In this document: one piece after another, positions 1 to 64,000 of the stretch | Position numbering within the stretch: the stretch's first letter is position 1 | How the letters are laid out: every line of letters starts with the position of its first letter | DNA from: Escherichia coli | GTDB taxonomy: Bacteria; Pseudomonadota; Gammaproteobacteria; Enterobacterales; Enterobacteriaceae | Reading direction: 5' to 3' (one strand) | DNA: 64,000 nt | Assembly (NCBI RefSeq): GCF_041886205.1 | Contig: NZ_CP169029.1 | Made by a program: the position numbers and the translations under genes | The notes under the pieces: model-generated | What the model saw: the letters and a program-made list of their open reading frames with translations, nothing else | What the model was told of the DNA's origin: nothing | Databases searched by the model: none

Positions 1-3000
1 TGCAGGCCGGGATGTGAGCAGTCAGGGTGCAGGTATCGCAGCGGAAGACAACATCACTGTCCGGGCCGGGCGCGACGTTAATCTGCTGGCGGAAGAGTCC
101 GTGACCGGCAGCAGTTCATACTCGAAAAAGAAAACGGTCATTGATGAAACCGTTCGCCAGCAGGGAACGGAAATCGCCAGCGGTGGTGACACCACCATTA
201 CTGCAGGACGGGATATCACCGCTGTTGCGTCATCCGTTACCGCAACCGGCAATATCAGTGTGAATGCCGGTCGTGATGTCGCCCTGACCACGGCGACAGA
301 AAGTGACTATCACTATCTGGAAACGAAGAAAAAAAGCGGAGGTTTTCTCAGTAAGAAAACCACCCACACCATCAGTGAGAACAGTGCCACCCGTGAAGCA
401 GGCGCCCTGCTGTCGGGGAACCGCGTGACCGTTAACGCCGGTGATAACCTGACAGTACAGGGTTCGGATGTGGTGGCTGACCGGGATGTGTCACTGGCGG
501 CGGGTAACCATGTTGATGTTCTTGCTGCCACCAATACAGATACGTCCTGGCGCTTTAAGGAAACGAAGAAATCCGGTCTGATGGGTACCGGCGGTATTGG
601 TTTCACCATTGGCAGCAGTAAGACAACGCACGACCGCCGCGAGGCCGGGACAACGCAGAGTCAGAGTGCCAGCACCATCGGCTCCACTGCCGGTAATGTC
701 AGTATTACCGCGGGCAAACAGGCTCATATCAGCGGTTCGGATGTGATTGCGAACCGGGATATCCGCATTACCGGTGACAGTGTGGTGGTTGACCCGGGGC
801 ATGACCGTCGTACTGTGGACGAAAAATTTGAGCAGAAGAAAAGCGGGCTGACGGTTGCCCTTTCCGGCACAGTGGGCAGTGCCATCAATAATGCGGTTAC
901 CAGTGCACAGGAGACGAAGGAGAGCAGTGACAGCCGTCTGAAAGCCCTGCAGACCACAAAGACAGCGCTGTCTGGTGTGCAGGCCGGACAGGCTGCGGCA
1001 ATGGCCACCGCAACCGGTGACCCGAATGCGACGGGAGTCAGCCTGTCGCTCACCACCCAGAAATCGAAATCACAACAACATTCTGAAAGTGACACAGTAT
1101 CCGGCAGTACGCTGAATGCCGGGAATAATCTGTCTGTTGTCGCAACCGGCAAAAACAGGGGCGATAACCGCGGAGATATTGTGATTGCAGGAAGCCAGCT
1201 TAAGGCCGGTGGTAACACAAGCCTGGATGCCGCGAATGATATTCTGTTGAGTGGCGCTGCAAATACACAAAAAACAACGGGCAGGAACAGCAGCAGTGGC
1301 GGTGGCGTGGGTGTCAGTATCGGTGCCGGTGGTAACGGTGCCGGTATCAGTGTCTTTGCCAGCGTTAATGCGGCAAAAGGCAGCGAGAAAGGTAACGGTA
1401 CTGAGTGGACTGAAACCACAACAGACAGCGGTAAAACCGTCACCATCAACAGTGGTCGGGATACGGTACTGAACGGTGCTCAGGTCAACGGCAACAGGAT
1501 TATCGCCGATGTGGGCCACGACCTGCTGATAAGCAGCCAGCAGGACACCAGTAAGTACGACAGTAAACAGACCAGCGTGGCTGCCGGCGGCAGTTTTACC
1601 TTTGGCTCCATGACCGGCTCAGGTTACATCGCTGCCTCCCGGGATAAGATGAAGAGCCGCTTTGATTCCGTTGCTGAACAAACCGGAATGTTTGCCGGTG
1701 ACGGCGGCTTCGACATTACAGTGGGCAGACATACCCAACTGGATGGTGCGGTGATTGCCTCCACTGCCACACCGGATAAAAACCACCTGGATACCGGAAC
1801 GCTGGGGTTCAGTGACCTTCACAACGAAGCGGATTATAAAGTCAGTCACAGTGGAATCAGTCTGAGCGGTGGTGGCAGCTTCGGGGATAAATTTCAGGGT
1901 AACATGCCGGGTGGCATGATATCCGCCGGAGGTCACAGCGGACATGCGGAAGGAACGACTCAGGCCGCAGTGGCAGAAGGCACTATCACCATCCGGGACA
2001 GGGACAATCAGAAGCAGAATCTGGCGAACCTGAGCCGTGACCCTGCGCACGCTAATGACAGTATCAGCCCGATATTTGACAAGGAGAAAGAGCAGAGGCG
2101 TCTGCAGACAGTGGGGCTTATCAGTGACATAGGCAGTCAGGTGGCGGATATTGCGCGTACACAGGGAGAACTGAATGCGTTGAAGGCCGCGAAGGAAGCA
2201 ACCGGCGAAACACTTCCTGCTAATGCAACAGAGAAACAACGTCAGGAATATCTTGCGAAACTGCGTGACACGCAGGCTTACAGGAATGAAATGGCGAAGT
2301 ATGGCACTGGTAGTGAAATTCAGCGGGGTATCCAGGTCGCGATGGCAGCGCTTCAGGGCCTGGCGGGCGGCAATATGGCAGGCGCGCTGGCAGGTGCTTC
2401 AGCGCCGGAGCTGGCGAACATCATCGGTCATCACGCGGGTATTGATGACAATACAGCTGCAAAAGCCATTGCCCATGCCATTCTCGGTGGTGTGACAGCA
2501 GCCCTTCAGGGCAACAGTGCGGCAGCAGGCGCAATTGGCGCGGGTACTGGCGAAGTGATCGCGTCAGCCATTGCGAAAAGCCTCTACCCGGACGTAGATC
2601 CGTCGAAACTGACAGAAGAGCAGAAGCAAACTGTAAGCACGCTGGCAACGCTGTCAGCGGGTATGGCCGGCGGTATTGCCAGTGGCGATGTGGCTGGCGC
2701 GGCTGCTGGGGCTGGTGCCGGGAAGAACGTTGTTGAGAATAATTTACTTGGCGGTAGTGAAGATGCTCAGGCTGCGTGGATACGCCAGCATGGTATCGAC
2801 ATGGCGACATGTGCAGAAAACCCTTCCGGTGCCGCCTGCCAGAAAGCAATGAATGAGAGGGATGCTGTAGGGCTGGCTCTGGCAACAGGTACAGTGGCAC
2901 TACTCCCCGGTAGTGCTCAGGCTATGTGGGGACTGGGAGCAAGTGCGAATGCTGGTATCAGTTATCTGGCTGATGGTACTGTAGATCCGGCAAACGCAGC

Positions 3001-3406
3001 CATTGCAGGCTGGGTGAATGTGTTCAGCATGGGTAATGGCCTGGCGGGGACTGTGGGCTGGAATGCGGCAGGTGGTGCGCTGGGTAACTGGATCGACAAC
3101 AAAGATCCTCTGTCTGGTGCAATTTCAAATGGTATCGGTTCTGCTGCCGGGTATGGTATCGGTAAAGGTGTTACTTGGGGGACAGATAAGATTACGAATG
3201 CTGTAGGAAAATGGGTGACAAATGGCTGGGATCCTAAGTACGATCCAACATGGATAAAATATGCTGAAGTAAATCGTAACGATATCATTCGAGAAGGCAT
3301 GAAACCGAGCAATGTTCCTGGAACTGCTGGAGATATTGGCGGTTCTATAGGATCTGAGCTAGGTGGAAAAGTAACAGATAAAGTATCTGAGGAACTCAAG
3401 AAATGA
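1..3406 (+). CDS. cdiA: CdiA contact-dependent inhibition exoprotein, C-terminal part (5' partial, gene continues upstream of window)
   Basis: Frame open from window start; repeated AGRD/AGND hemagglutinin-type repeats; pretoxin region; VENN motif encoded at 2732-2743 followed by a ~220-aa glycine-rich C-terminal domain ending in a K-rich tail. Confidence 0.85.
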
Positions 3407-3660
3407 AATATTCTTCTCGAGTGGTAATAGGTAAGTTTATTATATGCAGTTCAATTCTCTTATTGTGTTTTATTGGCATGATCTTAGCGGCCATAATAAC
3501 TAAACTAACGTTTGTAGCGTTAGCATGGTTTCAAAGCGGGATTTTTGAAGTTTTGTGGAGCGATATTGTTTATGCTGCTCAGTTGGGTGGTCTGGGGGGG
3601 GGCATATTAGGTTTTTGTTGGGTTTTGTTATATCTTTTTAGGGCAAAGGGCTTTAGTTGA
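3403..3660 (+). CDS. cdiI: Putative CdiI immunity protein (85 aa, predicted membrane protein)
   Basis: Start overlaps cdiA stop (ATGA); small hydrophobic protein immediately after the toxin domain. Confidence 0.65.
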
Positions 3661-4564
3661 GAATAACTACCTCAGCTACGACGAGGCGCATGCTTTTGAC
3701 AGAGAAATGACGGCCTGTCGTAAAGCGGGTGGAGACTGTGGCGATATTCAGAATAAATATGCTGTATTAAGCGCAGAGAACCGACAGAAATTACACATTG
3801 ATGTGGCTGCAGATCCTCTTACGGCTCTGTCCGGGGAAGATAAATGGAATATTGAGGGCGGACTCAGCGCGGCGGGCCGACCTGGCTGGCTGTATGGTTC
3901 ACTGACTAATCAGGAGGTGAAGGATTACGTGACTGAAGGCAACAGCTACGACCTGAACTATCTGAACAGTAATACGTCGAAGGGTGACAGGGCTCTGGCT
4001 TTCTTCGGGGAACCGGAAAATTACTGGGGTACGGTTGCCGGAGCGGGTTCGTTGTTAACGTCATCAGCCACGCTGACTGAAAAATTTGTCAGTGCCGGGC
4101 TGAGCTATGGGGCTAATGGTGCGGTACAAATTGGTACGGGAAATATCGGTGATAAGTTCGATTATCTCAGTTTCATGATGTCAGGCTTGACTGGTGTAGG
4201 TACAGCCGGGAAAGGATATTACGCTAACCAGTTGTTGGGTGCTGGTAGTGCTTACATGAGCAGCCAGATTGAAGGCCAGGACAGTACCGCATCAGTAGTG
4301 GGTAGCATGGCTGGTACAGGCCTAGGATATAACGTTGGTGCTTCAATTACTAATAAGTTAGAAGCTCAATACATCAAAAATCAACTGGGAATGGACGCCA
4401 GTAAATATTCACTGCAATATTCGGAAAAGTCTATCGGATACGGTATGTATCAAGGCGGACAAATGAGTTCTATACCAGGAACATTTGGTGGATTTGTTGG
4501 TTCATTCGTATCAGAAGGTGCAAGCAGCGCAACGCAAAAAGAAGTTGATGGAGACAAAAAATGA
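3656..4564 (+). CDS. Orphan cdiA-CT module 1 (VENN remnant + glycine-rich toxin domain); internal ATG at 3707
   Basis: Frame begins with [11 protein letters not shown] directly after cdiI stop, with no upstream start; Gly-rich domain ending EVDGDKK like the main CT. Confidence 0.65.
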   Translation, partial: VENNYLSYDEAHAFDREMTACRKAGGDCGDIQNKYAVLSAENRQKLHIDVAADPLTALSGEDKWNIEGGLSAAGRPGWLYGSLTNQEVKDYVTEGNSYDLNYLNSNTSKGDRALAFFGEPENYWGTVAGAGSLLTSSATLTEKFVSAGLSYGANGAVQIGTGNIGDKFDYLSFMMSGLTGVGTAGKGYYANQLLGAGSAYMSSQIEGQDSTASVVGSMAGTGLGYNVGASITNKLEAQYIKNQLGMDASKYSLQYSEKSIGYGMYQGGQMSSIPGTFGGFVGSFVSEGASSATQKEVDGDKK

Positions 4565-4779
4565 AAAAATATCTACTACTTCTTATTAAGTTGTTACTTA
4601 TATCTATAGCTACTTGCTCTATTGGAATAGTGGTTAGTATCTGGCTTATAGCTCGGGAACCAATACCTTCTGAGGTGTATGTAAAATACGGAATAATTGG
4701 CGCAGTAGTTGGCTTATGGGGAGGTGCTGGGATTTGGTTACAACTCTATCTACAAATGCGAAGATACTATCGTAAATAG
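4561..4779 (+). CDS. Orphan cdiI 1 (72 aa membrane protein)
   Basis: ATGA overlap with preceding toxin module; strongly hydrophobic. Confidence 0.55.
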   Translation: MKKYLLLLIKLLLISIATCSIGIVVSIWLIAREPIPSEVYVKYGIIGAVVGLWGGAGIWLQLYLQMRRYYRK

Positions 4780-5429
4780 TTGTTGTTGAGAATAACTCAC
4801 TGGCGCATGTACTGGCAGCAGCGGAAGCGAACAAAGCAGGGACTGCAGAGAAATGGCAGGAAGAGCAGCAGGCTGCGATTAGAGAGGCGTGCAGTGGTGG
4901 TACGCCGGTTTCGTGTGAAACAGCAGTCGCAGCGATGGGAAGTGCAATGGTATGGCCGCTATTGCCAGGGGCGGCAGCCACTACAAGTCTGATAGGTGCA
5001 GGAGCGAATGCCGGCATCGGGTTACTGATTAACGGTGAAGTGAATCCAAATGATGTCATTCTTGGTTACTGGACGGGAGTCTTTACAGCAGGAACTAGGC
5101 TGTGGGGGACGATGGGTGTGAATGCGGCCAGCGGAGCCACATCCAGCTATCTAAAAGGTGATGATCCGCTGAAAGGTGGGGCAATGGGGGGAATGTCGTC
5201 AGGATTAGGATATGGTGCTGGCAAAGTTCTTCAGGGGCAACTCGATAAGTTCATTAATCCAAACTGGAAGAATTGGGAGTGGGTTGATGTTGGTATGGGC
5301 ATATCGAAGCCAATGCCATTAGATCCACTGCCTGGGGTTATCGGCAATATGGGAGGTTCTGCGTCTACAGAATACATCAACGATCGAATAGGAAAATCTT
5401 TGAGTGATAAATCAGGAGATAAGAAATGA
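4779..5429 (+). CDS. Orphan cdiA-CT module 2 (VVVENN + glycine-rich toxin domain); first ATG at 4935
   Basis: In-frame VENN codons at 4785-4796 with open frame through 5429; no start codon before 4935. Confidence 0.6.
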   Translation, partial: VVVENNSLAHVLAAAEANKAGTAEKWQEEQQAAIREACSGGTPVSCETAVAAMGSAMVWPLLPGAAATTSLIGAGANAGIGLLINGEVNPNDVILGYWTGVFTAGTRLWGTMGVNAASGATSSYLKGDDPLKGGAMGGMSSGLGYGAGKVLQGQLDKFINPNWKNWEWVDVGMGISKPMPLDPLPGVIGNMGGSASTEYINDRIGKSLSDKSGDKK

Positions 5430-5680
5430 GTTCTTCTGACCGCAAAAAGATCCTGATCCTTTTAATATGCATGGTGACTGGTAGTGCTGTTGGTGTTTTT
5501 ATAACCATACTATCTATGTCTTTATTAATAGATATATATCTATATATCGCAGAAGGTATAAGGTTAGACATGCATACATATAATCTTGAAAAACTTTTTA
5601 AAGTAAGTTCATTCTGTGGTTGTATAGGCGGCGGTGGCTGTTGGTTACTCTATTATCGAAATTATAGAAAAAATAAATAA
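5426..5680 (+). CDS. Orphan cdiI 2 (84 aa membrane protein)
   Basis: Overlapping start; hydrophobic segments. Confidence 0.55.
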   Translation: MSSSDRKKILILLICMVTGSAVGVFITILSMSLLIDIYLYIAEGIRLDMHTYNLEKLFKVSSFCGCIGGGGCWLLYYRNYRKNK

Positions 5681-5682
5681 TA

Positions 5683-5820
5683 GTTGAGAATAACTACCTC
5701 AGCTACGACGAGGCGCATGCTTTTGACAGAGAAATGACGGCCTGTCGTAAAGCGGGTGGAGACTGTGGCGATATTCAGAATAAATATGCTGTATTAAGCG
5801 CAGAGAACCGACAGAAATAG
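5683..5820 (+). pseudogene. Duplicated stub of orphan module 1 (VENN-proximal ~135 bp) ending in TAG
   Basis: 5684-5817 is a near-exact copy of 3658-3791, then TAG at 5818-5820, in the same frame as the following module. Confidence 0.6.
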
Positions 5821-7173
5821 GATATTGCCGGGCTCAGCCGGGACCCGGAAAACGCCAACGGCAGCATTGCACCGATATTTGACAGGGAGAAAGAGCAGAA
5901 GCGTCTTCAGGAAGCGCAGGTTATCAGCCAGATTAGCGGTCAGATGAGTAACATCGTCATGACGTATGGCGAAACTGAAGCGATGAAAGCAGCCAGGAAA
6001 GAGCATCCTGGCATGAGCGATGCACAGTTGCGGGAGACTCCGGAATACAGAGAGGTCATGAAAGGCTACGGTACGGGCAGTACGCCGCAGATGGTGGTAC
6101 AGGCCATCACAGGCGTGCTGGGCGGACTGAATGCAGGGAATCCGGGGCAGGTACTGGCTGGCGGTCTGAATCCGGCAGTGGCACAGCTTATAAAACAGGC
6201 CACCGGCGATAACCGGGAAGCAAACCTGATGGCTCACGCAGTCTGGGGAGCGCTTGCCGCACAACTGGGCGGAAACAATGCGGCTTCCGGTGCTGCAGGG
6301 GCATTCAGCGGTGAACTTGCAGCCCGGTATATCATTGATAACTACTACGGTGGTCGTACCGATAACCTGAGTGAACAGGAACGTCAGCAAATCAGCATGC
6401 TGGCCACCATTGCCTCAGGTATTGCGGGCGGGCTTGTCGGCAACAGTACAAGTGCTGCCGGTACGGGGGCACAGGCAGGCAGGAACTCGGTTGAGAATAA
6501 TGCGCTGAGTCTGGTTGCCAGAGGCTGTGCGGTCGCAGCACCTTGCAGGACTAAAGTTGCAGAGCAGTTGCTGGAAATCGGGGCGAAAGCGGGCATGGCC
6601 GGGCTTGCCGGGGCGGCAGTCAAGGATATGGCCGACAGGATGACCTCCGATGAACTGGAGCATCTGATTACCCTGCAAATGATGGGTAATGATGAGATCA
6701 CTACTAAGTATCTCAGTTCGTTGCATGATAAGTACGGTTCCGGGGCTGCCTCGAATCCGAATATCGGTAAAGATCTGACCGATGCGGAAAAAGTAGAACT
6801 GGGCGGTTCCGGCTCAGGAACCGGTACACCACCACCATCGGAAAATGATCCTAAGCAGCAAAATGAAAAACCTGTAGATAAGCTTAATCAGAAGCAAGAA
6901 AGTGCGATTAAGAAGATCGATAACACTATAAAAAATGCTCTGAAAGATCATGATATTATTGGAACTCTCAAGGATATGGATGGTAAGCCAGTTCCTAAAG
7001 AGAATGGAGGATATTGGGATCATATGCAGGAAATGCAAAATACGCTCAGAGGATTAAGAAATCATGCGGATACGTTGAAAAACGTCAACAATCCTGAAGC
7101 TCAGGCTGCGTATGGCAGAGCAACAGATGCTATTAATAAAATAGAATCAGCCTTGAAAGGATATGGAATATGA
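5821..7173 (+). CDS. Orphan cdiA pretoxin-VENN-CT module 3; toxin domain ends with GYGI
   Basis: ~220 codons homologous to the cdiA pretoxin region ([22 protein letters not shown]...), VENN at 6490-6501, C-terminal tetrapeptide GYGI at 7159-7170; first ATG at 5944. Confidence 0.7.
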
Positions 7174-7556
7174 TTACCTTACGTAAATTGATTGGAAACA
7201 TCAATATGACAAAAGAGCCTGAGCAACAATCACAGCTTGAACTCTGGTTCGAACGTATCATAGATGTGCCTCTTGAAAAGTTAACAGTGGAAGATCTTTG
7301 CCGCGCTATCCGACAAAATTTATGTATTGATCAGTTGATGCCAAGAGTGTTGGAAGTTCTAACTAAAGAGCCGTTAGCGGGTGAATATTACGATGGTGAA
7401 CTAATTGCAGCTTTATCAACGATAAAAGGAGAAGATCTAAAAGATCAGAAAAGTACCTTTACCCAAATAAGGCAACTTATAAACCAGCTAGAACCGTCAG
7501 ATATTAACGATGATTTAAGAAAAGATATATTAAAAATCAATCAGATAATTGTATAA
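7170..7556 (+). CDS. Orphan cdiI 3 (128 aa, soluble-type immunity protein)
   Basis: ATGA overlap with module 3 stop; non-hydrophobic protein. Confidence 0.55.
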
Positions 7557-7597
7557 CTAATCCCGGTCACTGAGCCGAGATCTTCTTTGTGTGCCGG

Positions 7598-9415
7598 GCA
7601 TGTTCAGCAGCTCGGGGGTGAAAGTCCCCTGTCCAGCCTGATGGTGGCGAAGGACTAGCGAAGCGCAAGGGCGTCGTCGTAAGGCGGGGTCTGAAGGAAG
7701 CGTGAAGCAAATCCATGACCTGACGAACAGAAATCCGATACGAGGCCTACCCGGTTGGCGGAGCAAGCAAAGAATTGCGAAGGCCATAACCATCAAGAAC
7801 CGGGGGGTAAATCGGACAGGTGTGTGGTGAAGGCGTCTGAACTTACCCCGGGAGGCCTGTCCGTCGTTCTGTATCTAGAACTTAGCGTACCGTAAGGGGC
7901 GCTGACCGGCGGACAGGAGTCAGCAGAGGGCATAGTAGGGCATGACACCCGAAGGCCCGAACGGTAATGAGTGACGAGTATCAACGGAGGTTCTGAACGG
8001 TCATGCAGCAGAAAACGCATCGCGCCCCTGAGGCCGGAGAACGGGGTGAAGCCCCGAACGCCGCCCTTCCGGGGGCTGAAACCGTGCAGGCACCGACGAA
8101 CAGAGAAAGTCCGTCGTCAACAGTGTGGCTGATGGAAGCCATTTGTGAACCAGTCAATCTCAGGCAAGCCCTGAAAAGAGTTAAAGCCAACAAAGGTGCA
8201 GCGGGAGTCGATGGTATGCGCGTAAGCGAACTGCCGGACTACCTGAGGCACCACTGGCCAGAGCTGAAAGCGCAACTACTGTCTGGCAGATACCGCCCAT
8301 CTCCTGTGAGAAGAGTGTCCATACCGAAGCCCGGCGGCGGCGAACGTCTGCTGGACATCCCGACGGTGGTGGATCGCTTCATCCAGCAGGCGATGATGCA
8401 GGTATTGCAGGGGCACTGTGGGATAGCTCGTTCAGCGATAACAGCTACGGGTTCCGTCCCGGTCGTTCGGCCCACCAGGCAGTGATACAGGCCCGGGAAC
8501 ATATCGGGGCCGGGTATCACTGGGTGGTCGACCTCGATCTGGAGAAGTTCTTCGACCGGGTAAATCACGATGTGCTGATGAGCCGGATAGAGAAACGAGT
8601 ATCGGATAAACGGGTGTTGTCACTTATCCGCAGGTTCATGAATGCAGGGGTGATGGACGCAGGTCTGGTAAGGCCGGTGACAGAAGGAACGCCGCAGGGC
8701 GGCCCACTGTCGCCGCTGCTATCGAACCTGCTGCTTGACGACCTCGACAAGGAACTGGAGAAACGTGGTCTGAAGTTCGTGCGGTACGCAGACGACTGTA
8801 ATGTCTACGTGAAAAGCGAACGGGCAGACAACCGGATCATGGCGGGGTTGACGCACTGGCTGAGCCATAAACTGAAGCTGAAGGTCAACGCGAAGAAGAG
8901 TGCTGTAGCACGCCCTGAAACGCGCAAGTTCCCTGGATACAGCTTCATAAGGGGGCGGAAGGTATGGTGCGTGGTATCGCCGGAGTCGATAAAACGGTTC
9001 AAAATGCGGATAAGAGCACTGACCGGACGCAACACAGGGAGAAGCCTTGAACAGCTAACCCGGTTGCTAAAACGATATCTGACGGGCTGGAAAAGTTACT
9101 ACGGGCTGAACCAGAGGCCATCGCTGATGCGAGAGCTGAACGGATGGATAAGGCGCAGTCGAGGCGTAAGCAAGGACCTTGCGGCGCAAACAGCAGGAAG
9201 CTGCCATAAAGAGTGGCGGATAAGCTGTAGTCCGGCACTGAATATAGCACTCCCCAATAATCTGTTCTCCAGACTGGGCCTGCCAGAAGTATAGGCAGGC
9301 GACGATCAACATAACCGAACCGCCGTATACGGCCCCATACGTACGGTGGTGTGGGAGGAAGCTGATCGTGAGATCAGCTCCTATCCCGATTTAACCGTCA
9401 GTCTCCCCCAAAATG
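7598..9415 (+). mobile_element. Group II intron (boundaries approximate)
   Basis: GUGUG-type 5' start near 7598, structured GC-rich RNA domains, internal RT/maturase ORF, domain V-like hairpin near 9320-9360. Confidence 0.65.
8003..9294 (+). pseudogene. Group II intron reverse transcriptase/maturase, frameshifted near 8420-8430
   Basis: RT motifs (SYGFRPGRSAHQA, YADD) split between ORF 8003-8485 and ORF 8482-9294; the correct frame switches between ...QVLQ and LWDSSFSDNSYGF. Confidence 0.75.
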
Positions 9416-9442
9416 CCCGTCCTGGCGCTTGTACACTGGCAT

Positions 9443-9535
9443 ATTGGCATGATCTTAGCGGCCATCATAGCTAAACTAACGTTTGTAGCGTTAACATGGT
9501 TTCAAAGCGGGATTTTTTAAGTTTTGTGGAATGAT
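9443..9535 (+). pseudogene. Decayed fragment homologous to cdiI (copy of ~3473-3565)
   Basis: About 90 bp at ~93% identity to the internal part of cdiI at 3403-3660, with a stop-creating substitution. Confidence 0.6.
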
Positions 9536-9735
9536 GCGTATTTTCATGAAAGGAGATCACTCAATAACTTCCATCGAGATCGGGTAATAACATTGTAAGC
9601 TTCCGGGGAACTCATATTGACGCGTTTTTCAGGCGCGCGTCATCGGCGGCGCATACGAACGATCGTGGTCTGATAACGGTTGATTTATTTTGTTGCACAG
9701 GGGCGATCGCCAGGCAGGTACCGGAGGCGGGCTCT

Positions 9736-9817
9736 GAAGTACTGAGTAGGGTGATCGCGTCAGGCCGCGAAGTACTGACTCGGGGATTAATGGCAGGTGA
9801 TGATGTACTGACCCGGG
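9736..9817. repeat. Three direct repeats GAWGTACTGA-N3-GGG spaced exactly 33 bp apart
   Basis: Copies begin at 9736, 9769 and 9802. Confidence 0.5.
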
Positions 9818-9956
9818 AATGACTCCGGGCTGATTCAGGTTCTTATTCGCTGTCAGCCCGTGTGGTTGCTGGTCTGGCTCATTTCCTGTCGTCAGGAGTT
9901 CAACTCCCGACTGCAGGTTATGGCCCGGTGCACGAACACCTGACGGCAGGTATCAC

Positions 9957-11444
9957 TCACCCGGAGAAGGTAAATCCCTCAAGAGGCAGCAACTCTGCCA
10001 GTCGCTCCTCCGGCCACTCCGGCAGACGCATCAGGACGTCTGTCAGCCAGGCATGCGGCTCCAGACCGTTGCGTTTCGCGGTTTCCAGCAAGCTCATTAT
10101 TTGCGCGGCGCGTTCTCCTGCCATCTGCGAACCGGCGAACAGCCACGATTTTCTGCCCAGGACCACGTTTTTGATGGCCCGTTCACACACATTATTATCC
10201 AGCGGCACCGCACCATCTTCCAGGAAGCGGCTTAGTTCCACGCGATGAGACAGCGCATAGACAATGGCTTTGTGTAATGCCCTTCCCGGAGAACATTGCG
10301 GTTCCTGCTCTTCAAGCCATGACCACAGATCTTCCAGTATCGGACGGGCATAACGCTGTCGCCACTGGCGGATTTTTTCCACGGGGCGGCTACTGATCTT
10401 CTTCTCAAGACGGTACAACCCCGCGATTTTCTTCACGGCGATGGCAGCCCGTGGATCTTTACTGATTTTATACAGGTCGGCGAAGCCCCTGCGGGCATGG
10501 GACCAGCATCCGGCCAGCGTGATCTCCGGCACTTTGTTTGCCAGAGTCCGGTAAGCTTTATGTCCGTCGACAACCAGCGTCCCGCCCCAGCCCTGAAGCC
10601 AGTTTTCAGGATACTCATGGCTACGTCCGGTCCGGCAGTTGAAGCACACAACTGACGGTCCCGTCCTTTCTCCACTGACGTATGCCCACAGATAACCGGA
10701 GCAGGATTTACCGCCTTTCTTCGTGTTCAGGAGCTTCAGGGTAGTCTCATCTGCATGCACCACCGGACGGTTTATCAACTCGCGATGGAGTAACGCCGCC
10801 AGGGGAGATAATGCGGCACCCGCCGCGCCAACCATGTCAGCCATCGAACTGACGGGAAGCCCGACATCTGAACGGGCAAAGACCTGTTGCTGGCGATACA
10901 GAGGCAGGTGGTCACCGTATTTATTGATGATCACCTGTGCGATGACTGATGGCTCAACGGCACTTTTCGGGAGGATATGTGCCGGCATTTCACCGCTGAA
11001 CACCTTCTGGCAACAGGGACAACTGTATTGCGGACGGACATAACAGTTCACCACGAAGTGAGCGGGAATATACTCCAGCTTTTCACTCACCGCATCACGG
11101 ATATAGTGCAGCGGCTCGTCACATTCAGGGCAATGGTCAGTGTCCGGCTGGATAATTTTTTCCACCCGTGGAAGATGAGCCGGTAAGGATTTGCGTATCG
11201 GGCGTGAACGGGACGCTTTTTCGTCTTCTTCAGGGGATTGCGGGAGCAGTTTATCCAGATGTGCGGTAAGCGCGGCGATATCGACATCAACATCCTCTTC
11301 GAACAGGGAGCGTTGCATACCAGCCAGCGTTTCACATTTTTTACCGAAGCGCTGTTGACGAACCAGTTTCAGCATTTCTTCCAGAAGCTGGATGCGCCGG
11401 CTTTTCTCCAGTAATTCCCGCTCTTTTTCGGCATTCTCCGACAT
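9957..11444 (-). CDS. tnpC: IS66-family transposase TnpC
   Basis: 495 aa; motifs [17 protein letters not shown], zinc-finger cysteines. Confidence 0.85.
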   Translation of the reverse strand: MSENAEKERELLEKSRRIQLLEEMLKLVRQQRFGKKCETLAGMQRSLFEEDVDVDIAALTAHLDKLLPQSPEEDEKASRSRPIRKSLPAHLPRVEKIIQPDTDHCPECDEPLHYIRDAVSEKLEYIPAHFVVNCYVRPQYSCPCCQKVFSGEMPAHILPKSAVEPSVIAQVIINKYGDHLPLYRQQQVFARSDVGLPVSSMADMVGAAGAALSPLAALLHRELINRPVVHADETTLKLLNTKKGGKSCSGYLWAYVSGERTGPSVVCFNCRTGRSHEYPENWLQGWGGTLVVDGHKAYRTLANKVPEITLAGCWSHARRGFADLYKISKDPRAAIAVKKIAGLYRLEKKISSRPVEKIRQWRQRYARPILEDLWSWLEEQEPQCSPGRALHKAIVYALSHRVELSRFLEDGAVPLDNNVCERAIKNVVLGRKSWLFAGSQMAGERAAQIMSLLETAKRNGLEPHAWLTDVLMRLPEWPEERLAELLPLEGFTFSG

Positions 11445-11564
11445 GACTTTTTATACCATGGCAAGTGCCATGGCACGCAGTTTTTCGATGTCATTCGTGG
11501 TGTTGAGAGCGGAGATGTCCATACAGGGGAGCATACCACTCCGGATACGGATATTAATTATTTT

Positions 11565-11957
11565 TCAATTAGTTAGCAGTGTATTTTGCGTGTTTTCAGG
11601 GCGCAGTTCAGGTTCATTCTGCCAGACCCATTTCGTCAGGTCATGTCCCTTAACCTGCTGCCAGTCAACACCGGCAATCAGCCAGTTAAACTCGTCGGGA
11701 GTGAGGTGCCAGGCAGCATCATTTGCACATGGCCAGCGGAAGCTGCCTTTGTGCAGACGGCGGGTACACAACCACACCCCGTGTTTATCCCACCGGAGAA
11801 CTTTGATACGCGAACGGGCTTTGTTAACAAAGACGAAGGCGGCTCCCCCATGCCATATCGACCGGAGTTCATCCTGTATATACTGCGTCAGTGCGTCGAT
11901 GCCCCGGCGCATGTCAACAGGTTTAATTGCGATGAAGACATTATCAGGACTGAGCAT
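11565..11957 (-). CDS. tnpB: IS66-family Orf2 (TnpB)
   Basis: Aligns with TnpB of the second IS66 copy (VLWADSDGLCLF / VLRWDKHGVWLC); start chosen at the internal Met. Confidence 0.75.
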   Translation of the reverse strand: MLSPDNVFIAIKPVDMRRGIDALTQYIQDELRSIWHGGAAFVFVNKARSRIKVLRWDKHGVWLCTRRLHKGSFRWPCANDAAWHLTPDEFNWLIAGVDWQQVKGHDLTKWVWQNEPELRPENTQNTLLTN

Positions 11958-12273
11958 ATTTGAGCGCCCTGAAGACATCGGTAAGTTGTGACGGCTGACA
12001 GCACATCCGTACTCCACCGGGAAGGAGGAGCGTGACTGGCTCATTCGTGACGGGCTGTGGTACATCAGCATGCAGTGGTGGCGCAATATGAACGGGAAGA
12101 ACGGTCGGTTCATTTGCCCGGCGTTCAGCTTTTGCGACATCCTGCGGCCATTCGCGAAGTGATGTGAAGGGAATATCGTTGAGTTCACAGTATTGCTGAC
12201 GTGTAAGACCACTGGCGCGCCAGGCAGCACGTTGCTGCCTTTTCTGTTCAATGGTCCATCGGGGTTTTGACAT
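11944..12273 (-). CDS. tnpA: IS66-family Orf1 (TnpA)
   Basis: 109 aa, immediately upstream of and overlapping tnpB. Confidence 0.7.
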   Translation of the reverse strand: MSKPRWTIEQKRQQRAAWRASGLTRQQYCELNDIPFTSLREWPQDVAKAERRANEPTVLPVHIAPPLHADVPQPVTNEPVTLLLPGGVRMCCQPSQLTDVFRALKYAQS

Positions 12274-12276
12274 TGA

Positions 12277-13413
12277 TTATCTCCGGTAAGTTGGTGAATG
12301 AATGTCGGTAATGCTAACTGACTGAAAATCTCTGTGAAGATGACTTCCCCGTAACGACACCTTCTTTATCGCCTGCCGAATGACGCTGTTCAGCGATTCG
12401 ATGGCATTCGTCGTGTAGATGGCCTTGCGGATATCCGGTGGGTAACCGAAGAAGGTGTTGAGATTTTCCCAGTGTGTGCGCCAGCTCTTGCTGATTTGCG
12501 GGTATTTTTTATCCCAGACGCCTGCAAACTTATCCAACGCCATCAACGCAGCTTCCTCTGTCGGGGCCTGATATACCGCTTTCAGCCCGCTGGTGACGGC
12601 TTTGTAATCCTTCCACGACACGAATTTCAGGCTGTTGCGCACCATATGGATGATGCAGAGCTGAATATGCGTCTGCGGGTATACGCTATTTATCGCTTCC
12701 GGGAAGCCTTTCAGGCCGTCCACGCAGGCAATCAGGATGTCCTGAAGGCCACGATTTTTCAGCTCAGTCAGTACACCCAGCCAGAACTTTGCACCTTCAT
12801 TTTCTGCCAGCCACATACCCAGCAGCTCTTTCTGACCGTCGGTATTGATGCCCAGCGCGAGGAACACCGCTTTGTTAATGACACTCCCGCCGTGACGAAC
12901 CTTAACCACAATACAGTCAAGATAAACAATGGGATACAGTGCATCCAACGGTCGGTTTTGCCATTCAGAGACCTGTTCTTTAACCGCATCGGTCACTTTG
13001 GATATCAGCGTGGGCGAGACATCGGCGTCGTACATTTCTTTGAACGTGGCAACGATTTCCCGCGTAGTCATGCCTTTGGCATACAGGGACAAAATCTGGC
13101 TGTCCATCTGGGTGATGCGTGTCTGATGCTTCTTAATTAGTTGCGGTTCGAAGGTATTTTCACGGTCACGCGGCGTGTTAAGTTCGATCTCGCCATCATC
13201 GCACAATACCGTTTTTGACGAGTAGCCATTACGGGTATTAGAGCCTGATTTAGGAGCATTTTTCTCATGACCGAGATGGTCAGTCAGTTCTGCATTGAGC
13301 GCCGTTTCGACGGTAAGCTTTGTCAACATGCGTGAAAACTGGTTGAGGTCGGCTTCGGTTTTAAGGCCTTTGGCCAGTTCAGCCGCAAGAGCTTTAAGTT
13401 TCTTTTCGTCCAT
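12277..13413 (-). CDS. IS256-family transposase, C-terminus apparently replaced at the junction with IS66 element 1
   Basis: 378 aa with IS256-type transposase features (MULE/DDE region); C-terminal 27 residues look non-native. Confidence 0.65.
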   Translation of the reverse strand: MDEKKLKALAAELAKGLKTEADLNQFSRMLTKLTVETALNAELTDHLGHEKNAPKSGSNTRNGYSSKTVLCDDGEIELNTPRDRENTFEPQLIKKHQTRITQMDSQILSLYAKGMTTREIVATFKEMYDADVSPTLISKVTDAVKEQVSEWQNRPLDALYPIVYLDCIVVKVRHGGSVINKAVFLALGINTDGQKELLGMWLAENEGAKFWLGVLTELKNRGLQDILIACVDGLKGFPEAINSVYPQTHIQLCIIHMVRNSLKFVSWKDYKAVTSGLKAVYQAPTEEAALMALDKFAGVWDKKYPQISKSWRTHWENLNTFFGYPPDIRKAIYTTNAIESLNSVIRQAIKKVSLRGSHLHRDFQSVSITDIHSPTYRR

Positions 13414-13718
13414 CGTTTGCCTGTCTCCGTTGTTGGAGTGAACATATCAAAAACAGGCAATTACACAATTTTAATTACAGTCTCTTCGGTTATTAACGAA
13501 ACTCAACAATAGCGCCTGGTTGTGAAACCAGTTTAACCATTTGAAGCTTAAACTCATTTGAAAATGATCTGCGGGGTTTTGCAGATAATGTTTTCTGTTC
13601 CATAACAGGTGTCCACTAGTTTTGAAGGTGGGCACCTACGTTACCAATACTGGCTTAATGTGTATTAGCTCAGACCTGATCTGACAGTTACCGGTTATTT
13701 ATACAGGTATCTGTCAGA

Positions 13719-14804
13719 TTACATCTGGCTTAAATTTTTCTCGACCCAGATGCGTTTTCCATCAAGTAACGTTTCCATTGGCGTCCGCCCATTGCACATT
13801 TTTCCCTGATGGGTTCGCTCATTATTATAGTGAGCCAGCCATTCATCAAGATCCGACTGTAATGTATCAAGATCGCCGTACAGTTTTTTACGGAACGTTA
13901 CCTGATAAAATTCGTTCAGGATTGTTTTATGGAACCGCTCGCAGATGCCGTTGGTCTGCGGGGACATCGCCTTTGTTTTCGTGTGTTCTATATCGTTTAT
14001 TGCCAGATAAAGCTGATAATCATGCTGCTCTACTTTGCCACAGTACTCCGTGCCTCTGTCGGTCAGTATTCTCAGCATCGGCAGGCCCTGAGACGCATAA
14101 AACGGCAGTACACGATCATTCAGTAAGTCAGCTGCGGTAATCGGTGTTTTGGTGACGTAAAGCTTACAGTGAGCCACTTTCGAGTACGTATCAACGAACG
14201 TCTGCTGATAAATACGCCCGACACCTTTCAGGTTGCCTACATAGAACGTGTCCTGCGAACCCAGATATCCAGGATGAGCCGTTTCGATTTCGCCACAGGC
14301 CTCGTCATCACTGGCTTTACGCTCCAGTGCTGCGATCTGGCTGTCAGTTAGCTCAATGCCATCACGGGCTACTTTTTCTTCCAGTGCTTTCAGACGTTTT
14401 TTGAAATTCTCAAGGTTATGGCGTAACAAGACAGAACGGACACCACTGCCGGAGATAAAAACGCCCTGTTTACGCAGCTCGTTGCTGGTCCGGTGCTGAC
14501 CGTGTGCCGGGAAAGCGACGGCGTAATCAACAACAGCCTGTTCAGTTGCCTCATCGGTACGGTTCTTAAGGTTAGGAGCGCGGCGACTACGATTAATCAG
14601 CGCATCCACACCGCCTTCATCGACCAGTTCGCGGTAACGATAAAACGTATCACGCGAAACGCCCATGATTTTACAGACTTTTGATTCGTTGCTGAGTTCT
14701 TCCGCCAGATTGAGCAAACCGGCTTTGTGTTTGATAACGGGATTGGTAGTATGAAGCATGAGAGTTACCTCGTGTTTTGTATAAGGATTCGACACCCATA
14801 TCAA
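13719..14804 (-). CDS. Transposase, HTH + DDE (rve) integrase core, IS481-family-like
   Basis: 361-aa single ORF with N-terminal HTH and integrase-core motifs. Confidence 0.7.
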   Translation of the reverse strand: MIWVSNPYTKHEVTLMLHTTNPVIKHKAGLLNLAEELSNESKVCKIMGVSRDTFYRYRELVDEGGVDALINRSRRAPNLKNRTDEATEQAVVDYAVAFPAHGQHRTSNELRKQGVFISGSGVRSVLLRHNLENFKKRLKALEEKVARDGIELTDSQIAALERKASDDEACGEIETAHPGYLGSQDTFYVGNLKGVGRIYQQTFVDTYSKVAHCKLYVTKTPITAADLLNDRVLPFYASQGLPMLRILTDRGTEYCGKVEQHDYQLYLAINDIEHTKTKAMSPQTNGICERFHKTILNEFYQVTFRKKLYGDLDTLQSDLDEWLAHYNNERTHQGKMCNGRTPMETLLDGKRIWVEKNLSQM

Positions 14805-14936
14805 AACCGGTAACTCTCAACCTTTCAAGGCTCAGTGTTAGCGCCAATGATATAAGACAGTAATTCACCATTTGAATTGTCCGCTCCACCCAACATGTTG
14901 TTTCCTTGAGGTTCTCACACCAGAAAGGACATCAAC

Positions 14937-16906
<1,970 letters not shown>

Positions 16907-17142
16907 TCAAACAGCGGACATTAAAAATGGCGAAACGGTCATAAATCCTGGCGTTGACATCAGTGTCAGATCAAGTCGCGACTAATACACTTAATGGCTA
17001 CATACGGCGGTCAGTTTACGCTTACGAAAGGACGAACTTTTCTAAGGGCTTTTTTCCTTAAGTGGGGCTTGGATATTCGGAGTGGATTGTATTTAAAACG
17101 AATATCCAAGCAATCAAACTCTAGTCTACAAAACACATAAAT

Positions 17143-17226
17143 TCATGCACGTATCCATCCATGCTGTAGATAATCAGCTGTGATAATAGCAGCCGCTACT
17201 GAAGCAATTGAATGGAAAGCGTCGTC
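17143..17226 (-). pseudogene. Displaced 3' end (last 27 codons + stop) of the PNP-domain gene, separated from the gene body by IS66 element 2
   Basis: Joining minus-strand 19941 to 17226 across the TSD restores an in-frame ending ...STKDDAFHSIASVAAAIITADYLQHGWIRA*. Confidence 0.6.
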
Positions 17227-17287
17227 TTTTGTGCGTAACCGGCTCATTTAAACCGTCTGGTCTGTTTCCTCCGGCTCTACAAAAATA

Positions 17288-17965
17288 ATGTCCATCATTT
17301 TTAATGGACACTATCGTATGAAACACCGGACCTGGATCACTGAAGCTTTACGTCTTCACTTTGAAGAACATTTACCCCGGGTTGTGGCCGGGCGTCGCCT
17401 GGGTGTACCAAAATCAACAGTTTGTAGTATGTTCGTGCGCTTTCGGAGAGCTGGCCTTTCGTGGCCTTTGCCCGCAGGCATGTCGGAGCAGGAACTTGAT
17501 GCCTGCCTTTACGGACAATTTTCCACGGTACCAGTCGTACGTCCTGAAAGCACCGTTATATCCGAAGCCCCCGTGGTAAAAAAACGTCCCCGGCGGCCCA
17601 ACTTCCCTTATGAGTTTAAAATCGCCTTAGTGGAGCAGTCACTGCAGCCCGGAGCCTGTGTGGCGCAGATCGCCCGGGAAAACGGAATCAACGATAACCT
17701 GCTCTTCAACTGGCGCCATCAATACCGGAAAGGTGGCCTGCTGCCTTCCGGAAAAAATATGCCGGCACTGCTTCCCGTGACGTTAACGCCGGAGCCGGAT
17801 AATAAAATCCCGGCCCCCGCACAGGAACCAGAGCAGATAAATACACCGTCCGACAGTCTGTGTTGTGAGCTGGTTCTGCCGGCCGGAACTCTCAGGCTTA
17901 AAGGTAAACTGACGCCGGCGTTATTACAGACACTTATCCGCGAAATAAAAGGGAGCAGCCACTGA
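17288..17965 (+). CDS. tnpA: IS66-family Orf1 (TnpA-like); start uncertain
   Basis: HTH region; first gene after the left inverted repeat. Confidence 0.6.
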   Translation: MSIIFNGHYRMKHRTWITEALRLHFEEHLPRVVAGRRLGVPKSTVCSMFVRFRRAGLSWPLPAGMSEQELDACLYGQFSTVPVVRPESTVISEAPVVKKRPRRPNFPYEFKIALVEQSLQPGACVAQIARENGINDNLLFNWRHQYRKGGLLPSGKNMPALLPVTLTPEPDNKIPAPAQEPEQINTPSDSLCCELVLPAGTLRLKGKLTPALLQTLIREIKGSSH

Positions 17966-18312
17966 TGATATCTCTCCCTGCAGGTTCGCGTATCTGGCTG
18001 GTTGCAGGTATCACCGATATGCGAAATGGCTTTAACGGCCTGGCATCAAAAGTTCAGAACGTCCTGAAGGATGACCCGTTCTCCGGACACCTGTTCATCT
18101 TCCGCGGACGCCGGGGTGACCAGATAAAAGTGTTGTGGGCTGACAGTGACGGACTGTGCCTCTTCACCAAACGCCTGGAGCGGGGCCGCTTCGTCTGGCC
18201 AGTCACCCGTGACGGCAAGGTGCACCTTACTCCGGCTCAGTTATCCATGCTTCTTGAAGGTATCAACTGGAAGCACCCGAAACGAACGGAACGCGCTGGA
18301 ATCCGCATATAA
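17965..18312 (+). CDS. tnpB: IS66-family Orf2 (TnpB)
   Basis: 115 aa, typical TnpB sequence. Confidence 0.85.
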   Translation: MISLPAGSRIWLVAGITDMRNGFNGLASKVQNVLKDDPFSGHLFIFRGRRGDQIKVLWADSDGLCLFTKRLERGRFVWPVTRDGKVHLTPAQLSMLLEGINWKHPKRTERAGIRI

Positions 18313-18331
18313 CCCGTTGTAAAGTGAGGAT

Positions 18332-19903
18332 ATGGACACCTCACTTGCTCATGAGAACGCCCGCCTGCGGGCACTGTTGCAGACGCAACAGGACACCATC
18401 CGCCAGATGGCTGAATACAACCGCCTGCTCTCACAGCGGGTGGCGGCTTATGCTTCCGAAATCAACCGGCTGAAGGCGCTGGTTGCGAAACTGCAACGTA
18501 TGCAGTTCGGTAAAAGCTCAGAAAAACTTCGTGCAAAAACCGAACGGCAGATACAGGAAGCACAGGAGCGAATCAGCGCACTTCAGGAAGAAATGGCGGA
18601 AACGCTGGGTGAGCAATATGACCCGGTACTGCCATCCGCCCTGCGCCAGTCTTCAGCCCGTAAACCGTTACCGGCCTCACTTCCCCGTGAAACCCGGGTT
18701 ATCCGGCCGGAAGAGGAATGCTGTCCTGCCTGTGGTGGTGAACTCAGTTCTCTGGGATGTGATGTGTCAGAGCAACTGGAGCTTATCAGCAGCGCCTTTA
18801 AGGTTATCGAAACACAACGTCCGAAACAGGCCTGTTGCCGGTGCGACCATATCGTGCAGGCACCAGTACCTTCAAAACCCATTGCACGCAGTTATGCCGG
18901 AGCGGGGCTTCTGGCCCATGTTGTCACCGGGAAATATGCAGACCATCTGCCGTTATACCGCCAGTCAGAAATATACCGTCGTCAGGGAGTGGAGCTGAGC
19001 CGTGCCACACTGGGGCGCTGGACAGGTGCTGTTGCTGAACTGCTGGAGCCGCTGTATGACGTCCTGCGCCAGTATGTGCTGATGCCCGGTAAAGTCCATG
19101 CTGATGATATCCCCGTCCCGGTCCAGGAGCCGGGCAGCGGTAAAACCCGGACAGCCCGGCTGTGGGTCTACGTCCGTGATGACCGTAACGCCGGTTCACA
19201 GATGCCCCCGGCGGTCTGGTTCGCGTACAGTCCGGACCGGAAAGGTATCCATCCACAAAATCACCTGGCCGGTTACAGCGGTGTGCTTCAGGCCGATGCT
19301 TACGGTGGTTACCGGGCGTTATACGAATCCGGCAGAATAACGGAAGCCGCGTGTATGGCTCATGCCCGGAGAAAAATCCACGATGTGCATGCAAGAGCGT
19401 CCACCTACATCACCACGGAAGCCCTGCAGCGTATCGGTGAACTGTATGCCATCGAGGCAGAGGTCCGGGGCTGTTCAGCAGAACAGCGTCTGGCGGCAAG
19501 AAAAGCCAGAGCCGCGCCACTGATGCAGTCACTGTATGACTGGATACAGCAACAGATGAAAACACTGTCGCGTCACTCAGATACGGCAAAAGCGTTCGCA
19601 TACCTGCTGAAACAGTGGGATGCACTGAACGTGTACTGCAGTAATGGCTGGGTGGAAATCGACAACAACATCGCAGAGAACGCCTTACGGGGAGTGGCCG
19701 TAGGCCGGAAAAACTGGATGTTCGCGGGTTCCGACAGCGGTGGTGAACATGCGGCGGTGTTGTACTCGCTGATCGGCACATGCCGTCTGAACAATGTGGA
19801 GCCAGAAAAGTGGCTGCGTTACGTCATTGAACATATCCAGGACTGGCCGGCAAACCGGGTACGCGATCTGTTGCCCTGGAAAGTTGATCTGAGCTCTCAG
19901 TAA
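18332..19903 (+). CDS. tnpC: IS66-family transposase TnpC
   Basis: 523 aa; leucine-zipper N-terminus, zinc-finger cysteines, [20 protein letters not shown]. Confidence 0.9.
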
Positions 19904-19906
19904 ATA

Positions 19907-21382
19907 TCAATACGGTTCTGACGAGTCGCTTACTTTTGTGCTGTCGCCAAAATCACTAATCCCTCTCACAATAAGCGCTGGAACTCCCTGCTTTTCGCAG
20001 GCATCAAATACCCCATAGGCTTCCATTTCGGCAACACAGGCTTTGTCATGAAGCGACCTGAAACGTTCTAGTAAAGCAGGATCGCGGATAAGAAGCTCTC
20101 CTGATGCGATAGTGGCTGAAGAAACAATTATCCCAGCAGCTACGTCTCCAGCCTGCGAATTTTCAGGCATTTCGAGTCCTATAGCCTGTGCCCGTTCGCC
20201 AAGACGTGCGGATAGTGACGTTGTTGCAAGGTAAGTATTGAGGTTTTGTTTAGTTGGCATATGGAGACATAATATTTCAGGTCGAGGAGCAAACTTCCCA
20301 CCTTCTAATGCGGCTGCACTTTCATAATAAATGACACGCTCAGAAATAATGACTTCACCTAGCACCATTTTTTCTCTCAACCCCGCCGCAATCCCCATCA
20401 TCAAGACTTTTTGGGGTTTGAATTCCGACAACAACATGGTAGTAATAGCTGAAGCATTCACATTTCCAGCACTAGCGAAAGACGCCACTATGCCAGTTAC
20501 TGGGCCATCTGAGCGTTGTATGGATGTGGACCAGAAATGTATTCCATTTGATGTGAGCCGCGGAGATTCATCATCAGCTATGCCAAATACTTTCTTGGCT
20601 GCAGCAAGTTCAACTGGTAGAGCTGTCAAAATCAACACATTTGGAGTATGCAGCAACTGTTGTGCAGCCCATTCAGCTTTAAGCAATTCAACTGCGATTT
20701 CTGAAAGTCGTTCCAGTCCATAGTAAGGTTCCTGTAACGATAAAGTGTCGAGCTGATTTTTTACGGCTTCACCGGTGCAAGGGAACATAGACAGCGGCTC
20801 TGCATAAAAACGTGCATGTAGGCCTAAAGCACCTTTTCCGTCATCGCAAATTCCCCCAAGCTCCAAGTCAAACGGTAATATGGGGTGGTTGGCTTTACGC
20901 ATTTTACTCGCACGATCGGAAACGCCTTTTCCTCCACCTAATGCAATCATGGCTGTGGCAGCATCAACCTGCTCGCTTCCAATATTTCCTCCAGTAATGA
21001 GATCATCATCTAGATAGCTGACATCAGCAAATCTAGCTGCCTGAAGTTTACGAATAAGCATCCGATTCTCTTCAGACATTTTCTCCCGCATTGCAGAACG
21101 CGACGTGACGATCTTGAGTTGGTGGGCTGGCGTATAATTCTCCATTAAATCTACAGCTTCTTTTACTATCGTCCAGTCGAAGGTCAGGAGATCCCCATTT
21201 TCATTAACAGGTTCTCCTGCCAAATAGACAACTAGTCCCACATTTGCATCAAGGATGCTCTTCGTCAATGCTCGAACGAAACTATGTGCTCGATCAATAT
21301 AAAGTTTTTCTGTATTTTTGGATATACTTCCAGCGATCAGAACATACTCATTATTAGTATTTGTCATCACAATTCTTCCCAA
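19907..21382 (-). CDS. Two-domain protein: N-terminal Rossmann-like domain with GGGKG motif (possible ligand sensor) + C-terminal PNP/MTA-nucleosidase-family domain; 3' end interrupted by IS66 element 2
   Basis: C-terminal half has nucleosidase-like motifs (VAEMEAYGV, RGISDFGD); last 8 codons and stop are IS-encoded (VSDSSEPY*). Confidence 0.6.
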   Translation of the reverse strand: MGRIVMTNTNNEYVLIAGSISKNTEKLYIDRAHSFVRALTKSILDANVGLVVYLAGEPVNENGDLLTFDWTIVKEAVDLMENYTPAHQLKIVTSRSAMREKMSEENRMLIRKLQAARFADVSYLDDDLITGGNIGSEQVDAATAMIALGGGKGVSDRASKMRKANHPILPFDLELGGICDDGKGALGLHARFYAEPLSMFPCTGEAVKNQLDTLSLQEPYYGLERLSEIAVELLKAEWAAQQLLHTPNVLILTALPVELAAAKKVFGIADDESPRLTSNGIHFWSTSIQRSDGPVTGIVASFASAGNVNASAITTMLLSEFKPQKVLMMGIAAGLREKMVLGEVIISERVIYYESAAALEGGKFAPRPEILCLHMPTKQNLNTYLATTSLSARLGERAQAIGLEMPENSQAGDVAAGIIVSSATIASGELLIRDPALLERFRSLHDKACVAEMEAYGVFDACEKQGVPALIVRGISDFGDSTKVSDSSEPY

Positions 21383-21396
21383 AGGAGTATTACTTG

Positions 21397-22296
21397 TTAC
21401 TGTTTAAGTAAGGCATAGATTTCATCCTTGTTTTTTAATGCTAACTGTAATGCTTCCGGCGCCTGATGTGACTGAGTCTCTGTAAGATTTAACTGGAAAA
21501 GAAGGTAGTGCAGCAAAGCTTGTCGGCATTCCAGATGGATTTCTCCGTCGATCATTGCATAATCTCTCTCAATAAGGTTTCGTTGAGCAAGGCATAGTCC
21601 AGGATGCGCTATAAGAATAATTTTGATGAATGTATTCCACGCTAAATCACCATTAGCCCTCTCTTCATCGGGTCCGGCGTTTTGTGCCTGCACTATTCGC
21701 GACAATAAAAAGTCCCTATATTCACCACGTTTATGACACCATGCTCTTGTGTGCCAGCGATAACCATCATGGACTAATGAATGAGGAGTCAAGGTTCGTT
21801 TACTGCCTTGAGGGTCACTCATGGATTGATAAATAACATGAACAGCCTCATTTTCACGTATAGCTCGTAATATTTGACTTACGACATCAGTGTCCAGTCT
21901 ACGTAACAGTCGTGGAACCGCTGCAACGGGTGAGCGCCAGCCCAGAAAGCTTCCAAAATGAATTTCAGGTTGTATTGCCACTCGCAGCAAATCATTCAGA
22001 TAACATTCCAGAGAGCTGGTCATATAAACTGGCTGAAACAATTTCGTTGAACGGTAAACTCGGGAACTCATATCGTACTCAAGATTATCGGGGGCTAACT
22101 TAGTATATTCACTAAGATCCAGCGAAGCTTGAGGTACTGATATGCCGAAAAAATCAGTGAGGCTGCTACGATTGATTTGCCCATCCCATCGAAGTCGATA
22201 ATCAATAAATTCAAGCCGACGCTCTTGGCCCCATCTCGCACCTTGCCGTCCTTTTTGGCTGTCTTGCTTATCCCCTTCTCTAAAGTTATCTGGCAT
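21397..22296 (-). CDS. WYL-domain transcriptional regulator (CapW/BrxR-like)
   Basis: 299 aa; N-terminal wHTH, central WYL-type motif (HDGYRWHTRAWCHKRGEYRDFLLSRI); divergent from the nucleotidyltransferase operon. Confidence 0.65.
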   Translation of the reverse strand: MPDNFREGDKQDSQKGRQGARWGQERRLEFIDYRLRWDGQINRSSLTDFFGISVPQASLDLSEYTKLAPDNLEYDMSSRVYRSTKLFQPVYMTSSLECYLNDLLRVAIQPEIHFGSFLGWRSPVAAVPRLLRRLDTDVVSQILRAIRENEAVHVIYQSMSDPQGSKRTLTPHSLVHDGYRWHTRAWCHKRGEYRDFLLSRIVQAQNAGPDEERANGDLAWNTFIKIILIAHPGLCLAQRNLIERDYAMIDGEIHLECRQALLHYLLFQLNLTETQSHQAPEALQLALKNKDEIYALLKQ

Positions 22297-22394
22297 CTTA
22301 GTTCCCGGTAGCGTATAAAAAATATCTCAATATAAAAAGTAGACGCAGAATAAAAACTGAACGTATAATAATGCTACGCTATAGGGCGGTAAGG

Positions 22395-22434
22395 TGCAAC
22401 CATCACCTCAGTCACTTCTGAGGTGATGGTTGCA
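22395..22434. promoter_or_regulatory. Perfect 17-bp inverted repeat (TGCAACCATCACCTCAG - 6 bp - CTGAGGTGATGGTTGCA) in the divergent intergenic region; candidate operator or 5'-leader hairpin
   Basis: Lies between a -10-like TATAAT (~22363) and the RBS/start at 22466. Confidence 0.5.
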
Positions 22435-22465
22435 GTTTTCATGAATGATCTTCGGAAGGATGTGA

Positions 22466-23410
22466 ATGCCACTCACTAATACTCAGATCCGATACTACGA
22501 CAGCAATGTACTGCGTTTGCCTAAGGATAAGCGTGAAACCTACAATGCCCAAGTAGATCGGCTTATTACAGCGTTACGTAAAAAACTGAAAGATCAGGAT
22601 AAAATAACAATAAAACGTGTCGTTAAAGCTGGTTCGTTTGCTAAACACACTATTCTACGCAAAACCTCAGACAGTCAGGTCGATGTGGATGTTGTGTTTT
22701 ACGTTAGTGGAGAGAAAGTTGCTGAGGAAACCTTCGCAAGCCTGAGCGAAAAAATTTACGAAGCCTTACTTAAAATGTATCCCAACAAAGCTGTAGAAGA
22801 TTTCGAGATTCAACGTAAGGCTGCTACTGTTTCTTTTGTCGGGACTGGATTAGATGTTGATATTGTTCCCGTCATCGAAAATCCGGACAAAGAAGGCTAT
22901 GGATGGCAGTTTGACCGTATCGATGGTTCGAAGACAGAGACTTGTGCTCCTTGCCAGATCAAATTTGTGAAAGATCGCAAAGACCAAGACCCGGACTTTC
23001 GTACTTTAGTACGCTTAGCTAAACGTTGGCGTACCAACATGGAATGCCCACTTAAGTCATTTCATATAGAACTAATCATGGCTCATGTACTAGAAGTCAA
23101 TGGAAAAGATGGTTCGTTGGAGAAGCGATTTCGGGATTTTCTACTGTACATTGCTGAATCAGGATTAAAAGAAGTTATCACCTTCCCTGAAAATAGCACT
23201 ATACCAGCATTTTCCCATCCAGTTGTCATACTGGATCCTGTTTGCGATACGAACAACGTTACCAGCCGTATTACCGAGGATGAGCGAAAAGAGATCGTCC
23301 GGATTGCTGAGGAAAGTTGGGCGACGGCAAATTTTGCGTCGGTAGAAGGAGACTATGATATCTGGAAGGAGCTGTTTGGTCGTTCATTTAAAGTGGAGGA
23401 TACAGCATGA
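22466..23410 (+). CDS. cGAS/DncV-like nucleotidyltransferase (CD-NTase-like)
   Basis: 314 aa; GS-x9-S-x5-DVD nucleotidyltransferase motif, third acidic residue in LDVDIVPV; RBS GGAAGGA upstream. Confidence 0.65.
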   Translation: MPLTNTQIRYYDSNVLRLPKDKRETYNAQVDRLITALRKKLKDQDKITIKRVVKAGSFAKHTILRKTSDSQVDVDVVFYVSGEKVAEETFASLSEKIYEALLKMYPNKAVEDFEIQRKAATVSFVGTGLDVDIVPVIENPDKEGYGWQFDRIDGSKTETCAPCQIKFVKDRKDQDPDFRTLVRLAKRWRTNMECPLKSFHIELIMAHVLEVNGKDGSLEKRFRDFLLYIAESGLKEVITFPENSTIPAFSHPVVILDPVCDTNNVTSRITEDERKEIVRIAEESWATANFASVEGDYDIWKELFGRSFKVEDTA

Positions 23411-23895
23411 GTTACTCCTCAACTGAAACATCGACTTATACCACAACAGACGTTGAAGCAGTCATGCGACGCATCACAGCTGACTTAGTGATGATTGCCG
23501 CCAGTACCGGTGCGATAACTGAATCAAAAGCACGTGAGTATGCTCACGATATAGAACTCTTAGCAAAAAATGGATATCTGGATTACGTCGATGTGACCCT
23601 TATAAGCAATGGCGTTGAACAGAAAGCAACCCGGTTTCATGTGAATGAGTCCGGAGAATTGGCAAATGACAGACCTGGAGACGCTCGTTGGCCGAGAATT
23701 CAGGGGGCTTATCTGCGGATTGTTGTGAACAACCGGAGTACCTACGATCAGGCTGCGAGGCAAAAGCTTTCAGGTAAGATGAAAATATCGTGGTCGCCAT
23801 GTAGTGATGACATCAGTCATTCAGGTTTGACCCAAAGTGGTGGTCGTGAATATTCCAGCAATGGTTATGGTATGCAACGTAAGGATTACAATTAA
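23407..23895 (+). CDS. Small protein (162 aa), possibly HORMA-like (Cap7-type); assignment from position and size only
   Basis: Translationally coupled (ATGA overlap) between the nucleotidyltransferase and the AAA+ ATPase. Confidence 0.35.
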   Translation: MSYSSTETSTYTTTDVEAVMRRITADLVMIAASTGAITESKAREYAHDIELLAKNGYLDYVDVTLISNGVEQKATRFHVNESGELANDRPGDARWPRIQGAYLRIVVNNRSTYDQAARQKLSGKMKISWSPCSDDISHSGLTQSGGREYSSNGYGMQRKDYN

Positions 23896-24791
23896 TGAGC
23901 AAGAGTAGTGTTTTCGACTCAGTGATTGATTTACCGCAGCGCGAACTGACAGAGCGAGAGAACATTTTACTTGGCTTTGAAAGTCGTTATGAGAGTGTCC
24001 ACAACCAACTCAACCTGCTGCTTAACCAAGGGCAACTCCTTGACTGGAGCAAGAAGTACCATAAGAGCGTTTTACCGCTCTGCAAGCTCGTTGCTGAGCA
24101 GTATCCGCTTGTTATTTTTCATGGTGATGTAGGAACAGGTAAAACAGCAACTGCTGAGTGCATCGCGAATCGTCTTGTCCGCGAGTCTCGCACTGAAGAT
24201 TCGGCCCTCTTTAAGCTCAGCAATCGGGTCCGTGGTTCCGGAAAAGTGGGGGAGATGGGGACGCTACTAACTCAGGCATGGGCAGAAGTGTGCGAGGCTG
24301 CGGGTAAAAATCGCAGAGCAATACTGATTATTGATGAAGGGGATTCAATTGCAGCTTCCCGTTCTCAAAACCACAGCCATCATGAAGATAAAGTAGCAGT
24401 AAATACTTTAATTCAAGGAGTGGATGAGCTACGAAAATTTGGCGGCCGGGTTGTGGTAATTTTATGTACTAATAGACTATCCGTCCTTGACCCTGCACTT
24501 CGTAGGCGAGCAGCGATTGTCGAAGAATTTACTCGCCCCGGGCTCACAGAACGAGAATCGCTTTTTCGCATGGATCTTGGAGGGATGGGATTGTCAGATA
24601 GTCAATATCGTCAACTAGCGGTGGCAACTGGTGAGAAAGAAAATCTGCCAGCATGGACATACTCTGATATCCGTACGCGCCTCTATCCCGCAGCAATGTC
24701 AAGAGCGTTTCCTGAACGGGCTTTAAGTTTTAATGATTTGATGGAATTATTGAAAATAATGAGGCCTTCCCCCGTCATGGGAGATATATAA
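23895..24791 (+). CDS. AAA+ ATPase, possibly TRIP13/Pch2-like (Cap6-type)
   Basis: 298 aa; Walker A GDVGTGKTA, Walker B ILIIDEGD; overlapping start with the upstream gene. Confidence 0.5.
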   Translation: MSKSSVFDSVIDLPQRELTERENILLGFESRYESVHNQLNLLLNQGQLLDWSKKYHKSVLPLCKLVAEQYPLVIFHGDVGTGKTATAECIANRLVRESRTEDSALFKLSNRVRGSGKVGEMGTLLTQAWAEVCEAAGKNRRAILIIDEGDSIAASRSQNHSHHEDKVAVNTLIQGVDELRKFGGRVVVILCTNRLSVLDPALRRRAAIVEEFTRPGLTERESLFRMDLGGMGLSDSQYRQLAVATGEKENLPAWTYSDIRTRLYPAAMSRAFPERALSFNDLMELLKIMRPSPVMGDI

Positions 24792-24848
24792 GGCCCCATT
24801 TCTTAATCAACTGATATACTATAAAAATCAACTCCAATTCCGGTACAT

Positions 24849-25451
24849 TTGTTGATTTACGGTGCACTTCTTGCAAGCAGGAACTATATGAGAACTGATA
24901 AAGAAATTTTCGTTTCAGTTGATGTGGAAACATCAGGCCCTATTCCGGGGAAATACAGTATGTTATCGATAGGTGCTTGTGTGGCATTTGAACCATCAAA
25001 GCAATTTTCATGTTACCTTAAACCGATATCTGAAGATTTTATCCCTGCGGCTATGGAAGTGACTGGGTTATCGCTGGAGAAGTTGCACGTCGATGGTTTG
25101 GATCCTGTTGATGCAATGGTTCAATTTAAAGAATGGATTAATTCGGTCGTAAAGGAAGATGAGACTGTAGTTTTTGTTGGTTTCAATGCTTCATTTGACT
25201 GGAGCTTTATTAATTATTATTTCCATGTATATTTAGGTGATAATCCTTTTGGCATCGCAGCACTCGATATAAAATCAATGTATTTTGGCGTTTCTCACGC
25301 CTCATGGAGATTAACACGTTCTAGTGAAATAGCGAAAGTTGTCAAACCTGAGACATATGGTGATCATGATGCATTACATGATGCCCGATATCAGGCTGAA
25401 CTATTCCGGTTGATCGATAAATTGAGCGAGAAGAAAAAATTAGATCGATGA
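24849..25451 (+). CDS. DEDDh-family 3'-5' exonuclease (DnaQ-like fold); likely start at Met 24888
   Basis: Exo [11 protein letters not shown], Exo [11 protein letters not shown], Exo [17 protein letters not shown]. Confidence 0.75.
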
Positions 25452-25538
25452 GTTGCGCAAATAATCATATGGAATTTTCAAAGATTAATTTACTGGAAGT
25501 ACAGTGAATTACCTTATGACAAGAGTTCTGGTGGATAT

Positions 25539-25994
25539 ATGAATGACGAATTTAGCTGTGCAAGTGAGCATATCTGGAAATATTTCGAATTGCATGCACA
25601 ACAAAGAATGACTGTTTTCAATTTTTACATTGCGATAACAGGACTTCTTGCTGCTGGCATTGGGGTTACTCTCCAACAAGGAGGGAAGTATGTATTATTT
25701 ACTTCACTTATGGGGGTGTTTGTAGCATTTATTTCATTTATTTTCTGGAAATTGGATCAGCGAGTGTCGATTTTAATAAAAAATGCTGAAATTGCTCTAC
25801 AAGATCTTGAATGTCAATTTTCCAATGAAAAGCTGAGGATAATCACTAAAGATAATAGCAGTCATTTGCTAAACTTAGGCATTAGTTCTTCTTGGACTTA
25901 TGGAAAATGCTTCCGCATTTCATTTGTTATAGTAGGTCTTACTGGGATATTACTTGCGATTACACCTTTTCTGATGAAAGTCTCGACTTCTTAA
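25539..25994 (+). CDS. Small predicted membrane protein (151 aa), function unknown
   Basis: Two to three hydrophobic helices; last gene before the IS2-like element. Confidence 0.4.
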   Translation: MNDEFSCASEHIWKYFELHAQQRMTVFNFYIAITGLLAAGIGVTLQQGGKYVLFTSLMGVFVAFISFIFWKLDQRVSILIKNAEIALQDLECQFSNEKLRIITKDNSSHLLNLGISSSWTYGKCFRISFVIVGLTGILLAITPFLMKVSTS

Positions 25995-26067
25995 TACATT
26001 TGAGCCGGCCCCTTGAAACGCCAGACAGTGGATGTATCTTAAAATAAGAGATAGGCTTGGATATATG

Positions 26068-26424
26068 TCTAACACTAGTTCTAATTTTGAGATGACAGGA
26101 ACTTTGCTGGGGCAGGGGCTTCGTAAACGTAAAACTCCTCAGGAAAAAATTGACATTATTCAGCAGACAATGGAGCCTGGCATGACGGTGTCCCATGTGG
26201 CGCGTTTGCACAGTATTCAGCCCGGCCTGTTATTTAAGTGGAAAAAACAATATCTGGAAGGAAGTCTCACTGCTGTTGCTGCCGGAGAGGATGTTGTTCC
26301 TGCCTCAGAACTGGCTGCCGCTATAAAACAAATAAAAGAGTTACAGCGCTTTCTGGGTAAAAAACCATGGAAGTTGAGATCCTCAAAGAAGCAGTGGAGT
26401 ATGGTCAGTCGTAAAAATGGATAG
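26068..26424 (+). CDS. IS3-family OrfA (IS2 InsC-like)
   Basis: Motifs [24 protein letters not shown] and [33 protein letters not shown]. Confidence 0.7.
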
Positions 26425-26459
26425 CGCATGCGCCCTTGTTGCCAACGGACAAGGAATAA

Positions 26460-27225
26460 CCATGGTAATCCGTATTCTGGACGTGTCGCGTGCGTAACTG
26501 GCACAACGGATGAAAATATCTGGTAATAAGCCGGATAAACGTCGTCGCAGATGTGATGAGGCTGCGGATGCGGAAGTGTTAGCACGCATCCTTGATATCA
26601 TCAGCGATATGCCGACATATGGCTATCGTCGTGTCCGGGCTATTCTCAGACGGCAGTCTTAACGAAGGACTGCAGTTCGTGAATGCAAATCGCGTTTATC
26701 GAATAATGAGCGAGAATAACCTGTTGTTATTACATGACAAACCTTCACGACCGCAGAGGGAACATAAAGGCCCGAATATCGGTGAAGGAAAGCGACCCGC
26801 GCTGGTGTGCCGATGGCTTTGAGTTCGGTTGTGATGATGACGAAAAACTGCGTGTCACGTTCGCACTGGACTGTTGCGATCTTGAATCCATAGACTGGGC
26901 CGCAAGCACGGGAGGTTATGGCAAAGCAACGGTGCAGGATGTCATGTCAGGAGCGATAGAAAAACGCTTTGGCGATAGACCGGGATGGCCCATCCAGTGG
27001 CTGACCGATAACGGTTCAGCTTATACAACTCATGAAACACGGCAGTTCGCCAGAGAGTTGAATCTGGAGCTCTGCACGACGGCAGTCAGTAGCCCTCAGA
27101 GTAATGGAATGAGAGAACGGTTCGTGAAAACGATGAAGAGCGATTACATCAGTATCATACCTAAACCGGACGTGTTAACGGCAGTAAAAAACCTTGCGGA
27201 GGCGTTCGAACACTATAACGAATAG
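26460..27225 (+). pseudogene. IS3-family OrfB (DDE transposase) with frameshifts and stops
   Basis: Integrase-core homology spread over two or more frames. Confidence 0.7.
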
Positions 27226-27330
27226 CATCCTCATGGTGCCTTGGTTATCTCTCACCGAGGGAATATCAACGTCACTCGGTAACGTTAACTTAAGCTCAAC
27301 GGCTGTCTGGATATAGTGGTTCAAGGGCAC

Positions 27331-27487
27331 CTAAGGGCCTTATTTACGGTGTTTTCGCTGATTGGTTTACGCGGGTCATGTGCTCCCGTAAAGACCAGAC
27401 CATTTTCAACTGCCCATGTCTGAAGTTTTATCAGTATGGCTACAGCCTGTTTGCTGAGTGGCACAAGATGTGGTGTTCGCATCTTAT
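27331..27487 (-). pseudogene. Internal fragment of a P4-type integrase gene
   Basis: ~155 bp at ~93% identity to 43341-43497 within the intact integrase, same orientation. Confidence 0.7.
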
Positions 27488-27692
27488 GGATTCACCATTA
27501 TAGTGACATGTTCAAGATGATGATATATCTTTGAAAAGTGTTCTCTTTGCGAACGGTATAGAATTTCTAGCGTTACTTTTCATAATTACACTTTTTAGGG
27601 TTAGGCAGGCACAATCTATGCGCTGTCTTAGATAACTACATCCATTTTTACTGGACTACCACCAACAAAAATTTAGTGGTGCAGGAGAAAAC

Positions 27693-30600
27693 GTGAAGTA
27701 TCAGATAGTAGGTGGTGCTGGCCTGCACCGCAGCGAAACCAAAACAGTTGATATGATGGTTAAGCAGTTACCAGATAGTTGGTTTGGCTATGCTGGCTTA
27801 GTTGTTACTGATAGCCAAGGGTCGATGGAAATCGATATGCTAATTATTACTGCTGACCGTCTGCTATTAGTCGAGCTTAAAGAGTGGAATGGTAACATCA
27901 CATTTGAAGGGGGGAAGTGGCTGCAAAATGGTAAGTCACGAGGCAAAAGTCCCTATCAGATCAAGCGTGAGCATGCACTGCGACTAAAAGATTTGTTGCA
28001 GGAAGAGTTATCTCGTAAGCTGGGTTACTTTTTGCATGTTGAGGCTCATGTAGTGCTGTGTGGCACAGCTGGTCCTGAAAACTTGCCATTAAGTGAGAGG
28101 CGCTATGTTCATACCCGTGATGAATTCTTGACTATAGGTAACCCAAAAAATTACGAAAAGCTGGTGCAACACACTAACTTTTTTCATCTTTTTGAAGGGG
28201 GAAAGCCTCGACCAAATTCTGATGAGGCATTACCTATAATTAAGTCCTTCTTTGAAGGACCAAAAGTCAGGCCTTTGCCACTAAAAGAAAGCGGTTATCT
28301 TGCGAACGATAAGCCATTCTTTAGTCACCCTCACATGGTCTACAACGAATTCAGGGCTACCCACAAAGACAATAGTCAACACAGAGGTCTGCTACGGCAG
28401 TGGAACTTTGATGCCTTGGGTGTAGCAAACGCAATGCAAACATTGTGGGCTGAGATAGCTCTGCGTGAGACTCGAGTCGGTCGCCTAGTTCGTCATGGCA
28501 GCGCAACTATGCAGGATTATATGTTGCGTGCTGTAAGGGAACTATCCGAGGAGGATATAACTGATGATGCCCGTGAGCTGTATGAGTTACGCCGTAGTTT
28601 TAGCCGATTAGATGAGATTCTAGATAGCGAAGCTGACGGATGGAGTAAATCTGAGCGTATTGATCGCGTTCGTGCATTATTAGCTCCATTCTCGGAATTA
28701 CATAGCTTGGGTATCAGTCATTGTGATATTGACCCGCACAATCTATGGTACGCAGGGGATCAGAAGAGCATTGTCGTTACTGGCTTTGGCGCAGCCTCAC
28801 TGGAGGGACATAATAGCCTAGAGTCATTGCGTCCGATATTGCAAAGTGCTCCATATATTTTGCCCGAAGATGCTTTTGAAGAAGCAGTTGAGCCCTATCG
28901 CCTAGATGTATTCATGTTGGCTGTAATTGCTTATCGTATTTGTTTTGCAGGTGAATCATTACTGACTCCTGGACAGATGCCTGAATGGAGAGCTCCATTA
29001 ACTGATCCTTTTAGCGGTATTCTAAATAGCTGGTTTGAGCAAGCTCTTAACCTTGAGCCAAGTAAACGCTTTCCACGTGCGGACATAATGCTCAATGAGT
29101 TTAATGCAGCTACTAAGGAACATAGCCAAGAATTTGATGAAGCTAACCAGATTTATCAAGAATTAAAGCAAAACAAATTCTTTCGCGAAGGGATGAACAG
29201 CGTTGGTGTGTTAATTGAGTTTCCTCCACTTCCTGAACAGTTGTCTATGGTTTACTCTGCTCTTGCTGCTATTGCTACGACTGGCAGCATCAGTTATCAC
29301 TGTGAACAAGGTGGGAAAGCTCTGCAGGTAAAATTGTGGGATGGTGTTATTTTGACCCCTCAACAACCTGGTGTTAACCGCCGTATCCACGCTTTTAAGC
29401 AACGGATCGATAAGCTTACGCATATAAATCTGCCAACTCCTAAGGTGCAGTCCTATGGACTATTAGGACAAGGCGGCTTGTATGTAGTGAGCGAGTATGT
29501 GGATGGCCTACCGTGGTCACAGTTTATTGCTGAGAACGTGTTAGTACAATCCCAACGTTTTACAATTGCGGAAAAGTTGATCAACACCATTCATGCTTTT
29601 CATGAAAAGCAGTTACCTCATGGAGATCTTTGCCCAGAGAAACTGCTGGTACAAGTCGGGGAGCAGACAGTAATTACTCTGATTGGATTGCTTGAATTCA
29701 GTGATGAATTAACTGCAGATAATCGCTACCAGCCAGAGAATCCCGAAAGTACTGATGCTTTTGGGCGAGATTGCTTTGCAGTATATCGTATGGTGGAGGA
29801 GCTATTTAGTGAAGATATGCCAGTACTGGTGCAGGCTGAGCTAGAACGCGCAAAACAAACCGTTGACGGTATACCTATCGCGCTCGATCCTTTGCTGCAG
29901 TCAATTCGAGCACCGGAACAAGCTGAGATTAATCAAGTTGTGGCGTCTGAGTCACAGGATAAGGTAATTCCTGTTTGCTGGGGCACAGATGATTGGCCGC
30001 AAGAAGTGAAGCTTCTAGAACAAAATGATGGGATCTATTATTTTCAATGTAACTGGTCATCGAACCCACGCTTTGCGCATGAATTGCGTTGTTACATCAC
30101 TGGCCTAGGAGAGCGGCTATTGATAGACTTAGATCCTGATAATCGCACTATTAATAGAATAGTGTATGAAAAAGGATTATCGATCGAAGAAAGTATAAAG
30201 GCTGGTAAATATTCCCAGGCTAAAATTAATACTCAACTTTCATTACAACGTGGCTCACTTAATCAGCGTAATACTTTTATTGAACTACTGTTTAACCTCG
30301 AGCCAGTAATTGATGCCATCATTGAGCGAGCTAATCCTAATCAAGAGATGGATGAAGATGACTTCGATAGTAGTGAGTCAAGCCCAATTGAGTTATGGCA
30401 GGCATTATCTGATACAGAAGTAGACCTACGAGATATAGTCAACATCGACTCTACTGACTTTCAGGAATCACCGAGTGGTTGCTTACTCTACCCATATACT
30501 ACGGAATCCGGTGCTGACCTCAGCTTTGAACTTGATGATAAGATCATTGTTTATATTAAAGATAAGCGTGAATCAGTGCAATTAGGGGAATTGCAGCTAA

Positions 30601-32651
30601 GTGAGACTACGCCGAGTCTATTGGCTATTCGCTTTGATTTTGATGCTGCTCGTAAGCGAATTAGTAGCGGCAGCCAGCTACAATTGGAATCGATCCGTGA
30701 CAAATCATCAAGAGAGTTGCGTCAAAGAGCCCTTCAACGGGTAATTGAAAACAAAGCAGAGATCCAGCATCTGCCACAGTATTTTGATTACCACCAGAAA
30801 CCCTGCATGCAGCAAATGCAACCGCGGCCATCCGCGGAGACATTACGCGCACTTTATGATCAGCCTGGACAACGTTTTAATGAACAGCAGCTAATGGCAT
30901 TTCAACAGTTGGTCGAGTTTGGACCAGTTGGAGTTCTGCAGGGACCACCTGGAACAGGTAAAACAACATTTATTTCAAAATTTATTCACTATCTGTATCA
31001 ACATTGCGGTGTGAATAACATTCTTTTGGTCGGGCAATCCCATGCCTCTGTTGATAATGTAGCCATCAAGGCTCGAGAGCTCTGCCATACGAAAGGAATG
31101 GAACTGGATACAGTACGTATTGGTAATGAACTTATGATTGATGAGGGTATGCTAAGTGTTGCAACTAAAGCTCTTCAGCGACAGATTCAGCATAAATTTC
31201 ACCGTGAATATGATCTGCGAGTTAGCTCCCTAGGAAAGCGCCTAGGGATGGCCCCATTATTAGTCCAACAGTTATGTCAGTTACATCGTACGCTGAATCC
31301 CTTGATGGTGACATATGGCCAATATAGCCGTGAGCTGGATAAAGTAGAACAAATAAAGAGTAGTAGTATTAGTCATCAAGAGCGACTGGCTGAATTATTA
31401 GAACAAAGCAATCAGCTTAAACTGCGAACACAAGAAATTATTAACTCAATATTCGATGACAGCTTGCTGAAAACTCTTGTCTATGATGAAACCTTGATAA
31501 GACAGTTGGCTGAGCAAGTTGCCATACAATACAATTATAACAATCCAGAGAACCTTGAACGTTTTATGCAGCTATTGGAAATGAGCCAAGAGTGGATGGA
31601 TGTATTACGCGGCGGCGAGGCTGGATTTGATCGATTTATGTTCAAAAGTAAGCGATTGGTTTGTGGAACTCTTGTTGGTGTTGGGAATCGTCGACTAGAA
31701 CTAGCTGAGTCCAGCTTTGATTGGGTAATAGTTGATGAGGCTGGCCGAGCACAAGCTGCTGAATTGATGGTAGCGCTGCAATCAGGCAAGCGGGTGCTGT
31801 TGGTAGGGGATCATAAACAATTGCCACCATTCTATCATCAACAGCATCTTAAGTTAGCCTCTAAGAAATTAGAACTCGGGAAAGGGATCTTTTATGAGTC
31901 TGATTTTGAACGTGCTTTTAAAGCAACAGGCGGCGTAACACTCGATACTCAATATCGAATGGTAGAACCAATTGGCGAGTTAGTATCGGAGTGCTTTTAC
32001 GCTCAAGATATCGGTAAACTGCATTCATCGAGGAAAGTCTCGCCAGATTGGTATTCCAAGTTACCAATCCCTTGGAACAAAACTGTTACTTGGATCGATA
32101 GTTCGAGCCCTAATGAAGCAGGTGCAGAAGAACATAAGGGTAATGGTCGTTACTATAATCAACGAGAAGTCCGGCTACTGCTAGAGGCTTTGCAGTCATT
32201 GTCGAGTGATGGCTGCATTGCACAGCTTGAGCAAACTATTACCACAGAACAGCCATATCCTATTGGTATAATCACAATGTATCGTCAGCAAAAAGAGGAA
32301 ATTGACAATGCTATCAGTCGGGCTGAATGGGCTGCATCGTTACGTGGTTTGATCAAGATCGATACCGTTGATTCATATCAGGGCCATGAAAACAAGATAA
32401 TTATCCTCAGTCTGGTTCGCGATAATCCCAACAAACTACAAGGTTTCCTGCGCGACGCGCCGCGAATAAACGTTGCTATTTCGCGAGCTCAAGAAAGGTT
32501 ATTGATTCTGGGAGCAAGGCGTATGTGGTCAAAGACCAATAATGATTCAGCACTTGGAAACGTTCATGAATTTATTAGTAAACAGGTTGCAGTAGATGAA
32601 CCCAACTACCAAATCCTGTGTGGTCAAAGTCTGCTTGGAGATAACAACTAA
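27693..32651 (+). CDS. 1652-aa multidomain protein: N-terminal NERD-like domain, two protein-kinase-like domains, C-terminal SF1 (Upf1/DNA2-like) helicase
   Basis: GTG start with AGGAG RBS; NERD-like EIDMLIITADRLLLVELKEW; kinase-like HCDIDPHN...TGFG...DVFMLAVIAY and HGDLCPEKLLV...DAFGRDCFAVY; helicase Walker [10 protein letters not shown], Walker B VIVDEAG, motifs LVGDHKQLPP, DSYQGHE, VAISRAQERLLILG. Confidence 0.8.
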   Translation: MKYQIVGGAGLHRSETKTVDMMVKQLPDSWFGYAGLVVTDSQGSMEIDMLIITADRLLLVELKEWNGNITFEGGKWLQNGKSRGKSPYQIKREHALRLKDLLQEELSRKLGYFLHVEAHVVLCGTAGPENLPLSERRYVHTRDEFLTIGNPKNYEKLVQHTNFFHLFEGGKPRPNSDEALPIIKSFFEGPKVRPLPLKESGYLANDKPFFSHPHMVYNEFRATHKDNSQHRGLLRQWNFDALGVANAMQTLWAEIALRETRVGRLVRHGSATMQDYMLRAVRELSEEDITDDARELYELRRSFSRLDEILDSEADGWSKSERIDRVRALLAPFSELHSLGISHCDIDPHNLWYAGDQKSIVVTGFGAASLEGHNSLESLRPILQSAPYILPEDAFEEAVEPYRLDVFMLAVIAYRICFAGESLLTPGQMPEWRAPLTDPFSGILNSWFEQALNLEPSKRFPRADIMLNEFNAATKEHSQEFDEANQIYQELKQNKFFREGMNSVGVLIEFPPLPEQLSMVYSALAAIATTGSISYHCEQGGKALQVKLWDGVILTPQQPGVNRRIHAFKQRIDKLTHINLPTPKVQSYGLLGQGGLYVVSEYVDGLPWSQFIAENVLVQSQRFTIAEKLINTIHAFHEKQLPHGDLCPEKLLVQVGEQTVITLIGLLEFSDELTADNRYQPENPESTDAFGRDCFAVYRMVEELFSEDMPVLVQAELERAKQTVDGIPIALDPLLQSIRAPEQAEINQVVASESQDKVIPVCWGTDDWPQEVKLLEQNDGIYYFQCNWSSNPRFAHELRCYITGLGERLLIDLDPDNRTINRIVYEKGLSIEESIKAGKYSQAKINTQLSLQRGSLNQRNTFIELLFNLEPVIDAIIERANPNQEMDEDDFDSSESSPIELWQALSDTEVDLRDIVNIDSTDFQESPSGCLLYPYTTESGADLSFELDDKIIVYIKDKRESVQLGELQLSETTPSLLAIRFDFDAARKRISSGSQLQLESIRDKSSRELRQRALQRVIENKAEIQHLPQYFDYHQKPCMQQMQPRPSAETLRALYDQPGQRFNEQQLMAFQQLVEFGPVGVLQGPPGTGKTTFISKFIHYLYQHCGVNNILLVGQSHASVDNVAIKARELCHTKGMELDTVRIGNELMIDEGMLSVATKALQRQIQHKFHREYDLRVSSLGKRLGMAPLLVQQLCQLHRTLNPLMVTYGQYSRELDKVEQIKSSSISHQERLAELLEQSNQLKLRTQEIINSIFDDSLLKTLVYDETLIRQLAEQVAIQYNYNNPENLERFMQLLEMSQEWMDVLRGGEAGFDRFMFKSKRLVCGTLVGVGNRRLELAESSFDWVIVDEAGRAQAAELMVALQSGKRVLLVGDHKQLPPFYHQQHLKLASKKLELGKGIFYESDFERAFKATGGVTLDTQYRMVEPIGELVSECFYAQDIGKLHSSRKVSPDWYSKLPIPWNKTVTWIDSSSPNEAGAEEHKGNGRYYNQREVRLLLEALQSLSSDGCIAQLEQTITTEQPYPIGIITMYRQQKEEIDNAISRAEWAASLRGLIKIDTVDSYQGHENKIIILSLVRDNPNKLQGFLRDAPRINVAISRAQERLLILGARRMWSKTNNDSALGNVHEFISKQVAVDEPNYQILCGQSLLGDNN

Positions 32652-34198
32652 TGTCAGAACCACGTCTGGGTAATCTGATTACCGTTTTACTACCTGCGCG
32701 TAGTTACAAGATCAACTGCGCTTTGACCACTGAAAAACTGATGCCTGGAATTGAACAGTTTGCATGTCGCTTGCTGCTGATTTTTGATCAACTCTATCCC
32801 AGCGAGTTACAGAATTACTTTGGTCTAACTGATCGTGAGCGAGAGGTATTGCTTGATGGGTTGCTGGCTAACAGACTGATCAACATTAATCCTGATGGGC
32901 ATATTGAGGCTAGCTCATTCCTACGTAAGCATGCAGCTAATAATGGTGGGAAGCCAAGTTTAGTTAAATATCAAGAATGTACGGAGGAAGTTGCATTCGA
33001 TCTACTAACTCTTTCGATATGTAAACCGCAACCAAATCGTCGTTTTACTTCTGGACTGCCAGAGCTATTGCCGCGGCATCAGATCGGGGGAGATGCTGCT
33101 GCGGTAACAGAGGCTTTTAGTTCCCAGTTTAGGCACCATCTTTTGCTCAGCCGCAACAGCGAGTATGAGCGTCAACGGACTAAATTATATAAGATAATGG
33201 GCTGTAGTTCGCATGAGATGGTGCAGCTCCCAATAGAGATAGAGGTTAGCTACGGTGTTTCTGCTGGGAGCATTGAGCCGCAGAAATTTACTCGTTCCTA
33301 TGAATATTTAGGTAACACCCGGCTGCCGCTTTCAAACGAGCTGGAAGCTCATATCGCAGATTTTTTGGGAGAACATAAACTAGATGAATTCGGTATCGAC
33401 TGTGAAGATTTCTGTAAACTAGCAAATGATAAAGTGTTGTTACAATTTGCTAATGGTTATAAGTTCAACTATTCCGGCTGGATAGAGGCTCGTGAACAAC
33501 GTAAAACTGGCTACGGTACTTCATTGACTACCGGCATGTTAGGGGCTGTTTATTTGCCGCACAATTCTAAGCTGTTCATTAGTATGTTGCATAATGCATT
33601 ACGTGATTATATAGGTAAAACAGCTCCAAAAGCGCTGTGGTATAGCAGTAAAGTACCACTGTGGGGAGCTAATGGTAGTCAACTTTCGCGTTTTACTCGC
33701 GCTCTAGGCGATATACTTGGCAATTATGCCGATGATAAGATTGCTCGCATTTCGCTTTTACACTCAAGTGCAGATGAAGGTGAAAAACGTCAAGAGCGTA
33801 AGCGGCACTTAGGTCGTTTTCCTACCGGTATTGGCCTTACTTCAGAGGCTAAATTTGATCGTTTGGAGATCCTCTTAATTCCTGATGTGATTGCTTTGGT
33901 GCAATACCACGGTCAACCTAATTCTGATAGTGCATTAACCCTGCCGATTGGTTATATAACTGTTGAGCCAGAGCGTTTAGAATTACTTAAAAAACTAATG
34001 ATTAAGCGAACTGAAGGGGCTGTTGCAACCATTACTTGGTCTGAATCAAAATTTGAAAATTTAGCTTCGCTATTACCTGTTGAGTTTCTGATTAAACTGA
34101 ATAAGAAAAGCGGTGAAGATGTGGATGCTGCAATAAAAAAAATGCAGATCTATAACCGTGCTGAAACCGCACGGGCAATTTTATCGCTACGCAAGTAG
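32651..34198 (+). CDS. 515-aa protein of unknown function, translationally coupled to the upstream gene
   Basis: Start ATG overlaps the upstream TAA (TAATG); no recognisable motifs. Confidence 0.6.
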   Translation: MSEPRLGNLITVLLPARSYKINCALTTEKLMPGIEQFACRLLLIFDQLYPSELQNYFGLTDREREVLLDGLLANRLININPDGHIEASSFLRKHAANNGGKPSLVKYQECTEEVAFDLLTLSICKPQPNRRFTSGLPELLPRHQIGGDAAAVTEAFSSQFRHHLLLSRNSEYERQRTKLYKIMGCSSHEMVQLPIEIEVSYGVSAGSIEPQKFTRSYEYLGNTRLPLSNELEAHIADFLGEHKLDEFGIDCEDFCKLANDKVLLQFANGYKFNYSGWIEAREQRKTGYGTSLTTGMLGAVYLPHNSKLFISMLHNALRDYIGKTAPKALWYSSKVPLWGANGSQLSRFTRALGDILGNYADDKIARISLLHSSADEGEKRQERKRHLGRFPTGIGLTSEAKFDRLEILLIPDVIALVQYHGQPNSDSALTLPIGYITVEPERLELLKKLMIKRTEGAVATITWSESKFENLASLLPVEFLIKLNKKSGEDVDAAIKKMQIYNRAETARAILSLRK

Positions 34199-34412
34199 CA
34201 TTTATATTGCAACGAATAAATTTTTCTAGGTTGCTATGAACTAGCTAAAGGGCAACAAATAGATAAACGGCGTTATTCATGTCAAATGAGATAATGTTAA
34301 ATTGATAGGGATTTATACCCCGCCGGCCATTTTGAATGGTCGGAGTTGTTATAAACGTTAAACCGCCCCGGAAATCCTGGAGACTAAACTCCCTGAGAAA
34401 GAGGTAAACAGG

Positions 34413-34739
34413 ATGACTAAAAATACACGTTTTTCCCCCGAAGTCCGTCAACGGGCAGTTCGTATGGTTCTGGAAAGTCAGGGCGAATATGACTCACAAT
34501 GGACAGCAATTTGTTCTATTGCCCCTAAGATTGGCTGTACACCGGAGACTCTGCACGTCTGGGTACTCCAGCATGAGCAGGATATTGGGGGCGGTGATGG
34601 TGGTTTCACCACCACTGAACGTCAGCGTCTGAAAGAGCTGGAACGTGAAAATCGTGAACTGAGCCGCAGTAACGATATCCTTCGCCAGGCTTCCACTTAT
34701 TTTGCGAAGGCGGAGTTCGACCGCCCCTGGAAAAAATAA
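34413..34739 (+). CDS. IS3-family OrfA (IS629-like)
   Basis: 108 aa; MTKNTRFSPEVRQRAVRMVLESQGEYDSQW. Confidence 0.8.
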   Translation: MTKNTRFSPEVRQRAVRMVLESQGEYDSQWTAICSIAPKIGCTPETLHVWVLQHEQDIGGGDGGFTTTERQRLKELERENRELSRSNDILRQASTYFAKAEFDRPWKK

Positions 34740-35112
34740 TGCCACTGCTGGATAAGTCGCGTGAGCAGTACGGGATCGGACCGGTATGCAGTGAACTGCA
34801 TATTGCCCCGTCAACGTATTACCACTGTCAGCAACAGCGACATCATCCTGATAAACGCAATGCCCGTGCGCAGCGTGATGACTGGCTGAAGAAAAAGATA
34901 CCGTGCGTATACGATGTGCGTAAAGTCTGGCGTCAGTTGTTTCGGGAAGGTATCAGAGTGGCCAGATGCACTGTGGCACGTCTCATGGCGGTTATGGGGC
35001 TTGTCGGTGTTCTCTGGGGTAAAAGGTCCGCACTACCGTCAGCCGGAAAGCCGTTGCCGTAGACGACCGCGTAAACCGCCAGTTCGGGGCAAAGTCGTGG
35101 GTGGCTGATTTT
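34739..35112 (+). pseudogene. IS629-like OrfB, truncated and frameshifted, interrupted at ...ADFTY by a group II intron
   Basis: OrfB N-terminal homology across two frames, ending at the intron 5' end. Confidence 0.7.
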
Positions 35113-35644
35113 ACTTACGGTGTGCCCGGAGTTCAGGGTGAGCACGGATGCTGAAATGAACCATGAGTCTGTCTGGAATATGGAACAGATAACTCATGAC
35201 GAGAAGCCCAACAATCCCACCGGGTGTGACTGTGGTGAACCTGAGCGACTGTGACCTGCGGCATTCCCTAAGGATGATGTAACCCGCTGACAACGGGGAT
35301 TGAGGCGAGATCACTAAGCCGAGATGATCCTCAAGGTTGAGTGCTGAAAGGCTGAAGAACATGAACCCGTTAATCCGCCTCTGTGGGCTGAAAACGTCAC
35401 CACGGCCTACATGATCTGACAGGTCGTGCAGAAGTAACTGTCTGCGACACGTATGCGCGGGTCAGTCAAAGGTGTTCTGACATGTATGCAAAACACCGGG
35501 ACAGCAACGCCTATCACGCTCACGTTGCTGACTTCTGTCAACTTGCGGCAAGCAAGGACAAAGAGTGCGACGGGCAGCCTCCTCAGTATGTATGAGTTCA
35601 GACAGGTGAACTGGGGAAGGTCAGCGACGGATGTTAAGGAGGCA
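35113..35644 (+). mobile_element. Group II intron 5' fragment (no RT ORF; 3' part missing)
   Basis: Begins GTGTGCCCGG like the intron at 7598; structured GC-rich sequence, no long ORF. Confidence 0.55.
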
Positions 35645-35930
35645 GTAAGCGTCAACGGAGCACCGTATTGACGCTTATTTATTGGTGAGAACTACGTTTC
35701 ATGGCAGGAGTTCGTCAACACGGTTGGATAGTAATGCACGGCTCAGTTCGACACCCTGTCGGGCAAAGATTTCACTCTGACGATACAGTGGCAGGTGTTC
35801 GCAGTATTTTCCCGTTAACACGCGGGCAAGTAATCCGGGGCCGCGATACCACGCTCTATCGGGCAGGACGGCGCCAATGATAGCATTTATACAAGCAATT
35901 CTGGGAGCTTATAGATTGTGTGCAAAACTT
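35645..35930 (-). pseudogene. IS66-family tnpC fragment
   Basis: Minus-strand translation gives [35 protein letters not shown], matching the TnpC core. Confidence 0.6.
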
Positions 35931-36221
35931 TTGATAGCAGGAGGTTACAACAGTATTGATGAAAAAGATCATTCAAATCGATTTATATATTTTGTTAATG
36001 TTATCTGTTTTCAATCTAATAACCACGAATATAGCTAATTATAGGATGATTACTAGTTTTGCTACCCTATCAACCAAACGTTCACCGGACATTAGAAAAC
36101 ATGGAAATTTCTTGTTTTTAAATGCTTTTTACACCAATAGAAAAATTTACATTCCAAAATCATTAGTCTTTGCGTAATCAAAAGATGTAATGGTTTTTTT
36201 CCTTACTACTTCTAGATAATC

Positions 36222-36345
36222 CGCCCACTACAGCAACATCAACTTACGCTCATCTAAATGCTCCGCCTTATGGATATAAGCTACCCGCACTGAATTACAT
36301 TCCATGCGGCTCATCAGACGTCCAGTTGCTTTACTGTCTTCAGGG
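36222..36345 (-). pseudogene. 3' remnant of a second P4-type integrase gene
   Basis: Minus-strand translation ...MSRMECNSVRVAYIHKAEHLDERKLMLL* is homologous to the intact integrase C-terminal region; ~70% nucleotide identity. Confidence 0.6.
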
Positions 36346-36584
36346 GGATGCTCTTGTAATCCCAACCTCTCGTGCTTTCTGAGCATAACACATCCATGTT
36401 GCTGCGATTATCTCTTAAACCCGTCCTTACCATTTTTATTGATACGATAAGGAACCTTCATCATACATGATCGATTTTGTCGATCGATTCGATCGAATTT
36501 TCTCTTTTTACCCTGTCTTTTACATGGTTTTAAAATAAGCACCCCATTTATTGTTCGGGGAAAGTGATAGCAGAGGTAACTGAA

Positions 36585-37313
36585 ATGAAAAAGATTATTG
36601 CGGTTTCAGCACTTGCTGTGGCAGGCATGTTTTCAGCCCAGACCCTGGCTGATGAGAGCAAAACAGGCTTTTATATGACCGGTAAGGCGGGAACTTCCGT
36701 TTTATCTCTTTCCAACCAGCGTTTTGTCGAAGGTGAAGGAGAGTGGGCGGACAGATACAAAGGTGACGATGACCATGATACGGTATTCAGTGGCGGTATT
36801 GCGGCCGGTTATGATTTTTATCCGCAGTTCAGTATTCCGGTTCGTACAGAACTGGAGTTTTACGCTCGTGGAAATGCTGACACGAAATATAATCTTTATA
36901 AAGACGACTGGTCGCGTGGTGACCTGAAGAACGAGGTGTCAGTCAACACTCTGATGCTGAATGCGTACTATGACTTCCGGAATGACAGCTCATTCACACC
37001 ATGGGTATCTGCAGGGATTGGCTACGCCAGAATTCACCAGAAAACAACCGGTATCAGTACCTGGGATTACGGGTATGGATACAGTGGTCGTGAATCGTTG
37101 TCACGTTCAGGCTCTGCTGACAACTTCGCATGGAGCCTTGGCGCGGGTGTCCGCTATGACGTCACCCCGGATATCGCTCTGGACCTCAGCTATCGCTATC
37201 TTGATGCGGGTGACAGCAGTGTGAGTTACAAGGGCGAGTGGGGCGATAAATATAAATCAGAGGTTGATGTTAAAAGTCATGACATCCTGCTTGGTGTGAC
37301 TTATAACTTCTGA
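36585..37313 (+). CDS. Outer-membrane beta-barrel protein (signal peptide, C-terminal ...GVTYNF)
   Basis: N-terminal signal peptide MKKIIAVSALAVAGMFSAQTLA; alternating amphipathic strands; terminal aromatic residue. Confidence 0.6.
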   Translation: MKKIIAVSALAVAGMFSAQTLADESKTGFYMTGKAGTSVLSLSNQRFVEGEGEWADRYKGDDDHDTVFSGGIAAGYDFYPQFSIPVRTELEFYARGNADTKYNLYKDDWSRGDLKNEVSVNTLMLNAYYDFRNDSSFTPWVSAGIGYARIHQKTTGISTWDYGYGYSGRESLSRSGSADNFAWSLGAGVRYDVTPDIALDLSYRYLDAGDSSVSYKGEWGDKYKSEVDVKSHDILLGVTYNF

Positions 37314-37488
37314 CGACACTGCTTCTGAATGATAATTGCGCATATTTCTGCAATTAAGATAATTACGTATTTCTGTAATTAAAAAGGAACACCCTGCAGT
37401 AATATTATACTGCAGGGTTGTCTGTTATCTGCTTTACAGGATATTTCTGATTTTTATTATCTTATTCTCTTTATATTAAGATATTTCG

Positions 37489-38988
37489 ATGAGTATCATA
37501 AAACTATTTTTTCCGGACAATACATCCCGAATTTTATTGTTTTTATTCTTTTTTGTTGTTTCTGTCATAACCACAATTGCATGCGGATACACTGAGAAGA
37601 ATACCACCGGGAATGTGTTGCTGCTGTTCTTTCTTCTGCTTCTTGCACACAGAAATACCCTCACATCCATTACAGCGCTGTTATTTCTGTTCTGTTGTGC
37701 ACTGTATGCGCCTGCCGGTATGACGTACGGTAAAATCAACAACAGTTTTATTGTCGCGTTGTTGCAGACCACGGCTGATGAGGCAGCGGAGTTTACCGGG
37801 ATGATTCCTGTTTATCATTTTCTGGTCAGTGCCGCGATTCTGGTATTCATGGTGATTTTCTGGCGAACACACCACCGCGGTCACCGTAACTGGCTGGCAC
37901 TGCTGCTATTCGTATTATGCTCTGTAAACAGCTGGCCGTTGCGGATGGTTAAAGGAACCGTTGTGGGGACAACTGACACATTGCGTGAAATGCAGCGTTA
38001 TAAACAACTGAGTCAGCACGGGGCTGACAGCTGGAAAATCCTGCCGGGTGTACCGTTGTATGACACGATTGTTATTGTTACTGGTGAGAGTGTGCGCAGG
38101 GATTATATGTCGGTATATGGCTATCCCGTGCCAACCACACCGTGGCTGAATACTGCTCCCGGTTTATTTATTGACGGCTATACATCGGCAGCAGCCAGTA
38201 CCGTACCTTCCCTGAGCCGGACACTGATTTATGACTATGAGCAGAACCCTGATTCCGGCAACAACGTGGTGGCGCTGGCAGCAAAATCAGGATACAGCAC
38301 ATGGTGGATATCCAATCAGGGAAAACTGGGAGAGCATGACACACGCATCTCTGTTATTGCTTCTGATGCGGAGCATACCGTTTTCCTCAAGAAAGGCAGC
38401 TTCGCTTCCCGTAAAACGGATGATATGTTGTTGTTACAGGAAACAGAACGTGCGCTGGCGGATACATCCTCTCCGAAGGTGATTTTCCTGCACATGATTG
38501 GCTCTCATCCGAATCCGTGTGACCGACTTAACTCCTGGCCGAATCATTACCTGGAGCAGTATCCCCGAAAGATTGCCTGTTACCTCGCCAGCATCAGTAA
38601 ACTGGATAACTTTCTCGGTCAGCTTGATGGTATCCTTCGCCGGCATTCCCGTCATTTCGCCATGCTTTACTTTTCTGACCATGGACTGTCGGTCAGCGAC
38701 AGCGCTAATCCTGTTCATCATGATGGTCATGTGCAGGGAGGCTACAGCGTTCCCCTGATTATTACCGCCAGTGACATCACGTCTCATCAGTCCGTCAGCA
38801 GAAAAATCAGTGCCCGTCATTTCGCAGGTATTTTTCAGTGGCTGACCGGCATTCGTACTGAAAATATACCGCCATTCAATCCGCTGACAGACGAAGATAA
38901 TGAACCCGTTATGGTTTTTAACGGGGAGAGGAATGTACCGGCAGACAGTCTGAAACCGCAGCCTCTGATTCTTCCGGACAGAAGATAA
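37489..38988 (+). CDS. Phosphoethanolamine-transferase-family (sulfatase superfamily) membrane protein
   Basis: N-terminal TM helices; motif VIVTGESVRRDYMSVYGY...TSAAASTVPSLS typical of EptA/MCR-like enzymes. Confidence 0.65.
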   Translation: MSIIKLFFPDNTSRILLFLFFFVVSVITTIACGYTEKNTTGNVLLLFFLLLLAHRNTLTSITALLFLFCCALYAPAGMTYGKINNSFIVALLQTTADEAAEFTGMIPVYHFLVSAAILVFMVIFWRTHHRGHRNWLALLLFVLCSVNSWPLRMVKGTVVGTTDTLREMQRYKQLSQHGADSWKILPGVPLYDTIVIVTGESVRRDYMSVYGYPVPTTPWLNTAPGLFIDGYTSAAASTVPSLSRTLIYDYEQNPDSGNNVVALAAKSGYSTWWISNQGKLGEHDTRISVIASDAEHTVFLKKGSFASRKTDDMLLLQETERALADTSSPKVIFLHMIGSHPNPCDRLNSWPNHYLEQYPRKIACYLASISKLDNFLGQLDGILRRHSRHFAMLYFSDHGLSVSDSANPVHHDGHVQGGYSVPLIITASDITSHQSVSRKISARHFAGIFQWLTGIRTENIPPFNPLTDEDNEPVMVFNGERNVPADSLKPQPLILPDRR

Positions 38989-39096
38989 TCATGTCGGTAT
39001 GAATGTTATAATTAAGGACCGTGCAATAATAGCCATTCCATTCAGCCATCTTACGCTCGAAAACAATCGATAAGATGGCTACTCACCATTCCTGCT

Positions 39097-42000
39097 CTAA
39101 ACCTGACGCCTCTCAAGACTATTATAAATAGCCTCAATCTCACCCTTCAGGTTATCACCGCAATAAACCATTGAGGTATCGTATCGTTCATATCGCGCTT
39201 CCCGTGTCGCACTAAACCAGTTGAACGATCCCACGCACAGCAAACCATCATCACCAATAACAATTTTGCTATGAACACGGTTTACCAGCTTTGTAGCAAT
39301 ACCCAGCGCATTCAGTTTCTCCAGCGCCGCTTTAAAGTTTTGCTGCTTCTCTTTTCGCTTCTCAAAATCATTATGTTCAGTGTTGTAGCTTCTGTCAGTG
39401 ACTATCGTGACGTTAATTCCACGTGAACACGCCGCAATCATGGAATCAAGAAAACCTGTTTGCTCCAGCCTTTGCCAGGTCAGCCATGGAGAAACTATCG
39501 TGATGTGTTTACTGGTATTTTCAAATGTCTGATTCAGGAAATTATCATGTTGCTCCACACCATGAAGTGTGTAGATTTTGGTCCCGGAGGTTTTTAAATC
39601 CTTACGCTCTTTATAATCAAAAGAGAGCGCATTCTTCTCTGACTCAAAGAGGTATTTTGCCAGTAATCCCCGTGGAGATGAGGCTGGCTGGACCTCAAAC
39701 AGGTCCATATCGCCGAAGACCAGAAAACTGTCCTTCGCACGGGAGACTGCAACATTCAGCATGCTGTTATCGCTATCAATAAACCCGCCGTCTTCATGTT
39801 TTGAATAGACTGGCGAGAATATCACAATCGCTCTTTCCGCTCCCTGAAGAGAGTGCACGGTGCCCACTGTGAGCGACTTTTCATTCGAGCCTGTACTGAT
39901 ACCTTGTTTGCCCAGCGCCTGTTTGATAGTGGATACCTGAGCGCTAAAAGGCGTCACGATACCGACAACTTCATGAAGCGATTTACCGTAATGCGCTTCA
40001 ATATTTTGTTGGTTCTCTGCCAACCAGACCGCTATCGTTTCAGCCTCAAGCAAATTATATCGACTTCCACTACTTGCCAGCTCTCCTTTACCATCAATAT
40101 GGAGATACCCCATTGCGGGCATTAAATTGCTCTCTTCACGCCCTCTTTTAGGCAACAACTTACCGTGATAGCAGAGCGTATTACAGTATCCAATAATATT
40201 GTCGTAGCACCGGCGGTGTTCATATAGGGACATACCACGAGCCAGTTCGGGATCATATTGATAGCGCGAAGCAAACTGCGCTATTTTCATAACGCTGCCA
40301 GATGCGGCACTTTTACCAAGGTCTGCGATTGCCGTATATTTCTCGGTAATCTCTTCTTGCGTACTGCCAGACAGAATTTTTTCCGCCAGCATGTTACCGA
40401 CATCAATCGCAGGAGCAATACTCCATATTGGCGGGAGCTGCTCCGTATCGCCAATCACTAATGCCTTCTTAGCTAATGCAAACGAGGCAGCAGCCACTTC
40501 AGGAAGCACCTGCCCGGCTTCATCGACAATGAGTAAATCGGCAAAATCATACAAATAACTTTTCTCGAATTTACGCTGTCCTTTGTGCTCACTTATCTGC
40601 ATATTGCCGGGCAGCATATAGCATGTCATCACCACACATGGAGTGAGTTTCATTCGACGTTGCCAACGGGCAGTTACCCCTTTAGCGCCTTTTTTCTTCT
40701 TCTCTTCCTGCAGATCATCAATGCTGGCCATATCCATCAGCCAACGACCTTCCCAGTAGTGAGTCGTCAGTAAAAATGCAGGGAAGCGAATCTGCGTATC
40801 AGCCAGTTCATCGGCCTGTGAGAAGCTCAGTTCCTCGTCGCCCTCATACCCTAAATTAAGAGCCAGTCTCTGCCACTCCTGAACCGCCTGCTGTTCTTTA
40901 AGAATGATTTCATGGGCGGAATCAATCTGCTGCCGGTATGTTGTTTGCTCGCGCTCAGCGGAATTGAGCAGCCCATCAATATTACGTTCGATAGTTTCAG
41001 GATCAGACCACTGATTTCCTGCAATCAGCGCACCTAATTTATCTTCGAGAAACAGCTGTATTTGGTACTGTCGCTTACTGCGAACCACCGGGAGCCAGGA
41101 AAATAATGAATAGATCAGTGATTCACCGGCGCGATATTTTTTCCATTCCGTTTTAGCACTTTTCAGTAGAGTGATTTTTTGTTCTTGTCCGGAAAGTAAT
41201 TTATTTAAATTATCGAGATATTGCTCAATGTCGTTAGCAATAAGCTCACGCGCAGCCCGTACCTGGCTTAACGTTTGCCATGTTGCGTTCAGTCTTATCA
41301 GTTGCTCGGATTTTGCTGCCAACTGACCATGCAGGAGTTCAATGACCTTTTCAGGGGATGAACAATCTTTTTCAGGAAAGGCTGCCTTAGCCTTCTCCAG
41401 ATAAAACAGCAGTGCATCCTCTACATACTCTTTTGACTCAACCTGGTTGAAGAAATCTTCAGTTTGATATTTTTTGGCTGCCTCAGCTTTACGAGTGCTT
41501 GAGGGAAAATAAGCGCCGAAGCTTTTCAGCTCAGGTAACCATCGTCCGGCCATTGCACCAGTGCCCTGTGAAAAATCTTTCCCGAACGCTTCGATAATGT
41601 TCGTTACAGCCTGGTTGTTCGTTGAAGTCGCGATAATTACCGGAGGCTCAGATTTTTCGAGAGCCGCTCTGGCCCACTGCGTGGCGATGATAGAAAGCAC
41701 CAGCGTGGTTTTTCCGGTTCCCGGAGGTCCATTAACAGCAAGGATATCGCCATGTCTTGCATCCAGAAAATGGCTTAAGGCATCGCGCTGAGCCTTTGCC
41801 AGCGGAAACTTATCTCCGGAGTGTCCAAGCCTGTCGCTGAATTTTGCGCCTGGGGCCAGCAAAGACTCTGCAGCATGAACCTCTCGCGAGGCGAAGCGAT
41901 TGAAGAGCGGCACAACCTTCTTGCAAACAAGCAGGTGATCATAAAGAGAAAGGATATGGAAACAGGCACCGCCAGATTGCGCCGTTTTAACAATATAACC

Positions 42001-42612
42001 GTGCTCAGCGAGTTCATATTGCTCAGGATTTTTAATCCAGTCGCCGGCAACGTTCTTCAGCAGCCTCTCTGAATCATCCAGATATTGACGCCACTCCTGC
42101 TGCAAGGCTGCATATCGTGCTTCCCGTTCTTCATCCGTTTCGGCAGTCTTATCAATGCCGTCATCAAAGTTGATAGAGAACGAGGTATGGATTGTCTTGT
42201 ATTTGTCATACTGCCCAATCTCACCAATCGAAAATGCTCCTTTTGGCAAAGGTTCAAGCAGGTCTCTGGGAATGGAGGTCGCTGGCGTCGGATATAAAAA
42301 ACCCTCACGGCTTAGCAAGGCTGGCGTCACTATCGGGGTAACAATATCAGGCGCGCCTGCGGAACGGTCCTTACCATGCTGCAGTAACCGGAAATAAACT
42401 TTTGGGCGCAAGATGACATCGACCGTTTCGACATCGTCTTTTTCTCCCTTAAAAAATTTACTGACAATCGCTTCGTCAAGACGTCCCGCCGCTATCCCAT
42501 GCCAGTGAGTGAAATTTTTGGCGTCTTTCCGTTCAAAACTGCCCTTTCCTGACTCAGCATCCGCAAGCGAGTTGCGCCAGTATGAGGTAAACCCTAAAGC
42601 ATTTTCATCCAT
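39097..42612 (-). CDS. SF1 helicase fused to C-terminal PLD-family nuclease domain (Mokosh type II-like)
   Basis: 1171 aa; Walker [10 protein letters not shown], Walker B LIVDEAGQ, helicase motifs; C-terminal HxK-x4-D-x6-GSxN ([20 protein letters not shown]). Confidence 0.7.
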
Positions 42613-42665
42613 TACCAGTCCTGTGACTCAATGAAATCCATTGATTTATCGAATATAAAACCACC

Positions 42666-42689
42666 ATATGGACAACTATTGTCCATATT
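42666..42689. promoter_or_regulatory. Palindrome ATATGGACAA-CTAT-TTGTCCATAT upstream of the helicase-PLD gene
   Basis: 10-bp perfect arms, 4-bp spacer, ~55-75 bp upstream of the start at 42612. Confidence 0.4.
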
Positions 42690-43063
42690 GAAAAAATTGG
42701 ATGCAATGTTTTGTTTATAATTCGATATCAAATGTACTGGTTGTACAAGGTTCAGAACACAAGCACATTCAACAGTACGTCAGGACTATTGATTTCATAA
42801 CAGTGAATACATTTTTTACCGTTTATAATGACTGCCTGTGTTGGACAAGGATACCAGAACAGCCGAAAACACCGGGGGTTATTACCTGCTCTCATGGAAA
42901 CCAGATATTCCTGGTGCTAATCACAGTCATAAATAGCCTGAAGAACATGACGAAGGGACTTTAATGGACGCCGGAGTAACTTGCCAGAACATCAATCTTC
43001 GTCATCATTTACAAAGAAAAATAATCAGTTAAAGCAGTCCGGGCTGATTGCCCGGACTGCTTA

Positions 43064-44326
43064 CTATTTTAATGGATTGTTAATTTTTGCATATTCAAAC
43101 GGACTGATACCCTTCTCCCGGTTCGCATCCAGAAAATCGGCCCACCATTGCAACATCAGTCGCCGTTCTTCCAGATGTTCTGCTTTATGGATATACGCAG
43201 CACGTACACCATTACGCTCCTGATGGCTCATCTGACGTTCCACAGCATCGCGGGACCACAAACCTGATTCAATCAATGCACTGCACGCCATCGCCCGGAA
43301 TCCATGGCCACAGACATCCTGGGTTGTGTCATACCCCATCACCCTCAGGGCTTTATTTACAGTATTTTCACTGATTGGTTTACGCGGGTCATGTGCTCCC
43401 GTAAAGATCAGACCATTTTCACCAGCCCATGTCTGTAGTTCTGCCAGTATGGCTACAGCCTGTTTGCTGAGTGGCACAAGATGTGGTGTTCGCATCTTGG
43501 AGCCCCGGTGTGAGAATTTTACGCCAGGCAGAGGTTCGCGTTCGGCTGGAATAGTCCACATGGCATTGTCAATATCAATTTCAGACCAGCGGGCGTATCT
43601 GAGTTCACTGGAACGAATAAAAACCAGTAAATTCAGCATAACTGCCAGTCGGGTGACAGGCTGGCCTTTATAACCGTCAATACGCGACAGAAGTTCAGGC
43701 AGGCGTGAAAGATCCAGTGCAGGGCGATGCTGGCGTTTTACCGTGGTCAATGCACCAGCCATATCCAGAGCCGGGTTATATCTGATGATGCCAGACTGTA
43801 CGGCATAACGCATTACAGCAGATATTCTTTGCTGCAGACGACTGGCGATTTCATAAATTTGTTTAGCTTCTGCAGCACGAACAGGGATAAGCAGGTCCGG
43901 GGTACTGAGTGTTGTGATATCCCGGTTGCCGATAAAGGGGAAAACGTGTGTCTCGAGGCTTTTGAGTACTTTATCGCTGTGTGATTGTGCCCATTGTTTA
44001 TTACTGGCATGCCAGCGTCGTGCAATATGTTCAAAAGAGAGTTGTAAATCAGGGACTACTTTTTTAGCTCTTTTCAGTTCGCAAGGGTCAATCCCCTCCG
44101 AAATCAGTTTTCGGGCCTCATCCCGTTTTGTACGAGCTTCGGAGAGAGAAACTTCTGGATACACACCAAGTGCCAGAGTCTTCTCCTTACCCAGAATACG
44201 ATAACGGAGACGCCAGTAACGGGAACCATTAGGATGAACCAGTAGGAACATGCCAGCCCCGTCAGTGAGTTTATAAGCCTTGTCAGTGGGCTTTGCAGCC
44301 CGGATTTTTGCGTCAGTCAGTGCCAT
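43064..44326 (-). CDS. int: Tyrosine recombinase, P4-type integrase
   Basis: Starts MALTDAKIRAAKPTDKAYKLTDGAGMFLLV...; C-terminal catalytic region; adjacent to tRNA-Phe 3' end. Confidence 0.9.
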   Translation of the reverse strand: MALTDAKIRAAKPTDKAYKLTDGAGMFLLVHPNGSRYWRLRYRILGKEKTLALGVYPEVSLSEARTKRDEARKLISEGIDPCELKRAKKVVPDLQLSFEHIARRWHASNKQWAQSHSDKVLKSLETHVFPFIGNRDITTLSTPDLLIPVRAAEAKQIYEIASRLQQRISAVMRYAVQSGIIRYNPALDMAGALTTVKRQHRPALDLSRLPELLSRIDGYKGQPVTRLAVMLNLLVFIRSSELRYARWSEIDIDNAMWTIPAEREPLPGVKFSHRGSKMRTPHLVPLSKQAVAILAELQTWAGENGLIFTGAHDPRKPISENTVNKALRVMGYDTTQDVCGHGFRAMACSALIESGLWSRDAVERQMSHQERNGVRAAYIHKAEHLEERRLMLQWWADFLDANREKGISPFEYAKINNPLK

Positions 44327-44493
44327 AGTATAGCCTTCTGAATGCGTTAAAGAGGGTACAAATTCTGTCGAACTGGGGTATGCCCGCAATTATACCCACA
44401 CAATGGGGTTGATGTGGGGGGAATCTGGTTGAGTTCGGTAGAATTGATTTGTAGGTAGAACGCTTAAATTGTGGCGTTCTGAAACGAAAAACG

Positions 44494-44518
44494 GACCTCC
44501 GTGGAGGTCCGTTGATAT
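44494..44518 (-). terminator. Hairpin + T-run immediately downstream of tRNA-Phe
   Basis: GGACCTCC-ACGG-GGAGGTCC stem followed by TTTTT on the minus strand. Confidence 0.55.
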
Positions 44519-44523
44519 GAATT

Positions 44524-44599
44524 TGGTGCCCGGACTCGGAATCGAACCAAGGACACGGGGATTTTCAATCCCCTGCTCTACCGACTGAGCTATCCGGGC
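44524..44599 (-). tRNA. pheV: tRNA-Phe (GAA)
   Basis: 76-nt match to the canonical E. coli tRNA-Phe including CCA end; location next to yqgA and speC. Confidence 0.95.
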
Positions 44600-44704
44600 A
44601 ACGGGGCGCATTAAACCTGATTCGCCTCGTCTCGTCAATCAAATTTCTTCAATTTACTGCAGACTGCACAATCTATCATCACTTTGCCGCTATTGCACGC
44701 ATTG

Positions 44705-45433
44705 TCAGGCAAACCAGGCGGTCCAGGCGGCGGAAATCGGCATTGCCAGAAGGAGTGCTGGAAGCATGTTGACCACCGGGAACATTTTAATGCCACAGAT
44801 GCGTAATCCGGTTGCCAGCAGCAATAAACCGCCTACGGCGCTGAAGTCTGCCATCATCGACGGTGTGGTCAGCGGTAATATCAGCGCGGCAGCCCACGCC
44901 AGCGTTAACTGGATGATCAGTAATGGTATACTAATTACCGACACCGCGATGCCCAACGAGCAGGCGAAGATCATTGCCGTAAAGAAATCAAGAAATGACT
45001 TGGCGATTAAAATACTCGGATCGCCGGTCATCCCTTCGTTCATCGCCCCGAAGATCCCGGTGCCGCTGGCGCAAAACAGGACAATAATCGCGACATAATT
45101 CTGAATAAAAGATTCATGCGCTGGCTTCTTACGTGAGTGACGAAACAGATTTTGTGCTTTGGTGACCGCGGTATTGACGCCTTTTTCCAGCAGACAAAAT
45201 TCGCCGATTAATGCTCCAAGTAAGGTTGCTAAAACCATCGCCGGAAGGTTGGCGCATTTCACCACCAGTAAAATACCAATCCCCAGCGATGCCAGACCAA
45301 AAATTGATGTCATGGAGACGCGGATACGTTCCGGTAAGCGTTGGCTAAGTAGTGCACCGAGCACGCCACCCAGTAATACTGCACTTGCGTTGATAAAAGG
45401 ACCGATGACCACAAAAGTTCCCGTTAGCTGCAT
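44705..45433 (-). CDS. yqgA: Inner-membrane protein YqgA (DUF554)
   Basis: Hydrophobic 242-aa ORF in the conserved position between pheV and speC. Confidence 0.85.
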
Positions 45434-45810
45434 TGTCTGATTTTCTTATTATGACCGTTTGGTGCCGTCGATGGCTTGTTTGTTCGCAAAGTCCTGGCTT
45501 GCACGCTCTGATGAAAGGTGCCATGATTGCGCGAATTTTCTCCTCTCTGTACGGAGTTTGCCCGATGCATGCCACCTCCTTACATTCTCTCGCTTATCGC
45601 CGTTTCGCGCGAAACTCTTCTCTTTTTATGCTACTGCTCATGCGGTGAAGTTAACGCACGCTCACTGCAGGACAACAGTAAAATCAGAGCGTTTCTGCTT
45701 TTACTGATGTCTGGCGGTCGGAGCTGGTGACCAGTTTGACCCATATCTCATGGGGCAGGGTTTTCCACCTTGTCCGGTATTCTTACTTCCCCGAAACGGG
45801 TTTTGCGCTT

Positions 45811-47946
45811 ATGAAATCAATGAATATTGCCGCCAGTAGTGAACTGGTATCCCGACTTTCTTCACATCGCCGCGTGGTGGCGTTGGGAGATACTGATTTT
45901 ACGGACGTCGCGGCAGTCGTCATTACCGCTGCGGATAGTCGCAGTGGCATTCTTACGTTGCTTAAGCGCACCGGTTTTCATCTACCGGTGTTTTTGTATT
46001 CCGAACATGCTGTTGAATTACCTGCGGGCGTTACGGCGGTAATCAATGGCAACGAGCAGCAGTGGCTGGAGCTGGAATCCGCAGCCTGTCAGTATGAAGA
46101 GAATTTACTGCCACCGTTTTATGACACGCTGACGCAGTACGTTGAGATGGGCAACAGCACCTTTGCTTGCCCTGGACATCAACATGGTGCGTTTTTTAAA
46201 AAGCATCCTGCCGGACGCCATTTTTACGATTTCTTTGGTGAGAACGTCTTTCGCGCCGATATGTGTAACGCTGACGTAAAATTGGGCGATCTGCTTATTC
46301 ATGAAGGATCGGCGAAAGATGCGCAGAAATTCGCAGCCAAAGTCTTTCATGCCGATAAAACCTATTTTGTGCTGAACGGCACATCGGCAGCGAATAAAGT
46401 GGTGACGAATGCGCTGTTAACGCGTGGCGATCTGGTGCTCTTCGACCGTAACAACCATAAGTCGAATCATCACGGCGCGCTGATTCAGGCGGGGGCGACG
46501 CCGGTCTATCTGGAAGCTTCACGCAACCCGTTTGGTTTCATTGGCGGTATTGATGCGCACTGTTTTAATGAAGAGTATCTGCGCCAGCAAATTCGCGACG
46601 TTGCGCCAGAAAAAGCTGAGTTGCCGCGCCCGTTTCGCCTGGCGATTATTCAGCTGGGAACCTATGACGGCACTGTCTATAACGCCCGTCAGGTGATCGA
46701 TACCGTTGGGCATCTGTGTGATTACATTCTGTTTGATTCCGCGTGGGTCGGTTATGAACAATTTATCCCGATGATGGCGGATAGCTCGCCGCTGCTGTTA
46801 GAACTTAACGAAAACGATCCGGGGATCTTTGTGACTCAGTCGGTGCACAAACAGCAGGCGGGATTCTCACAGACGTCGCAGATCCATAAAAAAGATAACC
46901 ATATCCGCGGACAGGCGCGTTTTTGCCCGCATAAGCGGTTGAATAACGCCTTTATGCTCCATGCTTCTACCAGCCCTTTCTATCCGCTGTTTGCTGCACT
47001 GGATGTTAACGCTAAAATTCATGAAGGAGAGAGTGGGCGTCGGCTGTGGGCTGAGTGCGTTGAGTTGGGTATTGAGTCGCGCAAGGCTATTCTTGCGCGC
47101 TGTAAGCTGTTCCGCCCGTTTATCCCGCCCGTTGTTGATGGCAAATTGTGGCAGGATTATCCGACATCTGTGTTAGCCAGCGACCGCCGTTTTTTCAGTT
47201 TTGAGCCGGGGGCGAAGTGGCACGGCTTTGAAGGATATGCCGCGGATCAGTATTTTGTTGATCCGTGCAAGCTGTTACTCACTACACCAGGTATCAATGC
47301 CGAAACTGGCGAATATAGCGACTTTGGCGTTCCGGCGACGATTCTGGCGCACTATCTGCGTGAGAACGGCATTGTGCCGGAGAAGTGCGATCTCAACTCC
47401 ATTCTGTTCTTATTAACTCCGGCGGAAAGCCACGAGAAGCTGGCACAACTGGTAGCGATGTTGGCGCAGTTTGAACAGCATATTGAGGATGACTCGCCGC
47501 TGGCTGAGGTGTTGCCGAGCGTTTATAACAAGTATCCGGTGCGCTATCGCGACTACACCCTGCGCCAGTTGTGTCAGGAGATGCACGATCTGTATGTCAG
47601 TTTCGACGTCAAAGACCTACAAAAAGCGATGTTCCGCCAGCAGAGTTTCCCGTCAGTGGTGATGAACCCCCAGGATGCGCATAGCGCTTATATTCGCGGT
47701 GACGTGGAGTTGGTGCGGATTCGTGATGCCGAAGGGCGAATTGCGGCAGAAGGGGCGTTGCCTTATCCACCTGGCGTGCTTTGCGTGGTACCCGGGGAAG
47801 TCTGGGGTGGGGCGGTTCAACGTTATTTCCTTGCACTGGAAGAAGGGGTGAATTTGTTGCCGGGATTTTCGCCGGAGCTGCAAGGTGTTTATAGCGAAAC
47901 CGATGCGGATGGCGTGAAGCGGTTGTACGGTTATGTGTTGAAGTAA
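45811..47946 (+). CDS. speC: Ornithine decarboxylase, constitutive
   Basis: 711 aa from MKSMNIAASS...; PLP-dependent decarboxylase motifs. Confidence 0.95.
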   Translation: MKSMNIAASSELVSRLSSHRRVVALGDTDFTDVAAVVITAADSRSGILTLLKRTGFHLPVFLYSEHAVELPAGVTAVINGNEQQWLELESAACQYEENLLPPFYDTLTQYVEMGNSTFACPGHQHGAFFKKHPAGRHFYDFFGENVFRADMCNADVKLGDLLIHEGSAKDAQKFAAKVFHADKTYFVLNGTSAANKVVTNALLTRGDLVLFDRNNHKSNHHGALIQAGATPVYLEASRNPFGFIGGIDAHCFNEEYLRQQIRDVAPEKAELPRPFRLAIIQLGTYDGTVYNARQVIDTVGHLCDYILFDSAWVGYEQFIPMMADSSPLLLELNENDPGIFVTQSVHKQQAGFSQTSQIHKKDNHIRGQARFCPHKRLNNAFMLHASTSPFYPLFAALDVNAKIHEGESGRRLWAECVELGIESRKAILARCKLFRPFIPPVVDGKLWQDYPTSVLASDRRFFSFEPGAKWHGFEGYAADQYFVDPCKLLLTTPGINAETGEYSDFGVPATILAHYLRENGIVPEKCDLNSILFLLTPAESHEKLAQLVAMLAQFEQHIEDDSPLAEVLPSVYNKYPVRYRDYTLRQLCQEMHDLYVSFDVKDLQKAMFRQQSFPSVVMNPQDAHSAYIRGDVELVRIRDAEGRIAAEGALPYPPGVLCVVPGEVWGGAVQRYFLALEEGVNLLPGFSPELQGVYSETDADGVKRLYGYVLK

Positions 47947-47958
47947 GAATAAAAAAAA

Positions 47959-47985
47959 CGGGTCACCTTCTGGCGACCCGTTTTT
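47959..47985. terminator. Bidirectional rho-independent terminator between speC and nupG
   Basis: A-run, CGGGTCACC-TTCT-GGCGACCCG stem-loop, T-run. Confidence 0.6.
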
Positions 47986-47995
47986 CTTTGCGTAA

Positions 47996-49252
47996 TTAGT
48001 GGCTAACCGTCTGTGTGCCTGTCGGGACACGAACGTGTTTATATTTGAACATCGCCATGAACGCGAAGGCCAGAACCACGGAGTAACCAGCGAAAATCAA
48101 CCATACGGTCTGCCAGTCGGTAATGCCGTTTTGGGTGTACATCTCAACAACTTTACCGCTCACGATGCCGCCGAGGATACAGCCGAAGCCGTTAGTCATC
48201 ATCAGGAACATCCCTTGTGCACTGGCGCGAATTGCCGGGCTAACTTCTTTTTCGACAAACACCGAACCAGAGATGTTGAAGAAGTCGAATGCGCAACCGT
48301 AAACGATCATCGACAGTACCAGCAGTACAGTACCGAACGGAGTCGGGTCGCCGTAAGCAAACAGCGCAAAACGCAGGATCCACGCCACAATACTGATCAT
48401 CATTACGTTCTTAATACCGTAGCGGCTTAAGAAGAACGGGATGGTCAGAATGAACAGGGTTTCAGAGATCTGCGAAATCGACATGATGATTGACGCATGC
48501 TGCACAATAAAGCTGCTGGCAAACATCGGATCTTTGTCGAAGCTGTGCAGGAAGGTATTACCGAACATGTTGGTAATCTGCAGTTCCGCGCCCAGCAGCA
48601 TTGAGAAGATAAAGAAGATTGCCATACGCTTGTTTTTAAACAGCGCGAATGCATCGAGGCCCAGCAGGGTTGTCCAGCTCTGATTCGCTTGCTGTTTAGC
48701 AACCGGAATATGCGGCAGAGTCAGGGTAAACAGAACCAGAATGGCGGAAAGTGCTGCGCCAATATACAGCTGCATGTGGCTTAATTCGAAGCCAGACAGG
48801 CTCACCACCCACATTGCCATGATAAAGCCGATGGTGCCCCAGATACGGATTGGCGGGAAGTCAGTAACGATATCCATCCCGGCATTTTGCAGGCGATAGT
48901 AAGAGATGGTGTTGATTAACCCAAGCGTTGGCATATAAGCAAACGAGTTAATCAATATCACAAGGAACATCGCCTCCGGTGTCGTGACCTGTGCCGCCAT
49001 GAACAGCGTGATAGCGCCAATGGTGTGGCAAATGGCATATACCCATTTCGCACTTAACCATTTGTCGGCCACAATCCCCAGCAGCGCAGGCATAAAGACC
49101 GCTGCGATACCCAGTGAGCTATAAACTGCGCCAATAGAAGCACCGTCAAACTTCAGGGTAACAAACATATAGGAGCCGAGGGTCGTCAGCCAACTTCCCC
49201 ACAGACAGAACTGCAGAAAAGAGAGGATTTTCAGCTGCAGCTTAAGATTCAT
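47996..49252 (-). CDS. nupG: Nucleoside:H+ symporter NupG
   Basis: 418 aa from MNLKLQLKILSFLQF...; 12-TM transporter. Confidence 0.95.
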   Translation of the reverse strand: MNLKLQLKILSFLQFCLWGSWLTTLGSYMFVTLKFDGASIGAVYSSLGIAAVFMPALLGIVADKWLSAKWVYAICHTIGAITLFMAAQVTTPEAMFLVILINSFAYMPTLGLINTISYYRLQNAGMDIVTDFPPIRIWGTIGFIMAMWVVSLSGFELSHMQLYIGAALSAILVLFTLTLPHIPVAKQQANQSWTTLLGLDAFALFKNKRMAIFFIFSMLLGAELQITNMFGNTFLHSFDKDPMFASSFIVQHASIIMSISQISETLFILTIPFFLSRYGIKNVMMISIVAWILRFALFAYGDPTPFGTVLLVLSMIVYGCAFDFFNISGSVFVEKEVSPAIRASAQGMFLMMTNGFGCILGGIVSGKVVEMYTQNGITDWQTVWLIFAGYSVVLAFAFMAMFKYKHVRVPTGTQTVSH

Positions 49253-49453
49253 GTTAATTTCCTCACATCGTGATGCGGATGAGTGTTTGAAAAAGCACAT
49301 TTGACCGTGCGAGATGATGGGATTCTATCAACTTCGCGGACTGGTTTTTTGTTACCTGTGGCAAATAATTGCAAACATTCCCAATTTGCAAAACGAAATT
49401 GTGATGTGGATAACATTTTTGCCCCTGAGCATCGTCAGGGGCGGTTAATGGAA

Positions 49454-50560
<1,107 letters not shown>

Positions 50561-50597
50561 TTATGCAAGTTGCCGGAGGCGTGCTCCGGCACTGTTT

Positions 50598-50876
<279 letters not shown>

Positions 50877-50900
50877 TCATCCTCTTTATCGACTCACGCG

Positions 50901-51953
50901 CTAAACCGGCGCGCCAGTGCGTAACTGCTGTAACAAACGCTCCACGGGAGCCGCCAGGCCAACTGACGGCGGTTGCGCTAAGTTATACCAGAGCGCATTG
51001 CCTTCATCCATGCAGCCGGTGAATGACGACACGGGAAGCCACATAGGCACAATATCTAAGTGGAAATGGCTGAAGGTATGCCGAAACGCGGTCAGTTGCG
51101 TCAGGTTATCGGCAGCAATCTGCCGTTGCGCCAGCCACTGCCGCAAACTTTCTTCGTCGGCAAACTGCGGGAAACAGTATAAACCGCCCCACAATCCGCT
51201 CGGCGGACGCTGCGCCAGCAATACTTCATCTTCGTGCTGTAATAGCAAAAAGTAGCCGGTGCGCTCCGGCAGCGTCTGTTTCGGTTTTTTGCCCGGATAA
51301 AGCGCCCAGCTATTGTTGGCGGCGGCAATACATCCGTTTTGTAGCGGACAGAGCGAACATTTCGGTTTCGAGCGCGTACAAATCATCGCACCCAAATCCA
51401 TCATCGCCTGATTAAACCGTTCCACGCCAACCGCGGGCGTCACCTGCTCGCTCAAACTCCATAATTTATTCTCGACCTCTTTTTTCCCTGGCCAGCCGCT
51501 TACAGCATAGCAGCGCGCCAGCACCCGTTTGACGTTACCGTCGAGAATCGGAAAGTGCTTACCCAGAGAAAGCGAGAGAATCGCGCCTGCGGTGGAACGC
51601 CCGACGCCCGGCAGTGCTGCAACTTCCTCAAAGGTTTCCGGGAATTTACCGCCGTGTAAGGTCGCCACTTGTTGTGCCGCTTTATGCAGATTGCGCGCGC
51701 GGGCGTAATAGCCAAGCCCGGTCCACAAGTGGAGAACTTCGTCGAGCGGCGCATTGGCGAGATCGGTCACCGTCGGGAAGCGCGCCATAAAGCGTTCAAA
51801 ATAGGGGATAACGGTCGCAACCTGAGTTTGTTGCAACATCACTTCTGAGAGCCATACTTTGTAGGGCGTCTTGTCAATTTGCCAGGGCAGAGTTTTTCGC
51901 CCGTATTTATCGTACCAGTCCAGAACCTGGGCTGAAAATTGCGACGCTTGCAT
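50901..51953 (-). CDS. mutY: Adenine DNA glycosylase
   Basis: 350 aa from [20 protein letters not shown]; HhH-GPD and Fe-S cysteines. Confidence 0.95.
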
Positions 51954-52113
51954 GGTCACCGAATTCACTGTTGTTGGGGGCAAGATTGCAGCACAGCGAC
52001 GGCAGGGTGTAAACCGGAACTTTCCGCAGCCACGGCCTTATCATGCTTGCATCCGGCAACTAACTTTGGATAATGCCCGTTTTCAGAACACTTTCACAAG
52101 CGACTAAACCTTT

Positions 52114-52833
52114 ATGAAAAACGACGTCATTTCACCGGAATTTGATGAAAACGGCCGCCCACTGCGCCGTATCCGTAGTTTTGTGCGCCGCCAGGGGCGA
52201 CTGACCAAAGGCCAGGAACATGCGCTGGAAAACTACTGGCCGGTGATGGGCGTTGAGTTCAGCGAAGATATGCTGGATTTCCCCGCGCTTTTTGGCCGTG
52301 AAGCGCCGGTGACGCTTGAGATTGGTTTTGGCATGGGGGCGTCGCTGGTGGCAATGGCTAAAGATCGCCCTGAGCAGGACTTCCTCGGCATTGAAGTGCA
52401 TTCACCGGGCGTTGGTGCGTGCCTGGCTTCTGCGCATGAAGAAGGTTTAAGCAACCTGCGCGTGATGTGTCACGATGCGGTTGAAGTGCTGCATAAAATG
52501 ATTCCTGACAATTCATTGCGCATGGTGCAGCTCTTTTTCCCTGACCCGTGGCACAAAGCGCGCCATAATAAACGCCGTATCGTTCAGGTGCCGTTTGCCG
52601 AACTGGTAAAAAGCAAACTGCAGCTGGGGGGCGTATTCCATATGGCGACCGACTGGGAACCTTATGCGGAACATATGCTTGAAGTGATGTCTTCTATTGA
52701 CGGTTATAAAAACCTGTCAGAGAGCAATGATTACGTACCGCGTCCGGCATCACGTCCGGTGACGAAATTTGAACAACGTGGTCATCGTCTTGGTCACGGA
52801 GTATGGGACTTAATGTTCGAGAGGGTGAAATAA
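52114..52833 (+). CDS. trmB: tRNA (guanine-N7)-methyltransferase
   Basis: 239 aa, conserved TrmB sequence. Confidence 0.95.
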
Positions 52834-53159
52834 TGGCAAAGAACCGTAGCCGTCGTCTGCGTAAAAAAATGCACATCGACGAATTCCAGGAATTAGGATT
52901 TTCGGTGGCATGGCGATTCCCGGAAGGTACATCGGAAGAACAGATTGATAAAACCGTTGATGATTTTATTAACGAGGTTATCGAACCGAACAAACTGGCC
53001 TTTGACGGCAGCGGTTATCTGGCCTGGGAAGGTCTGATCTGCATGCAGGAAATCGGCAAATGCACCGAAGAACATCAGGCGATTGTGCGTAAGTGGCTGG
53101 AAGAGCGCAAACTGGATGAGGTACGCACCAGCGAACTTTTCGACGTTTGGTGGGACTAA
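52833..53159 (+). CDS. yggL: DUF469 protein YggL
   Basis: 108 aa from [12 protein letters not shown]; 1-bp overlap with trmB stop. Confidence 0.9.
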   Translation: MAKNRSRRLRKKMHIDEFQELGFSVAWRFPEGTSEEQIDKTVDDFINEVIEPNKLAFDGSGYLAWEGLICMQEIGKCTEEHQAIVRKWLEERKLDEVRTSELFDVWWD

Positions 53160-53174
53160 GAAAGCATACGGGCG

Positions 53175-53290
53175 ATGACAAATGCAAAACTGCCTGATGC
53201 GCTACGCTTATCAGGCCTGGAAAGATGCACGATCGAGTAGGCGGGATAAGGTGTTTACGCCGCATCCGGCATGGAAAACGCGTACTTTGT
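53175..53290. repeat. REP-like palindromic element(s) between yggL and yggN
   Basis: GCCTGATGCG...CGCATCAGGC and GCCGCATCCGGCA motifs. Confidence 0.55.
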
Positions 53291-53342
53291 TATCAATCTG
53301 GGGCCAGCAAATGCTGGCCTGATTTTTTCTTGAGGGAAGACT

Positions 53343-54062
53343 ATGATGCGCAAAATGCTGCTGGCGGCAGCACTTTCAGTGACGGCAATGACCGCTCACG
53401 CCGACTACCAGTGCAGCGTCACGCCGCGTGACGATGTGATTGTCAGCCCGCAAACCGTGCAGGTGAAGGGCGAAAACGGCAATCTGGTGATCACGCCAGA
53501 CGGCAACGTGATGTATAACGGTAAGCAATATTCCCTGAATGCCGCCCAGCGCGAGCAGGCGAAGGATTATCAGGCTGAACTACGCAGCACGCTGCCGTGG
53601 ATTGATGAAGGCGCGAAAAGCCGCGTCGAGAAAGCCCGTATTGCTCTGGATAAAATTATCGTTCAGGAGATGGGCGAAAGCAGCAAAATGCGCAGCCGTC
53701 TGACCAAACTTGATGCGCAGCTGAAAGAGCAGATGAACCGCATTATTGAAACGCGCAGCGATGGCCTGACGTTTCACTATAAAGCCATTGATCAGGTTCG
53801 CGCCGAAGGCCAGCAATTAGTGAATCAGGCAATGGGTGGAATTTTACAGGACAGCATTAATGAAATGGGCGCGAAAGCGGTGCTGAAAAGCGGCGGTAAC
53901 CCATTACAGAATGTGCTGGGAAGCCTGGGGGGGCTGCAATCCTCAATCCAAACCGAGTGGAAAAAGCAGGAAAAAGATTTCCAGCAGTTTGGCAAAGATG
54001 TTTGTAGCCGCGTTGTGACTCTGGAAGATAGCCGCAAAGCCCTGGTCGGGAATTTAAAATAA
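53343..54062 (+). CDS. yggN: Periplasmic protein YggN (DUF2884)
   Basis: 239 aa with signal peptide. Confidence 0.9.
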   Translation: MMRKMLLAAALSVTAMTAHADYQCSVTPRDDVIVSPQTVQVKGENGNLVITPDGNVMYNGKQYSLNAAQREQAKDYQAELRSTLPWIDEGAKSRVEKARIALDKIIVQEMGESSKMRSRLTKLDAQLKEQMNRIIETRSDGLTFHYKAIDQVRAEGQQLVNQAMGGILQDSINEMGAKAVLKSGGNPLQNVLGSLGGLQSSIQTEWKKQEKDFQQFGKDVCSRVVTLEDSRKALVGNLK

Positions 54063-54237
54063 TCCTCTATTTTAAGACGGCATAATACTTTTTTATGCCG
54101 TTTAATTCTTCGTTTTGTTACCTGCCTCTAACTTTGTAGATCTCCAAAATATATTCATGTTGTAAATTGTTTAACGTCAATTTTCCCATACAAAGCTAAG
54201 GGATAATGCGTAGCGTTCACGTAACTGGAGGAATGAA

Positions 54238-55284
54238 ATGGAGTTTTTCAAAAAGACGGCACTTGCCGCACTGGTTATGGGTTTTAGTGGTGCAGCATTG
54301 GCATTACCCAATATCACCATTTTAGCAACCGGCGGGACCATTGCCGGTGGTGGTGACTCCGCAACCAAATCTAACTACACAGCGGGTAAAGTTGGCGTAG
54401 AAAATCTGGTTAATGCGGTGCCGCAACTGAAGGACATTGCGAACGTTAAAGGCGAGCAGGTAGTGAATATCGGCTCCCAGGACATGAACGATAATGTCTG
54501 GCTGACACTGGCGAAAAAAATTAACACCGACTGCGATAAAACCGACGGCTTCGTCATTACCCACGGTACCGACACGATGGAAGAAACCGCTTACTTCCTC
54601 GACCTGACGGTGAAATGCGACAAACCGGTGGTGATGGTCGGCGCAATGCGCCCGTCCACGTCCATGAGCGCAGACGGTCCATTCAACCTGTATAACGCGG
54701 TAGTGACCGCAGCTGATAAAGCCTCCGCCAACCGTGGCGTGCTGGTGGTGATGAACGACACCGTGCTGGATGGGCGTGACGTCACCAAAACCAACACCAC
54801 CGACGTTGCGACCTTCAAGTCTGTTAACTACGGCCCTCTGGGTTACATTCACAACGGTAAGATTGACTACCAACGTACCCCGGCACGTAAGCACACCAGC
54901 GACACGCCGTTCGATGTCTCTAAGCTGAATGAACTGCCGAAAGTCGGCATTGTTTATAACTACGCTAACGCATCCGATCTTCCGGCTAAAGCCCTGGTAG
55001 ATGCGGGCTATGATGGCATCGTGAGCGCTGGTGTGGGTAACGGCAACCTGTATAAATCCGTGTTTGACACTCTGGCGACCGCCGCGAAAAACGGCACTGC
55101 AGTCGTGCGTTCTTCCCGCGTACCGACGGGCGCTACCACTCAGGATGCCGAAGTGGATGATGCGAAATACGGCTTCGTCGCCTCTGGCACGCTGAACCCG
55201 CAAAAAGCGCGCGTTCTGCTGCAACTGGCTCTGACGCAAACCAAAGATCCGCAGCAGATCCAGCAGATCTTCAATCAGTACTAA
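54238..55284 (+). CDS. ansB: L-asparaginase 2 (periplasmic)
   Basis: 348 aa; signal peptide; motif TGGTIAGG. Confidence 0.95.
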   Translation: MEFFKKTALAALVMGFSGAALALPNITILATGGTIAGGGDSATKSNYTAGKVGVENLVNAVPQLKDIANVKGEQVVNIGSQDMNDNVWLTLAKKINTDCDKTDGFVITHGTDTMEETAYFLDLTVKCDKPVVMVGAMRPSTSMSADGPFNLYNAVVTAADKASANRGVLVVMNDTVLDGRDVTKTNTTDVATFKSVNYGPLGYIHNGKIDYQRTPARKHTSDTPFDVSKLNELPKVGIVYNYANASDLPAKALVDAGYDGIVSAGVGNGNLYKSVFDTLATAAKNGTAVVRSSRVPTGATTQDAEVDDAKYGFVASGTLNPQKARVLLQLALTQTKDPQQIQQIFNQY

Positions 55285-55400
55285 TCACCTCGCCCCGGTA
55301 ACGTGCCGGGGCTTTTTCACTTCAGACTCACGTCCATTGCCAATTTTCATTACCCTAATGATAATCACCGGAATAAATTATTCCGCGTGAGGTTTTTCGG

Positions 55401-56408
55401 GTGAAAAAGCAATGGATTGTTGGCACGGCACTGCTTATGTTGATGACTGGTAATGCCTGGGCAGATGGCGAACCGCCAACTGAAAATATCTTAAAAGATC
55501 AATTCAAAAAGCAGTATCACGGCATTCTCAAGCTTGATGCTATCACCTTAAAAAATCTTGATGCTAAGGGTAATCAGGCCACCTGGTCAGCGGAAGGCGA
55601 TGTCTCTTCCAGTGACGATCTCTATACCTGGGTCGGTCAGTTGGCAGATTACGAACTGCTCGAACAGACCTGGACGAAAGATAAACCGGTAAAATTCTCG
55701 GCGATGTTAACCAGTAAAGGAACGCCCGCGTCTGGCTGGTCGGTGAACTTTTACTCTTTTCAGGCGGCAGCCAGCGATCGTGGGCGGGTGGTCGACGATA
55801 TCAAAACGAATAATAAATATCTGATCGTGAATAGCGAAGATTTCAATTATCGCTTTAGTCAGCTTGAATCTGCGTTGAATACCCAGAAGAACTCGATTCC
55901 TGCGCTGGAAAAGGAAGTGAAAGCGCTTGATAAGCAAATGGTGGCGGCGCAGAAAGCAGCGGATACATATTGGGGAAAAGATGCAAACGGTAAGCAAATG
56001 ACCCGCGAAGAAGCCTTTAAAAAAATTCACCAACAGCGTGATGAGTTTAATAAACAGAACGATAGCGAGGCGTTCGCGGTTAAATATGACAAAGAGGTTT
56101 ATCAACCGGCGATTGCGGCATGTCATAAACAGAGTGAAGAGTGTTATGAAGTGCCGATTCAGCAGAAACGAGATTTCGATATCAACGAACAACGGCGACA
56201 GACTTTTCTGCAATCACAAAAACTTAGCCGTAAATTGCAGGATGACTGGGTAACGCTCGAAAAAGGGCAATATCCCTTAACGATGAAAGTTTCAGAAATA
56301 AACAGTAAAAAAGTCGCGATTTTGATGAAGATTGACGATATCAATAAGACCTGCGATCGCTGGAAAAAAGATACCGAAGCATTACGGCGCAATGGGGTGA
56401 TTAAGTAA
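55401..56408 (+). CDS. yggM: DUF1202 family protein YggM
   Basis: 335 aa with signal peptide; GTG start. Confidence 0.85.
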   Translation: MKKQWIVGTALLMLMTGNAWADGEPPTENILKDQFKKQYHGILKLDAITLKNLDAKGNQATWSAEGDVSSSDDLYTWVGQLADYELLEQTWTKDKPVKFSAMLTSKGTPASGWSVNFYSFQAAASDRGRVVDDIKTNNKYLIVNSEDFNYRFSQLESALNTQKNSIPALEKEVKALDKQMVAAQKAADTYWGKDANGKQMTREEAFKKIHQQRDEFNKQNDSEAFAVKYDKEVYQPAIAACHKQSEECYEVPIQQKRDFDINEQRRQTFLQSQKLSRKLQDDWVTLEKGQYPLTMKVSEINSKKVAILMKIDDINKTCDRWKKDTEALRRNGVIK

Positions 56409-56650
56409 GTTTGATATAGCGCACGATTTGTAGCAGGATGCGGCGTTGACCCCGCATCCGGCAATCAACGTCTGATGCGACGCTTGCGCGTCTTATCAGA
56501 CCTACAACCGCTGCCACATGTCGGCTGAGGCGCTCACGCCGCATCCGACAATCAACGTCTGATGCGATGCTTGCGCGTCTTATCAGACCTACAAACGTTG
56601 CCACATGTAGGCTGGATAAGGCGTTCACGCCGCATCCGGCAATACAAGTT
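56409..56650. repeat. Cluster of REP/BIME elements
   Basis: Repeated GCCGCATCCGGCA, GTCTGATGCGACGCT and CGTCTTATCAGACCTACA units in alternating orientation. Confidence 0.8.
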
Positions 56651-57786
56651 TACTCCGCCAGAAAAAGCTCCAGCAGCGAATTTAAAAACAACTTCCCATG
56701 TTCCGTTATCTGCCAGTAATCCGCACATTCGGTGAGATAACCCTGGGCAATCGCCTCGTCTAACTGTGGGCGAATCACATCTTCGCAAAGCCCGGTATAC
56801 GCAATAAACTCCACGCGCGGCGCGGCCTCCAGCAGACGGAAGCGATTCATAAAGAACTCAAACGGCTTATCTGCGGCTTCGACATCACGCTGGCTTTCCA
56901 GATACCTTCCTTGCATAAAACCACGAGGATGACGCGTTTTAGTGGTACGCAGGATGCGCCCATCCGGGAAGGTGACTTTGCCGTGTGCGCCGCAGCCGAT
57001 GCCGATGTAGTCGCCAAATCGCCAGTAGTTGAGATTGTGCTGGCATTGATAACCTGGTTTGGCGTAAGCGGAAGTTTCATATTGCTGATAACCCGCTGCG
57101 GTTAACAACTGATGCCCCTGTTCGAATATATCCCACAGCGCGTCATCGTCCGGCAGTACAGGAGGGCGCGAGCCAAACAGCGTATTGGGTTCGATGGTCA
57201 GTTGATACCAAGAAAGATGCGGAGGATTCAGTTCAATAGCCTGGCGTAGATCGCCAAGCGCCTCTTCCAGTGATTGATCCGGCAGCCCATGCATCAAATC
57301 AAGGTTAAAGCTACGTAACCCTAAACCGCTCGCCAGCTTTGCCGCTCGTTTCGCTTCTTGCGGGCCATGAATGCGCCCAAGTCGTTTCAGCTTTTCTTCG
57401 CTAAAACTCTGCACACCAATAGAGATGCGGTTCACACCAGCACGCTGATAATCGACAAAGCGATCGGCTTCTACTGTTCCAGGGTTCGCTTCCATAGTAA
57501 TTTCTGCATCCGCTGCCAGCGGCAAACGCGCACGCACGCCGTCCAGCAGCGTTTGCATCGCCGGGCCGGAAAGCAGGCTCGGCGTACCACCGCCAATAAA
57601 GATTGTCTTTACTTCACGGCCCTGAGCGTAAGCCACATCGTTGTCCAGATCGTTAAGCAGATGCTGAACATAATCGTCGTGCGGCACTTCTCCTTTCAAC
57701 GCGTGAGAGTTGAAATCGCAGTACGGGCATTTCTGCACGCACCACGGGATGTGAATGTAGAGACTCAGCGGCGGTAATTTAACCAT
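56650..57786 (-). CDS. hemW: Radical SAM heme chaperone HemW (YggW)
   Basis: 378 aa; CxxxCxxC radical SAM motif ([10 protein letters not shown]). Confidence 0.9.
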
Positions 57787-58372
57787 TACGTAAAGCGTCC
57801 AGCAGCAGTTTCAATGCCTGACCACGGTGGGAAATGGCGCTCTTTTCTTCGCGGGTCAGTTCGGCAGCGGTTTTTCCTTCGGAAGGTACGAAGAAGATTG
57901 GATCATAACCAAAGCCACCAGTGCCCGCCGGTTCGCGAGTAATCACGCCCGGCCAGCTGCCGTGGCACACCAGCGGAGTGGGATCTTCCGCGTGACGCAG
58001 ATATACCAGTACGCAGTGGAAACGCGCCTGACGTTGGTTGTCCGGTACGTCTTTTAGTGTTTCCAGCAGTTTTTGCAGATTCTTTTGATCGGTCGCGTCT
58101 TCACCGGAATAACGCGCGGAGTAAATGCCCGGCGCGCCGCCAAGTACATCTACCGCCAGACCAGAGTCGTCGGCAATTGCCGGTAAACCGGTCACTTTTG
58201 CCGCATGGCGCGCTTTCAGAATCGCGTTTTCGATAAAGGTCAGGCCGGTTTCTTCAGCGGAATCAACGCCGAGGTCTGTTTGGGCCACGATATCAAGACC
58301 GAAGTCGCTAAGCAGCGACGCCAGCTCACGCACTTTACCGGCATTGCCGGTTGCGAGGACAACTTTTTGCAT
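57779..58372 (-). CDS. rdgB: dITP/XTP pyrophosphatase
   Basis: 197 aa; Ham1-family motifs. Confidence 0.95.
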
Positions 58373-58379
58373 AGGATAC

Positions 58380-58670
58380 CTAATTAATTAACGCCGCGAT
58401 TTCTGGCGGGATTTGTTGCGGATTAATGATTTTAATTTGTTTGTGGCGGCCAAGTTCGCCTTTTTCAATCACCACCTGGCTTTTGGCAACCCGGAATTGC
58501 TTACCGAGAAACTTCACCAGATGGCTGTTGGCCTGGCCGTCAACCGGCGGCGCGGTAATGGCGACTTTAACTTCGTCGCCATGTAAACCGACAATAGAAT
58601 CACGGCTGGCTTTCGGCTGAATATAGAGCCGTAAAACCAGACCGTCATCATTAACTGTTACGGCACTCAT
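58380..58670 (-). CDS. yggU: DUF167 protein YggU
   Basis: Conserved small ORF; start chosen at [10 protein letters not shown]. Confidence 0.85.
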
Positions 58671-59233
58671 AACGCCATCCACAGCCCCGGCAACAGCATG
58701 TTTCCGGTTGCCTGTAATACTTCTGCGACACCCATATTGATGACATACAGCAGCAGAACGAGGATCATCGGCGAGAAATCAATCCCACCCATTGCCGGTA
58801 GCAGGCGGCGAATCGGGCGCAACAGCGGATCGGCCAGCTGAATCAGCACGTATTCAATCGGACTACGACCCTGGCTTACCCAGCTCATAATCGCCATCAC
58901 CAGCAGGACCCAGAAAATCAGCAGGCCGATGGTTTTCAGCAGAATCAGTAAACCGGCAATCCAGATGATTGGCAGGAAGGTCACCACTTTAAACAGCACG
59001 ATGGCTTTGATGAAACTGAGAATGTACGCAACCAGCAGCGAGGCGCTATCAATGGGACCCATTGCCGGAATAACGCGGCGCAGTGGCCCGATAATTGGCT
59101 GCGTTACCTTCACTACAAACTGTGAGAAGGGGTTGTAAAAATCACAATGAGCCCACTGCATCCAGATGCGTAATAACAGCACCATGGTATACAGCTCAAT
59201 GACCGTTGAAAGCAGGAAAGTCAACGTATTCAT
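58667..59233 (-). CDS. yggT: YggT-family membrane protein
   Basis: 188-aa hydrophobic protein. Confidence 0.9.
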
Positions 59234-59250
59234 GGCGTTCCTTTAATTCC

Positions 59251-59955
59251 TTATTTTTTAGAGTAATCACGCGCACCAAAAATTGCAGTGCCGATACGAA
59301 CCATCGTGCTACCTGCCGCAATGGCGGCTTCCATATCGTCCGACATTCCCAGAGAGAGCGTGTCGATATGCGGGTAGCGCGTTTTCAGTCCGGCAAATGC
59401 TACAGCCATTTGGCGTGCAACTTCAAACTGCCTTACATATTCTGACTCAGGTGCAGGGATTGCCATCAGCCCGCGCAGACGTAAACGCGGTAGTTCAGCG
59501 ACCGCAGCTGCCAGCTCGTCCAGTTCTGCCAGTTGAATCCCGGACTTACTGTTTTCATCACTAATATTAATTTGAATCAGTACGTTAAGAGGGGGAAGTT
59601 CTGCCGGGCGCTGATCGTTGAGGCGGGTAGCAATGCGCAAACGGTCGATGGTATGACACCAGTCGAAATGCTCTGCCACCAGGCGGCTTTTATTAGACTG
59701 CAACGGGCCAATAAAATGCCATTCTAATCCTGTTACGCCCAGTTCCTGAAAGTGGCGAATTTTATCTACCCCTTCCTGAACGTAGTTTTCACCAAATTGA
59801 CGCTGCCCGGCATCAATGGCTTCTGCGATGGCGCTCGCAGGTTTTGTTTTACTGACTGCAAGCAGCGTAATTTCTTCTGGAGAACGGCCGCAACGCGTTG
59901 CAGCAGCTGAGATTTTGTCCCGGACCTGTGCCAGGTTATGCGCAATATCGTTCAT
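59251..59955 (-). CDS. yggS: PLP homeostasis protein YggS
   Basis: 234 aa; alanine-racemase-fold PLP-binding protein. Confidence 0.95.
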   Translation of the reverse strand: MNDIAHNLAQVRDKISAAATRCGRSPEEITLLAVSKTKPASAIAEAIDAGQRQFGENYVQEGVDKIRHFQELGVTGLEWHFIGPLQSNKSRLVAEHFDWCHTIDRLRIATRLNDQRPAELPPLNVLIQINISDENSKSGIQLAELDELAAAVAELPRLRLRGLMAIPAPESEYVRQFEVARQMAVAFAGLKTRYPHIDTLSLGMSDDMEAAIAAGSTMVRIGTAIFGARDYSKK

Positions 59956-59972
59956 TTTCCGAGGATCTTAGT

Positions 59973-60953
59973 ATGAATATGGAAGAAATTGTGGCCCTTA
60001 GTGTAAAGCATAACGTCTCGGATCTACACCTGTGCAGCGCCTGGCCCGCACGATGGCGCATTCGCGGCAGAATGGAAGCTGCGCCGTTTGATGCGCCGGA
60101 CGTCGAAGAGCTACTGCGGGAGTGGCTGGATGACGATCAGCGGGCAATATTGTTGGAGAATGGTCAGCTGGATTTTGCCGTGTCGCTGGCGGAAAACCAG
60201 CGGTTGCGTGGCAGTGCGTTCGCGCAACGGCAAGGTATTTCTCTGGCATTACGGTTGTTACCTTCGCACTGTCCACAGCTCGAACAGCTTGGTGCGCCAC
60301 CGGTATTGCCGGAATTACTCAAGAGCGAGAATGGCCTGATTCTGGTGACGGGGGCGACGGGGAGTGGCAAATCTACCACGCTGGCGGCGATGGTTGGCTA
60401 TCTTAATCAACATGCCGATGCGCATATTCTGACGCTGGAAGATCCTGTGGAATATCTCTATGCCAGCCAGCGATGTTTGATCCAGCAGCGGGAAATTGGT
60501 TTGCACTGTATGACGTTCGCATCGGGGTTGCGGGCTGCATTGCGGGAAGATCCTGATGTGATTTTGCTCGGAGAGCTACGTGACAGTGAGACAATCCGTC
60601 TGGCGCTGACGGCGGCAGAAACCGGGCATCTGGTGCTGGCAACCTTACATACACGTGGTGCCGCGCAGGCAGTTGAGCGACTGGTGGATTCATTTCCGGC
60701 GCAGGAAAAAGATCCCGTACGTAATCAACTGGCGGGTAGTTTACGGGCAGTGCTGTCACAAAAGCTGGAAGTGGATAAACAGGAAGGACGCGTGGCGCTG
60801 TTTGAATTACTGATTAACACTCCCGCGGTGGGGAATTTGATTCGTGAAGGGAAAACCCACCAGTTACCGCATGTTATTCAAACCGGGCAGCAGGTGGGGA
60901 TGTTAACGTTTCAGCAGAGTTATCAGCAGCGGGTGGGGGAAGGGCGTTTGTGA
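59973..60953 (+). CDS. yggR: PilT-like type IV pilus retraction ATPase homologue YggR
   Basis: 326 aa from MNMEEIVALSVKHNVSDLHL; Walker A GATGSGKST. Confidence 0.9.
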   Translation: MNMEEIVALSVKHNVSDLHLCSAWPARWRIRGRMEAAPFDAPDVEELLREWLDDDQRAILLENGQLDFAVSLAENQRLRGSAFAQRQGISLALRLLPSHCPQLEQLGAPPVLPELLKSENGLILVTGATGSGKSTTLAAMVGYLNQHADAHILTLEDPVEYLYASQRCLIQQREIGLHCMTFASGLRAALREDPDVILLGELRDSETIRLALTAAETGHLVLATLHTRGAAQAVERLVDSFPAQEKDPVRNQLAGSLRAVLSQKLEVDKQEGRVALFELLINTPAVGNLIREGKTHQLPHVIQTGQQVGMLTFQQSYQQRVGEGRL

Positions 60954-60959
60954 CGTTGC

Positions 60960-61110
60960 CATGCCCGATGCGCAAGTTTATAGGGCCTATAAAGGCAATA
61001 AATGTCTGATGCGACGCTAACGCGTCTTATCAGACCTACAGCCGCTGCCAGATGTGTGCTGGATAAGGCGTTCACGCAGCATCCGGCAAAATGGCGGTAA
61101 CGACTATCCA
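60960..61110. repeat. REP elements between yggR and ruvX
   Basis: GTCTGATGCGACGCTAACGCGTCTTATCAGACCTACA and GCATCCGGCA units. Confidence 0.75.
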
Positions 61111-61128
61111 GCAGACTTTTAAATCGCC

Positions 61129-61542
61129 TTAATACCCCTGCTCGAAATAACTTTCGAGAATGATAACCGCAGAGGCAGAGTCAACTTTGCCTTTGTTGAG
61201 CGCCCGATAGCCGCCCTGTTCAAACAGACCGGAACGGGCTTCCACAGTGCTAAGACGCTCGTCATGGAGCTTTACTTCAACACCGAAACGACCATGAATA
61301 CGGTTGGCAAATTTACGCGCTCTGGCGGTTAACGGCTGTTCGGTGCCGTCCATATTCAGCGGCAAACCGACGATGATTTCGTCCGGCTGCCACTCTTTCA
61401 GTAAACGCTCGATGAGGTTCCAGTCCGGCGTACCGTCCTGTGCTTTAATTGCAGGCAAAGGGCGAGCGGTGCCGGTAATGCGTTGGCCGACCGCTACGCC
61501 AATGCTTTTGGTGCCGAAGTCGAAGGCGAGTAAGGTTCCACT
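61129..61542 (-). CDS. ruvX: Holliday-junction-resolvase-like nuclease RuvX (YqgF)
   Basis: 138 aa from [21 protein letters not shown]. Confidence 0.95.
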
Positions 61543-61544
61543 CA

Positions 61545-62105
61545 TCAGGCGTGTCCTGCCACACCAGGCATGGTGAGAATATCCACACCAATCAGTTTTG
61601 CCGCCTCGCGCCAGCGGTCGGCAATCGGCGTTTTGAACAGAATATTCAGATCTGCCGGGGCCGTTAGCCACGCGTTATCGAGAATTTCTTGTTCCAGTTG
61701 ACCTTTCTCCCAGGAGGCATAGCCCAGAGCCACCAATACGTCAGACGGTTGTTTATCGGTGCCGAGCGTTTCCAGCACATCGCGGGAAGTGGTCATCACC
61801 GTGTTGTCTGAAATGCGAATGCTGGAAGCAAAATTGGAGGGCGGAGTATGCAAAATAAACCCGCGATCTTCAGCCAGTGGGCCGCCGAGCATAACCGGTT
61901 TATCCAGACGGATTGATTCATCACGCGGCTCCGGCGTGATCTTCAGCTTTTCCAGAATCCCTTCAATTTTGAGATTTTCCAGCGGCTTGTTGACGATGAT
62001 CCCCATTGCACCATTGGTATTATGTTCGCAAATGTAGACCACGGAACGACGGAAAATCGGATCCTGGAGAGCAGGCATGGCAATAAGAAAGTGATGCTGT
62101 AAATT
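61545..62105 (-). CDS. yqgE: UPF0301 protein YqgE
   Basis: 187 aa from [16 protein letters not shown]. Confidence 0.9.
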
Positions 62106-62216
62106 CATTGTCAGAGGTTCTGTTTCCTGGTTCAAAAAAGCAACAGCGCCCAGTATGCGTGGAAAGAAGGGCGCTGTCACTCAGAGTCTCAACGAGATCC
62201 TTCTCGCTAAGGTGGG

Positions 62217-63167
62217 TTACTGCTGCTGTAAACGTGCTTCGATGGCATCCATTAACATTCCGGTGATCGACACCGGAAACTCTGCTTCAATCTCACGAAT
62301 ACAGGTTGGGCTGGTGACGTTAATTTCAGTCAGACGGTCGCCGATGATATCCAGACCAACAAAAATCAGCCCTTTTTCTTTCAGCGTCGGCCCGACCTGA
62401 CGGGCGATTTTCCAGTCACTTTCCGTCAGCGGACGAGGTTCACCGCGACCACCGGCAGCCAGATTGCCACGGGTTTCGCCCCCCTGCGGAATACGCGCCA
62501 GGCAGTACGGTACCGGCTCGCCATCCACCACCAGCACGCGTTTGTCGCCATCTTTAATGGCTGGCAGGTAATTTTGCGCCATGCAGTAGCGAGTGCCATG
62601 CTCAGTCAGGGTTTCGGCAATCACGCCGAGGTTTGGATCGCCTTCTTTCACGCGGAAAATCGACGCGCCGCCCATACCGTCCAGCGGCTTAAGAATGATG
62701 TCGCTGTGTTTCTCCCAGAACGCTTTTAGCTGCGCTTTATTGCGCGTAACCAGCGTTTCTGGCGTTAAGTCAGAGAACCAGGCGGTAAACAGTTTCTCGT
62801 TACAGTCGCGCAGGCTCTGCGGCTTGTTAACGATCAGCGTCCCTTTCTCTTCGGCACGTTCCAGAATATAGGTCGCGTAGATAAACTCGGTATCAAACGG
62901 CGGGTCTTTACGCATCAGGATCACATCGAGATCGGCCAGCGGCAGATCCTGTTCACCGACGAATGAAAACCACTCTTCGTAGTTCTGCTTCACGTTCAGC
63001 GTGCGGGTATGGGCGCGGGCTTCGCCATTGATCAGATACAGATCGCCCATCTCCATATAGTGAAGTTCGTAACCACGACGCTGTGCTTCCAGCAACATAG
63101 CGAAACTGGAATCTTTCTTGATGTTGATGTTTGCGATGGGGTCCATCACGATGCCGAGCTTGATCAT
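62217..63167 (-). CDS. gshB: Glutathione synthetase
   Basis: 316 aa; ATP-grasp fold. Confidence 0.95.
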   Translation of the reverse strand: MIKLGIVMDPIANINIKKDSSFAMLLEAQRRGYELHYMEMGDLYLINGEARAHTRTLNVKQNYEEWFSFVGEQDLPLADLDVILMRKDPPFDTEFIYATYILERAEEKGTLIVNKPQSLRDCNEKLFTAWFSDLTPETLVTRNKAQLKAFWEKHSDIILKPLDGMGGASIFRVKEGDPNLGVIAETLTEHGTRYCMAQNYLPAIKDGDKRVLVVDGEPVPYCLARIPQGGETRGNLAAGGRGEPRPLTESDWKIARQVGPTLKEKGLIFVGLDIIGDRLTEINVTSPTCIREIEAEFPVSITGMLMDAIEARLQQQ

Positions 63168-63179
63168 TATTCTTCTCCG

Positions 63180-63911
63180 TTAGCCCAAATCGCCAAATCG
63201 TACTTGTAGCGCGGTAATGGCGGTGAGCGCAGTTGTCTCTGTACGCAAAACGCGAGGTCCCAACAGGATATCAGTAAATTGATAGCGGGCAGTCATGGCA
63301 ATTTCATCTGCCGATAAACCGCCTTCCGGGCCAATCAGCAGGCGGACGCGTTCAACCGGTAACGGCAACGTATTGATGCTGTTACTGGCGCGCGGGTGAA
63401 GATTCAGTTTCAGTCCTTCATCCTGCTCTGCACACCAGGCTTCCAGATCCATCGCTGGGCGGATTTCCGGCACCCGGTTACGACCACACTGCTCACAGGC
63501 AGCAATTGCAATCTTCTGCCACTGCTGGAGCTTCTTGTTCAGACGTTCACTATCCAGTTTAACGCCGCAGCGCTCAGAAAAAAGTGGCGTAATGAGGCTT
63601 ACACCGAGTTCGATCGATTTCTGGATCGTAAATTCCATTTTTTCACCACGCGACATCACCTGACCGAGGTGAATATGCAGCGGAGATTCGCGATCGTCGA
63701 TCTTGCCTTCCAGCACCTTCACTTCCACGCTTTTTTTGCTGGCGCTGGTAATTTCGGCGTCAAAGACCTGGTTGCTACCGTCAAACAATTGCAACGCCTG
63801 CCCCGGCCCCATGCGCAGTACGCGCCCGATATGGTTGGCGGCATCTTCGCAAAGCGCGATGTGAGAATGGCTGGTCAGTGGTTCAGGATGATAAATGCGG
63901 GGGATACGCAT
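63180..63911 (-). CDS. rsmE: 16S rRNA (uracil1498-N3)-methyltransferase
   Basis: 243 aa from [10 protein letters not shown]. Confidence 0.95.
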
Positions 63912-64000
63912 AGTTAAAAATCCGCGTCGTCTCCCCACGCGGTTGTACGCGTGGGGTAGGGGTTAACAAAAAGAATCCCGCTAGTGTAGGTTAGCTCTTT

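Follow-up and report, generated by a model that had tools for sequence, protein, structure and literature searches.

What does a row of toxin fragments without start codons do behind a cdiA gene? In the window, a stretch of 64,000 nucleotides of Escherichia coli DNA, three closely packed orphan cdiA-CT/cdiI modules lie 3′ of cdiA (end at nt 3406) and its cdiI (nt 3403–3660). The original prediction had described this arrangement, and all its described features are present in the sequence. The modules run head to tail with gaps of 0–5 nt, and the VENN-coding box is the exact joint between them. The array was very likely built by module shuffling and would be a stock of immunity genes with silent toxin fragments. 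The anatomy, the homologies and the cross-strain shuffling of modules, on which this reading is based, are observed. All cdi features described are on the plus strand.

The main cdiA is a continuous ORF at nt 14–3406, which runs past the left edge of the window. Nucleotides 14–2731 encode FHA-2 repeats and the pretoxin region, which matches Pfam PT-VENN (E 1.3e-16) and is 100% identical to that of cdiA in 33F4 and CFS3273. The VENN box at nt 2732–2743 starts the main CdiA-CT (nt 2732–3406), an ionophore-type toxin tip with GxxxGxxxG motifs and 16.5% Gly. This CT is found in 258 of 5426 genomes, and in strain 11 a full-length cdiA ends in it with the same cdiI after it. The cdiI (nt 3403–3660) starts at an ATGA overlapping the CT stop and encodes 85 residues with two hydrophobic helices by hydropathy; it is WP_000877779.1, present in many genomes. 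A relic of a further main-type cdiI, 89 nt long, is located at nt 9442–9530 beyond a group II intron. It shows 95.5% identity to nt 3471–3559 and, judged by this identity, is a remnant of a further module.

The main CT and the first two orphan tips resemble groups 1–6 of the CDI ionophore family, in which bipartite glycine-zipper tips are paired with small (72–100 residues), very hydrophobic immunity proteins forming a two-helix hairpin (Halvorsen et al. 2024, PMC11630599). In that family the ionophore domain is predicted to be a five-helix bundle and depolarises the target cells. The GxxxGxxxG zipper is found at positions 136, 142 and 203 of the main CT, 216 and 220 of orphan 1, and 132 and 136 of orphan 2; the same motif scan of the CTs found none in orphan 3. 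The three corresponding CdiI proteins are hydrophobic and of 85, 72 and 84 residues. By hydropathy, the CdiI of orphan 2 and the main CdiI each show two clearly separated hydrophobic segments, and that of orphan 1 is hydrophobic in one continuous run. Unlike the family as published, two of the three ionophore tips here are orphans and not deployed toxins.

Orphan 1 cdiA-CT (nt 3656–4564, VENN codons at nt 3656–3667) comprises a YciB-type entry domain and an ionophore domain. Residues 10–160 match residues 5–157 of 4G6U_A, the N-domain of EC869 CdiA-CT o11, with E 7.7e-15, and both Cys of the conserved pair are aligned. In group 4 (YciB-dependent) ionophores the entry domain is a homologue of the N-domain of the EC869 o11/TA271 DNase toxin (PMC11630599), and orphan 1 shares this homology. 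Its C-domain shows homology to the CTs of the main module and of orphan 2 (E 2e-6 and 4e-5). Orphan 1 is thus predicted to be a YciB-entry ionophore tip. The same CT terminates a full-length cdiA in CFS3292, QA-1986 630 and A1.S1.65. In CFS3292 the cdiA is 10,017 nt long, has cdiB upstream and ends in the orphan-1 CT and cdiI, and the main CT and cdiI of the window follow as an orphan; the order of the two is swapped. The orphan-1 cdiI (nt 4561–4779, 72 residues) starts at an ATGA overlap with a GGAG box upstream, and is 99–100% conserved beside the orphan-1 CT in other genomes.

Orphan 2 cdiA-CT (nt 4785–5429, VENN codons at nt 4785–4796) lies in a frame open from nt 4776. Its identity is 34% to the main CT (E 1e-20) and 100% to the tip with which full-length CdiA ends in 33F4 and in CFS3273 (WP_159373418.1). 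The latter stands in the group 5 block of the S1 Appendix of Halvorsen 2024 (PMC11630599). Its sequence thus assigns orphan 2 as a group 5 (PuuP/PlaP-entry) ionophore tip, and the main and orphan-1 CTs are related to this listed protein through their homology to orphan 2. The orphan-2 cdiI (nt 5426–5680, 84 residues) also starts at an ATGA overlap, behind an AGGAG box; it is WP_040088721.1, found beside the orphan-2 CT in 33F4, CFS3273 and O111:H8. Neither the orphan-1 nor the orphan-2 tip is recognised by Pfam or NCBIfam; their class is derived from homology in pairwise comparisons and across genomes. The full-length cdiA genes that end in orphan tips elsewhere indicate that the toxin tips are real.

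Orphan 3 is of another kind. It opens with a pretoxin region (nt 5821–6489) of a class-536 cdiA, 5′-truncated at the FHA-2/pretoxin boundary; 223 codons precede its VENN, close to the 220 or so estimated beforehand. The region matches PT-VENN (E 7e-17) and is 96–98% identical to cdiA of 88-3493 (97.6%), A1.S1.65 and others, which is a different cdiA class from the resident one. The CT (nt 6490–7173, VENN codons at nt 6490–6501) combines an FtsH-dependent entry domain with a CysK-activated tRNase, and shows a weak Ntox28 match. It is identical at 226 of 227 residues to the crystallised UPEC536 tRNase (PDB 5J5V chain B) and terminates in GYGI, the C-terminal motif that inserts into CysK. The cdiI (nt 7170–7556, ATGA overlap) encodes a soluble UPEC536-type protein of 128 residues, and residues 1–128 match the crystallised CdiI (5J5V chain C, E 1.7e-78). 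Both partners therefore correspond to the UPEC536 pair, GYGI included. The orphan-3 CT is the UPEC536 toxin and, judged by this identity, would inhibit growth and be neutralised by its CdiI. The concern that the orphan frames might lack homology to CdiA-CT families can be excluded, with orphan 1 equal to the tip of CFS3292, orphan 2 to that of 33F4 and CFS3273, and orphan 3 to that of UPEC536.

The array has the hallmarks of the orphans described by Poole et al. 2011. The fragments are positioned downstream of a cdiA-cdiI pair, encode VENN at or near their 5′ ends (nt 3656, 4785, 6490, and 5683 for a short stub), are homologous to C-termini of full-length CdiA proteins in other strains and lack translation initiation signals. 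As anticipated, each begins at a VENN remnant without a start codon. The first in-frame start is nt 3707 in orphan 1 (17 codons past VENN), nt 4935 in orphan 2 (50 codons past VENN) and nt 5944 in orphan 3 (41 codons into the frame, upstream of the VENN of the module). With ATG, GTG and TTG considered, no convincing Shine-Dalgarno sequence precedes these three. The small immunity-type ORFs expected after the orphans are also in place. All four immunity ORFs (nt 3403–3660, 4561–4779, 5426–5680 and 7170–7556) open with an ATGA that overlaps the stop of the toxin frame; an AGGA/GGAG-like box precedes every one of them by 8–14 nt. The orphan ones, of 72, 84 and 128 residues, co-occur with their CTs in other genomes. 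A promoter consensus scan of nt 3200–8100 gave 6 sites against 7.8 expected by chance. Without such an excess, the orphan immunity genes would have to rely for their transcription on read-through that starts farther upstream, outside the window.

These signals suggest that the orphan toxin fragments remain untranslated, since a start codon, a ribosome-binding site and a secretion signal are all missing from them. Each of the four immunity genes has a ribosome-binding site of its own and, if transcribed, would yield protein; these proteins would then protect the cell from neighbours deploying the four toxins. A different proposal is that expression of the toxin frames starts at internal ATGs (nt 3707, 4935/4947 and 5944), to give intracellular toxin-antitoxin-like pairs. 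RefSeq calls coding sequences in the related genome ZYB39 from the first two ATGs, with the 5944 frame as a pseudogene, and every toxin frame is translationally coupled to its immunity gene. However, these ATGs have no Shine-Dalgarno-like sequence before them, and the products would lack parts of the entry domains. In EC93, whose cdiBAI locus has an orphan cdiA-CT o1/cdiI o1 of the same layout, the orphan cdiI is expressed and the orphan CT is apparently not made (Poole et al. 2011, PMC3150448). Expression from internal ATGs is thus very improbable. Like EC93, the present locus has a main toxin with cdiI and a start-less, VENN-initiated UPEC536-type orphan with its own cdiI. Unlike EC93, it holds three orphans and a stub, its 536-type orphan retains a complete pretoxin domain, which comes from a foreign cdiA class, and the ionophores that form its main tip and the tips of orphans 1 and 2 are alpha-helical and belong to different entry groups. 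The chief role of the present array is probably that of an immunity-gene stock.

The stub occupies nt 5681–5820 and consists of the first 138 nt of the orphan-1 module, VENN (nt 5683–5694) plus 41 codons, followed by TAG. Nucleotides 5681–5818 are 100% identical to nt 3654–3791, so the pair forms a direct repeat. The copy had been recognised beforehand as one of 135 bp at nt 5684–5817, and its size is to be corrected to 138 nt. The stub and orphan 3 share a frame with only the TAG between them, as had also been observed: the TAG is at nt 5818–5820, in frame with the pretoxin frame from nt 5821. Junction analysis shows that the fusion itself produced the TAG.

Exact repeats can mislead assemblers, and the duplicate might be an assembly or collapse artefact. 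Nothing else speaks for this, and the stub-TAG-pretoxin junction is found in about ten other complete genomes, identical in independent assemblies from France, Switzerland, China, the USA and elsewhere. Several junction-bearing genomes have no second orphan-1 copy, and in ZYB39 the stub holds an IS with an 8-bp target duplication. An artefact, named in the original prediction as what would undo it, is therefore hardly credible.

The repeat had been taken for a local duplication; the other genomes show it to be an inherited scar instead. The same 140 nt (140/140) of the stub are found in 33F4, CFS3273, BN01, ZYB62 and RM8082. The truncated junction lies behind the orphan-2 cdiI in 5 genomes and behind other modules in at least 4 more, unchanged across lineages. 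In OkiPb01714 and O111:H8 7-58 72A a full orphan-1 module directly follows the orphan-2 immunity gene, which marks the stub as the remnant of a truncated module. The 33F4, CFS3273 and BN01 loci, for which our literature search found no published description, have the identical pretoxin region and the orphan-2 CT, cdiI, stub-TAG and class-536 pretoxin block. Unlike the present locus, they load the orphan-2 tip on full-length cdiA, and their stub-pretoxin unit continues with AENN and a different tip in place of the UPEC536 toxin. The stub-TAG junction probably arose once, when an orphan-1 tip and a class-536 cdiA recombined illegitimately at the microhomology CAGAA, and was then passed on and moved as a unit.

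Could the orphans, especially module 3, recombine into the resident cdiA and change the deployed toxin? Such switching was put forward by Poole et al. 2011 (PMC3150448). Depending on the strain, one and the same cdiA pretoxin region ends in the main tip, the orphan-1 tip or the orphan-2 tip, and the main and orphan-1 modules are in swapped order in CFS3292; both show that VENN-box exchange occurs on evolutionary time scales. In other genomes the homology to the array stops within a few nucleotides past the VENN codons, and breakpoints at the VENN box were described previously (Poole et al. 2011, PMC3150448). The array probably grew through repeated recombination at the VENN box or right beside it, with older tips pushed downstream.

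As a source of toxins for the present cdiA, however, the orphans are improbable. The alignment of the main pretoxin region with nt 5821–6490, which had been suggested as a check, gives about 54% identity (ungapped columns) and a longest exact match of 14 nt. Module 3 thus has no useful homology to the resident cdiA, and the prediction that its pretoxin region would allow recombination back into cdiA fails. Orphans 1 and 2 share with cdiA only the 12–15-nt VENN box. About 25 nt is reportedly the minimum for efficient RecA recombination, a value attributed to Shen and Huang in 1986, and both kinds of match fall below it. Only the 138-nt repeat is long enough in this array, and recombination between its copies would delete 2027 bp. 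A switching event would also remove the current immunity gene, and the cdiA of the nearest relative cannot be secreted at all.

That relative is ZYB39, with 1 SNP in 22 kb. Its cdiA is 5′-truncated by IS66 and fused to the IS66 TnpC N-terminus, has no TPS domain, and no cdiB is present at the locus; the window starts inside cdiA, so truncation and cdiB absence are read from ZYB39 only. The missing cdiB and secretion domain of ZYB39 suggest that this lineage has probably ceased to use the locus as a weapon; it would then work as an immunity-gene island.

It is possible, though rather unlikely, that the CDI locus is dead and that its entire array has been left behind without function, retained by drift alone in an IS-rich island. 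Besides the IS66 fusion and the loss of cdiB, the flanking group II intron and IS66, IS256, IS481 and IS21 elements, the ISCro1 insertion tolerated inside the ZYB39 stub, the cdiI relic and a degraded main-module copy in EC93 are in line with such decay. Yet no stop or frameshift interrupts the three orphan toxin frames or the four immunity ORFs over 4.8 kb, a single residue of 227 separates the orphan-3 CT from the crystallised toxin, and the module sequences are 96–100% conserved in many lineages.

The array is real but ordinary, a textbook orphan array of an arrangement known since Poole 2011. Five VENN boxes, four ATGA-coupled pairs and one 138-nt exact repeat within 4.8 kb are not a product of chance, and the recurrence of array junctions in independent complete assemblies also argues against it. 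Of 5426 complete genomes, ZYB39 alone has the junctions from the main cdiI to orphan 1 and from the orphan-1 cdiI to orphan 2.

Orphan toxin arrays are said to have been treated for Rhs by Koskiniemi and colleagues in 2014. Like the present locus, Rhs arrays have start-less C-terminal toxin/immunity cassettes behind a main gene, and loading by duplication-recombination is likewise proposed for them; Rhs orphans were also treated by Poole et al. 2011 (PMC3150448). Unlike CDI, with its two-partner secretion and VENN, Rhs relies on T6SS delivery and a PxxxxDPxGL motif. Closer is the EC869/O157:H7 array, in which eleven orphan modules also lie head to tail (Poole et al. 2011, PMC3150448), with homology blocks from VENN box to VENN box; the array here is shorter and in another order. 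In O157:H7 genomes such as FRIK944, a single region holds both the orphan-1 module and the main module of the window, about 6 kb from each other, and the annotation there gives the latter as a VENN pre-toxin fragment.

The window opens inside a long cdiA open reading frame (14-3406, +), which codes for a pretoxin domain of the PT-VENN family (Pfam E 1.3e-16) and, after the VENN codons (2732-2743), for a C-terminal tip (CT) of 221 residues. The main cdiI (3403-3660, +) encodes a hydrophobic protein of 85 aa and overlaps the toxin stop in ATGA. Three orphan cdiA-CT/cdiI modules follow on the same strand. Orphan 1 runs from VENN at 3656 to the toxin stop at 4564, with a 72-aa ORF at 4561-4779, and orphan 2 from VENN at 4785 to the stop at 5429, with an 84-aa ORF at 5426-5680. 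Orphan 3 is an open frame of 5821-7173 in which 223 pretoxin codons precede the VENN box (6490), and its tip has 223 residues; a 128-aa ORF (7170-7556) comes next. The orphan units are spaced by 0-5 nt, and a short segment, the stub (5681-5820), precedes the orphan-3 frame.

The first ATG, GTG or TTG lies far inside each orphan frame (3707, 4935 and 5944), and none of these three starts is preceded by a Shine-Dalgarno-like box. In all four immunity ORFs the start overlaps the preceding toxin stop as ATGA, with AGGA or GGAG boxes 8-14 nt upstream. The G+C content is 0.56 in cdiA versus 0.32-0.38 in each immunity ORF. The ORFs, first starts and ATGA overlaps thus agree with the original prediction of three start-less modules at VENN remnants with overlapping immunity ORFs, the third with about 220 pretoxin codons.

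The NCBIfam scan returned no match for any of the eight proteins. Pfam assigned no family to the orphan-1 and orphan-2 tips, and for orphan 3 only PT-VENN and a weak Ntox28 match. Family libraries alone would wrongly dismiss the orphan tips; therefore genome comparison was needed. In CFS3292, cdiB is followed by a 10,017-nt cdiA tipped by the orphan-1 CT and its cdiI, and the main tip and cdiI of the window come after as an orphan, the reverse of the order in the window. Strains 33F4 and CFS3273 have the orphan-2 CT and cdiI at the end of a full-length cdiA whose pretoxin region is 100% identical to that of the window. The main tip sits on a full-length cdiA in strain 11. The orphan-3 tip is identical at 226 of 227 residues, the terminal GYGI included, to the crystallised UPEC536 tRNase (5J5V_B), and its CdiI matches residues 1-128 of 5J5V_C. 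Among 5426 complete E. coli genomes, the main tip was present in 258, as tip or orphan, and the orphan-1 module in 40; for every module, sequences of 96-100% identity exist in tens to hundreds of genomes. Judged by this comparison, which settles the matter, the orphan frames are genuine CdiA tips, and the homology to CdiA-CT families that was presumed for them is present.

The toxin classes can be assigned by similarity. Main and orphan-2 tips share 34% identity (E 1e-20), and both are more remotely related to the C-terminal region of orphan 1 (E 2e-6 and 4e-5). All three contain GxxxGxxxG motifs and are paired with hydrophobic immunity proteins of 72-85 aa, in agreement with the published hallmarks of CDI ionophores (Halvorsen 2024, PMC11630599). 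Over its N-terminal 150 residues, orphan 1 aligns with the N-domain of toxin o11 from EC869 (4G6U; E 7.7e-15), with the Cys pair conserved; this type of domain mediates YciB-dependent entry and defines group 4 ionophores. CFS3273 CdiA (WP_159373418.1), which carries the orphan-2 tip, is catalogued among the group 5 ionophores, which enter via PuuP/PlaP (Halvorsen 2024, PMC11630599). The UPEC536 tip acts as a tRNA anticodon nuclease; it depends on CysK for activity and on FtsH for entry. Orphan 1 is thus predicted to be a YciB-entry ionophore, orphan 2 a group 5 ionophore and orphan 3 a UPEC536 tRNase.

Placement of the orphan-1 and main tips into groups was attempted by matching the RefSeq accessions of full-length CdiA carriers to the Halvorsen list. 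The orphan-2 carrier was the only accession found there; the orphan-1 and main carriers are missing because their accessions are newer than the paper. Assignment of orphan 1 to group 6 through a near-identical CT of cdiA on M15 plasmid A was dropped, as an IS110-like fragment cuts that copy short and the M15 protein of Halvorsen 2024 (WP_073519402.1, 3238 aa) is another gene. In the plasmid A locus (nt 3700-4220), the last ~50 codons of the orphan-1-type tip diverge from those of the window and the ORF is 32 residues shorter; this divergent 3′ end overlaps the IS110-like transposase fragment, and no cdiI lies behind it. The similar tip start in the Halvorsen primer table suggested an M15 or TMC005 type for the main tip, but the primer names are inconsistent, so the main tip is given no group. 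The match on EC93 plasmid pCP127 was likewise rejected as a functional reference for the main CT, being a degraded orphan behind an Ntox25-type cdi-2 toxin. In that locus (nt 13001-13933), the Ntox25-type toxin and its cdiI are followed by the main-tip copy with an internal stop and a frameshifted cdiI, and then by a DUF6862 orphan beginning VENNYLS.

The stub repeats the start of orphan 1: nt 3654-3791 equal 5681-5818 exactly over 138 nt, and a TAG at 5818-5820 is in frame with 5821 onward. The copied VENN-proximal segment had been recognised correctly to within a few bases. It had been taken for a duplication, and other genomes point to a different origin. In OkiPb01714 and O111:H8 7-58 72A, a complete orphan-1 module lies directly behind the orphan-2 cdiI, at the very place of the stub, which argues against a duplication arisen in this locus. 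In 33F4, 32F4, 33E, CFS3273 and BN01, the same 140 nt including the TAG follow the orphan-2 cdiI and lead into a class-536 pretoxin region; the recurrence of segment and junction in other complete genomes also disposes of an assembly artefact. The stub-pretoxin unit is found behind other modules in ZYB62, RM8082, USMARC-49610 and a second ZYB39 locus.

The fusion point was located by three-way alignment. Orphan 1 reads GACAGAAAT|TACAC, the class-536 cdiA reads GTCAGAAGC|AGGATATTGCC, and the stub with orphan 3 reads GACAGAAAT|AGGATATTGCC. The TAG is formed by the junction itself, beside a CAGAA microhomology at the FHA-2/pretoxin boundary of the class-536 gene. From the strain comparison and this alignment, the stub is what remains of the 5′ end of a truncated orphan-1 module, and not a duplication made at this locus. 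The junction would have formed once by illegitimate recombination and been inherited thereafter. Other strains with the stub-pretoxin scaffold carry AENN and a different tip instead of the orphan-3 tip of the window, showing that the tip behind an orphan pretoxin region is also exchanged.

Module 3 had been expected to recombine back into the resident cdiA. Its pretoxin region is 96-98% identical to cdiA of 88-3493 and A1.S1.65; aligned with the resident pretoxin region, it shows 54% identity, with a longest exact match in the visible cdiA of 14 nt. The sequence that orphans 1 and 2 have in common with cdiA is limited to the 12-15-nt VENN box. For RecA recombination, E. coli has a minimal efficient processing segment of ~25 nt. 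The shared stretches fall below it, so that the orphans would not be expected to recombine efficiently with the resident cdiA through RecA. Within the array, only the two 138-nt repeats are long enough to be an adequate RecA substrate. A crossover between these repeats would remove 2027 bp, comprising the part of orphan 1 behind the repeat, the orphan-1 cdiI and the whole orphan-2 module, and would load no new toxin. The product, with main cdiI followed by stub, TAG and pretoxin, was not found among complete genomes.

The junctions from main cdiI to orphan 1 and from orphan-1 cdiI to orphan 2 occur only in ZYB39 and the window. Elsewhere the similarity to the array breaks off just past the VENN codons, and all breakpoints across the 5426 genomes lie within a few nt of the box, the pattern given by Poole et al. 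2011 (PMC3150448) for EC869 and strain 254. The breakpoint positions, a box below the RecA minimum and one stub-pretoxin scaffold with different tips by strain are compatible with a short-homology or dedicated mechanism, in place of ordinary RecA recombination, that swaps modules exactly at the VENN-coding box of 12-15 nt, a proposal we consider quite improbable. If it were true, window/ZYB39, 33F4, CFS3273, CFS3292 and OkiPb01714 would be a natural series for reconstructing single exchange events.

ZYB39, a bovine E. coli (chromosome NZ_CP098234.1), is the nearest relative, separated from the window by 1 SNP over 22 kb and by two differences in IS content, and the only one of the 5426 complete genomes found to hold the whole array. 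It has ISCro1 within the stub, with the 8-bp target duplication GTATTAAG (window 5791-5798); an ISCro1-like copy (IS66 family) lies at window 17234-19936, where ZYB39 is empty. These differences between strains that are otherwise nearly identical indicate that IS elements have been active recently.

The main cdiA had been assumed intact. In ZYB39, the 8-kb 'cdiA' ORF opens with the N-terminal part of an IS66 transposase (leucine zipper and zinc finger) and continues into hemagglutinin repeats; this cdiA has no TPS domain, and no cdiB lies upstream. In the annotation this ORF is a 'frameshifted hemagglutinin-repeat protein'; its beginning, at nt 4607-5200 of the ZYB39 locus and thus upstream of the window, is the IS66 TnpC N-terminus (LZ_Tnp_IS66, zf-IS66), fused in frame to the cdiA repeats. 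If the source strain is like ZYB39 here, as the single SNP over 22 kb suggests, this locus could export no toxin. Window position 1 equals nt 9402 of the ZYB39 locus, exactly where the identity between the ZYB39 and CFS3292 cdiA shifts from ~75% to 96.8%. This position is a mosaic boundary inside cdiA, and the window start may be a contig edge due to a repeat.

A scan of 3200-8100 gave no promoter- or terminator-like signals above chance. In that case only the four immunity genes, which are intact and competent for translation, would be likely to act, and only if transcribed. Such an immunity-only role is consistent with EC93, in which the orphan CdiI is made and the orphan toxin apparently is not (Poole 2011, PMC3150448). 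The array is real, and is a standard case of the phenomenon already described in 2011; it carries little weight beyond annotation and raises no new question. The original interpretation stands apart from recombination with the resident cdiA, the source of the stub and the intactness of the main gene. The ORFs that RefSeq labels 'hypothetical protein' here can be recognised as orphan CDI toxin tips and immunity genes, with classes that can be identified, and the array predicts which CDI toxins this bovine-type lineage should resist. The strain comparison provides a clean example of VENN-box module shuffling and of a truncated module carried as a scar.

A group II intron (7600-9440) adjoins the 3′ side of the orphan-3 cdiI, with Rfam D1-D4 matches at 7673-7841 and 7881-7957. 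It is possibly defective, since its reverse-transcriptase frame is broken in two (8003-8485 and 8482-9294) and D5/D6 gave no Rfam match at the gathering threshold. Directly 3′ of it, an 89-nt fragment (9442-9530) is 95.5% identical to the middle of main cdiI (3471-3559), and is probably the remainder of a further orphan module wrecked by mobile elements. Several IS elements also lie downstream of the array. Other Rfam matches in the window are an ALIL pseudoknot (IS3-type frameshift element; 34694-34810), a tRNA gene (44527-44599, -) and two naRNA4 repeats (56432-56589).

Follow-up and report, generated by a model that had tools for sequence, protein, structure and literature searches.

The segment at positions 5821-7556 was, with high probability, an orphan cdiA-CT/cdiI cassette that holds an intact, near-exact copy of the toxin/immunity pair of uropathogenic Escherichia coli (UPEC) 536. 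It was found in the window, the 64,000-nucleotide stretch of E. coli contig NZ_CP169029.1 that was analysed as a whole. The window begins inside a cdiA gene, whose 3' end lies at 14-3406 and which runs off the left edge; cdiB and the cdiA 5' end, if present, would lie beyond that edge. Three cassettes follow this cdiA in the same orientation, at 3656, 4785 and 5821, and the third in the row is referred to as orphan 3. Its features are compiled in Table 1.

Table 1. Sequence features of orphan 3 and its immediate 5' flank, in window coordinates.
Feature	Position	Strand	Evidence
5' fragment of a different toxin cassette: VENN and 42 codons, then TAG (46-codon remnant)	5683-5820	+	Repeat search, translation, junction alignment
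Pre-VENN (pre-toxin) cdiA fragment, 223 codons, without N-terminal secretion/filament part	5821-6489	+	blastp, blastn, Pfam PT-VENN
VENN motif (GTT GAG AAT AAT), start of the 536-type toxin cassette	6490-6501	+	536 DNA identity begins there
CdiA-CT N-terminal part (CT residues 1-127): cytoplasm-entry domain and Gly/Pro-rich linker	6490-6870 (boundary approximate)	+	Identical to 536 CdiA-CT
C-terminal tRNA anticodon nuclease domain (CT residues 128-227; Ntox28 type)	6871-7170	+	Identity to 5J5V_B, 5J43_F, 8ZYC_B
Shine-Dalgarno-like AAGGA, 8 nt 5' of the cdiI start	7157-7161	+	Anti-SD duplex -5.8 kcal/mol
GYGI tail	7159-7170	+	Sequence; role from PMC7690452, PMC9086364, PMC11724271
cdiI, 128 aa, soluble	7170-7556	+	PDB 5J5V_C, Pfam CdiI_3

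The toxin ORF (5944-7173, plus strand) comprised 409 aa from its first ATG. Its frame was open from 5821, immediately after a TAG at 5818-5820, and spanned 450 codons. The frame closed at 7159-7173 with GGA TAT GGA ATA TGA, which encodes G-Y-G-I directly followed by the stop codon, as the preliminary description had read it. Six-frame translation of the whole window gave 529 stop-to-stop segments of 50 aa or longer, of which only orphan toxin 3 ended in G-x-G-I. One further GYGI was encountered in any frame, at an internal position (3149).

From this tail, a CysK-dependent nuclease toxin had been predicted. All PDB chains were searched with the toxin, and from VENN (6490) to the tail 226 of 227 residues were identical to the UPEC 536 CdiA-CT tRNase (best chain 5J5V_B, E = 5.9e-147). 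Further matches were 5J43_F and 8ZYC_B ('tRNA nuclease CdiA', uropathogenic E. coli 536). The sole substitution was T128P, caused by ACT to CCT at 6871. The active-site residues listed in PMC9086364 (D155, W176, H178 and E181) were all kept, as were the CysK contact I157, the tail residues 224-227, the tRNA-contact residues N133, Q134, K135 and K142, and both cysteines of the entry domain, Cys13 and Cys19. Homology to a CysK-dependent CdiA-CT nuclease was therefore not confined to the tetrapeptide but covered the entire CT, and the predicted type was confirmed. The T128P variant itself is likely to depend on CysK, given its near-identity to the 536 protein. At the DNA level, identity to strain 536 was 99.6% from 6490 to 97 nt beyond cdiI. 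The five differences between 6490 and 7640 were a synonymous one at 6573, those underlying T128P (6871) and P22Q in the immunity protein (7234), and two intergenic ones.

Profile searches gave a less uniform picture. The Pfam PT-VENN pre-toxin domain was detected in the toxin ORF (E = 6e-17); the Ntox28 model (PF15605) scored 17.7 bits against a curated cut-off of 25, and no NCBIfam family matched the toxin, the immunity protein or the three neighbouring toxins. PGAP evidently follows different rules in naming such proteins. Since a CysK-independent Ntox28 toxin exists (PMC9086364), these scores could be taken to mean that GYGI is a chance ending of an unrelated protein or of a CysK-independent nuclease comparable to the Ruminococcus lactaris Ntox28 homologue. 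The probability of this is practically nil. As to homology, it was already refuted by the PDB-chain match, with the tail, I157 and the active site kept. A chance origin of the tetrapeptide was likewise rejected, as the whole domain matches a characterised toxin. The weak Pfam score must equally hold for the 536 reference protein, which differs by one residue, so that the low Ntox28 score is predicted to be a property of the 536-type subfamily and not of the orphan 3 copy.

The 536 toxin has been characterised in detail. It is catalogued as E. coli CdiA-CT type 11, an Ntox28, non-specific tRNA anticodon nuclease associated with FtsH and strain 536 (PMC11630599). In crystal and cryo-EM structures, the GYGI tail is located inside the CysK active site (PMC7690452, PMC11724271), where it mimics the C-terminal tail of CysE in the cysteine synthase (CysK:CysE) complex (PMC5562914, PMC9086364). 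CysE is a metabolic enzyme of unrelated fold, and its homology to the toxin is limited to the tail. Binding to CysK is tight, with a Kd of about 11 nM, and tRNase activity occurs in the complex only (PMC5562914, PMC9086364, PMC7690452). Cryo-EM with tRNA placed I227 on the PLP cofactor by stacking and found no contact between CysK and the tRNA; CysK stabilises the toxin and shapes the catalytic site for cleavage of the anticodon loop, and stepwise deletion of the tail lowers toxicity (PMC11724271). Entry of the 536 and the Enterobacter cloacae toxins into the target cytoplasm requires FtsH in the target cells (PMC7690452). In the ternary complex with CysK, CdiI contacts W176, H178 and E181 (PMC9086364).

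By analogy, a toxin of this type carried on a full-length CdiA would be cleaved off at VENN, as published for the 536 protein, from which orphan toxin 3 departs at a single residue. Its N-terminal entry domain, aided by FtsH, would take it across the inner membrane of the target cell. The GYGI tail would then dock into the active-site cleft of CysK in imitation of the CysE tail, and the complex would cut tRNA anticodon loops, so that translation would stop. In a ternary complex of CysK, toxin and CdiI, the immunity protein would lie over the active-site residues H178, E181 and W176 and thereby neutralise the toxin. A tblastn search of the window with E. coli CysK, using an approximate query sequence, gave no match. 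The cysK gene is expected elsewhere on the chromosome, so that this negative result has no bearing on the supply of CysK.

The entry domain of orphan toxin 3 was common to the CdiA-CT of E. cloacae ATCC 13047 (PDB 4NTQ), which matched ORF residues 184-307, corresponding to CT residues 2-125 (E = 2e-41). This fits the published two-domain plan of a common entry domain followed by a variable nuclease. The C-terminal domain of the E. cloacae protein is a 16S rRNase without CysK requirement (PMC9086364).

The 128-aa protein encoded downstream had been proposed as the soluble immunity protein, and this assignment held. It was identical to UPEC 536 CdiI in 127 of 128 residues (PDB 5J5V_C, E = 1.7e-78) and matched Pfam CdiI_3 (PF18616, E = 2e-28). 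It was hydrophilic throughout (GRAVY -0.25), with no hydrophobic segment. The single substitution, P22Q (CCG to CAG at 7234), could in principle affect binding to the toxin. The start codon overlaps the toxin stop at 7170 (ATGA). The anti-SD pairing ahead of this start (-5.8 kcal/mol) was comparable to that of the other three cdiI genes in the array, which amounted to -6.1 to -7.4 kcal/mol. In the E. coli genomes ZYB39 and GmM062, the gene is annotated as cdiI (WP_000631803.1).

The orphan status given to the toxin earlier was corroborated. Its frame is not fused to a full-length CdiA: it opens only after the TAG at 5818-5820 and holds 223 codons ahead of VENN, with no N-terminal CdiA part. 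PGAP labels the identical gene of ZYB39 'VENN motif pre-toxin domain-containing protein, missing N-terminus'. All 223 residues before VENN were identical to EC93 CdiA encoded on plasmid pCP127 (locus at about 91 kb; 97.8% DNA identity), and the classical EC93 toxin is encoded at this locus. Identity of the fragment to the window's own cdiA was about 43%, and a back-calculated estimate for 536 CdiA was also about 43%. Because the pre-VENN part matches EC93 CdiA and not that of 536 or of the window, orphan 3 appears to be the broken-off 3' end of a different, EC93-class cdiA carrying a 536-type toxin.

Both junctions of this mosaic were mapped. Identity to strain 536 began exactly at the first base of VENN (6490), and EC93-type identity extended to 6503. 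On the left, homology of the orphan 1 type reached to about 5818 and EC93-type homology started at about 5812, with a CAGAA microhomology. The fragment was presumably joined to an existing orphan array by illegitimate recombination. The odds are about even that it is a relic of a natural EC93-class CdiA with a 536 toxin; among 5,426 complete E. coli genomes, no such fusion was found as a full-length gene. EC93-type pre-toxin joined to 536-type toxin at VENN, with a microhomology joint to a remnant, is a clean natural example of the shuffling of cassettes between cdiA classes and their storage in arrays. This history is only a mildly new detail. The toxin/immunity pair and its kind of arrangement are already known biology; a textbook CDI toxin was re-identified rather than newly predicted. 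For annotation, '536-type CdiA-CT/CdiI orphan cassette' is the appropriate label for the ORF. Provided that cdiI is expressed, immunity of the strain to 536-type CDI is predicted.

The first 8 kb of the window contained five VENN motifs, at 2732 (in the cdiA 3' end), 3656, 4785, 5683 and 6490. The orphan cassettes at 3656 and 4785 begin right at VENN. The toxin domains at VENN 2732, 3656 and 4785 had been characterised as glycine-rich with membrane-type immunity proteins, and the composition agreed with this. They contained 15-17% Gly, compared with 9.7% in the orphan toxin 3 domain, and each carried GxxxGxxxG motifs. Their immunity ORFs of 85, 72 and 84 aa were strongly hydrophobic, with Kyte-Doolittle maxima of 2.5-2.8 in 19-residue windows. 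The three toxins fit the polymorphic CDI ionophore family, in which the glycine zipper is the only common element (PMC11630599). Between orphan 1 and the ionophore region of EC93, similarity was weak (30% over 116 aa).

The fifth VENN motif belonged to the short remnant directly 5' of orphan 3 and in the same frame. This remnant repeats the beginning of orphan 1 (3654-3800) with 97% identity. It is the trace of an old recombination event in the array, and the TAG was created at the junction with the orphan 3 fragment. The main toxin/immunity pair (2732-3660) shared 97.9% DNA identity with a stretch downstream of the second cdi locus on EC93 plasmid pCP127. Because the counterpart sits downstream of a cdi locus there, this cassette is the main one in one strain and apparently an orphan in another.

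Among 5,426 complete E. coli genomes, 209 carried the toxin/immunity DNA (6502-7556) at a minimum of 99% identity. Each of them had a single copy, which was nearly always chromosomal. In most of the 209, including 536 and UTI89, the module is the terminal part of a gene whose annotation is cdiA or another large CdiA-type protein. The combination of an EC93-type pre-toxin region with the 536 toxin was detected in one genome of the 5,426, the bovine strain ZYB39, where it was 100% identical and also an orphan. Positions 1-28307 of the window were colinear with ZYB39 at 99.98-100% identity, except for the position of ISCro1. In ZYB39, this IS66-family element is inserted at window position 5791-5798, a site where the window carries none; the window's copy, 98.5% identical, lies at 17234-19936 and represents the main structural difference in the region. 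Upstream, IS66 has replaced cdiB and roughly 1.85 kb at the 5' end of the ZYB39 cdiA, which is annotated as frameshifted. There, cdiA is fused to the 5' end of the IS66 tnpC. The ZYB39 cdi locus is therefore probably unable to secrete anything. A plasmid origin of the locus was considered and rejected, since a plasmid collection yielded only partial matches, to the cdiA part, and the cdi locus of ZYB39 is chromosomal.

Compared with the pair of strain 536 (PDB 5J5V, 5J43, 8ZYC/8ZYD), orphan 3 shares the VENN boundary, the entry domain, the catalytic residues, the GYGI tail and the ATGA junction. It differs in that it is separated from a full-length CdiA and lacks the TPS domain, the filament and the receptor-binding domain, and in carrying T128P and P22Q. 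The module of strain 536 ends a 9.7-kb cdiA adjoining cdiB; in orphan 3, the 223 codons ahead of VENN are EC93-type. The 536-type module also occurs as an orphan in ZYB39, GmM062 and EC11 and, by annotation, in 1303, JNU and Z142-6. The toxin/immunity DNA of these modules was 99.8-100% identical and followed by the same group II intron. GmM062 and EC11 carry it behind other full-length cdiA genes; the toxin is frameshifted in GmM062 and abuts IS66 in EC11. Among these orphan modules, the EC93-type pre-VENN fragment was found in ZYB39 only.

The closest precedent for the arrangement is cdiA-CTo1/cdiIo1 of EC93, an orphan tRNase cassette of the same family behind an ionophore-type cdiA/cdiI (Poole et al. 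2011, PMC3150448). As in orphan 3, its toxin has a VENN motif and no translation signals, and its cdiI has its own Shine-Dalgarno sequence (PMC3150448). Identity between the EC93 and window pairs was 75.7% for the toxin and 35.7% for the immunity protein. Unlike orphan 3, the EC93 cassette ends in GHGI and begins right at VENN, with no pre-toxin fragment. It is co-transcribed with cdiA. A protective CdiI is produced from it, and its toxin was undetected (PMC3150448). Neither the EC93 nor the 536 immunity protein binds the near-cognate toxin of the other pair (PMC3150448).

Signals for expression of the orphan 3 toxin were poor. Anti-SD pairing ahead of ATG 5944 and ATG 5959 was -2.4 and -2.2 kcal/mol, which corresponds to no Shine-Dalgarno sequence, and ranged from 0 to -2.9 kcal/mol for the ATGs inside the toxin. 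A consensus scan of 3300-7500 found no sigma-70-like promoter on the plus strand. Between 3300 and 7900, a promoter/terminator consensus scan returned fewer promoter-like sites than shuffled sequences, and a promoter of its own was thus unsupported. On this sequence, the toxin cannot be deployed from the orphan 3 locus as it stands, because it has no secretion/filament part, a stop codon just upstream, no ribosome-binding site and a position as the third cassette behind another cdiA. Judged from the loss of the cdiA 5' end and cdiB in ZYB39, the native promoter of the locus may be gone. If the same upstream loss applies here, the locus would be unable to deliver anything and its transcription would rely on read-through.

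Some translation from the in-frame ATG 5944 is conceivable. Together with the ATGA stop/start overlap, which is compatible with translational coupling, and with the reported stabilisation of the toxin/immunity complex by CysK in producer cells (PMC7690452), it could mean that the 409-aa ORF is expressed on its own and forms, with CdiI and CysK, a toxin-antitoxin or addiction module or a CysK-binding regulator. This is very unlikely. Neither ATG 5944 nor ATG 5959 is preceded by a Shine-Dalgarno sequence, the ATGA overlap was inherited unchanged from the full-length 536 gene, and the 182-residue stretch ahead of VENN is no more than a piece of cdiA. In addition, the homologous orphan toxin of EC93 was undetectable by immunoblot (PMC3150448). 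A more specific version, in which a low-level product from ATG 5944 in a CysK:toxin:CdiI complex serves as addiction module for the tRNA-Phe-linked island or as modulator of cysteine synthase and is not a silent spare, is highly improbable.

The present role of the cassette is most likely immunity only, exerted through cdiI. With its own Shine-Dalgarno sequence and start codon, cdiI would shield the cell from 536-type toxins delivered by its neighbours. Its expression is plausible from the Shine-Dalgarno sequence and the EC93 precedent. The main rival to this role is a genomic island in decay, of which the whole cdi region would be a leftover; neither the orphan toxin nor cdiI would then be expressed or selected, and the intact sequence would merely reflect recent acquisition. 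The surroundings lend this some weight, as the region is full of mobile elements (a group II intron from about 7589, IS66 at 9957-12273, and IS256 and IS481 fragments) and the plus strand ahead of the cassette has no promoter-like site. The main cdiA of ZYB39 has been cut short by IS66, carries a frameshift and has no cdiB, and the array there is interrupted by ISCro1. The five nucleotide differences from strain 536 over 1.15 kb, with two of the three coding ones nonsynonymous, are too few for a signal of purifying selection. Against pure decay, however, start codons and Shine-Dalgarno sequences are kept in all four cdiI genes, and both orphan 3 ORFs are unbroken. The upstream IS66 genes of ZYB39 are co-oriented with cdiA, so that read-through transcription is possible, and the orphan cdiI of EC93 is expressed and protective (PMC3150448). 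Pure decay was accordingly rated as unlikely, although with a substantial residual chance, and an immunity function remained the preferred reading.

A ready-to-swap spare toxin was not adopted as the main function of the cassette, given the short homology tracts. The window's cdiA and the pre-VENN part of orphan 3 shared about 74% identity over 114 nt, and the VENN stretch measured 12 nt. Because the longest exact match between cdiA and the orphan pre-toxin region is 14 nt, RecA-type toxin switching by homologous recombination between the two would be unlikely in this strain.

Downstream of cdiI, the group II intron begins after about 33 nt, with GTGTG at 7589, and extends to about 9395. Rfam models of D1-D4 matched at 7673-7957 and domain V/VI at 9318-9390, the latter with 33.6 bits at a cut-off of 40. 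Its reverse transcriptase/maturase was spread over two ORFs (8003-8485 and 8482-9294). GmM062, EC11 and ZYB39 carry this intron 3' of the same cdiI; in strain 536, the shared sequence ends 97 nt past cdiI and gives way to an IS66 fragment. A pile-up of insertion sequences occupies about 9957-16700. It comprises the IS66 genes tnpC/tnpB/tnpA on the minus strand (9957-12273), an IS256-like transposase ORF (12277-13413) and an IS481 transposase (13719-14804), followed by istA/istB of IS21 according to the ZYB39 annotation.

Mapping of the ZYB39 annotation placed a CBASS-type anti-phage operon at about 19850-25450, with an oligonucleotide cyclase, a small protein, an ATP-binding protein and a 3'-5' exonuclease. 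A WYL-domain protein and a 505-aa MTA/SAH-nucleosidase-like protein adjoin it. A tRNA-Phe gene (44524-44599, minus strand) adjoins a 441-aa ORF at 43064-44389, annotated as tyrosine integrase in ZYB39. The genomic island in which the cdi array lies has its edge at this tRNA-Phe/integrase pair (43064-44599). Beyond the edge, the core genes dsbD, cutA, dcuA, aspA, groESL, efp, ampC and frd are found in ZYB39. Rfam searches additionally identified an ALIL pseudoknot, a frameshift element of IS3-family transposases, at 34694-34810 and two adjacent copies of naRNA4, a REP-derived nucleoid-associated RNA, at 56432-56589.

Follow-up and report, generated by a model that had tools for sequence, protein, structure and literature searches.

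An apparently degenerate class C group II intron copy behind the cdiI immunity gene of an orphan CDI module in Escherichia coli

The window, by which we mean the whole 64,000-nucleotide stretch of the Escherichia coli sequence NZ_CP169029.1 (GCF_041886205.1) that was analysed, carries at 14-3406 the C-terminal portion of a larger CdiA and, downstream of it, an orphan cdiA-CT/cdiI module:

5944-7173, plus strand: orphan cdiA-CT fragment of the EC536 type with a VENN pre-toxin motif (PT-VENN, E 6e-17)
7170-7556, plus strand: cdiI immunity gene (Pfam CdiI_3, E 2e-28; WP_000631803.1 in strain ZYB39)

The reading frame of the cdiA-CT fragment extends upstream of the ATG at 5944, and in ZYB39, where the region is identical, RefSeq describes its product as a 'VENN motif pre-toxin domain-containing protein, missing N-terminus'. 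The terminator region of cdiI doubles as the 5' exon of a group II intron, which begins 32 nt after the cdiI stop codon; downstream of the intron lies a pile of IS66, IS256, IS481 and IS21 elements.

The intron occupies positions 7589-9390 on the plus strand (1802 nt) and runs from GUGUG at its 5' end to ...CCCGAU at its 3' end. These boundaries were drawn where homology with relatives starts (GTGTG) and stops (CCCGAT), the flanks being unrelated, and both ends follow the group II rules (GUGUG at 7589-7593 for GUGYG; AU at 9389-9390 for AY). An earlier note, made from the sequence, had placed a group II intron at 8003-9294: a pair of ORFs does lie exactly there, but the intron as a whole is larger. 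That this is a group II intron is borne out by Rfam covariance models of D1-D4, which match at 7673-7841 (RF02001, 130.2 bits, E 1.6e-26) and 7881-7957 (RF01998, 50.5 bits), both above the gathering score, by a match to domains V/VI at 9318-9390 that stays below the gathering score of 40 (RF00029, 33.6 bits, E 4e-4), and by the group II reverse transcriptase (RT) score of the encoded protein once its frame is restored (see below). The intron RNA is real, far beyond what chance would produce, and its domains are laid out as follows:

7589-8002, plus strand: domains I-III and the 5' part of domain IV (RF02001, RF01998 and RNAalifold consensus)
9319-9350, plus strand: domain V, with the CGC triad at 9321-9323 and a 3-bp distal stem (Rfam alignment and folds)
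9352-9388, plus strand: domain VI, in which the branch-point A bulges out at 9383, the 3' splice site lying 7 nt away

Secondary-structure modelling, by which the earlier call could be checked, agrees with it: from the 5' 415 nt of 10 copies, RNAalifold derived a consensus of 114 pairs, and compensatory changes were seen at 15 of these.

According to Toor et al. (2006, PMC1702495), class C (IIC) introns have an 11-nt bulge in the epsilon-prime region that carries a conserved AGGAA, and their domain V has CGC where AGC would otherwise stand, its distal stem being shorter by 2 bp than that of IIA and IIB introns. Judged from its sequence, the intron in the window is class C, each of the features that we looked for among those set out in PMC1702495 and by Zimmerly and Semper (2015, PMC4424553) being found in it. 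The triad at 9321-9323 is CGC, and intact relatives form a 3-bp distal stem closed by a tetraloop, a stem that in the window contains a C-A mismatch. The elements of domain I and of the exons that bear on the class are:

7689-7699, plus strand: IIC-specific 11-nt bulge GUCUGAAGGAA with AGGAA, unpaired in the RF02001 alignment
7763-7778, plus strand: EBS1 hairpin, stem GCAA/UUGC, loop GCAAAGAA, with EBS1 AAAG at 7769-7772
7585-7588, plus strand: IBS1 CUUU, the 4 nt that close the 5' exon, complementary to EBS1
7705, plus strand: candidate EBS3, an A, facing IBS3, the T (U) at 9391 that is the first base of the 3' exon

Intact relatives encode a protein of 450 aa with RVT_1 (PF00078) and GIIM (PF08388) only, and the domain search found no endonuclease domain in them. 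The nearest relative of the intron protein in the PDB is the GsI-IIC RT of Geobacillus stearothermophilus (6ar1), to which the restored protein of the window aligns over residues 43-386 (E 3.6e-127); next come 7uim and 5hhj/5hhl, which we take to show the RT/maturases of IIC introns of Eubacterium rectale and Roseburia intestinalis.

The strongest single result for class C is the covariation of EBS1 with IBS1. The pairing is 3-4 nt long, as expected for this class, and EBS1 is complementary to IBS1 in every one of the 11 copies compared, in six sequence combinations, among them:

EBS1 AAAG with IBS1 CUUU: the copies in the window, at mukB and in strain 2012C-4221
EBS1 CAU with IBS1 AUG: the Nord58 plasmid, 06-00048, P0014 and Salmonella copies
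EBS1 AAG with IBS1 CUU: the Klebsiella copy
EBS1 AUG with IBS1 CAU: the Providencia and Yersinia copies
EBS1 ACG with IBS1 CGU: the Dickeya-like copy

The third contact is less clear. EBS3 and IBS3 would be A-T in the window and mukB copies and G-C in the Nord58, 06-00048 and P0014 copies, with a G-T wobble in the Providencia, Dickeya-like and Yersinia copies; the placement of EBS3 at 7705 is tentative because three of the eight compatible copies with known 3' exons need that G-U wobble.

In class C introns an intrinsic-terminator stem-loop, or attC, just upstream of the insertion does duty for IBS2, and domain I has no EBS2 motif; the 5' exons of the different copies compared here are unrelated in sequence, as would be expected if EBS2 is lacking in them too. 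All 11 copies sit directly after a hairpin followed by a T-rich run. The hairpin and T-run are perfect in nine of the 10 relatives, the Salmonella copy having a weaker, imperfect hairpin. The site in the window is also imperfect:

7560-7581, plus strand: imperfect terminator-like hairpin, the class C target motif, followed by CUUCUUU

It pairs AUC with GAU and CGGU with GCCG around a CACUGA loop and is predicted by RNAfold to reach -6.4 kcal/mol, against -12.8 to -17.3 kcal/mol for the perfect terminator hairpins of four relatives; a scan with a simple terminator consensus did not call it. A 5'-exon hairpin that is this weak and goes uncalled suggests that the target was an atypical terminator, resembling in this respect the 'mispaired stem' site of B.h.I1(X) (PMC1702495).

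The gene for the intron-encoded protein (IEP) is split between two ORFs that overlap by 4 nt, precisely where the earlier note had drawn them:

8003-8485, plus strand: ORF1, N-terminal part of the IEP (RT0-RT2), 160 aa, with an out-of-frame tail after 8413
8482-9294, plus strand: ORF2, part of RT2a, RT3-RT7 and a truncated X/thumb domain, 270 aa
8410-8413, plus strand: frameshift site, GGGG where intact copies have GG (+2 nt; alignment with relatives)
8785-8796, plus strand: YADD catalytic motif (RT5), intact (sequence and protein alignment)

The RT motifs are distributed over both ORFs, as had been proposed: the group II intron RT/maturase profile TIGR04416 (NCBIfam) is divided into positions 3-88 on ORF1 (103.7 bits) and 113-344 on ORF2 (237.8 bits), each below the cutoff of 300 bits, and when two G's are removed a single 429-aa protein results that scores 403 bits (E 1e-120). 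On ORF2, Pfam RVT_1 matches at positions 36-204 of 205 (E 6.6e-34) and GIIM at positions 1-57 of 80 only, a truncated match; ORF1 alone has no Pfam match. The open stretch of the ORF2 frame starts at 8185; from about 8413 on it is again homologous to the intact protein, and the rest of RT2a (LWDSSFSDNSYGFRPGRSAHQAV) lies in that frame upstream of the start codon at 8482. The frame change had been put at 8420-8430, between ...MMQVLQ and (A)LWDSSFS; these flanking peptides are correct, and alignment with intact group II intron ORFs, in which GG stands for the GGGG of the window, moves the lesion itself about 10 nt upstream, to 8410-8413. With the frame mended, an adjoining A>T change at 8417 would read as Q138L. 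Retron, Drt and Abi RT families were tried as alternatives for these ORFs and gave scores far under their cutoffs.

Nor does the frameshift stand alone, the copy having at least five lesions in all that appear degenerative. One intact copy, a sister intron 1864 nt long whose continuous ORF encodes the 450-aa protein P0001 (from a cluster of 232 member sequences), differs from the copy in the window by 23 substitutions and 3 indels (98.7% identity over aligned positions), and with an 87%-identical plasmid copy as outgroup for polarising the changes, the branch leading to the window copy receives the indels, five nonsynonymous and four synonymous changes (a sample too small to prove relaxed constraint), and both of the RNA changes that break helices. 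Three further lesions can be placed in the RNA and the gene:

7802-7807, plus strand: G6 run in domain I, 1 nt short of the run in relatives (GGGGTGG or GGGGGGG; alignment)
7836, plus strand: derived G>U that breaks the C7608-G7836 pair of a domain I stem (polarised with the outgroup)
9153-9158, plus strand: junction of a 63-nt in-frame deletion in the X/maturase (thumb) domain (alignment with intact copies)

The deletion costs the protein 21 aa, RLRSILWKQWKTGRNRFRELR, and in intact copies the 63 nt are flanked by a GCGCAG direct repeat. Two of the substitutions of the window branch fall on conserved residues, G118D (in the LGIP motif) and G275D. In the RNA, the column of the C7608-G7836 pair is CG in eight copies, CU in one (the window) and CA in one, and the derived change G9337A turns a C-G pair of the domain V distal stem into a C9330-A9337 mismatch at a position that is G in nine aligned relatives; with this pair broken, the canonical domain V fold is no longer the predicted minimum-energy structure. 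The short G run differs in its distribution. It has 6 nt only in the window, ZYB39, Z142-6 and GmM062, against 7 nt in six other copies of the same locus and in the equivalent position of all relatives checked, so that the base loss is, as far as these alignments go, specific to a sub-lineage; in the consensus fold it falls in an unpaired 2-nt bulge. What would mark an active element, namely a continuous IEP ORF, an intact maturase domain and an intact domain V, is absent from the copy on all three counts.

The same full-length copy is found at the same locus, with 99.7-100% identity, in nine complete E. coli genomes (ZYB39, 1303, Z142-6, GmM062, C311, A2, C41, EC11 and JNU), whose assemblies originate from Germany, China, Hong Kong, Australia, Russia and the USA. 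All nine carry the GGGG, the T at 8417 and the 63-nt deletion, and in all nine the intron gene is annotated as two CDSs and both ORFs are open; because the nine copies are at least 99.7% identical, these open ORFs tell little about selection. The intron region of ZYB39 is 100% identical to that of the window. As a side observation, the first 30 kb of the window are not colinear with ZYB39, and the ISCro1 that lies upstream in ZYB39 is absent from the window. Among the matches listed, each carrier genome has a single matching place, and thus no intact helper copy was seen there, and the GGGG variant occurs at one locus only.

Could the frameshift be less than what it seems? The earlier note had offered an inactivated intron copy and a sequencing indel as the two possibilities. 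An assembly or sequencing indel in a homopolymer, leaving the gene in truth continuous, might be suspected from the context, the lesion lying in the short G run at 8410-8413, of a kind that some platforms miscount, but the identical GGGG and T8417 come from nine independent complete assemblies made in different laboratories and countries, which in our view excludes the indel; the difference is moreover one of 2 nt with an adjacent substitution and not a 1-nt miscount, and the shared 63-nt deletion is impossible as a base-calling error. We regard this reading as next to impossible, and the GGGG shared by nine genomes together with the further lesions speaks for the inactivated copy. It is also conceivable that ribosomes slip by -1 on CAG GGG CAC, giving a fusion ...VLQGALWDSS... 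and leaving the intron active at a low, regulated level. Read from the sequence, a -1 shift of Gly-tRNA on G GGG would indeed restore the RT frame at the cost of one extra residue, both partial ORFs are open in all copies, and the predicted junction peptide would include ...VLQGALWDSSFSDNSYGFR. Against this, the site has no canonical X XXY YYZ heptamer, and the intact relatives lack the frameshift, which is thus not a conserved feature of the lineage; the restored protein would still be short of 21 maturase/thumb residues and still carry G118D and G275D, the domain I and domain V pairs would remain broken, and a variant confined, among the matches listed, to one locus gives no sign of mobility. 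Slippage in an active intron is on these grounds highly improbable.

The remnant could instead have been co-opted by the host or the island: cdiI might have gained a structured 3' UTR or a longer terminator, orphan cdiA-CT/cdiI modules a landmark for recombination, or ORF2 might act as an RT of its own. The intron or its 65-nt stub (see below) is kept at the 3' edge of EC536-type cdiI in about 200 genomes, and ORF2 keeps RT3-7 with YADD; linkage alone explains such retention, though, no promoter enrichment was found, and ORF2 lacks both RT0-2 and an intact thumb. The points of truncation differ, IS66 cutting the intron off at nt 65 in UPEC 536 and strain 10035210-2 having lost the 5' two-thirds, which argues against a conserved function, and we consider co-option very unlikely. 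A role for the remnant as a recombination or RNA-stability element at the 3' boundary of the module may conceivably be imagined.

The reading that we strongly favour makes 7589-9390 a class C group II intron that decayed after its insertion behind cdiI and is now degenerate and immobile. An active intron, from a lineage still alive in E. coli, would have reverse-spliced into the DNA downstream of the cdiI hairpin, guided by the 4-bp EBS1-IBS1 pairing (AAAG with CUUU) and by recognition of the stem-loop. Decay then followed, the +2 insertion splitting the RT/maturase gene, a microhomology deletion of 63 nt removing 21 thumb residues, and G118D, G275D and the broken domain I and domain V pairs adding to the damage, and the copy would have stayed on as a passenger where the cdiA-CT/cdiI module ends on its 3' side, presumably inherited vertically or with the island. 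The class C anatomy, the complementarity between intron and target and the inherited, apparently inactivating lesions can be read directly from the alignments; from them we infer that no functional intron-encoded protein can be made. With no functional maturase/RT, retrohoming would be impossible and efficient splicing unlikely, and the copy is in this sense probably 'dead'. YADD and most of the RT motifs are still intact, a point that speaks against calling it so.

The history of the insertion can be followed in other genomes. In UPEC 536, a near-identical cdiI (WP_000631802.1) stands after the primary cdiA; behind it come the same 29-nt exon, no more than the initial 65 nt of the intron, and a remnant of IS66 TnpC, and this 94-nt match of exon and stub is found in about 200 of 5,426 genomes. 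Behind EC536-type cdiI, nine genomes keep the full-length fossil and about 200 a stub of 65 nt. Strain 10035210-2 retains the last third of the intron, brought next to cdiB by a deletion, and strain 2012C-4221 carries in a prophage a 98% copy without the frameshift that is interrupted by IS100. On these comparisons the insertion behind cdiI looks old and single, eroded differently from lineage to lineage. The stronger proposal, that one old event travelled with the cdiA-CT/cdiI module and makes a usable marker of the displacement of orphan modules, we hold to be unlikely.

How does this copy compare with known introns? In GCA_012864015.2 (locus L015) an instance of the sister intron lies behind the mukB terminator. 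It agrees with the window copy in EBS1 (AAAG), IBS1 (CUUU), IBS3 (U) and domain organisation and likewise stands directly after a terminator; what it keeps, and the window copy has lost, is GG where the frameshift occurred, the X-domain stretch of 63 nt, and G at the affected positions of domains V and I. The IIC introns annotated as ltrA on an E. coli plasmid (WP_021562748.1, pNORD58_1) and in a prophage (WP_244585956.1, 06-00048) share architecture and lineage with the window intron (86-87% nucleotide identity) and likewise follow terminators, but differ in EBS1 (CAU), IBS1 (AUG) and IBS3 (C); pNORD58_1 has an intact 450-aa ORF, while 06-00048 has its own, different X-domain deletion. Further afield, a Dickeya zeae protein (P0030) is 79% identical. 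The model class C introns, B.h.I1 of Bacillus halodurans and GsI-IIC, come from another phylum and are active, whereas the copy in the window is degenerate. A study of Enterobacterales introns describes Di.ze.I1 and So.gl.I1 as class C introns inserted after Rho-independent terminators, and full-length copies with disrupted ORFs (E.c.I6, some E.c.I4) and island-borne fragments as the normal fate (Leclercq and Cordaux, 2012, PMC3522654); the decay of the window intron matches this pattern, and there is no mention in that study of this intron or of its insertion at the cdiI terminator. No group II intron database name could be assigned in a literature search over E.c.I1-E.c.I12. E.c.I3 and E.c.I4 were set aside as they target IS elements, in the case of E.c.I4 instead of terminators. 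E.c.I6 is reported in CFT073, S88, APEC O1 and ED1a, strains that gave no full-length match among the matches listed, and it is thus probably a different intron. The intron of a 2024 preprint from the Costa laboratory was also set aside, being a IIB1 intron at groEL.

The kind of object is ordinary and already known, a decayed class C group II intron, and beyond annotation its importance is small. The RefSeq 'hypothetical protein' and 'reverse transcriptase domain-containing protein' at this locus are the two halves of one pseudogene within a class C intron, and such intron ORFs beside a CDI locus should not be taken for a retron, a defence-associated RT or a novel RT gene. The copy represents textbook decay of a retroelement behind a terminator, a pattern already described for the Enterobacterales (PMC3522654). 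The shared insertion, be it the full copy or the 65-nt stub, shows where EC536-type cdiI modules end on their 3' side and could be of help in tracing their history.

The intron lineage recurs in other E. coli genomes, in copies that have decayed by different routes. A prophage-borne copy in strain 2012C-4221 (locus L004, 3007-6733) belongs to the same lineage with 98% identity and is free of the frameshift; it carries instead an IS100 inserted at the equivalent of window position ~8952, and this interruption is an independent route of inactivation. The related intron ORF of strain 06-00048 (locus L005, 3423-4640), annotated by RefSeq as ltrA (405 aa), has lost part of the X domain through a deletion of its own and, measured against the 450-aa RT/maturase of intact relatives, stops prematurely.

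Other genomes retain only one end of the element. In UPEC 536 (locus L006, NZ_CP066743.1, 5001-5094), the same 29-nt 5' exon comes after the primary cdiI, but the intron breaks off after its first 65 nt and gives way to a C-terminal remnant of the IS66 TnpC; this 5' intron stub is widespread, occurring in UPEC 536 and in some 200 further E. coli genomes. The 3' end persists separately: in strain 10035210-2 (locus L007, 2678-4472), a deletion that took out cdiA, cdiI and the first two-thirds of the intron joined a truncated cdiB (ShlB/FhaC family) directly to the last third, which corresponds to window 8949-9390. Shorter still, a 45-nt stretch in TUM20902 (locus L026, 1501-1545) is 100% identical to domain VI and the 3' end of the intron (window 9348-9392). 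In many E. coli (TUM20902 and other genomes, matches H68-H75) this stretch sits flush against an acyltransferase gene, at the gene's 3' end, and it probably represents a further stub of the intron, located elsewhere in the genome.

In the window itself, insertion sequences are piled up 3' of the intron (9957-19903):

9957-12273, minus strand, IS66
12277-13413, minus strand, IS256-family element, annotated as ISEc39 in ZYB39
13719-14804, minus strand, IS481-like element
14937-16906, plus strand, IS21
18332-19903, plus strand, TnpC ORF of a second IS66

Beyond them the window holds a CBASS-like defence cluster (19907-24791), for which the annotation of the corresponding ZYB39 region lists a WYL-domain protein together with a CBASS oligonucleotide cyclase, and two very large ORFs of a kind typical for defence islands:

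19907-21382, minus strand, Cap17-like ATP nucleosidase, a member of the CBASS-like cluster
27693-32651, 1652-aa protein with NERD, kinase-like and SF1 helicase domains
39097-42612, minus strand, 1171-aa helicase with a PLD-like nuclease domain

Rfam returned further matches in the window:

34694-34810, ALIL pseudoknot (IS3-family frameshift element)
44527-44599, minus strand, tRNA gene
56432-56589, two naRNA4 repeats in tandem

Beside the intron lies a CDI locus in two parts, with the orphan module further downstream of the CdiA part:

14-3406, C-terminal part of CdiA, 1130 aa, with haemagglutinin repeats and VENN
5944-7556, orphan EC536-type cdiA-CT fragment with its own cdiI

The 3' boundary of the orphan cdiA-CT/cdiI module lies at the intron.

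Follow-up and report, generated by a model that had tools for sequence, protein, structure and literature searches.

Background

Among the described CDI systems, one close to the locus considered here is the ionophore class, whose immunity proteins have 72-100 residues, are very hydrophobic, form two-helix hairpins and are encoded directly after a CdiA-CT with GxxxGxxxG (PMC11630599). Orphan genes disrupted by IS elements or transposons, as well as fragments without a partner, were already reported by Poole et al. 2011 (PMC3150448). In addition, a symE-family gene inside CDI clusters has been noted for Proteus mirabilis BL95 and E. coli M19 (PMC11278526).

We analysed a stretch of 64,000 nucleotides of E. 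coli DNA, hereafter the window, in which a short segment related to cdiI lies downstream of a group II intron. We conclude that this segment is very probably a non-functional cdiI remnant, cut on its right by ISEc12, joined on its left to a symE end by a deletion, and decayed in situ. IS decay of orphan cdi modules having been described, the relic is nothing new in kind. The features that bear on its history are collected in Table 1.

Table 1. Features of the window around the cdiI relic and of the gene to which it was compared.
Feature	Coordinates	Strand	Basis or remark
Main cdiI (predicted), intact, 85 codons	3403..3660	+	Reference copy; ORF overlaps cdiA stop by 4 nt
cdiI of 536-type tRNase orphan module, 128 codons	7170..7556	+	Pfam CdiI_3 E=2e-28; RefSeq cdiI in EC11, ZYB39
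Terminator spacer, weakened GATCCCGG...CCGGGATC-type hairpin and T-run	7557..7588	.	Intron 5' flank; shared with convergent symE
Group II intron, 1802 nt	7589..9390	+	Rfam group-II-D1D4-3 (130 bits), D1D4-1; plasmid relatives
symE-family gene 3' end	9391..9441	-	Last 13 codons (...PVYKRQDGHFGGD), stop 9398-9400, 7 nt trailer
cdiI relic	9442..9534	+	Codons 24-54 of 85; six substitutions; matches 3471-3563
ISEc12 (IS21 family) left-end stub, first 60 nt, remainder missing	9535..9594	+	60/60 identical to intact copies
IS66-family element (tnpA, tnpB, tnpC)	9595..12360	-	RefSeq annotation of identical ZYB39 region; same block in RM8082

A relic of a different cdiI allele

A repeat search of the window aligned 9442-9535 with 3471-3564 over 94 nt, ungapped and at 94% identity. 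Compared in register, 88 of the 94 positions are identical, the longest exact run being 24 nt, which bears out an earlier note on this DNA that had reported about 90 bp at about 93% identity to the middle of the main cdiI. The six substitutions (9466, 9470, 9494, 9518, 9531 and 9532) comprise one synonymous change, T33A, A41T, S53N (two bases) and a GAA>TAA change that places a premature stop at codon 49. With 31 of the 85 codons left and a stop within them, the segment is, as the same note had it, the decayed fragment of a second cdiI-type gene.

Both edges of the match are sharp: outside the relic, identity in the same register is random (14/68 upstream and 18/96 downstream). When 9420-9560 was compared with the whole window using blastn, the cdiI pair was recovered with E=4e-37, the next best match had E=1, and the sequence was found not to be of low complexity. 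This E-value together with the sharp edges rules out a chance or low-complexity match. Base 9535 is both the last matched base and base 1 of ISEc12, the cdiI-derived part being the 93 nt from 9442 to 9534. Its identity to the homologous genes of Leclercia and Enterobacter is 80-88%. Judged by these alignments, 9442-9534 is a relic of a different allele of the 85-aa cdiI family of the window's main module.

The parent gene and its family

The cdiA ORF located before the main cdiI encodes 1130 aa, and its CT carries GxxxGxxxG motifs. The 85-aa product of the main cdiI is hydrophobic over most of its length, with two hydrophobic segments; sources annotate it as hypothetical and neither Pfam nor NCBIfam holds a model for it. 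The prediction of 3403-3660 as a cdiI rests on its position, on its hydrophobicity and on the type of toxin that precedes it, and all three match the published description of the ionophore class (PMC11630599). The RefSeq accessions of ZYB39 and the peptide strings of the window's cdiI and CT are absent from the supplementary files of that study (Halvorsen 2024), and no experimental immunity test was found for the 85-aa family.

Homologues of 84 or 85 aa in Leclercia and Enterobacter likewise follow, with a 4-nt overlap, a CdiA with TPS, Fil_haemagg_2 and PT-VENN domains, and they are found as main or orphan modules. Both 3403-3660 and its homologues in other genera are positioned directly after a cdiA-CT. 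The relic is homologous to a gene in this position; upstream of the relic itself lies a symE 3' end and no cdiA-CT. Reduced to codons 24-54 with a TAA at 49, it encodes no complete two-helix product of 72-100 residues. Nor does it belong to an orphan module made of a VENN/CT cdiA fragment and a cdiI: once the intron is removed, 7557-9441 consists of the terminator and the symE end, with nothing cdiA-like.

Two further observations concern the main module. The main cdiI contains a run of nine G (3592-3600), where the orphan copy of Nissle 1917 (locus L006, about 8124-8133) has ten and is shifted in frame; the CT of this orphan also holds a stop. Variants of the protein in the databases differ in their Gly count at this site and have 84, 85 or 87 aa, and the G tract appears prone to slippage. 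Moreover, the junction past the main cdiI with the start of orphan 1 (3654-3800) has a 97% repeat behind the third small immunity ORF (5681-5827), and the repeat then enters the pre-toxin region of the 536-type orphan (2009-2143 versus 5812-5946). These repeats are the footprint of recombination between modules.

The right edge coincides with the terminus of ISEc12

The 60 nt that follow the relic start with TG, as the ISEc12 terminus does. A search of 5426 complete E. coli genomes located them at 5051 places in 1702 genomes, most of these matches beginning at the base that corresponds to 9535. At the three places inspected, each an intact ISEc12 copy, the left flanks were unrelated to one another and istA started about 130 nt further on. 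In the window the match halts at 9594, and neither istA/istB nor the right end is present; comparison with the left end through istB of the fetched copies gave no other ISEc12 match in the window. Since the cdiI homology ends at the very base where ISEc12 begins, between codons 54 and 55, this exact-terminus junction is the signature of an IS insertion and shows that ISEc12 was joined to a cdiI at that point. The earlier note had attributed the loss of the gene to the intron or to neighbouring IS elements; the second part of this proposal thus stands for the right edge.

Searching the 5426 E. coli genomes with a chimeric query revealed no intact ISEc12 at the relic junction, the slightly longer upstream matches being chance extensions.

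The stub is bounded at 9594 by the terminal repeat of the IS66-family element. This element, whose tnpC lies at 9957-11444 on the minus strand, has terminal inverted repeats that are imperfect, lacks a target duplication and adjoins, at 12361, a truncated ISEc39. Where it meets ISEc12, a rearrangement rather than a simple insertion may have taken place. The missing target duplication and the truncated ISEc39 next door imply at least one further rearrangement afterwards. An ISEc39 common to the window and Nissle 1917 was considered as a sign of inversion and rejected, the flanks being different.

In EC11, a miniature element of 58 nt (locus L001, 7713-7770) lies inside the IS66-family element, between tnpB and tnpC. 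It consists only of the left and right termini of ISEc12 (TGCGTATTTTCATG...GGTAATACGCA), flanked by a GTATAC duplication, and looks like a MITE-like ISEc12 derivative. The window's IS66 copy does not carry it (about 11536).

The left edge joins a symE end to codon 24

The left flank of the relic could be identified only after joining both flanks of the intron and searching plasmids. Once joined, 7557-7588 and 9391-9441 form one unit, made of the terminator hairpin that follows the 536-type cdiI, the last intact cdi gene ahead of the relic, and of the end of a symE gene. The joined sequence matches the plasmids pCCO1 of Cronobacter condimenti and pCDU1 of C. dublinensis across the join, at 77-80% and inside cdi orphan arrays. 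On these plasmids, a strong GATCCCGG...CCGGGATC hairpin with its T-run directly follows an immunity-like ORF and precedes the end of a decayed gene on the opposite strand. The peptide of this decayed gene gave 130 protein matches, of which most of those named by their source are SymE-family proteins, many with PF08845. The terminator/symE unit also occurs in cdi orphan arrays of Enterobacter and E. coli, and the same hairpin stands between symE and cdiI in E. coli OW968441 (locus L027). The window's hairpin folds at -6.4 kcal/mol and the aligned Cronobacter hairpins at -19 to -23 kcal/mol.

On the minus strand, 9439-9401 reads PVYKRQDGHFGGD, with its stop at 9400-9398. A SymE tblastn placed its best match in the window at 9391-9441 (E=0.004), and the stretch is assigned to symE for its 77-80% nucleotide identity, along about 70-88 nt, with Cronobacter pseudogenes whose longer peptide matches SymE-family proteins. 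Only 13 C-terminal codons are kept, downstream of the SymE toxin domain (PF08845), which is missing. In an alignment with the Cronobacter, E. coli and Enterobacter loci, the window tracks symE to ...CTTGTACACTGGCA and switches to cdiI at 9442. At the junction 9441/9442, symE thus breaks off 13 codons before its stop and is joined to codon 24 of cdiI, with no IS end at that point. We also considered 9391-9441 as an IS end, which was rejected as nothing was retrieved by blastn-short against the window and E. coli genomes nor by two exact-match scans of 100,044 species genomes. In E. coli genomes, 9391-9441 was unmatched outside this arrangement.

The group II intron entered a terminator

The introns of plasmids pE1246_1 and pDEC15A-1, 87-88% identical to that of the window, both match exactly 7589-9390, which fixes its bounds. 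Its D1-D4 domains score above the Rfam gathering thresholds at 7673-7957; no Rfam model of domain V/VI reached its gathering score. The reverse-transcriptase ORF is split in two overlapping frames (8003-8485 and 8482-9294), the pieces being annotated separately by RefSeq in EC11 and ZYB39, and relatives are annotated as ltrA. Ribozyme domains and an intron-encoded reverse transcriptase are thus both present. The intron has probably lost the ability to move unaided.

Insertion just behind a terminator hairpin is habitual for bacterial class C introns. In the window, the intron comes after the hairpin and T-run, and its 87% relative on a plasmid likewise follows a terminator hairpin, GCCCGTGGGGGCTTTTTTAT. 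The flanks form a continuous terminator and symE unit that is seen uninterrupted elsewhere, although only on the Cronobacter plasmids. By this comparison the intron is shown to have entered an intergenic terminator; it interrupted no cdiA-CT/cdiI module and touches no cdiI-derived DNA. The relic does start just past the 3' end of the intron, 51 nt after 9390, as had been noted. However, these 51 nt are symE sequence, not cdiI, and together with the contiguity of the flanks in Cronobacter they rule out the intron as the cause of truncation. The impression that the relic lies far from any toxin module is likewise only an effect of the 1.8-kb intron: with the intron removed, the relic is found 83 nt past the 536-type cdiI.

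In 40 records sampled out of 295 matching E. coli records, the 3' end of the 536-type cdiI was never found without the start of the intron, and every record with this cdiI end kept at least the first 65 nt of the intron. For this reason the insertion seems older than most present-day copies of the 536-type module.

Pieces of the intron occur in other arrangements. The first 65 nt of the intron come after the 536-type cdiI in about 200 complete genomes, with a truncated IS66-family transposase next; for instance, 7001-7174 of SF-173 (locus L008) corresponds to 7480-7653 of the window. In many genomes, a 45-nt piece identical to 9348-9392 (the last 43 nt of the intron and 2 nt of flank) is found beside an acyltransferase gene, as in WCHEC040047 (locus L024, 1501-1545), and is probably the scar of another intron copy.

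Distribution of the relic among genomes

The whole islet 9385-9600 was found in 13 complete E. coli genomes. The cdiI-like core alone has matches in 270 genomes; most are intact or decaying copies, of which the Nissle 1917 orphan is an example. All recovered copies of the relic (EC11, ZYB39, B771, RM8082 and six metagenome contigs) are 100% identical. One exact-match metagenome scan gave no intact gene with the relic's allele and only six further copies of the same scar, and no genome was seen in an intermediate state of the relic's decay.

EC11, whose chromosome record holds one matching place only, and several metagenome contigs carry a cdiA that runs straight into the 536-type CT, with cdiI, the intron and the islet behind it. 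These loci lack the three ionophore modules that the window has at about 2762-6489, and EC11-type loci keep only 67 nt of the IS66 element ahead of an arc/argF cluster. Its presence, at 100% identity, in loci without the main ionophore module makes the relic independent of the main cdiI of the window. A recent duplication or gene conversion from the main cdiI, followed by decay, might be suggested by the two copies lying 5971 nt apart on the same strand of the same locus. It is extremely unlikely, as the EC11-type loci contradict it. Moreover, the relic has diverged by 6.4%, against 2% between the window's module and the Nissle 1917 copy, and its copies are identical to one another and to no intact gene.

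Two genomes hold the relic away from cdi genes. In RM8082, the block 9473-12360 lies between ghoST and the dnd genes with different DNA on both sides, in a fetched stretch of 16 kb without cdi genes; only the last 62 nt of the relic are left, cut at 9473 by another IS66-family end. In B771, the islet is present from 9407/9422 to 9661, an IS1 remnant stands in place of all the DNA to the left of about 9407-9422, and no cdi genes were found in the 6 kb fetched upstream. These two cases imply that the relic can travel with its IS neighbours, so that an origin in situ is not proven. They are also compatible, as is the IS66 element without target duplication, with the destruction of the cdiI elsewhere and the arrival of the relic as DNA flanking the ISEc12 stub and IS66, by IS-mediated recombination or transposition. 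No extra module would then ever have stood downstream of the 536-type cdiI here. We regard such an import as improbable, since all copies in which the relic has its greatest length, starting at 9442, adjoin the terminator/symE unit of a cdi locus, and since the RM8082 and B771 versions, which are shorter and cut by an IS66-family end or an IS1 remnant, look derived. Furthermore, arrays with orphan modules beyond symE exist, and decay in situ, our preferred reading, needs nothing unusual.

Proposed history of the locus

For decay in situ, the ancestral locus would have had the layout cdiBA(CT-536), cdiI, terminator, symE on the opposite strand, then orphan modules including an ionophore cdiA-CT/cdiI pair. 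A layout of this type is intact in E. coli OW968441, where ionophore-type orphans lie beyond symE; symE is likewise convergent in the cdi arrays of Enterobacter, and a symE-containing layout has been noted for P. mirabilis BL95 (PMC11278526). ISEc12 would have struck the cdiI of one orphan module and IS66 activity would have stripped most of ISEc12. Through a deletion, symE would have lost its 5' part, the orphan module its toxin and cdiI its codons 1-23, leaving the symE end fused to codon 24. At some point of this series, the intron would have entered the terminator. Three ionophore modules would later have been gained upstream in the window's lineage, with CT-536 pushed to an orphan position; by coincidence, this gain would have set an intact, 94%-similar cdiI 6 kb from the relic. 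The relic would thus show that the lineage once carried another allele of the immunity family now used in its main module.

The relic is most likely dead DNA without function, because it keeps 31 of 85 codons with an internal stop and has no Shine-Dalgarno or promoter-like site. We could detect no promoter-like site in 9250-9950 and no Shine-Dalgarno-like sequence before the in-frame ATG at 9413. This ATG opens an ORF (9413-9520) of 35 aa in which MPVLALVHWH is fused to cdiI residues 24-48, and the sequence is invariant in all copies. On these grounds one might imagine a single-helix membrane peptide with partial immunity or regulatory function, or a patch serving as a homology anchor for recombination. 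We give these ideas almost no credence: invariance fits the recent common descent of one scar, no such expression signals precede the ATG, and the second hydrophobic segment is missing while the ionophore immunity proteins are two-helix hairpins (PMC11630599). As for an anchor, the relic shares no exact run of more than 24 nt with the main gene, and recombination between the copies would destroy the main cdiI.

symE stubs and other features of the window

In single cdi arrays, several orphan modules are followed by the C-terminal stub of a symE-family gene, always opposite to the array strand. Such stubs were located near 1321, 3195, 6047, 6853 and 8881 in C. condimenti pCCO1 (locus L025), near 861, 4363 and 6034 in C. 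dublinensis pCDU1 (locus L026), that is three to five stubs per Cronobacter array, and at 9391-9441 in the window. Intact symE genes are convergent inside an E. coli array (locus L027, 8001-8354) and stand at the ends of Enterobacter arrays (loci L016 and L017). The stubs look like buried former locus ends. It is conceivable, if rather doubtful, that the relic, the symE stub and the terminator form one layer in a record of cdi array growth, in which former ends were buried by new modules. Should this hold generally, symE stubs would serve to date and order module acquisitions, and symE would indicate where enterobacterial cdi loci originally ended downstream.

On the far side of the IS cluster, the window at about 19900-26200 corresponds to 23664-29808 of ZYB39 (locus L009), whose annotation lists a nucleosidase, a WYL-domain protein, a CBASS oligonucleotide cyclase, an ATP-binding protein and a 3'-5' exonuclease. 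These genes suggest that a defence island adjoins the cdi locus. Rfam also detected an ALIL pseudoknot (an IS3-type frameshift signal), a tRNA gene and two naRNA4 copies (34694-34810, 44527-44599 on the minus strand, and 56432-56589).

Comparison with known systems

Our results bear first on annotation. The 93 nt are best described as a cdiI pseudogene fragment, the preceding 51 nt as the end of a symE pseudogene and the following 60 nt as an ISEc12 stub; the intron is to be described as a terminator insertion, not as a gene disruption.

The parent gene family fits the CdiI of the CDI ionophore class (Halvorsen et al. 2024, PMC11630599) in length, hydrophobicity, gene order and predicted toxin type, but the relic is unable to form a two-helix hairpin. 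As in the CDI clusters that contain symE (PMC11278526), where symE is convergent to cdiI with a terminator between them, the joined flanks of the intron rebuild the same unit; the window differs in that symE is down to its last 13 codons, which are fused to the cdiI relic. The right edge, with the left terminus of ISEc12 as the border of the relic and a stub that ends at an IS66 repeat, shows the usual layering of nested ISEc12 and IS66-family insertions at the margins of IS-rich islands, although here only 60 nt of ISEc12 are left and the IS66 element lacks a target duplication. Finally, like the orphan modules of Poole et al. 2011 (PMC3150448), the relic lies in a cdi orphan region, on the array strand and among transposable elements. 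The remnants described in that paper are disrupted cdiA-CT fragments, whereas in the window the surviving stub is that of the immunity gene. The relic is thereby one more case of the tail of a cdi locus acting as a graveyard of toxin/immunity modules broken by mobile elements.

Follow-up and report, generated by a model that had tools for sequence, protein, structure and literature searches.

The question raised by this locus is what three short, regularly spaced direct repeats in a 64,000-nucleotide stretch of Escherichia coli DNA (contig NZ_CP169029.1; the whole stretch is called the window below) represent, and to which genetic unit they belong. The repeats share the motif GAWGTACTGANNNGGG (GAWGTACTGA-N3-GGG). 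It has exactly three matches in the 64-kb window, all of them on the plus strand (9736-9751, 9769-9784 and 9802-9817), with start-to-start distances of 33 and 33 bp. The exact 33-bp spacing described in a first-pass annotation of this DNA is borne out: against the three matches observed, windows shuffled with preserved dinucleotide composition contained a mean of 0.13, and none of 100 shuffles reached three. An independent repeat-finding run recovered the same motif family as repeats D2/D3. Tandem Repeats Finder reported no array at the motif region, because the 17-nt spacers between the cores of the repeats are dissimilar. For a more sensitive description, a weight matrix of 28 nt was built from the repeat units of 10 lineages and the whole window was scanned on both strands. 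The three sites score 35-39 bits, the next best site on either strand 10.2 bits, and the three array units are the only sites above 12 bits in 64 kb. The motif array is real and not a product of chance. The absence of an open reading frame over the motifs was likewise confirmed, as no ORF that begins with a start codon exceeds 28 aa in 9596-9960.

The insertion sequence that carries the repeats

The motifs had been described as lying next to a nest of insertion sequences (IS). This is wrong, as they lie inside an IS, 141-222 bp from its right end and between the stop codon of tnpC and the right terminal inverted repeat. The element is a complete, ISEc49-like member of the IS66 family with a length of 2766 bp (9595-12360, minus strand). 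An intact copy in E. coli OkiPb01695 (L095), a genome with 10 matching places, shares 98.6% identity with it over the 2766 bp. Since the 8-bp duplication CTTTCTCT is found on both sides of the OkiPb01695 copy, the two termini of the element are fixed. In a megablast comparison of 9300-10300 with complete E. coli genomes, homology to ISEc49-annotated elements starts at window position 9594/9595. The name ISEc49 rests on the PGAP product label “IS66-like element ISEc49 family transposase” of the matching copies. The first-pass annotation had itself named a known IS66-family subterminal sequence as the observation that would speak against its claim, and this is what the motifs within the ISEc49-like element are. 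The finding is largely ordinary in this respect, as the motifs belong to a catalogued E. coli insertion sequence.

The window element is an IS66-family member by the domains of its TnpC, its accessory genes and its terminal repeats. The gene tnpC (9957-11522, minus strand) codes for the DDE transposase, and its ORF in the window matches the Pfam families DDE_Tnp_IS66 (E=7e-88), zf-IS66, LZ_Tnp_IS66 and DDE_Tnp_IS66_C. The intact TnpC of the OkiPb01695 copy reaches 438 bits with the NCBIfam model NF033517 (cut-off 180). In the window tnpC is a pseudogene with an in-frame stop at 11451-11453, which is seen in the translation and is flagged by PGAP as “internal stop” in the identical locus of ZYB39. 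The window copy is therefore inactive. The accessory protein gene tnpB (11565-11957, minus strand) is identified by Pfam TnpB_IS66 (E=1e-33, 115 bits) and by NCBIfam NF033819, above the cut-off. The second accessory gene, tnpA (11944-12273, minus strand), codes for a protein of 109 aa which matches NCBIfam NF047593 (IS66_ISAeme5_TnpA) with 45.8 bits at a cut-off of 28 and gave no match in Pfam. The right terminal inverted repeat (IRR; 9595-9621, minus strand; inverted repeat I1) reads GTAAGCTTCCGGGGAACTCATATTGAC inward from the tip, and its junction with the flanking DNA is visible in L095. The left terminal inverted repeat (IRL; 12334-12360, minus strand) reads GTGTCGTTACGGGGAAGTCATCTTCAC, and 19 of 27 positions match between both. 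The IRR starts with GTAAGC and the ISEc49 IRL with GTGTCG; the IRL of sister lineages starts with GTAATG or GTAACG. Between the tnpC stop codon and the IRR there is a subgroup-specific non-coding region of 335 bp (9622-9956, minus strand), which holds the array and in which no promoter or terminator consensus was found.

A target duplication is missing at the window copy, the 8-bp flanks being ATAACATT and CTTCTTTA (9587-9594 and 12361-12368). On its left side the copy interrupts an ISEc39 (IS256-like) transposase gene (12361-13413). In the identical ZYB39 locus, tnpA-tnpB-tnpC (IS66 family) are annotated within the truncated ISEc39 (IS256-like) transposase gene. The mismatched flanks of the window copy suggest a later deletion or recombination between IS copies. 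For IS66 a target duplication of 8 bp has been reported, and mismatched flanks were attributed to inter-copy recombination (PMC6778807).

Several other features surround the element. A reverse-transcriptase ORF (8482-9294, plus strand) is followed by a match to the Rfam group II intron domain V/VI (9318-9390). This match has 33.6 bits, below the gathering score of 40, with E=4e-4, and is the only Rfam match in 9300-12500. The region 8482-9390 resembles the 3′ portion of a group II intron. It is situated about 200 bp upstream of the right tip of the IS66 element. Upstream of the IS cluster, a contact-dependent inhibition locus covers window positions 14-7556. It consists of a long Gly-rich ORF (14-3406), a fragment (5944-7173) for which the identical locus of ZYB39 carries the annotation VENN-motif pre-toxin domain protein, and cdiI (7170-7556). 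The IS cluster further contains an IS481-family transposase gene (13719-14804, minus strand) and IS21-family istA/istB (14937-16906, plus strand), both names being taken from the identical ZYB39 annotation. ZYB39 is identical to window 5791-16300; its copy of another IS66-family element, ISCro1, is 98.7% identical and located elsewhere, inside cdiA.

Anatomy and conservation of the array

Read in the orientation of the IS (minus strand), the array consists of three units of 33 bp. Unit R1 (9786-9818; TTCCCGGGTCAGTACATCATCACCTGCCATTAA) contains the core CCCGGGTCAGTACATC, which corresponds to the motif at 9802-9817, and scores 35.3 bits. Unit R2 (9753-9785; TCCCCGAGTCAGTACTTCGCGGCCTGACGCGAT) has the core CCCGAGTCAGTACTTC (motif 9769-9784; 36.4 bits). 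Unit R3 (9720-9752; CACCCTACTCAGTACTTCAGAGCCCGCCTCCGG), which is closest to the terminus, has the core CCCTACTCAGTACTTC (motif 9736-9751; 39.4 bits). The conserved unit is larger than the motif described earlier and reads CCC-N3-TCAGTACWTC-N4-CCYGMC in IS orientation. Among the 33 positions of a unit, 16 are identical across all three units of the window, clustered as CCC-N3-TCAGTAC-N-TC-N4-CC-N-G-N-C. The other positions are unit-specific, and the 17-nt spacers are no more alike than expected by chance. A tentative and weak candidate for a degenerate fourth unit, R0 (9836-9851, minus strand), is located 34 bp upstream of R1. It reads GCGAATAAGAACCTG in the window and GCGGGTCAGAACCTG in several other lineages, and came to light in the alignment and when L005 and L092 were scanned for cores with 2 mismatches allowed.

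The array units do not resemble the terminal inverted repeat. A comparison by eye of the unit sequence GAAGTACTGA with the inner part of the inverted repeat (GAACTCATAT or GAAGTCATCT) gives about 5 matches in 10 positions. The left end of the IS lies wholly within the window, and a matching inverted set of sites, for which the first-pass annotation had suggested to look, is absent there. When the whole IS was scanned with the weight matrix on both strands, neither the left end nor the opposite strand yielded a site above background; the best left-end candidate (12145-12172) reaches 5.7 bits, below the background maximum of 10.2 bits in the window. The pattern of three sites in the same orientation at the right end only is repeated in five full-length elements of four lineages, in which the weight matrix gave no array site above background outside the right-end units on either strand.

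Directly after the tnpC stop codon a conserved stem-loop is located (9885-9950, minus strand; inverted repeat I5) with 17-nt arms that are 88% complementary. Its stem is kept in 9 lineages with almost no covariation (RNAalifold). The pentamer GTCAG/CTGAC was counted by eye 6 times in the 365 bp of 9595-9960, compared to about 0.7 occurrences expected in random sequence. These sites are found in both hairpin arms, two repeat cores and the R2 spacer, and the GTCAG pentamer may be an elementary recognition element of the right-end module.

Of 5426 complete E. coli genomes, 2821 contain matches to the right-end region; 243 plasmids, which come almost entirely from Escherichia and Shigella, match as well. 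For comparison we used 13 further distinct copies with 73-99% identity and, in addition, metagenome-derived elements. The array is present in every lineage examined of this Escherichia/Shigella IS subgroup and is an integral, conserved part of the ISEc49-like right-end non-coding region. R3 occurs in all related copies examined, with TCAGT.CTT being invariant in alignment A1. The spacer of each unit type is common to different lineages, while the cores stay alike between units. As the unit-specific spacers are shared across lineages, the triplication preceded the separation of these lineages. The number of units varies from 1 to 3 among the copies through deletions of whole units. L004, a complete-looking element, has two units and lacks R2, and L093 carries an R1/R2 hybrid unit. 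Most lineages space their units by 33 bp; the distances are 32 and 40 bp for the L005/L092 orphan and 34 and 33 bp for L168/L160. Three units and exact phasing are thus perhaps not required, given the two units of L004 and the 32-, 34- and 40-bp spacings. The central A of GTAC in the R3 core (position 6) varies between A, C, G and T among lineages, so that not all core positions are constrained. The statement that a 33-bp period places the sites on one DNA face holds approximately: 33 bp correspond to 3.14 turns at 10.5 bp per turn, which amounts to a rotation of about 50 degrees per unit, and the phasing is further weakened by the 32-, 34- and 40-bp spacings of related lineages.

The most informative divergent lineage, L168/L160, is 74-75% identical overall to the window element. 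It came from two of seven loci of this IS group that were recovered in a metagenome scan for two exact cores, in which most of the matches were unrelated repeats. Compared with the window in 90-nt bins, the right end of L168/L160 is 51, 48, 60 and 31% identical. The local peak of 60% is the array bin, the other bins reaching 31-51%. All three cores are retained in this lineage (CCCGAGTCAGTACTCG, CCCTGGTCAGTACTTC and CCCTGCTCAGTACTTC). The contrast between cores and spacers is the pattern expected of purifying selection on the cores, and the alignments suggest such a constraint.

Part of the similarity between lineages probably has another origin. Window and L003 are 73.5% identical overall and 85-97% across 9748-10047. 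The highest values, 93-97%, are observed for 9868-10047, which comprises the last ~90 bp of tnpC and the first ~90 nt after its stop codon with the stem-loop. This segment may be either a recombination tract or a constrained cis element. L136, from a food metagenome (contig UOZA01000188), is a mosaic IS with a breakpoint inside tnpC: it follows the L003 lineage with 90-100% identity over positions 1-1049 and ISEc49 with 96-100% identity from 1050 to the end. L136 is direct evidence that IS66 lineages recombine. Exchange between lineages is frequent, and in view of the L136 mosaic, part of the high right-end identity between window and L003 is likely due to exchange rather than constraint.

Right ends without a complete element were observed as well. 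In E. coli K-12 MG1655, an orphan right-end fragment with 79.8% identity is located near 4,270,869-4,271,164 (hit H80; also L006). This orphan, which K-12 shares with many other strains, has one R1/R3 hybrid as its only unit, and its sole annotation is “transposase domain-containing protein”. The K-12-type orphan explains most of the 60-80% identity matches across E. coli genomes. Another orphan right end with array lies beside the csc sucrose-utilisation genes (L092, 3143-3505; L005, 3001-3336) and is present on both a chromosome and an IncF plasmid. ISEc23 was considered as owner of the array in L092 and rejected, as ISEc23 had inserted into the csc-adjacent orphan right end. In E. coli O157:H7 strain 3384 (L090, 3420-3720) and also in L089, two consecutive right ends of the ISEc49 group were found, the second of which is partial and begins exactly at the R3 core (…GGAACAATACC|TCAGTTCTTCAGAACCCGCC…). 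Either an element inserted in the R3 of another one, or the repeats recombined. At this locus, IS682 is also inserted, into the tnpC remnant.

Possible functions of the array

We give about an even chance to the reading that the units are cis-acting binding sites for a sequence-specific DNA-binding protein, present at the right end only. The units are short, directly repeated at intervals of about three helical turns, modular in their number, seemingly constrained at the DNA level and different from the inverted repeat, and a binding-site array fits such units best. It is also possible, although we doubt it, that the array is a functionless relic, i.e., an ancient 33-bp triplication which hitch-hikes in a dispensable spacer, the likeness of the cores being historical or maintained by conversion or slippage. 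The change in unit number from 1 to 3 by whole-unit deletions, the complete-looking L004 with two units and the free variation of R3 core position 6 would agree with a relic. The same applies to typical IS66 members, in which only ~30 bp follow tnpC (as seen in ISCro1) and which have no array, and to mosaic recombination, which accounts for part of the cross-lineage identity. However, neutral decay should erode cores and spacers equally, and a uniform decay is disfavoured because the cores are alike, with the 16 of 33 identical positions arranged in blocks, while the spacers diverged. Gene conversion is disfavoured because it would have homogenised the spacers as well. Furthermore, the cores persist in the L168 lineage despite flanking bins of 31-51%. 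An RNA-level role appears unlikely. In this case the array would lie in a structured or protein-bound 3′ UTR of tnpABC together with the 9885-9950 stem-loop, or in an antisense transcript of the right end, and would control stability or translation of the transposase mRNA. In its favour, the region comes right after tnpC, where a conserved hairpin adjoins the stop codon, and the 3′ end of tnpC with this hairpin is the most similar segment (96-97%) of the two lineages with 73.5% overall identity. Nevertheless, Rfam 15 gave no match at E<=1 within the IS, the folding z-scores of the whole region are modest on both strands (-1.7 and -2.1), and the covariation term upstream of the array is only -0.4 kcal/mol (RNAalifold, 9 lineages). 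By inspection, the units form no conserved hairpin, the complement of the motif occurs nowhere else in the IS, and the variable number of units suits modular DNA sites better than one fixed fold. The sRNA Esr41 was considered as a possible link and is unrelated, as it lies on SpLE1 near iha.

The binding of a host protein, either TetR-like or nucleoid-associated, which modulates the IS or was co-opted by it, seems distinctly improbable to us. AGTACT, a palindromic hexamer, forms part of the core, and IS10 and Tn5 are known examples of elements with host-factor sites at a single end. GTCAGT resembles one half-site of the SlmA-binding sequence, a 12-bp palindrome (GTGAGTACTCAC) in which G1, T2, A4 and G5 are required in both half-sites (PMC3020112). 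An SlmA site was rejected, as R1 and R2 have one near half-site (GTCAGT) and the other one lacks G1 and T2. In addition, position 3 is C where a purine is needed, and R3 lacks G1. We know of no other host-factor consensus that fits the units. The period of 33 bp, a multiple of three, would also correspond to 11 codons and thus to an 11-residue peptide repeat in an unannotated small protein, read as PxSVL from the IS strand or as (E/D)VL(T/S)R from the plus strand of the window. The array is spanned by frames free of stops, 107 codons long on the IS strand and 75 codons long on the opposite one, gene callers annotated hypothetical proteins there in some copies, and the indels of the L005/L092 lineage sum up to +6 nt. 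However, a start codon is missing from the 107-codon frame, and the multi-copy ISEc49 has a stop within the other frame. In the L168 lineage no opposite-strand frame stays intact, and the 34-bp spacing places its units in frames that differ from one another. Substitutions are distributed over the three phases as 90, 78 and 92, i.e., show no coding periodicity, and equally long stop-free runs occur in 21% of composition-matched random sequences. The coding reading is largely refuted for both strands and is very improbable. Finally, the first-pass annotation had mentioned iterons. Plasmid-type iterons controlling a replication origin share with the array only the regular spacing of direct repeats. 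The array is located between tnpC and the IS terminus and travels with the IS, on chromosomes as well as plasmids; neither a rep gene nor an origin is found nearby, and 3869 of the 3990 matching places in E. coli genomes are chromosomal. By this context the iteron reading is refuted, and the chance that it applies nevertheless is negligible.

With regard to binding sites for a DNA-binding protein, the candidate binder would most plausibly be encoded by the IS itself, be it one of the small accessory proteins, TnpA or TnpB, or an additional DNA-binding module within TnpC. The first-pass annotation had suggested multi-site transposase-binding ends. The subterminal position, the direct repeats and a conservation pattern suggesting constraint agree with this proposal, whereas the missing inverted set at the other end and the missing likeness to the terminal inverted repeat do not. 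The units would accordingly not be extra copies of the terminal transposase site. They may rather work like a transpositional enhancer or an end-asymmetry element, on which several protomers could load at intervals of roughly three turns, 140-220 bp from the cleavage site. The specific version of this proposal, a right-end-specific enhancer or asymmetry element bound by accessory TnpA or TnpB, is tentative, and we regard it as possible rather than probable. To our knowledge, no role has been assigned to TnpA and TnpB of the IS66 family, and the searchable literature yielded no mechanistic study of them. If the proposal is true, the array would be the first cis-acting handle on the action of TnpA/TnpB and on end discrimination in the IS66 transpososome. 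The IS66 family is widespread, and the array-bearing Escherichia/Shigella subgroup has intact multi-copy members; a one-end array in such a subgroup would be a convenient entry point for gel-shift and mini-transposon work. For annotation, the repeats can be used to mark the right end of the ISEc49 group, including orphan fragments as in E. coli K-12; to annotate them as iterons or as a regulatory locus in its own right would be mistaken.

Comparison with other IS66 elements and transposon ends

ISEc49 and its close Escherichia/Shigella relatives have the gene order tnpA-tnpB-tnpC, the terminal inverted repeats and the array within the element in common. Among the ISEc49 copies, the window copy differs by its defective tnpC and the lack of a flanking duplication. 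A second, complete IS66-family element, ISCro1, was identified in the window at 17235-19933 and is flanked by a perfect 8-bp duplication, TTTTGTGC (17227-19941). Typical IS66 elements like ISCro1, IS66 and IS679 share the three genes, inverted repeats starting with GTAA and the 8-bp target duplication. ISCro1, in contrast, has only 30 bp from the tnpC stop codon to the tip and no repeat array. A TnpC-based scan of contigs yielded one close relative and 79 distant elements, of which 68 were usable, having 200 nt or more of downstream sequence after the TnpC match. A phased triple 10-mer repeat after TnpC was found in none of these 68 distant IS66 loci, and the same script detected the window control. 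The array is therefore unnecessary for IS66 transposition in general. Within this comparison, the array-bearing module of about 300 bp is an addition confined to the Escherichia/Shigella subgroup. The searchable literature yielded no account of subterminal repeats for the IS66 family.

Subterminal repeats are known from other transposable elements. The sites L1-L3 and R1-R3 of Mu, the TnsB sites of Tn7 and the multiple terminal repeats of IS21 are located at both ends, are inverted between the ends and share sequence with the terminal site. Like these, the ISEc49 units are direct repeats within about 220 bp of the terminus with a spacing of whole helical turns, but they occur at one end only and are unlike the inverted repeat. 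The array thus departs from ends of the Mu/Tn7/IS21 type on both points, the inverted sites at both ends and the shared terminal sequence. The distribution at one end only is unusual among subterminal transposon repeat arrays. In En/Spm, a 12-bp subterminal motif is bound by that element's own accessory protein TnpA and not by the transposase. En/Spm resembles the situation described here in its short subterminal repeats, and IS66 elements likewise encode accessory proteins, which are candidates for binding the array. However, it is eukaryotic, carries many repeats at both ends and in both orientations, and there is no homology. One-sided cis elements are also known, namely the internal activation sequence (enhancer) of Mu and the host-factor sites of IS10 or Tn5. 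Such elements share with the ISEc49 array their restriction to one side and a sequence unlike that of the terminal repeats, and by analogy a one-sided cis element would be the favoured functional model for the array.

Follow-up and report, generated by a model that had tools for sequence, protein, structure and literature searches.

ISEc39 is a member of the IS256 family. Its intact copy in E. coli LF82 (L001:1503-2817; transposase WP_000343613.1, 402 aa) is 1,315 bp long, carries inverted repeats and is flanked on both sides by the 8-bp duplication CAATAAAA. IS256-family elements transpose by a copy-out/paste-in route in which both terminal repeats take part (PMC7780238). A family member of known structure is ISCth4 TnpA (PDB 6xg8, 6xgw and 6xgx; PMC7780238), with which the intact ISEc39 transposase is homologous and can be aligned over residues 18-397 (E 8e-110 with PDB 6xg8). 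It is a distant homologue, coming from a thermophile, and says nothing direct about a truncation at residue 351, which is the truncation described below.

ISEc49, labelled 'IS66-like element ISEc49 family transposase', is a 2,766-bp element with two terminal repeats and genes in the order tnpA-tnpB-tnpC. We took four independent copies (L007-L010) as a reference: one in traX of a plasmid, one in rpnC, one beside agn43, and one between traF and trbE of another plasmid. Each of them is exactly 2,766 bp long and has a perfect 8-bp target duplication, the four duplications being GTATGAAG, AGAGAAAG, GCATTAAC and CTTCATTC. All four copies start with GTGTCGTTACGGGGAAGTCATCTTCA and finish with ...TGAGTTCCCCGGAAGCTTAC.

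Both elements meet in the stretch of E. coli DNA analysed here (64 kb, referred to below as the window), and the same meeting point has a described counterpart in E. coli ZYB39 (NZ_CP098234.1), where the DNA is 100% identical to that of the window across the junction and over 11.4 kb. There, NCBI's annotation pipeline, PGAP, describes the pseudogene KFZ69_RS21620 as 'IS256-like element ISEc39 family transposase, incomplete; missing C-terminus'. It is followed by the same tnpA, tnpB and tnpC genes as in the window, with tnpC marked as having an 'internal stop'. The two genomes differ in the location of an ISCro1-like copy, which in ZYB39 lies between the equivalents of window positions 5791 and 5798, and in the window at 17235-19933. 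The window thus comes from a genome that is closely related to ZYB39 and yet distinct from it.

The truncated ISEc39 and its foreign tail

Window positions 13486-12361 (1,126 bp) matched hundreds of E. coli copies named by PGAP 'IS256-like element ISEc39 family transposase' at 99.4-99.6% identity, and all of the alignments, in megablast as well as in blastn, ended at 12361 with no match beyond. The ISEc39 part itself occupies 12361-13484 on the minus strand and corresponds to nt 1-1124 of the 1,315 nt of the element, with 99.4% DNA identity to intact copies. Its left inverted repeat, GAGACTGTAATTAAAATTGTGTAATTGCC, is the same as in intact ISEc39 and starts at 13484. The loss amounts to 191 bp, made up of the last 51 codons, a short 3' untranslated stretch and the right repeat, and blastn and blastn-short searches of the 64-kb window for this missing 3' end returned chance 12-20-mers only. 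Of the traits of the family, the single open reading frame for a Mutator-type DDE transposase (PF00872) is present, as is near-identity to a named element (99.4% over the 1,126 bp). The pair of terminal inverted repeats bordering an element of about 1.3 kb is not, as the right repeat is gone. The window ISEc39 is a fragment of an IS256-family member, and not a complete element.

The open reading frame that covers this fragment runs on the minus strand from 13413 to 12277 and encodes 378 amino acids, 351 of them native to ISEc39 and 27 not. The native part (codons 1-351 of 402, 12361-13413, minus strand) has the same codons as intact ISEc39 except for a few substitutions. The Transposase_mut profile (PF00872; E 2.7e-111) extends no further than residues 14-352, with profile positions 13-352 of 379 covered, and identity to the ISEc39 transposase ceases after codon 351 (...AIKK). 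After ...NSVIRQAIKK, the window protein reads VSLRGSHLHRDFQSVSITDIHSPTYRR up to its stop, its C-terminal end being ...AIKKVSLRGSHLHRDFQSVSITDIHSPTYRR, whereas the intact LF82 protein continues from the same motif with RKVFPTDDS... (AIKK followed by RKVFPTDDSVRKV...).

An earlier note on this DNA had described a transposase that is normal up to NSVIRQAIKK and is then extended by 27 residues unlike those of a transposase, and this description proved exact. It had the non-native region begin at 12343; such a region exists, but it begins at 12360, so that the tail (27 codons, 12360-12280) and the TAA stop codon (12279-12277) together occupy 12277-12360 on the minus strand. The stop indeed lies close to the start of the IS66 tnpA gene, although the distance between it and the ATG at 12273 is 3 nt and not 4 bp. 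The note had regarded intact homologues with the same C-terminus as the finding that would contradict its reading, but ISEc39 proteins that are intact have another ending.

The first 81 nt of ISEc49, within its left inverted repeat and tnpA leader, code for the tail. Other ISEc49 copies begin with nearly identical DNA whatever their left flank is, both in strain 222, over the stretch compared, and in four copies with 5 substitutions in the first 87 nt, which identifies the tail as ISEc49 sequence. The leader is open in the reading frame of the tail up to the TAA at 12279-12277, which sits between the GGAG ribosome-binding motif of tnpA and its ATG. As the left tip of ISEc49 directly abuts ISEc39, the ISEc39 frame continues into ISEc49 for 27 meaningless codons. 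The 27-residue tail is thus a read-through into the left repeat and the tnpA leader of ISEc49. Chance is ruled out by a 1,126-bp near-identical alignment that ends abruptly and exactly at the tip of a catalogued element. One may speculate that the stop of the chimeric frame, placed 3 nt before the tnpA ATG, could couple the translation of tnpA to an ISEc39 promoter. A promoter and terminator scan of positions 12200-13700 revealed two promoter-like sites as compared with 1.9 expected, which is the background level and carries no information on the expression of the chimeric frame.

The catalytic residues of ISCth4 TnpA are D175, D241 and E348 (PMC7780238; the chain numbering of PDB 6xg8 is offset by 3 from these residue numbers), and the alignment maps the DDE triad of ISEc39 to D166, D232 and E339. 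All three residues are kept in the truncated open reading frame, which is cut 12 residues after E339. The 51 lost residues have their counterpart within the solved chain of ISCth4 TnpA, so unrelated sequence has taken the place of a structured C-terminal segment, and we infer that the truncated transposase is inactive even though its three catalytic residues are still there. Since transposition in the IS256 family uses both ends and the fragment has one, the ISEc39 fragment should be immobile, and its product would be that of a pseudogene.

The complete ISEc49 and its flanks

The element that abuts the fragment is a complete ISEc49 of 2,766 bp, occupying 9595-12360 on the minus strand. Copies elsewhere, present in many genomes, share about 98-98.7% identity with it, and their alignments begin at 12360 and end at 9595, in agreement with the four reference copies. 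Its left repeat starts with GTGTCGTTACGGGGAAGTCATCTTCA at 12360, and the tip of its right repeat is at 9595 (reverse complement, GTAAGCTTCCGGGGAACTCATATTGA). Thus, the IS66 terminal repeats, which could not be located when the earlier note was made, now have their tips set at 12360 and 9595 by four copies with perfect 8-bp duplications. According to ISfinder descriptions, the terminal inverted repeats of the IS66 family are imperfect and typically start with GTAA. Those of ISEc49 are imperfect as well: the left and right repeats match at 17 of their first 26 positions, with the right one starting with GTAAGC and the left one with GTGTCG.

The gene content of the element is likewise that of the IS66 family, with tnpA, tnpB and tnpC in this order and tnpC encoding a DDE transposase, all on the minus strand. 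The tnpA gene (11944-12273, 109 aa in the list of open reading frames) had no match in Pfam, and its product is an IS66 family TnpA according to the PGAP annotation of the identical ZYB39 gene. The product of tnpB (11565-11957, 130 aa) matched PF05717, TnpB_IS66 (E 1.1e-33), and that of tnpC (9957-11522) matched DDE_Tnp_IS66 (E 7.1e-88), zf-IS66, LZ_Tnp_IS66 and DDE_Tnp_IS66_C. Compared with two other copies, however, codon 24 of the window tnpC has changed from CAA to the stop codon TAA (11453-11451), and the longest open stretch of the gene is 11444-9957, corresponding to 495 aa. This nonsense mutation makes the window ISEc49 probably defective or non-autonomous, unless the ATG at 11444 serves as a new start. 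In tnpA, the window copy also has three altered nucleotides (element nt 129-131, window 12232-12230), a change missing from the six other copies compared.

Unlike the reference copies, the window ISEc49 is not flanked by an 8-bp duplication: the left flank is TAAAGAAG and the right flank is AATGTTAT, because the flanks stem from two different elements. The absence of the duplication points to a later rearrangement and not to non-membership in the IS66 family. On the left the flank is ISEc39, and on the right it is ISEc12, an element of the IS21 family, reduced to a 60-bp stub (9535-9594, plus strand). The stub comprises nt 1-60 of ISEc12 counted from its outer left tip, TGCGTATTTTCATG, and it is identical at 60 of 60 positions to the outer left end in two annotated records, where it reaches exactly to the interrupted host gene. 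It adjoins the right repeat of ISEc49, so that the breakpoint joins ISEc49 nt 2766 to ISEc12 nt 60, and the remaining 2.5 kb or so of ISEc12, istA and istB included, is absent from the window. We also considered that these highly repeated 60 bp might be the tip of an element that abuts ISEc49, but annotated loci show the opposite polarity: from the right end of ISEc49 outward, the stub runs from ISEc12 nt 60 to nt 1, as in an element that has been cut internally by ISEc49.

Origin of the ISEc39/ISEc49 junction

The junction between ISEc39 nt 1124 and ISEc49 nt 1 is common to 63 complete E. coli genomes. ZYB39 has it in full, and the other 62 keep only 56 bp of ISEc39, the rest of which was removed by an IS3-family element and a deletion. 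The presence of the identical junction in ZYB39 and in 62 further complete genomes demonstrates that the junction is real and inherited. The right junction (ISEc49, the ISEc12 stub and 62 bp beyond it) was found in 14 complete E. coli genomes, 12 of which keep only the last 67 bp of ISEc49. In RM8082, which has the right junction together with a complete ISEc49, the left flank is a fragment of another IS66-family tnpC, and, as in the window, the ISEc49 copy has no target duplication. This tnpC fragment and the IS66-like left-end fragment of the window (13512-13660), compared as possible pieces of one ancestral element, do not overlap.

That one of the two elements truncated the other, as the earlier note suggested, is borne out by the adjacency of their limits: ISEc39 identity ends at 12361 and a complete ISEc49 begins at 12360. 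As ISEc49 is complete with both its repeats, and ISEc39 is deprived of its last 191 bp and its right repeat, it was the IS66-family element that truncated the IS256-family one. We are highly confident that ISEc49 is the truncating agent, that ISEc39 was interrupted after codon 351, and that the tail is a read-through into ISEc49. After a simple insertion, TAAAGAAG and what remains of ISEc39 would be expected beyond ISEc49, and AATGTTAT is found there instead. The window arrangement is thus not a simple insertion, and at least one further rearrangement took place. In the scheme that we favour, ISEc49 interrupted the ISEc39 transposase gene after codon 351 (element nt 1124), and a second event, indicated by the unlike flanks (ISEc39 on one side and the 60-bp ISEc12 stub on the other) and by the lack of an 8-bp duplication, must have removed the 3' part of ISEc39.

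If ISEc49 is the truncating agent, we consider it somewhat more probable than all other possibilities together that this second event was homologous recombination between two ISEc49 copies. Two directly repeated copies, the first within ISEc39 and the second within ISEc12, would have recombined with each other, deleting the interval between them. A single insertion followed by deletions at its flank predicts uniform near-identity among its descendants, and a crossover between two copies predicts a gradient, which is why the comparison with RM8082 favours recombination. The window and RM8082 copies of ISEc49 differ at 28 positions in the first 908 bp (3.1%), at 12 positions in the next 1,286 bp (0.9%), and at none in the last 572 bp and the 122-bp flank. 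Under a uniform distribution of differences, such a clean tail would have a P of about 1e-4, with the boundary chosen after seeing the data. A comparison with strain 222, which has the same left junction as the window, carries no weight here, as about two differences were expected over the first 128 bp and none were seen. The gradient against RM8082 tips the balance towards recombination over adjacent deletion; against that, a mosaic of SNPs whose boundaries were picked post hoc could be a result of gene conversion unrelated to the exchange of flanks.

The two reciprocal junctions that would be expected around the parental copies were also searched for. Neither the ISEc49 right end followed by TAAAGAAG and the 3' part of ISEc39, nor ISEc12 followed by AATGTTAT and the ISEc49 left end, gave a record covering at least 80% of the query in a search of 5,426 complete E. 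coli genomes. This leaves the parental states unsampled and the two-copy ancestor hypothetical. Had an inversion preserved the other half of ISEc39, it would have appeared in the genomes of that collection, ZYB39 included; of the window's own genome, 64 kb are visible.

The alternative that survives best is an adjacent deletion, which we consider possible and clearly less probable than recombination. It assumes a single ISEc49 copy residing in ISEc12, whose left end attacked TAAAGAAG inside ISEc39 with the deletion of everything in between, so that ISEc49 would still have truncated ISEc39, but never by simple insertion. Such an event would account for a right junction that stays constant beside varying left flanks (ISEc39 in both the window and ZYB39, the IS66-family tnpC fragment in RM8082), for the lack of a target duplication at the window ISEc49, and for the lack of either reciprocal junction in the 5,426 genomes. 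Additionally, TAAAGAAG resembles two of the four target duplications of other ISEc49 copies, GTATGAAG and AGAGAAAG. However, descent from one insertion predicts uniform similarity, and the left third of the element differs from that of RM8082 by 3.1% as compared with 0% for the right fifth. Moreover, adjacent deletion is assumed for the IS66 family rather than known; to our knowledge, the transposition chemistry of these elements has not been established. The tnpC gene of the window is now nonsense-mutated, which also speaks against the activity of this copy in such a deletion, though the mutation could postdate the event.

Two other explanations deserve next to no credence. A misjoin of two repeats during assembly could be suspected, as ISEc39 and ISEc49 are both multicopy repeats, the classic cause of such errors, but 63 complete genomes, finished independently by different laboratories and from different hosts, have the identical junction within a conserved neighbourhood. 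The possibility that the 378-aa protein is a genuine variant of an IS256-family transposase, with a divergent but native C-terminus, might draw on the uninterrupted frame and on the retention of D166, D232 and E339, but it is contradicted by the abrupt end of DNA identity to ISEc39 at 12361, by the lack of an ISEc39 right repeat after the tail, by the occurrence of the tail as the terminal 81 nt of ISEc49 at copies in traX, rpnC and other unrelated sites, and by the fact that the homologous region of ISCth4 TnpA belongs to the solved protein chain.

The neighbourhood and the meaning of the finding

The region is a graveyard of insertion sequences, with orphan cdiA-CT/cdiI toxin-immunity modules on one side and a CBASS anti-phage defence island on the other. 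ISEc39 itself had inserted in the left-end fragment of a third IS66-like element (13485-13660, minus strand), with a long TnpA that starts MEQKTLSAKPRRSFSNEFKLQMV...; positions 13660-13512 match the 5' ends of IS66-like elements at 92-93%, and 13511-13485 were assigned to the fragment by continuity. Positions 13760-13661 match the ends of IS481-family elements, and an element of that family (13661 to about 14900, minus strand; transposase frame 13719-14804) abuts the IS66-like fragment. It is followed by an IS21-family element at 14937-16906 (plus strand; istA 14937-16109, istB 16106-16906), which is not ISEc12. The ISCro1-like element at 17235-19933 (plus strand) is a complete IS66-family element of 2,699 bp with GTAA at both ends and the 8-bp duplication TTTTGTGC at 17227-17234 and 19934-19941. 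This site is empty in ZYB39, whose copy elsewhere is 98.6% identical, and thus the insertion is polymorphic between close relatives. Beyond it, at about 19934-28267 on the minus strand, a CBASS anti-phage locus was recognized by its identity to annotated ZYB39 DNA; it comprises genes for an oligonucleotide cyclase (about 22466-23410), a WYL-domain protein, a nucleosidase-like protein, a 3'-5' exonuclease and an ATP-binding protein. In the 62 genomes that keep only 56 bp of ISEc39, as inspected in strain 222, this locus appears to be deleted, from the IS3-family element to ISEc39 nt 1069.

On the other side of the cluster, an apparently orphan CdiA-CT toxin fragment (a 409-aa open reading frame, annotated in ZYB39 as a VENN-motif pre-toxin domain protein) is followed by the cdiI immunity gene (7170-7556), the two together occupying 5944-7556 on the plus strand. 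The pair appears to belong to a series of contact-dependent inhibition modules. Just downstream of cdiI lies a group II intron (about 7600-9390, plus strand), in which Rfam recognized D1-D4 domains at 7673-7841 and 7881-7957, as well as domains V and VI at 9318-9390, the latter with 33.6 bits, which is under the gathering score. The reverse transcriptase of the intron falls into two open reading frames, 8003-8485 and 8482-9294, and is probably frameshifted. Further on, just past the ISEc12 stub, a 58-bp segment at 9473-9530 is repeated at 3502-3559 with 96.6% identity, and collinearity with RM8082 breaks at 9472/9473. An 84-bp piece at 35645-35728, which resembles the right end of an IS66-family element, directly follows window position 9473 in RM8082. 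The break at 9472/9473 was considered as the 3' end of the group II intron and rejected, as Rfam places domains V and VI at 9318-9390.

ISEc39 and ISEc49 are both catalogued, and the ZYB39 pseudogene is already annotated in a public genome; the finding is in this sense already known. Nested IS insertions with later recombination are routine, and the case matters little beyond correct annotation. The 378-aa open reading frame should be labelled as a pseudogene fragment and not as a transposase variant, and its 27-residue tail should not seed protein families. The two breakpoints, ISEc39 nt 1124 | ISEc49 nt 1 and ISEc49 nt 2766 | ISEc12 nt 60, are useful as lineage markers, being present in 63 and 14 genomes, respectively.

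More generally, the nested arrangement devoid of target duplications shows multicopy IS66 elements reshuffling IS-scarred islands. There is a fairly small chance that the constant right junction of ISEc49, together with the varied left flanks (those of the window and ZYB39, that of RM8082, and the truncated forms in 12 genomes) and the lack of duplications and reciprocal junctions, reflects adjacent deletions for which an IS66-family element was itself responsible. If this were true, such deletions would be natural evidence on the poorly defined transposition mechanism of the IS66 family.
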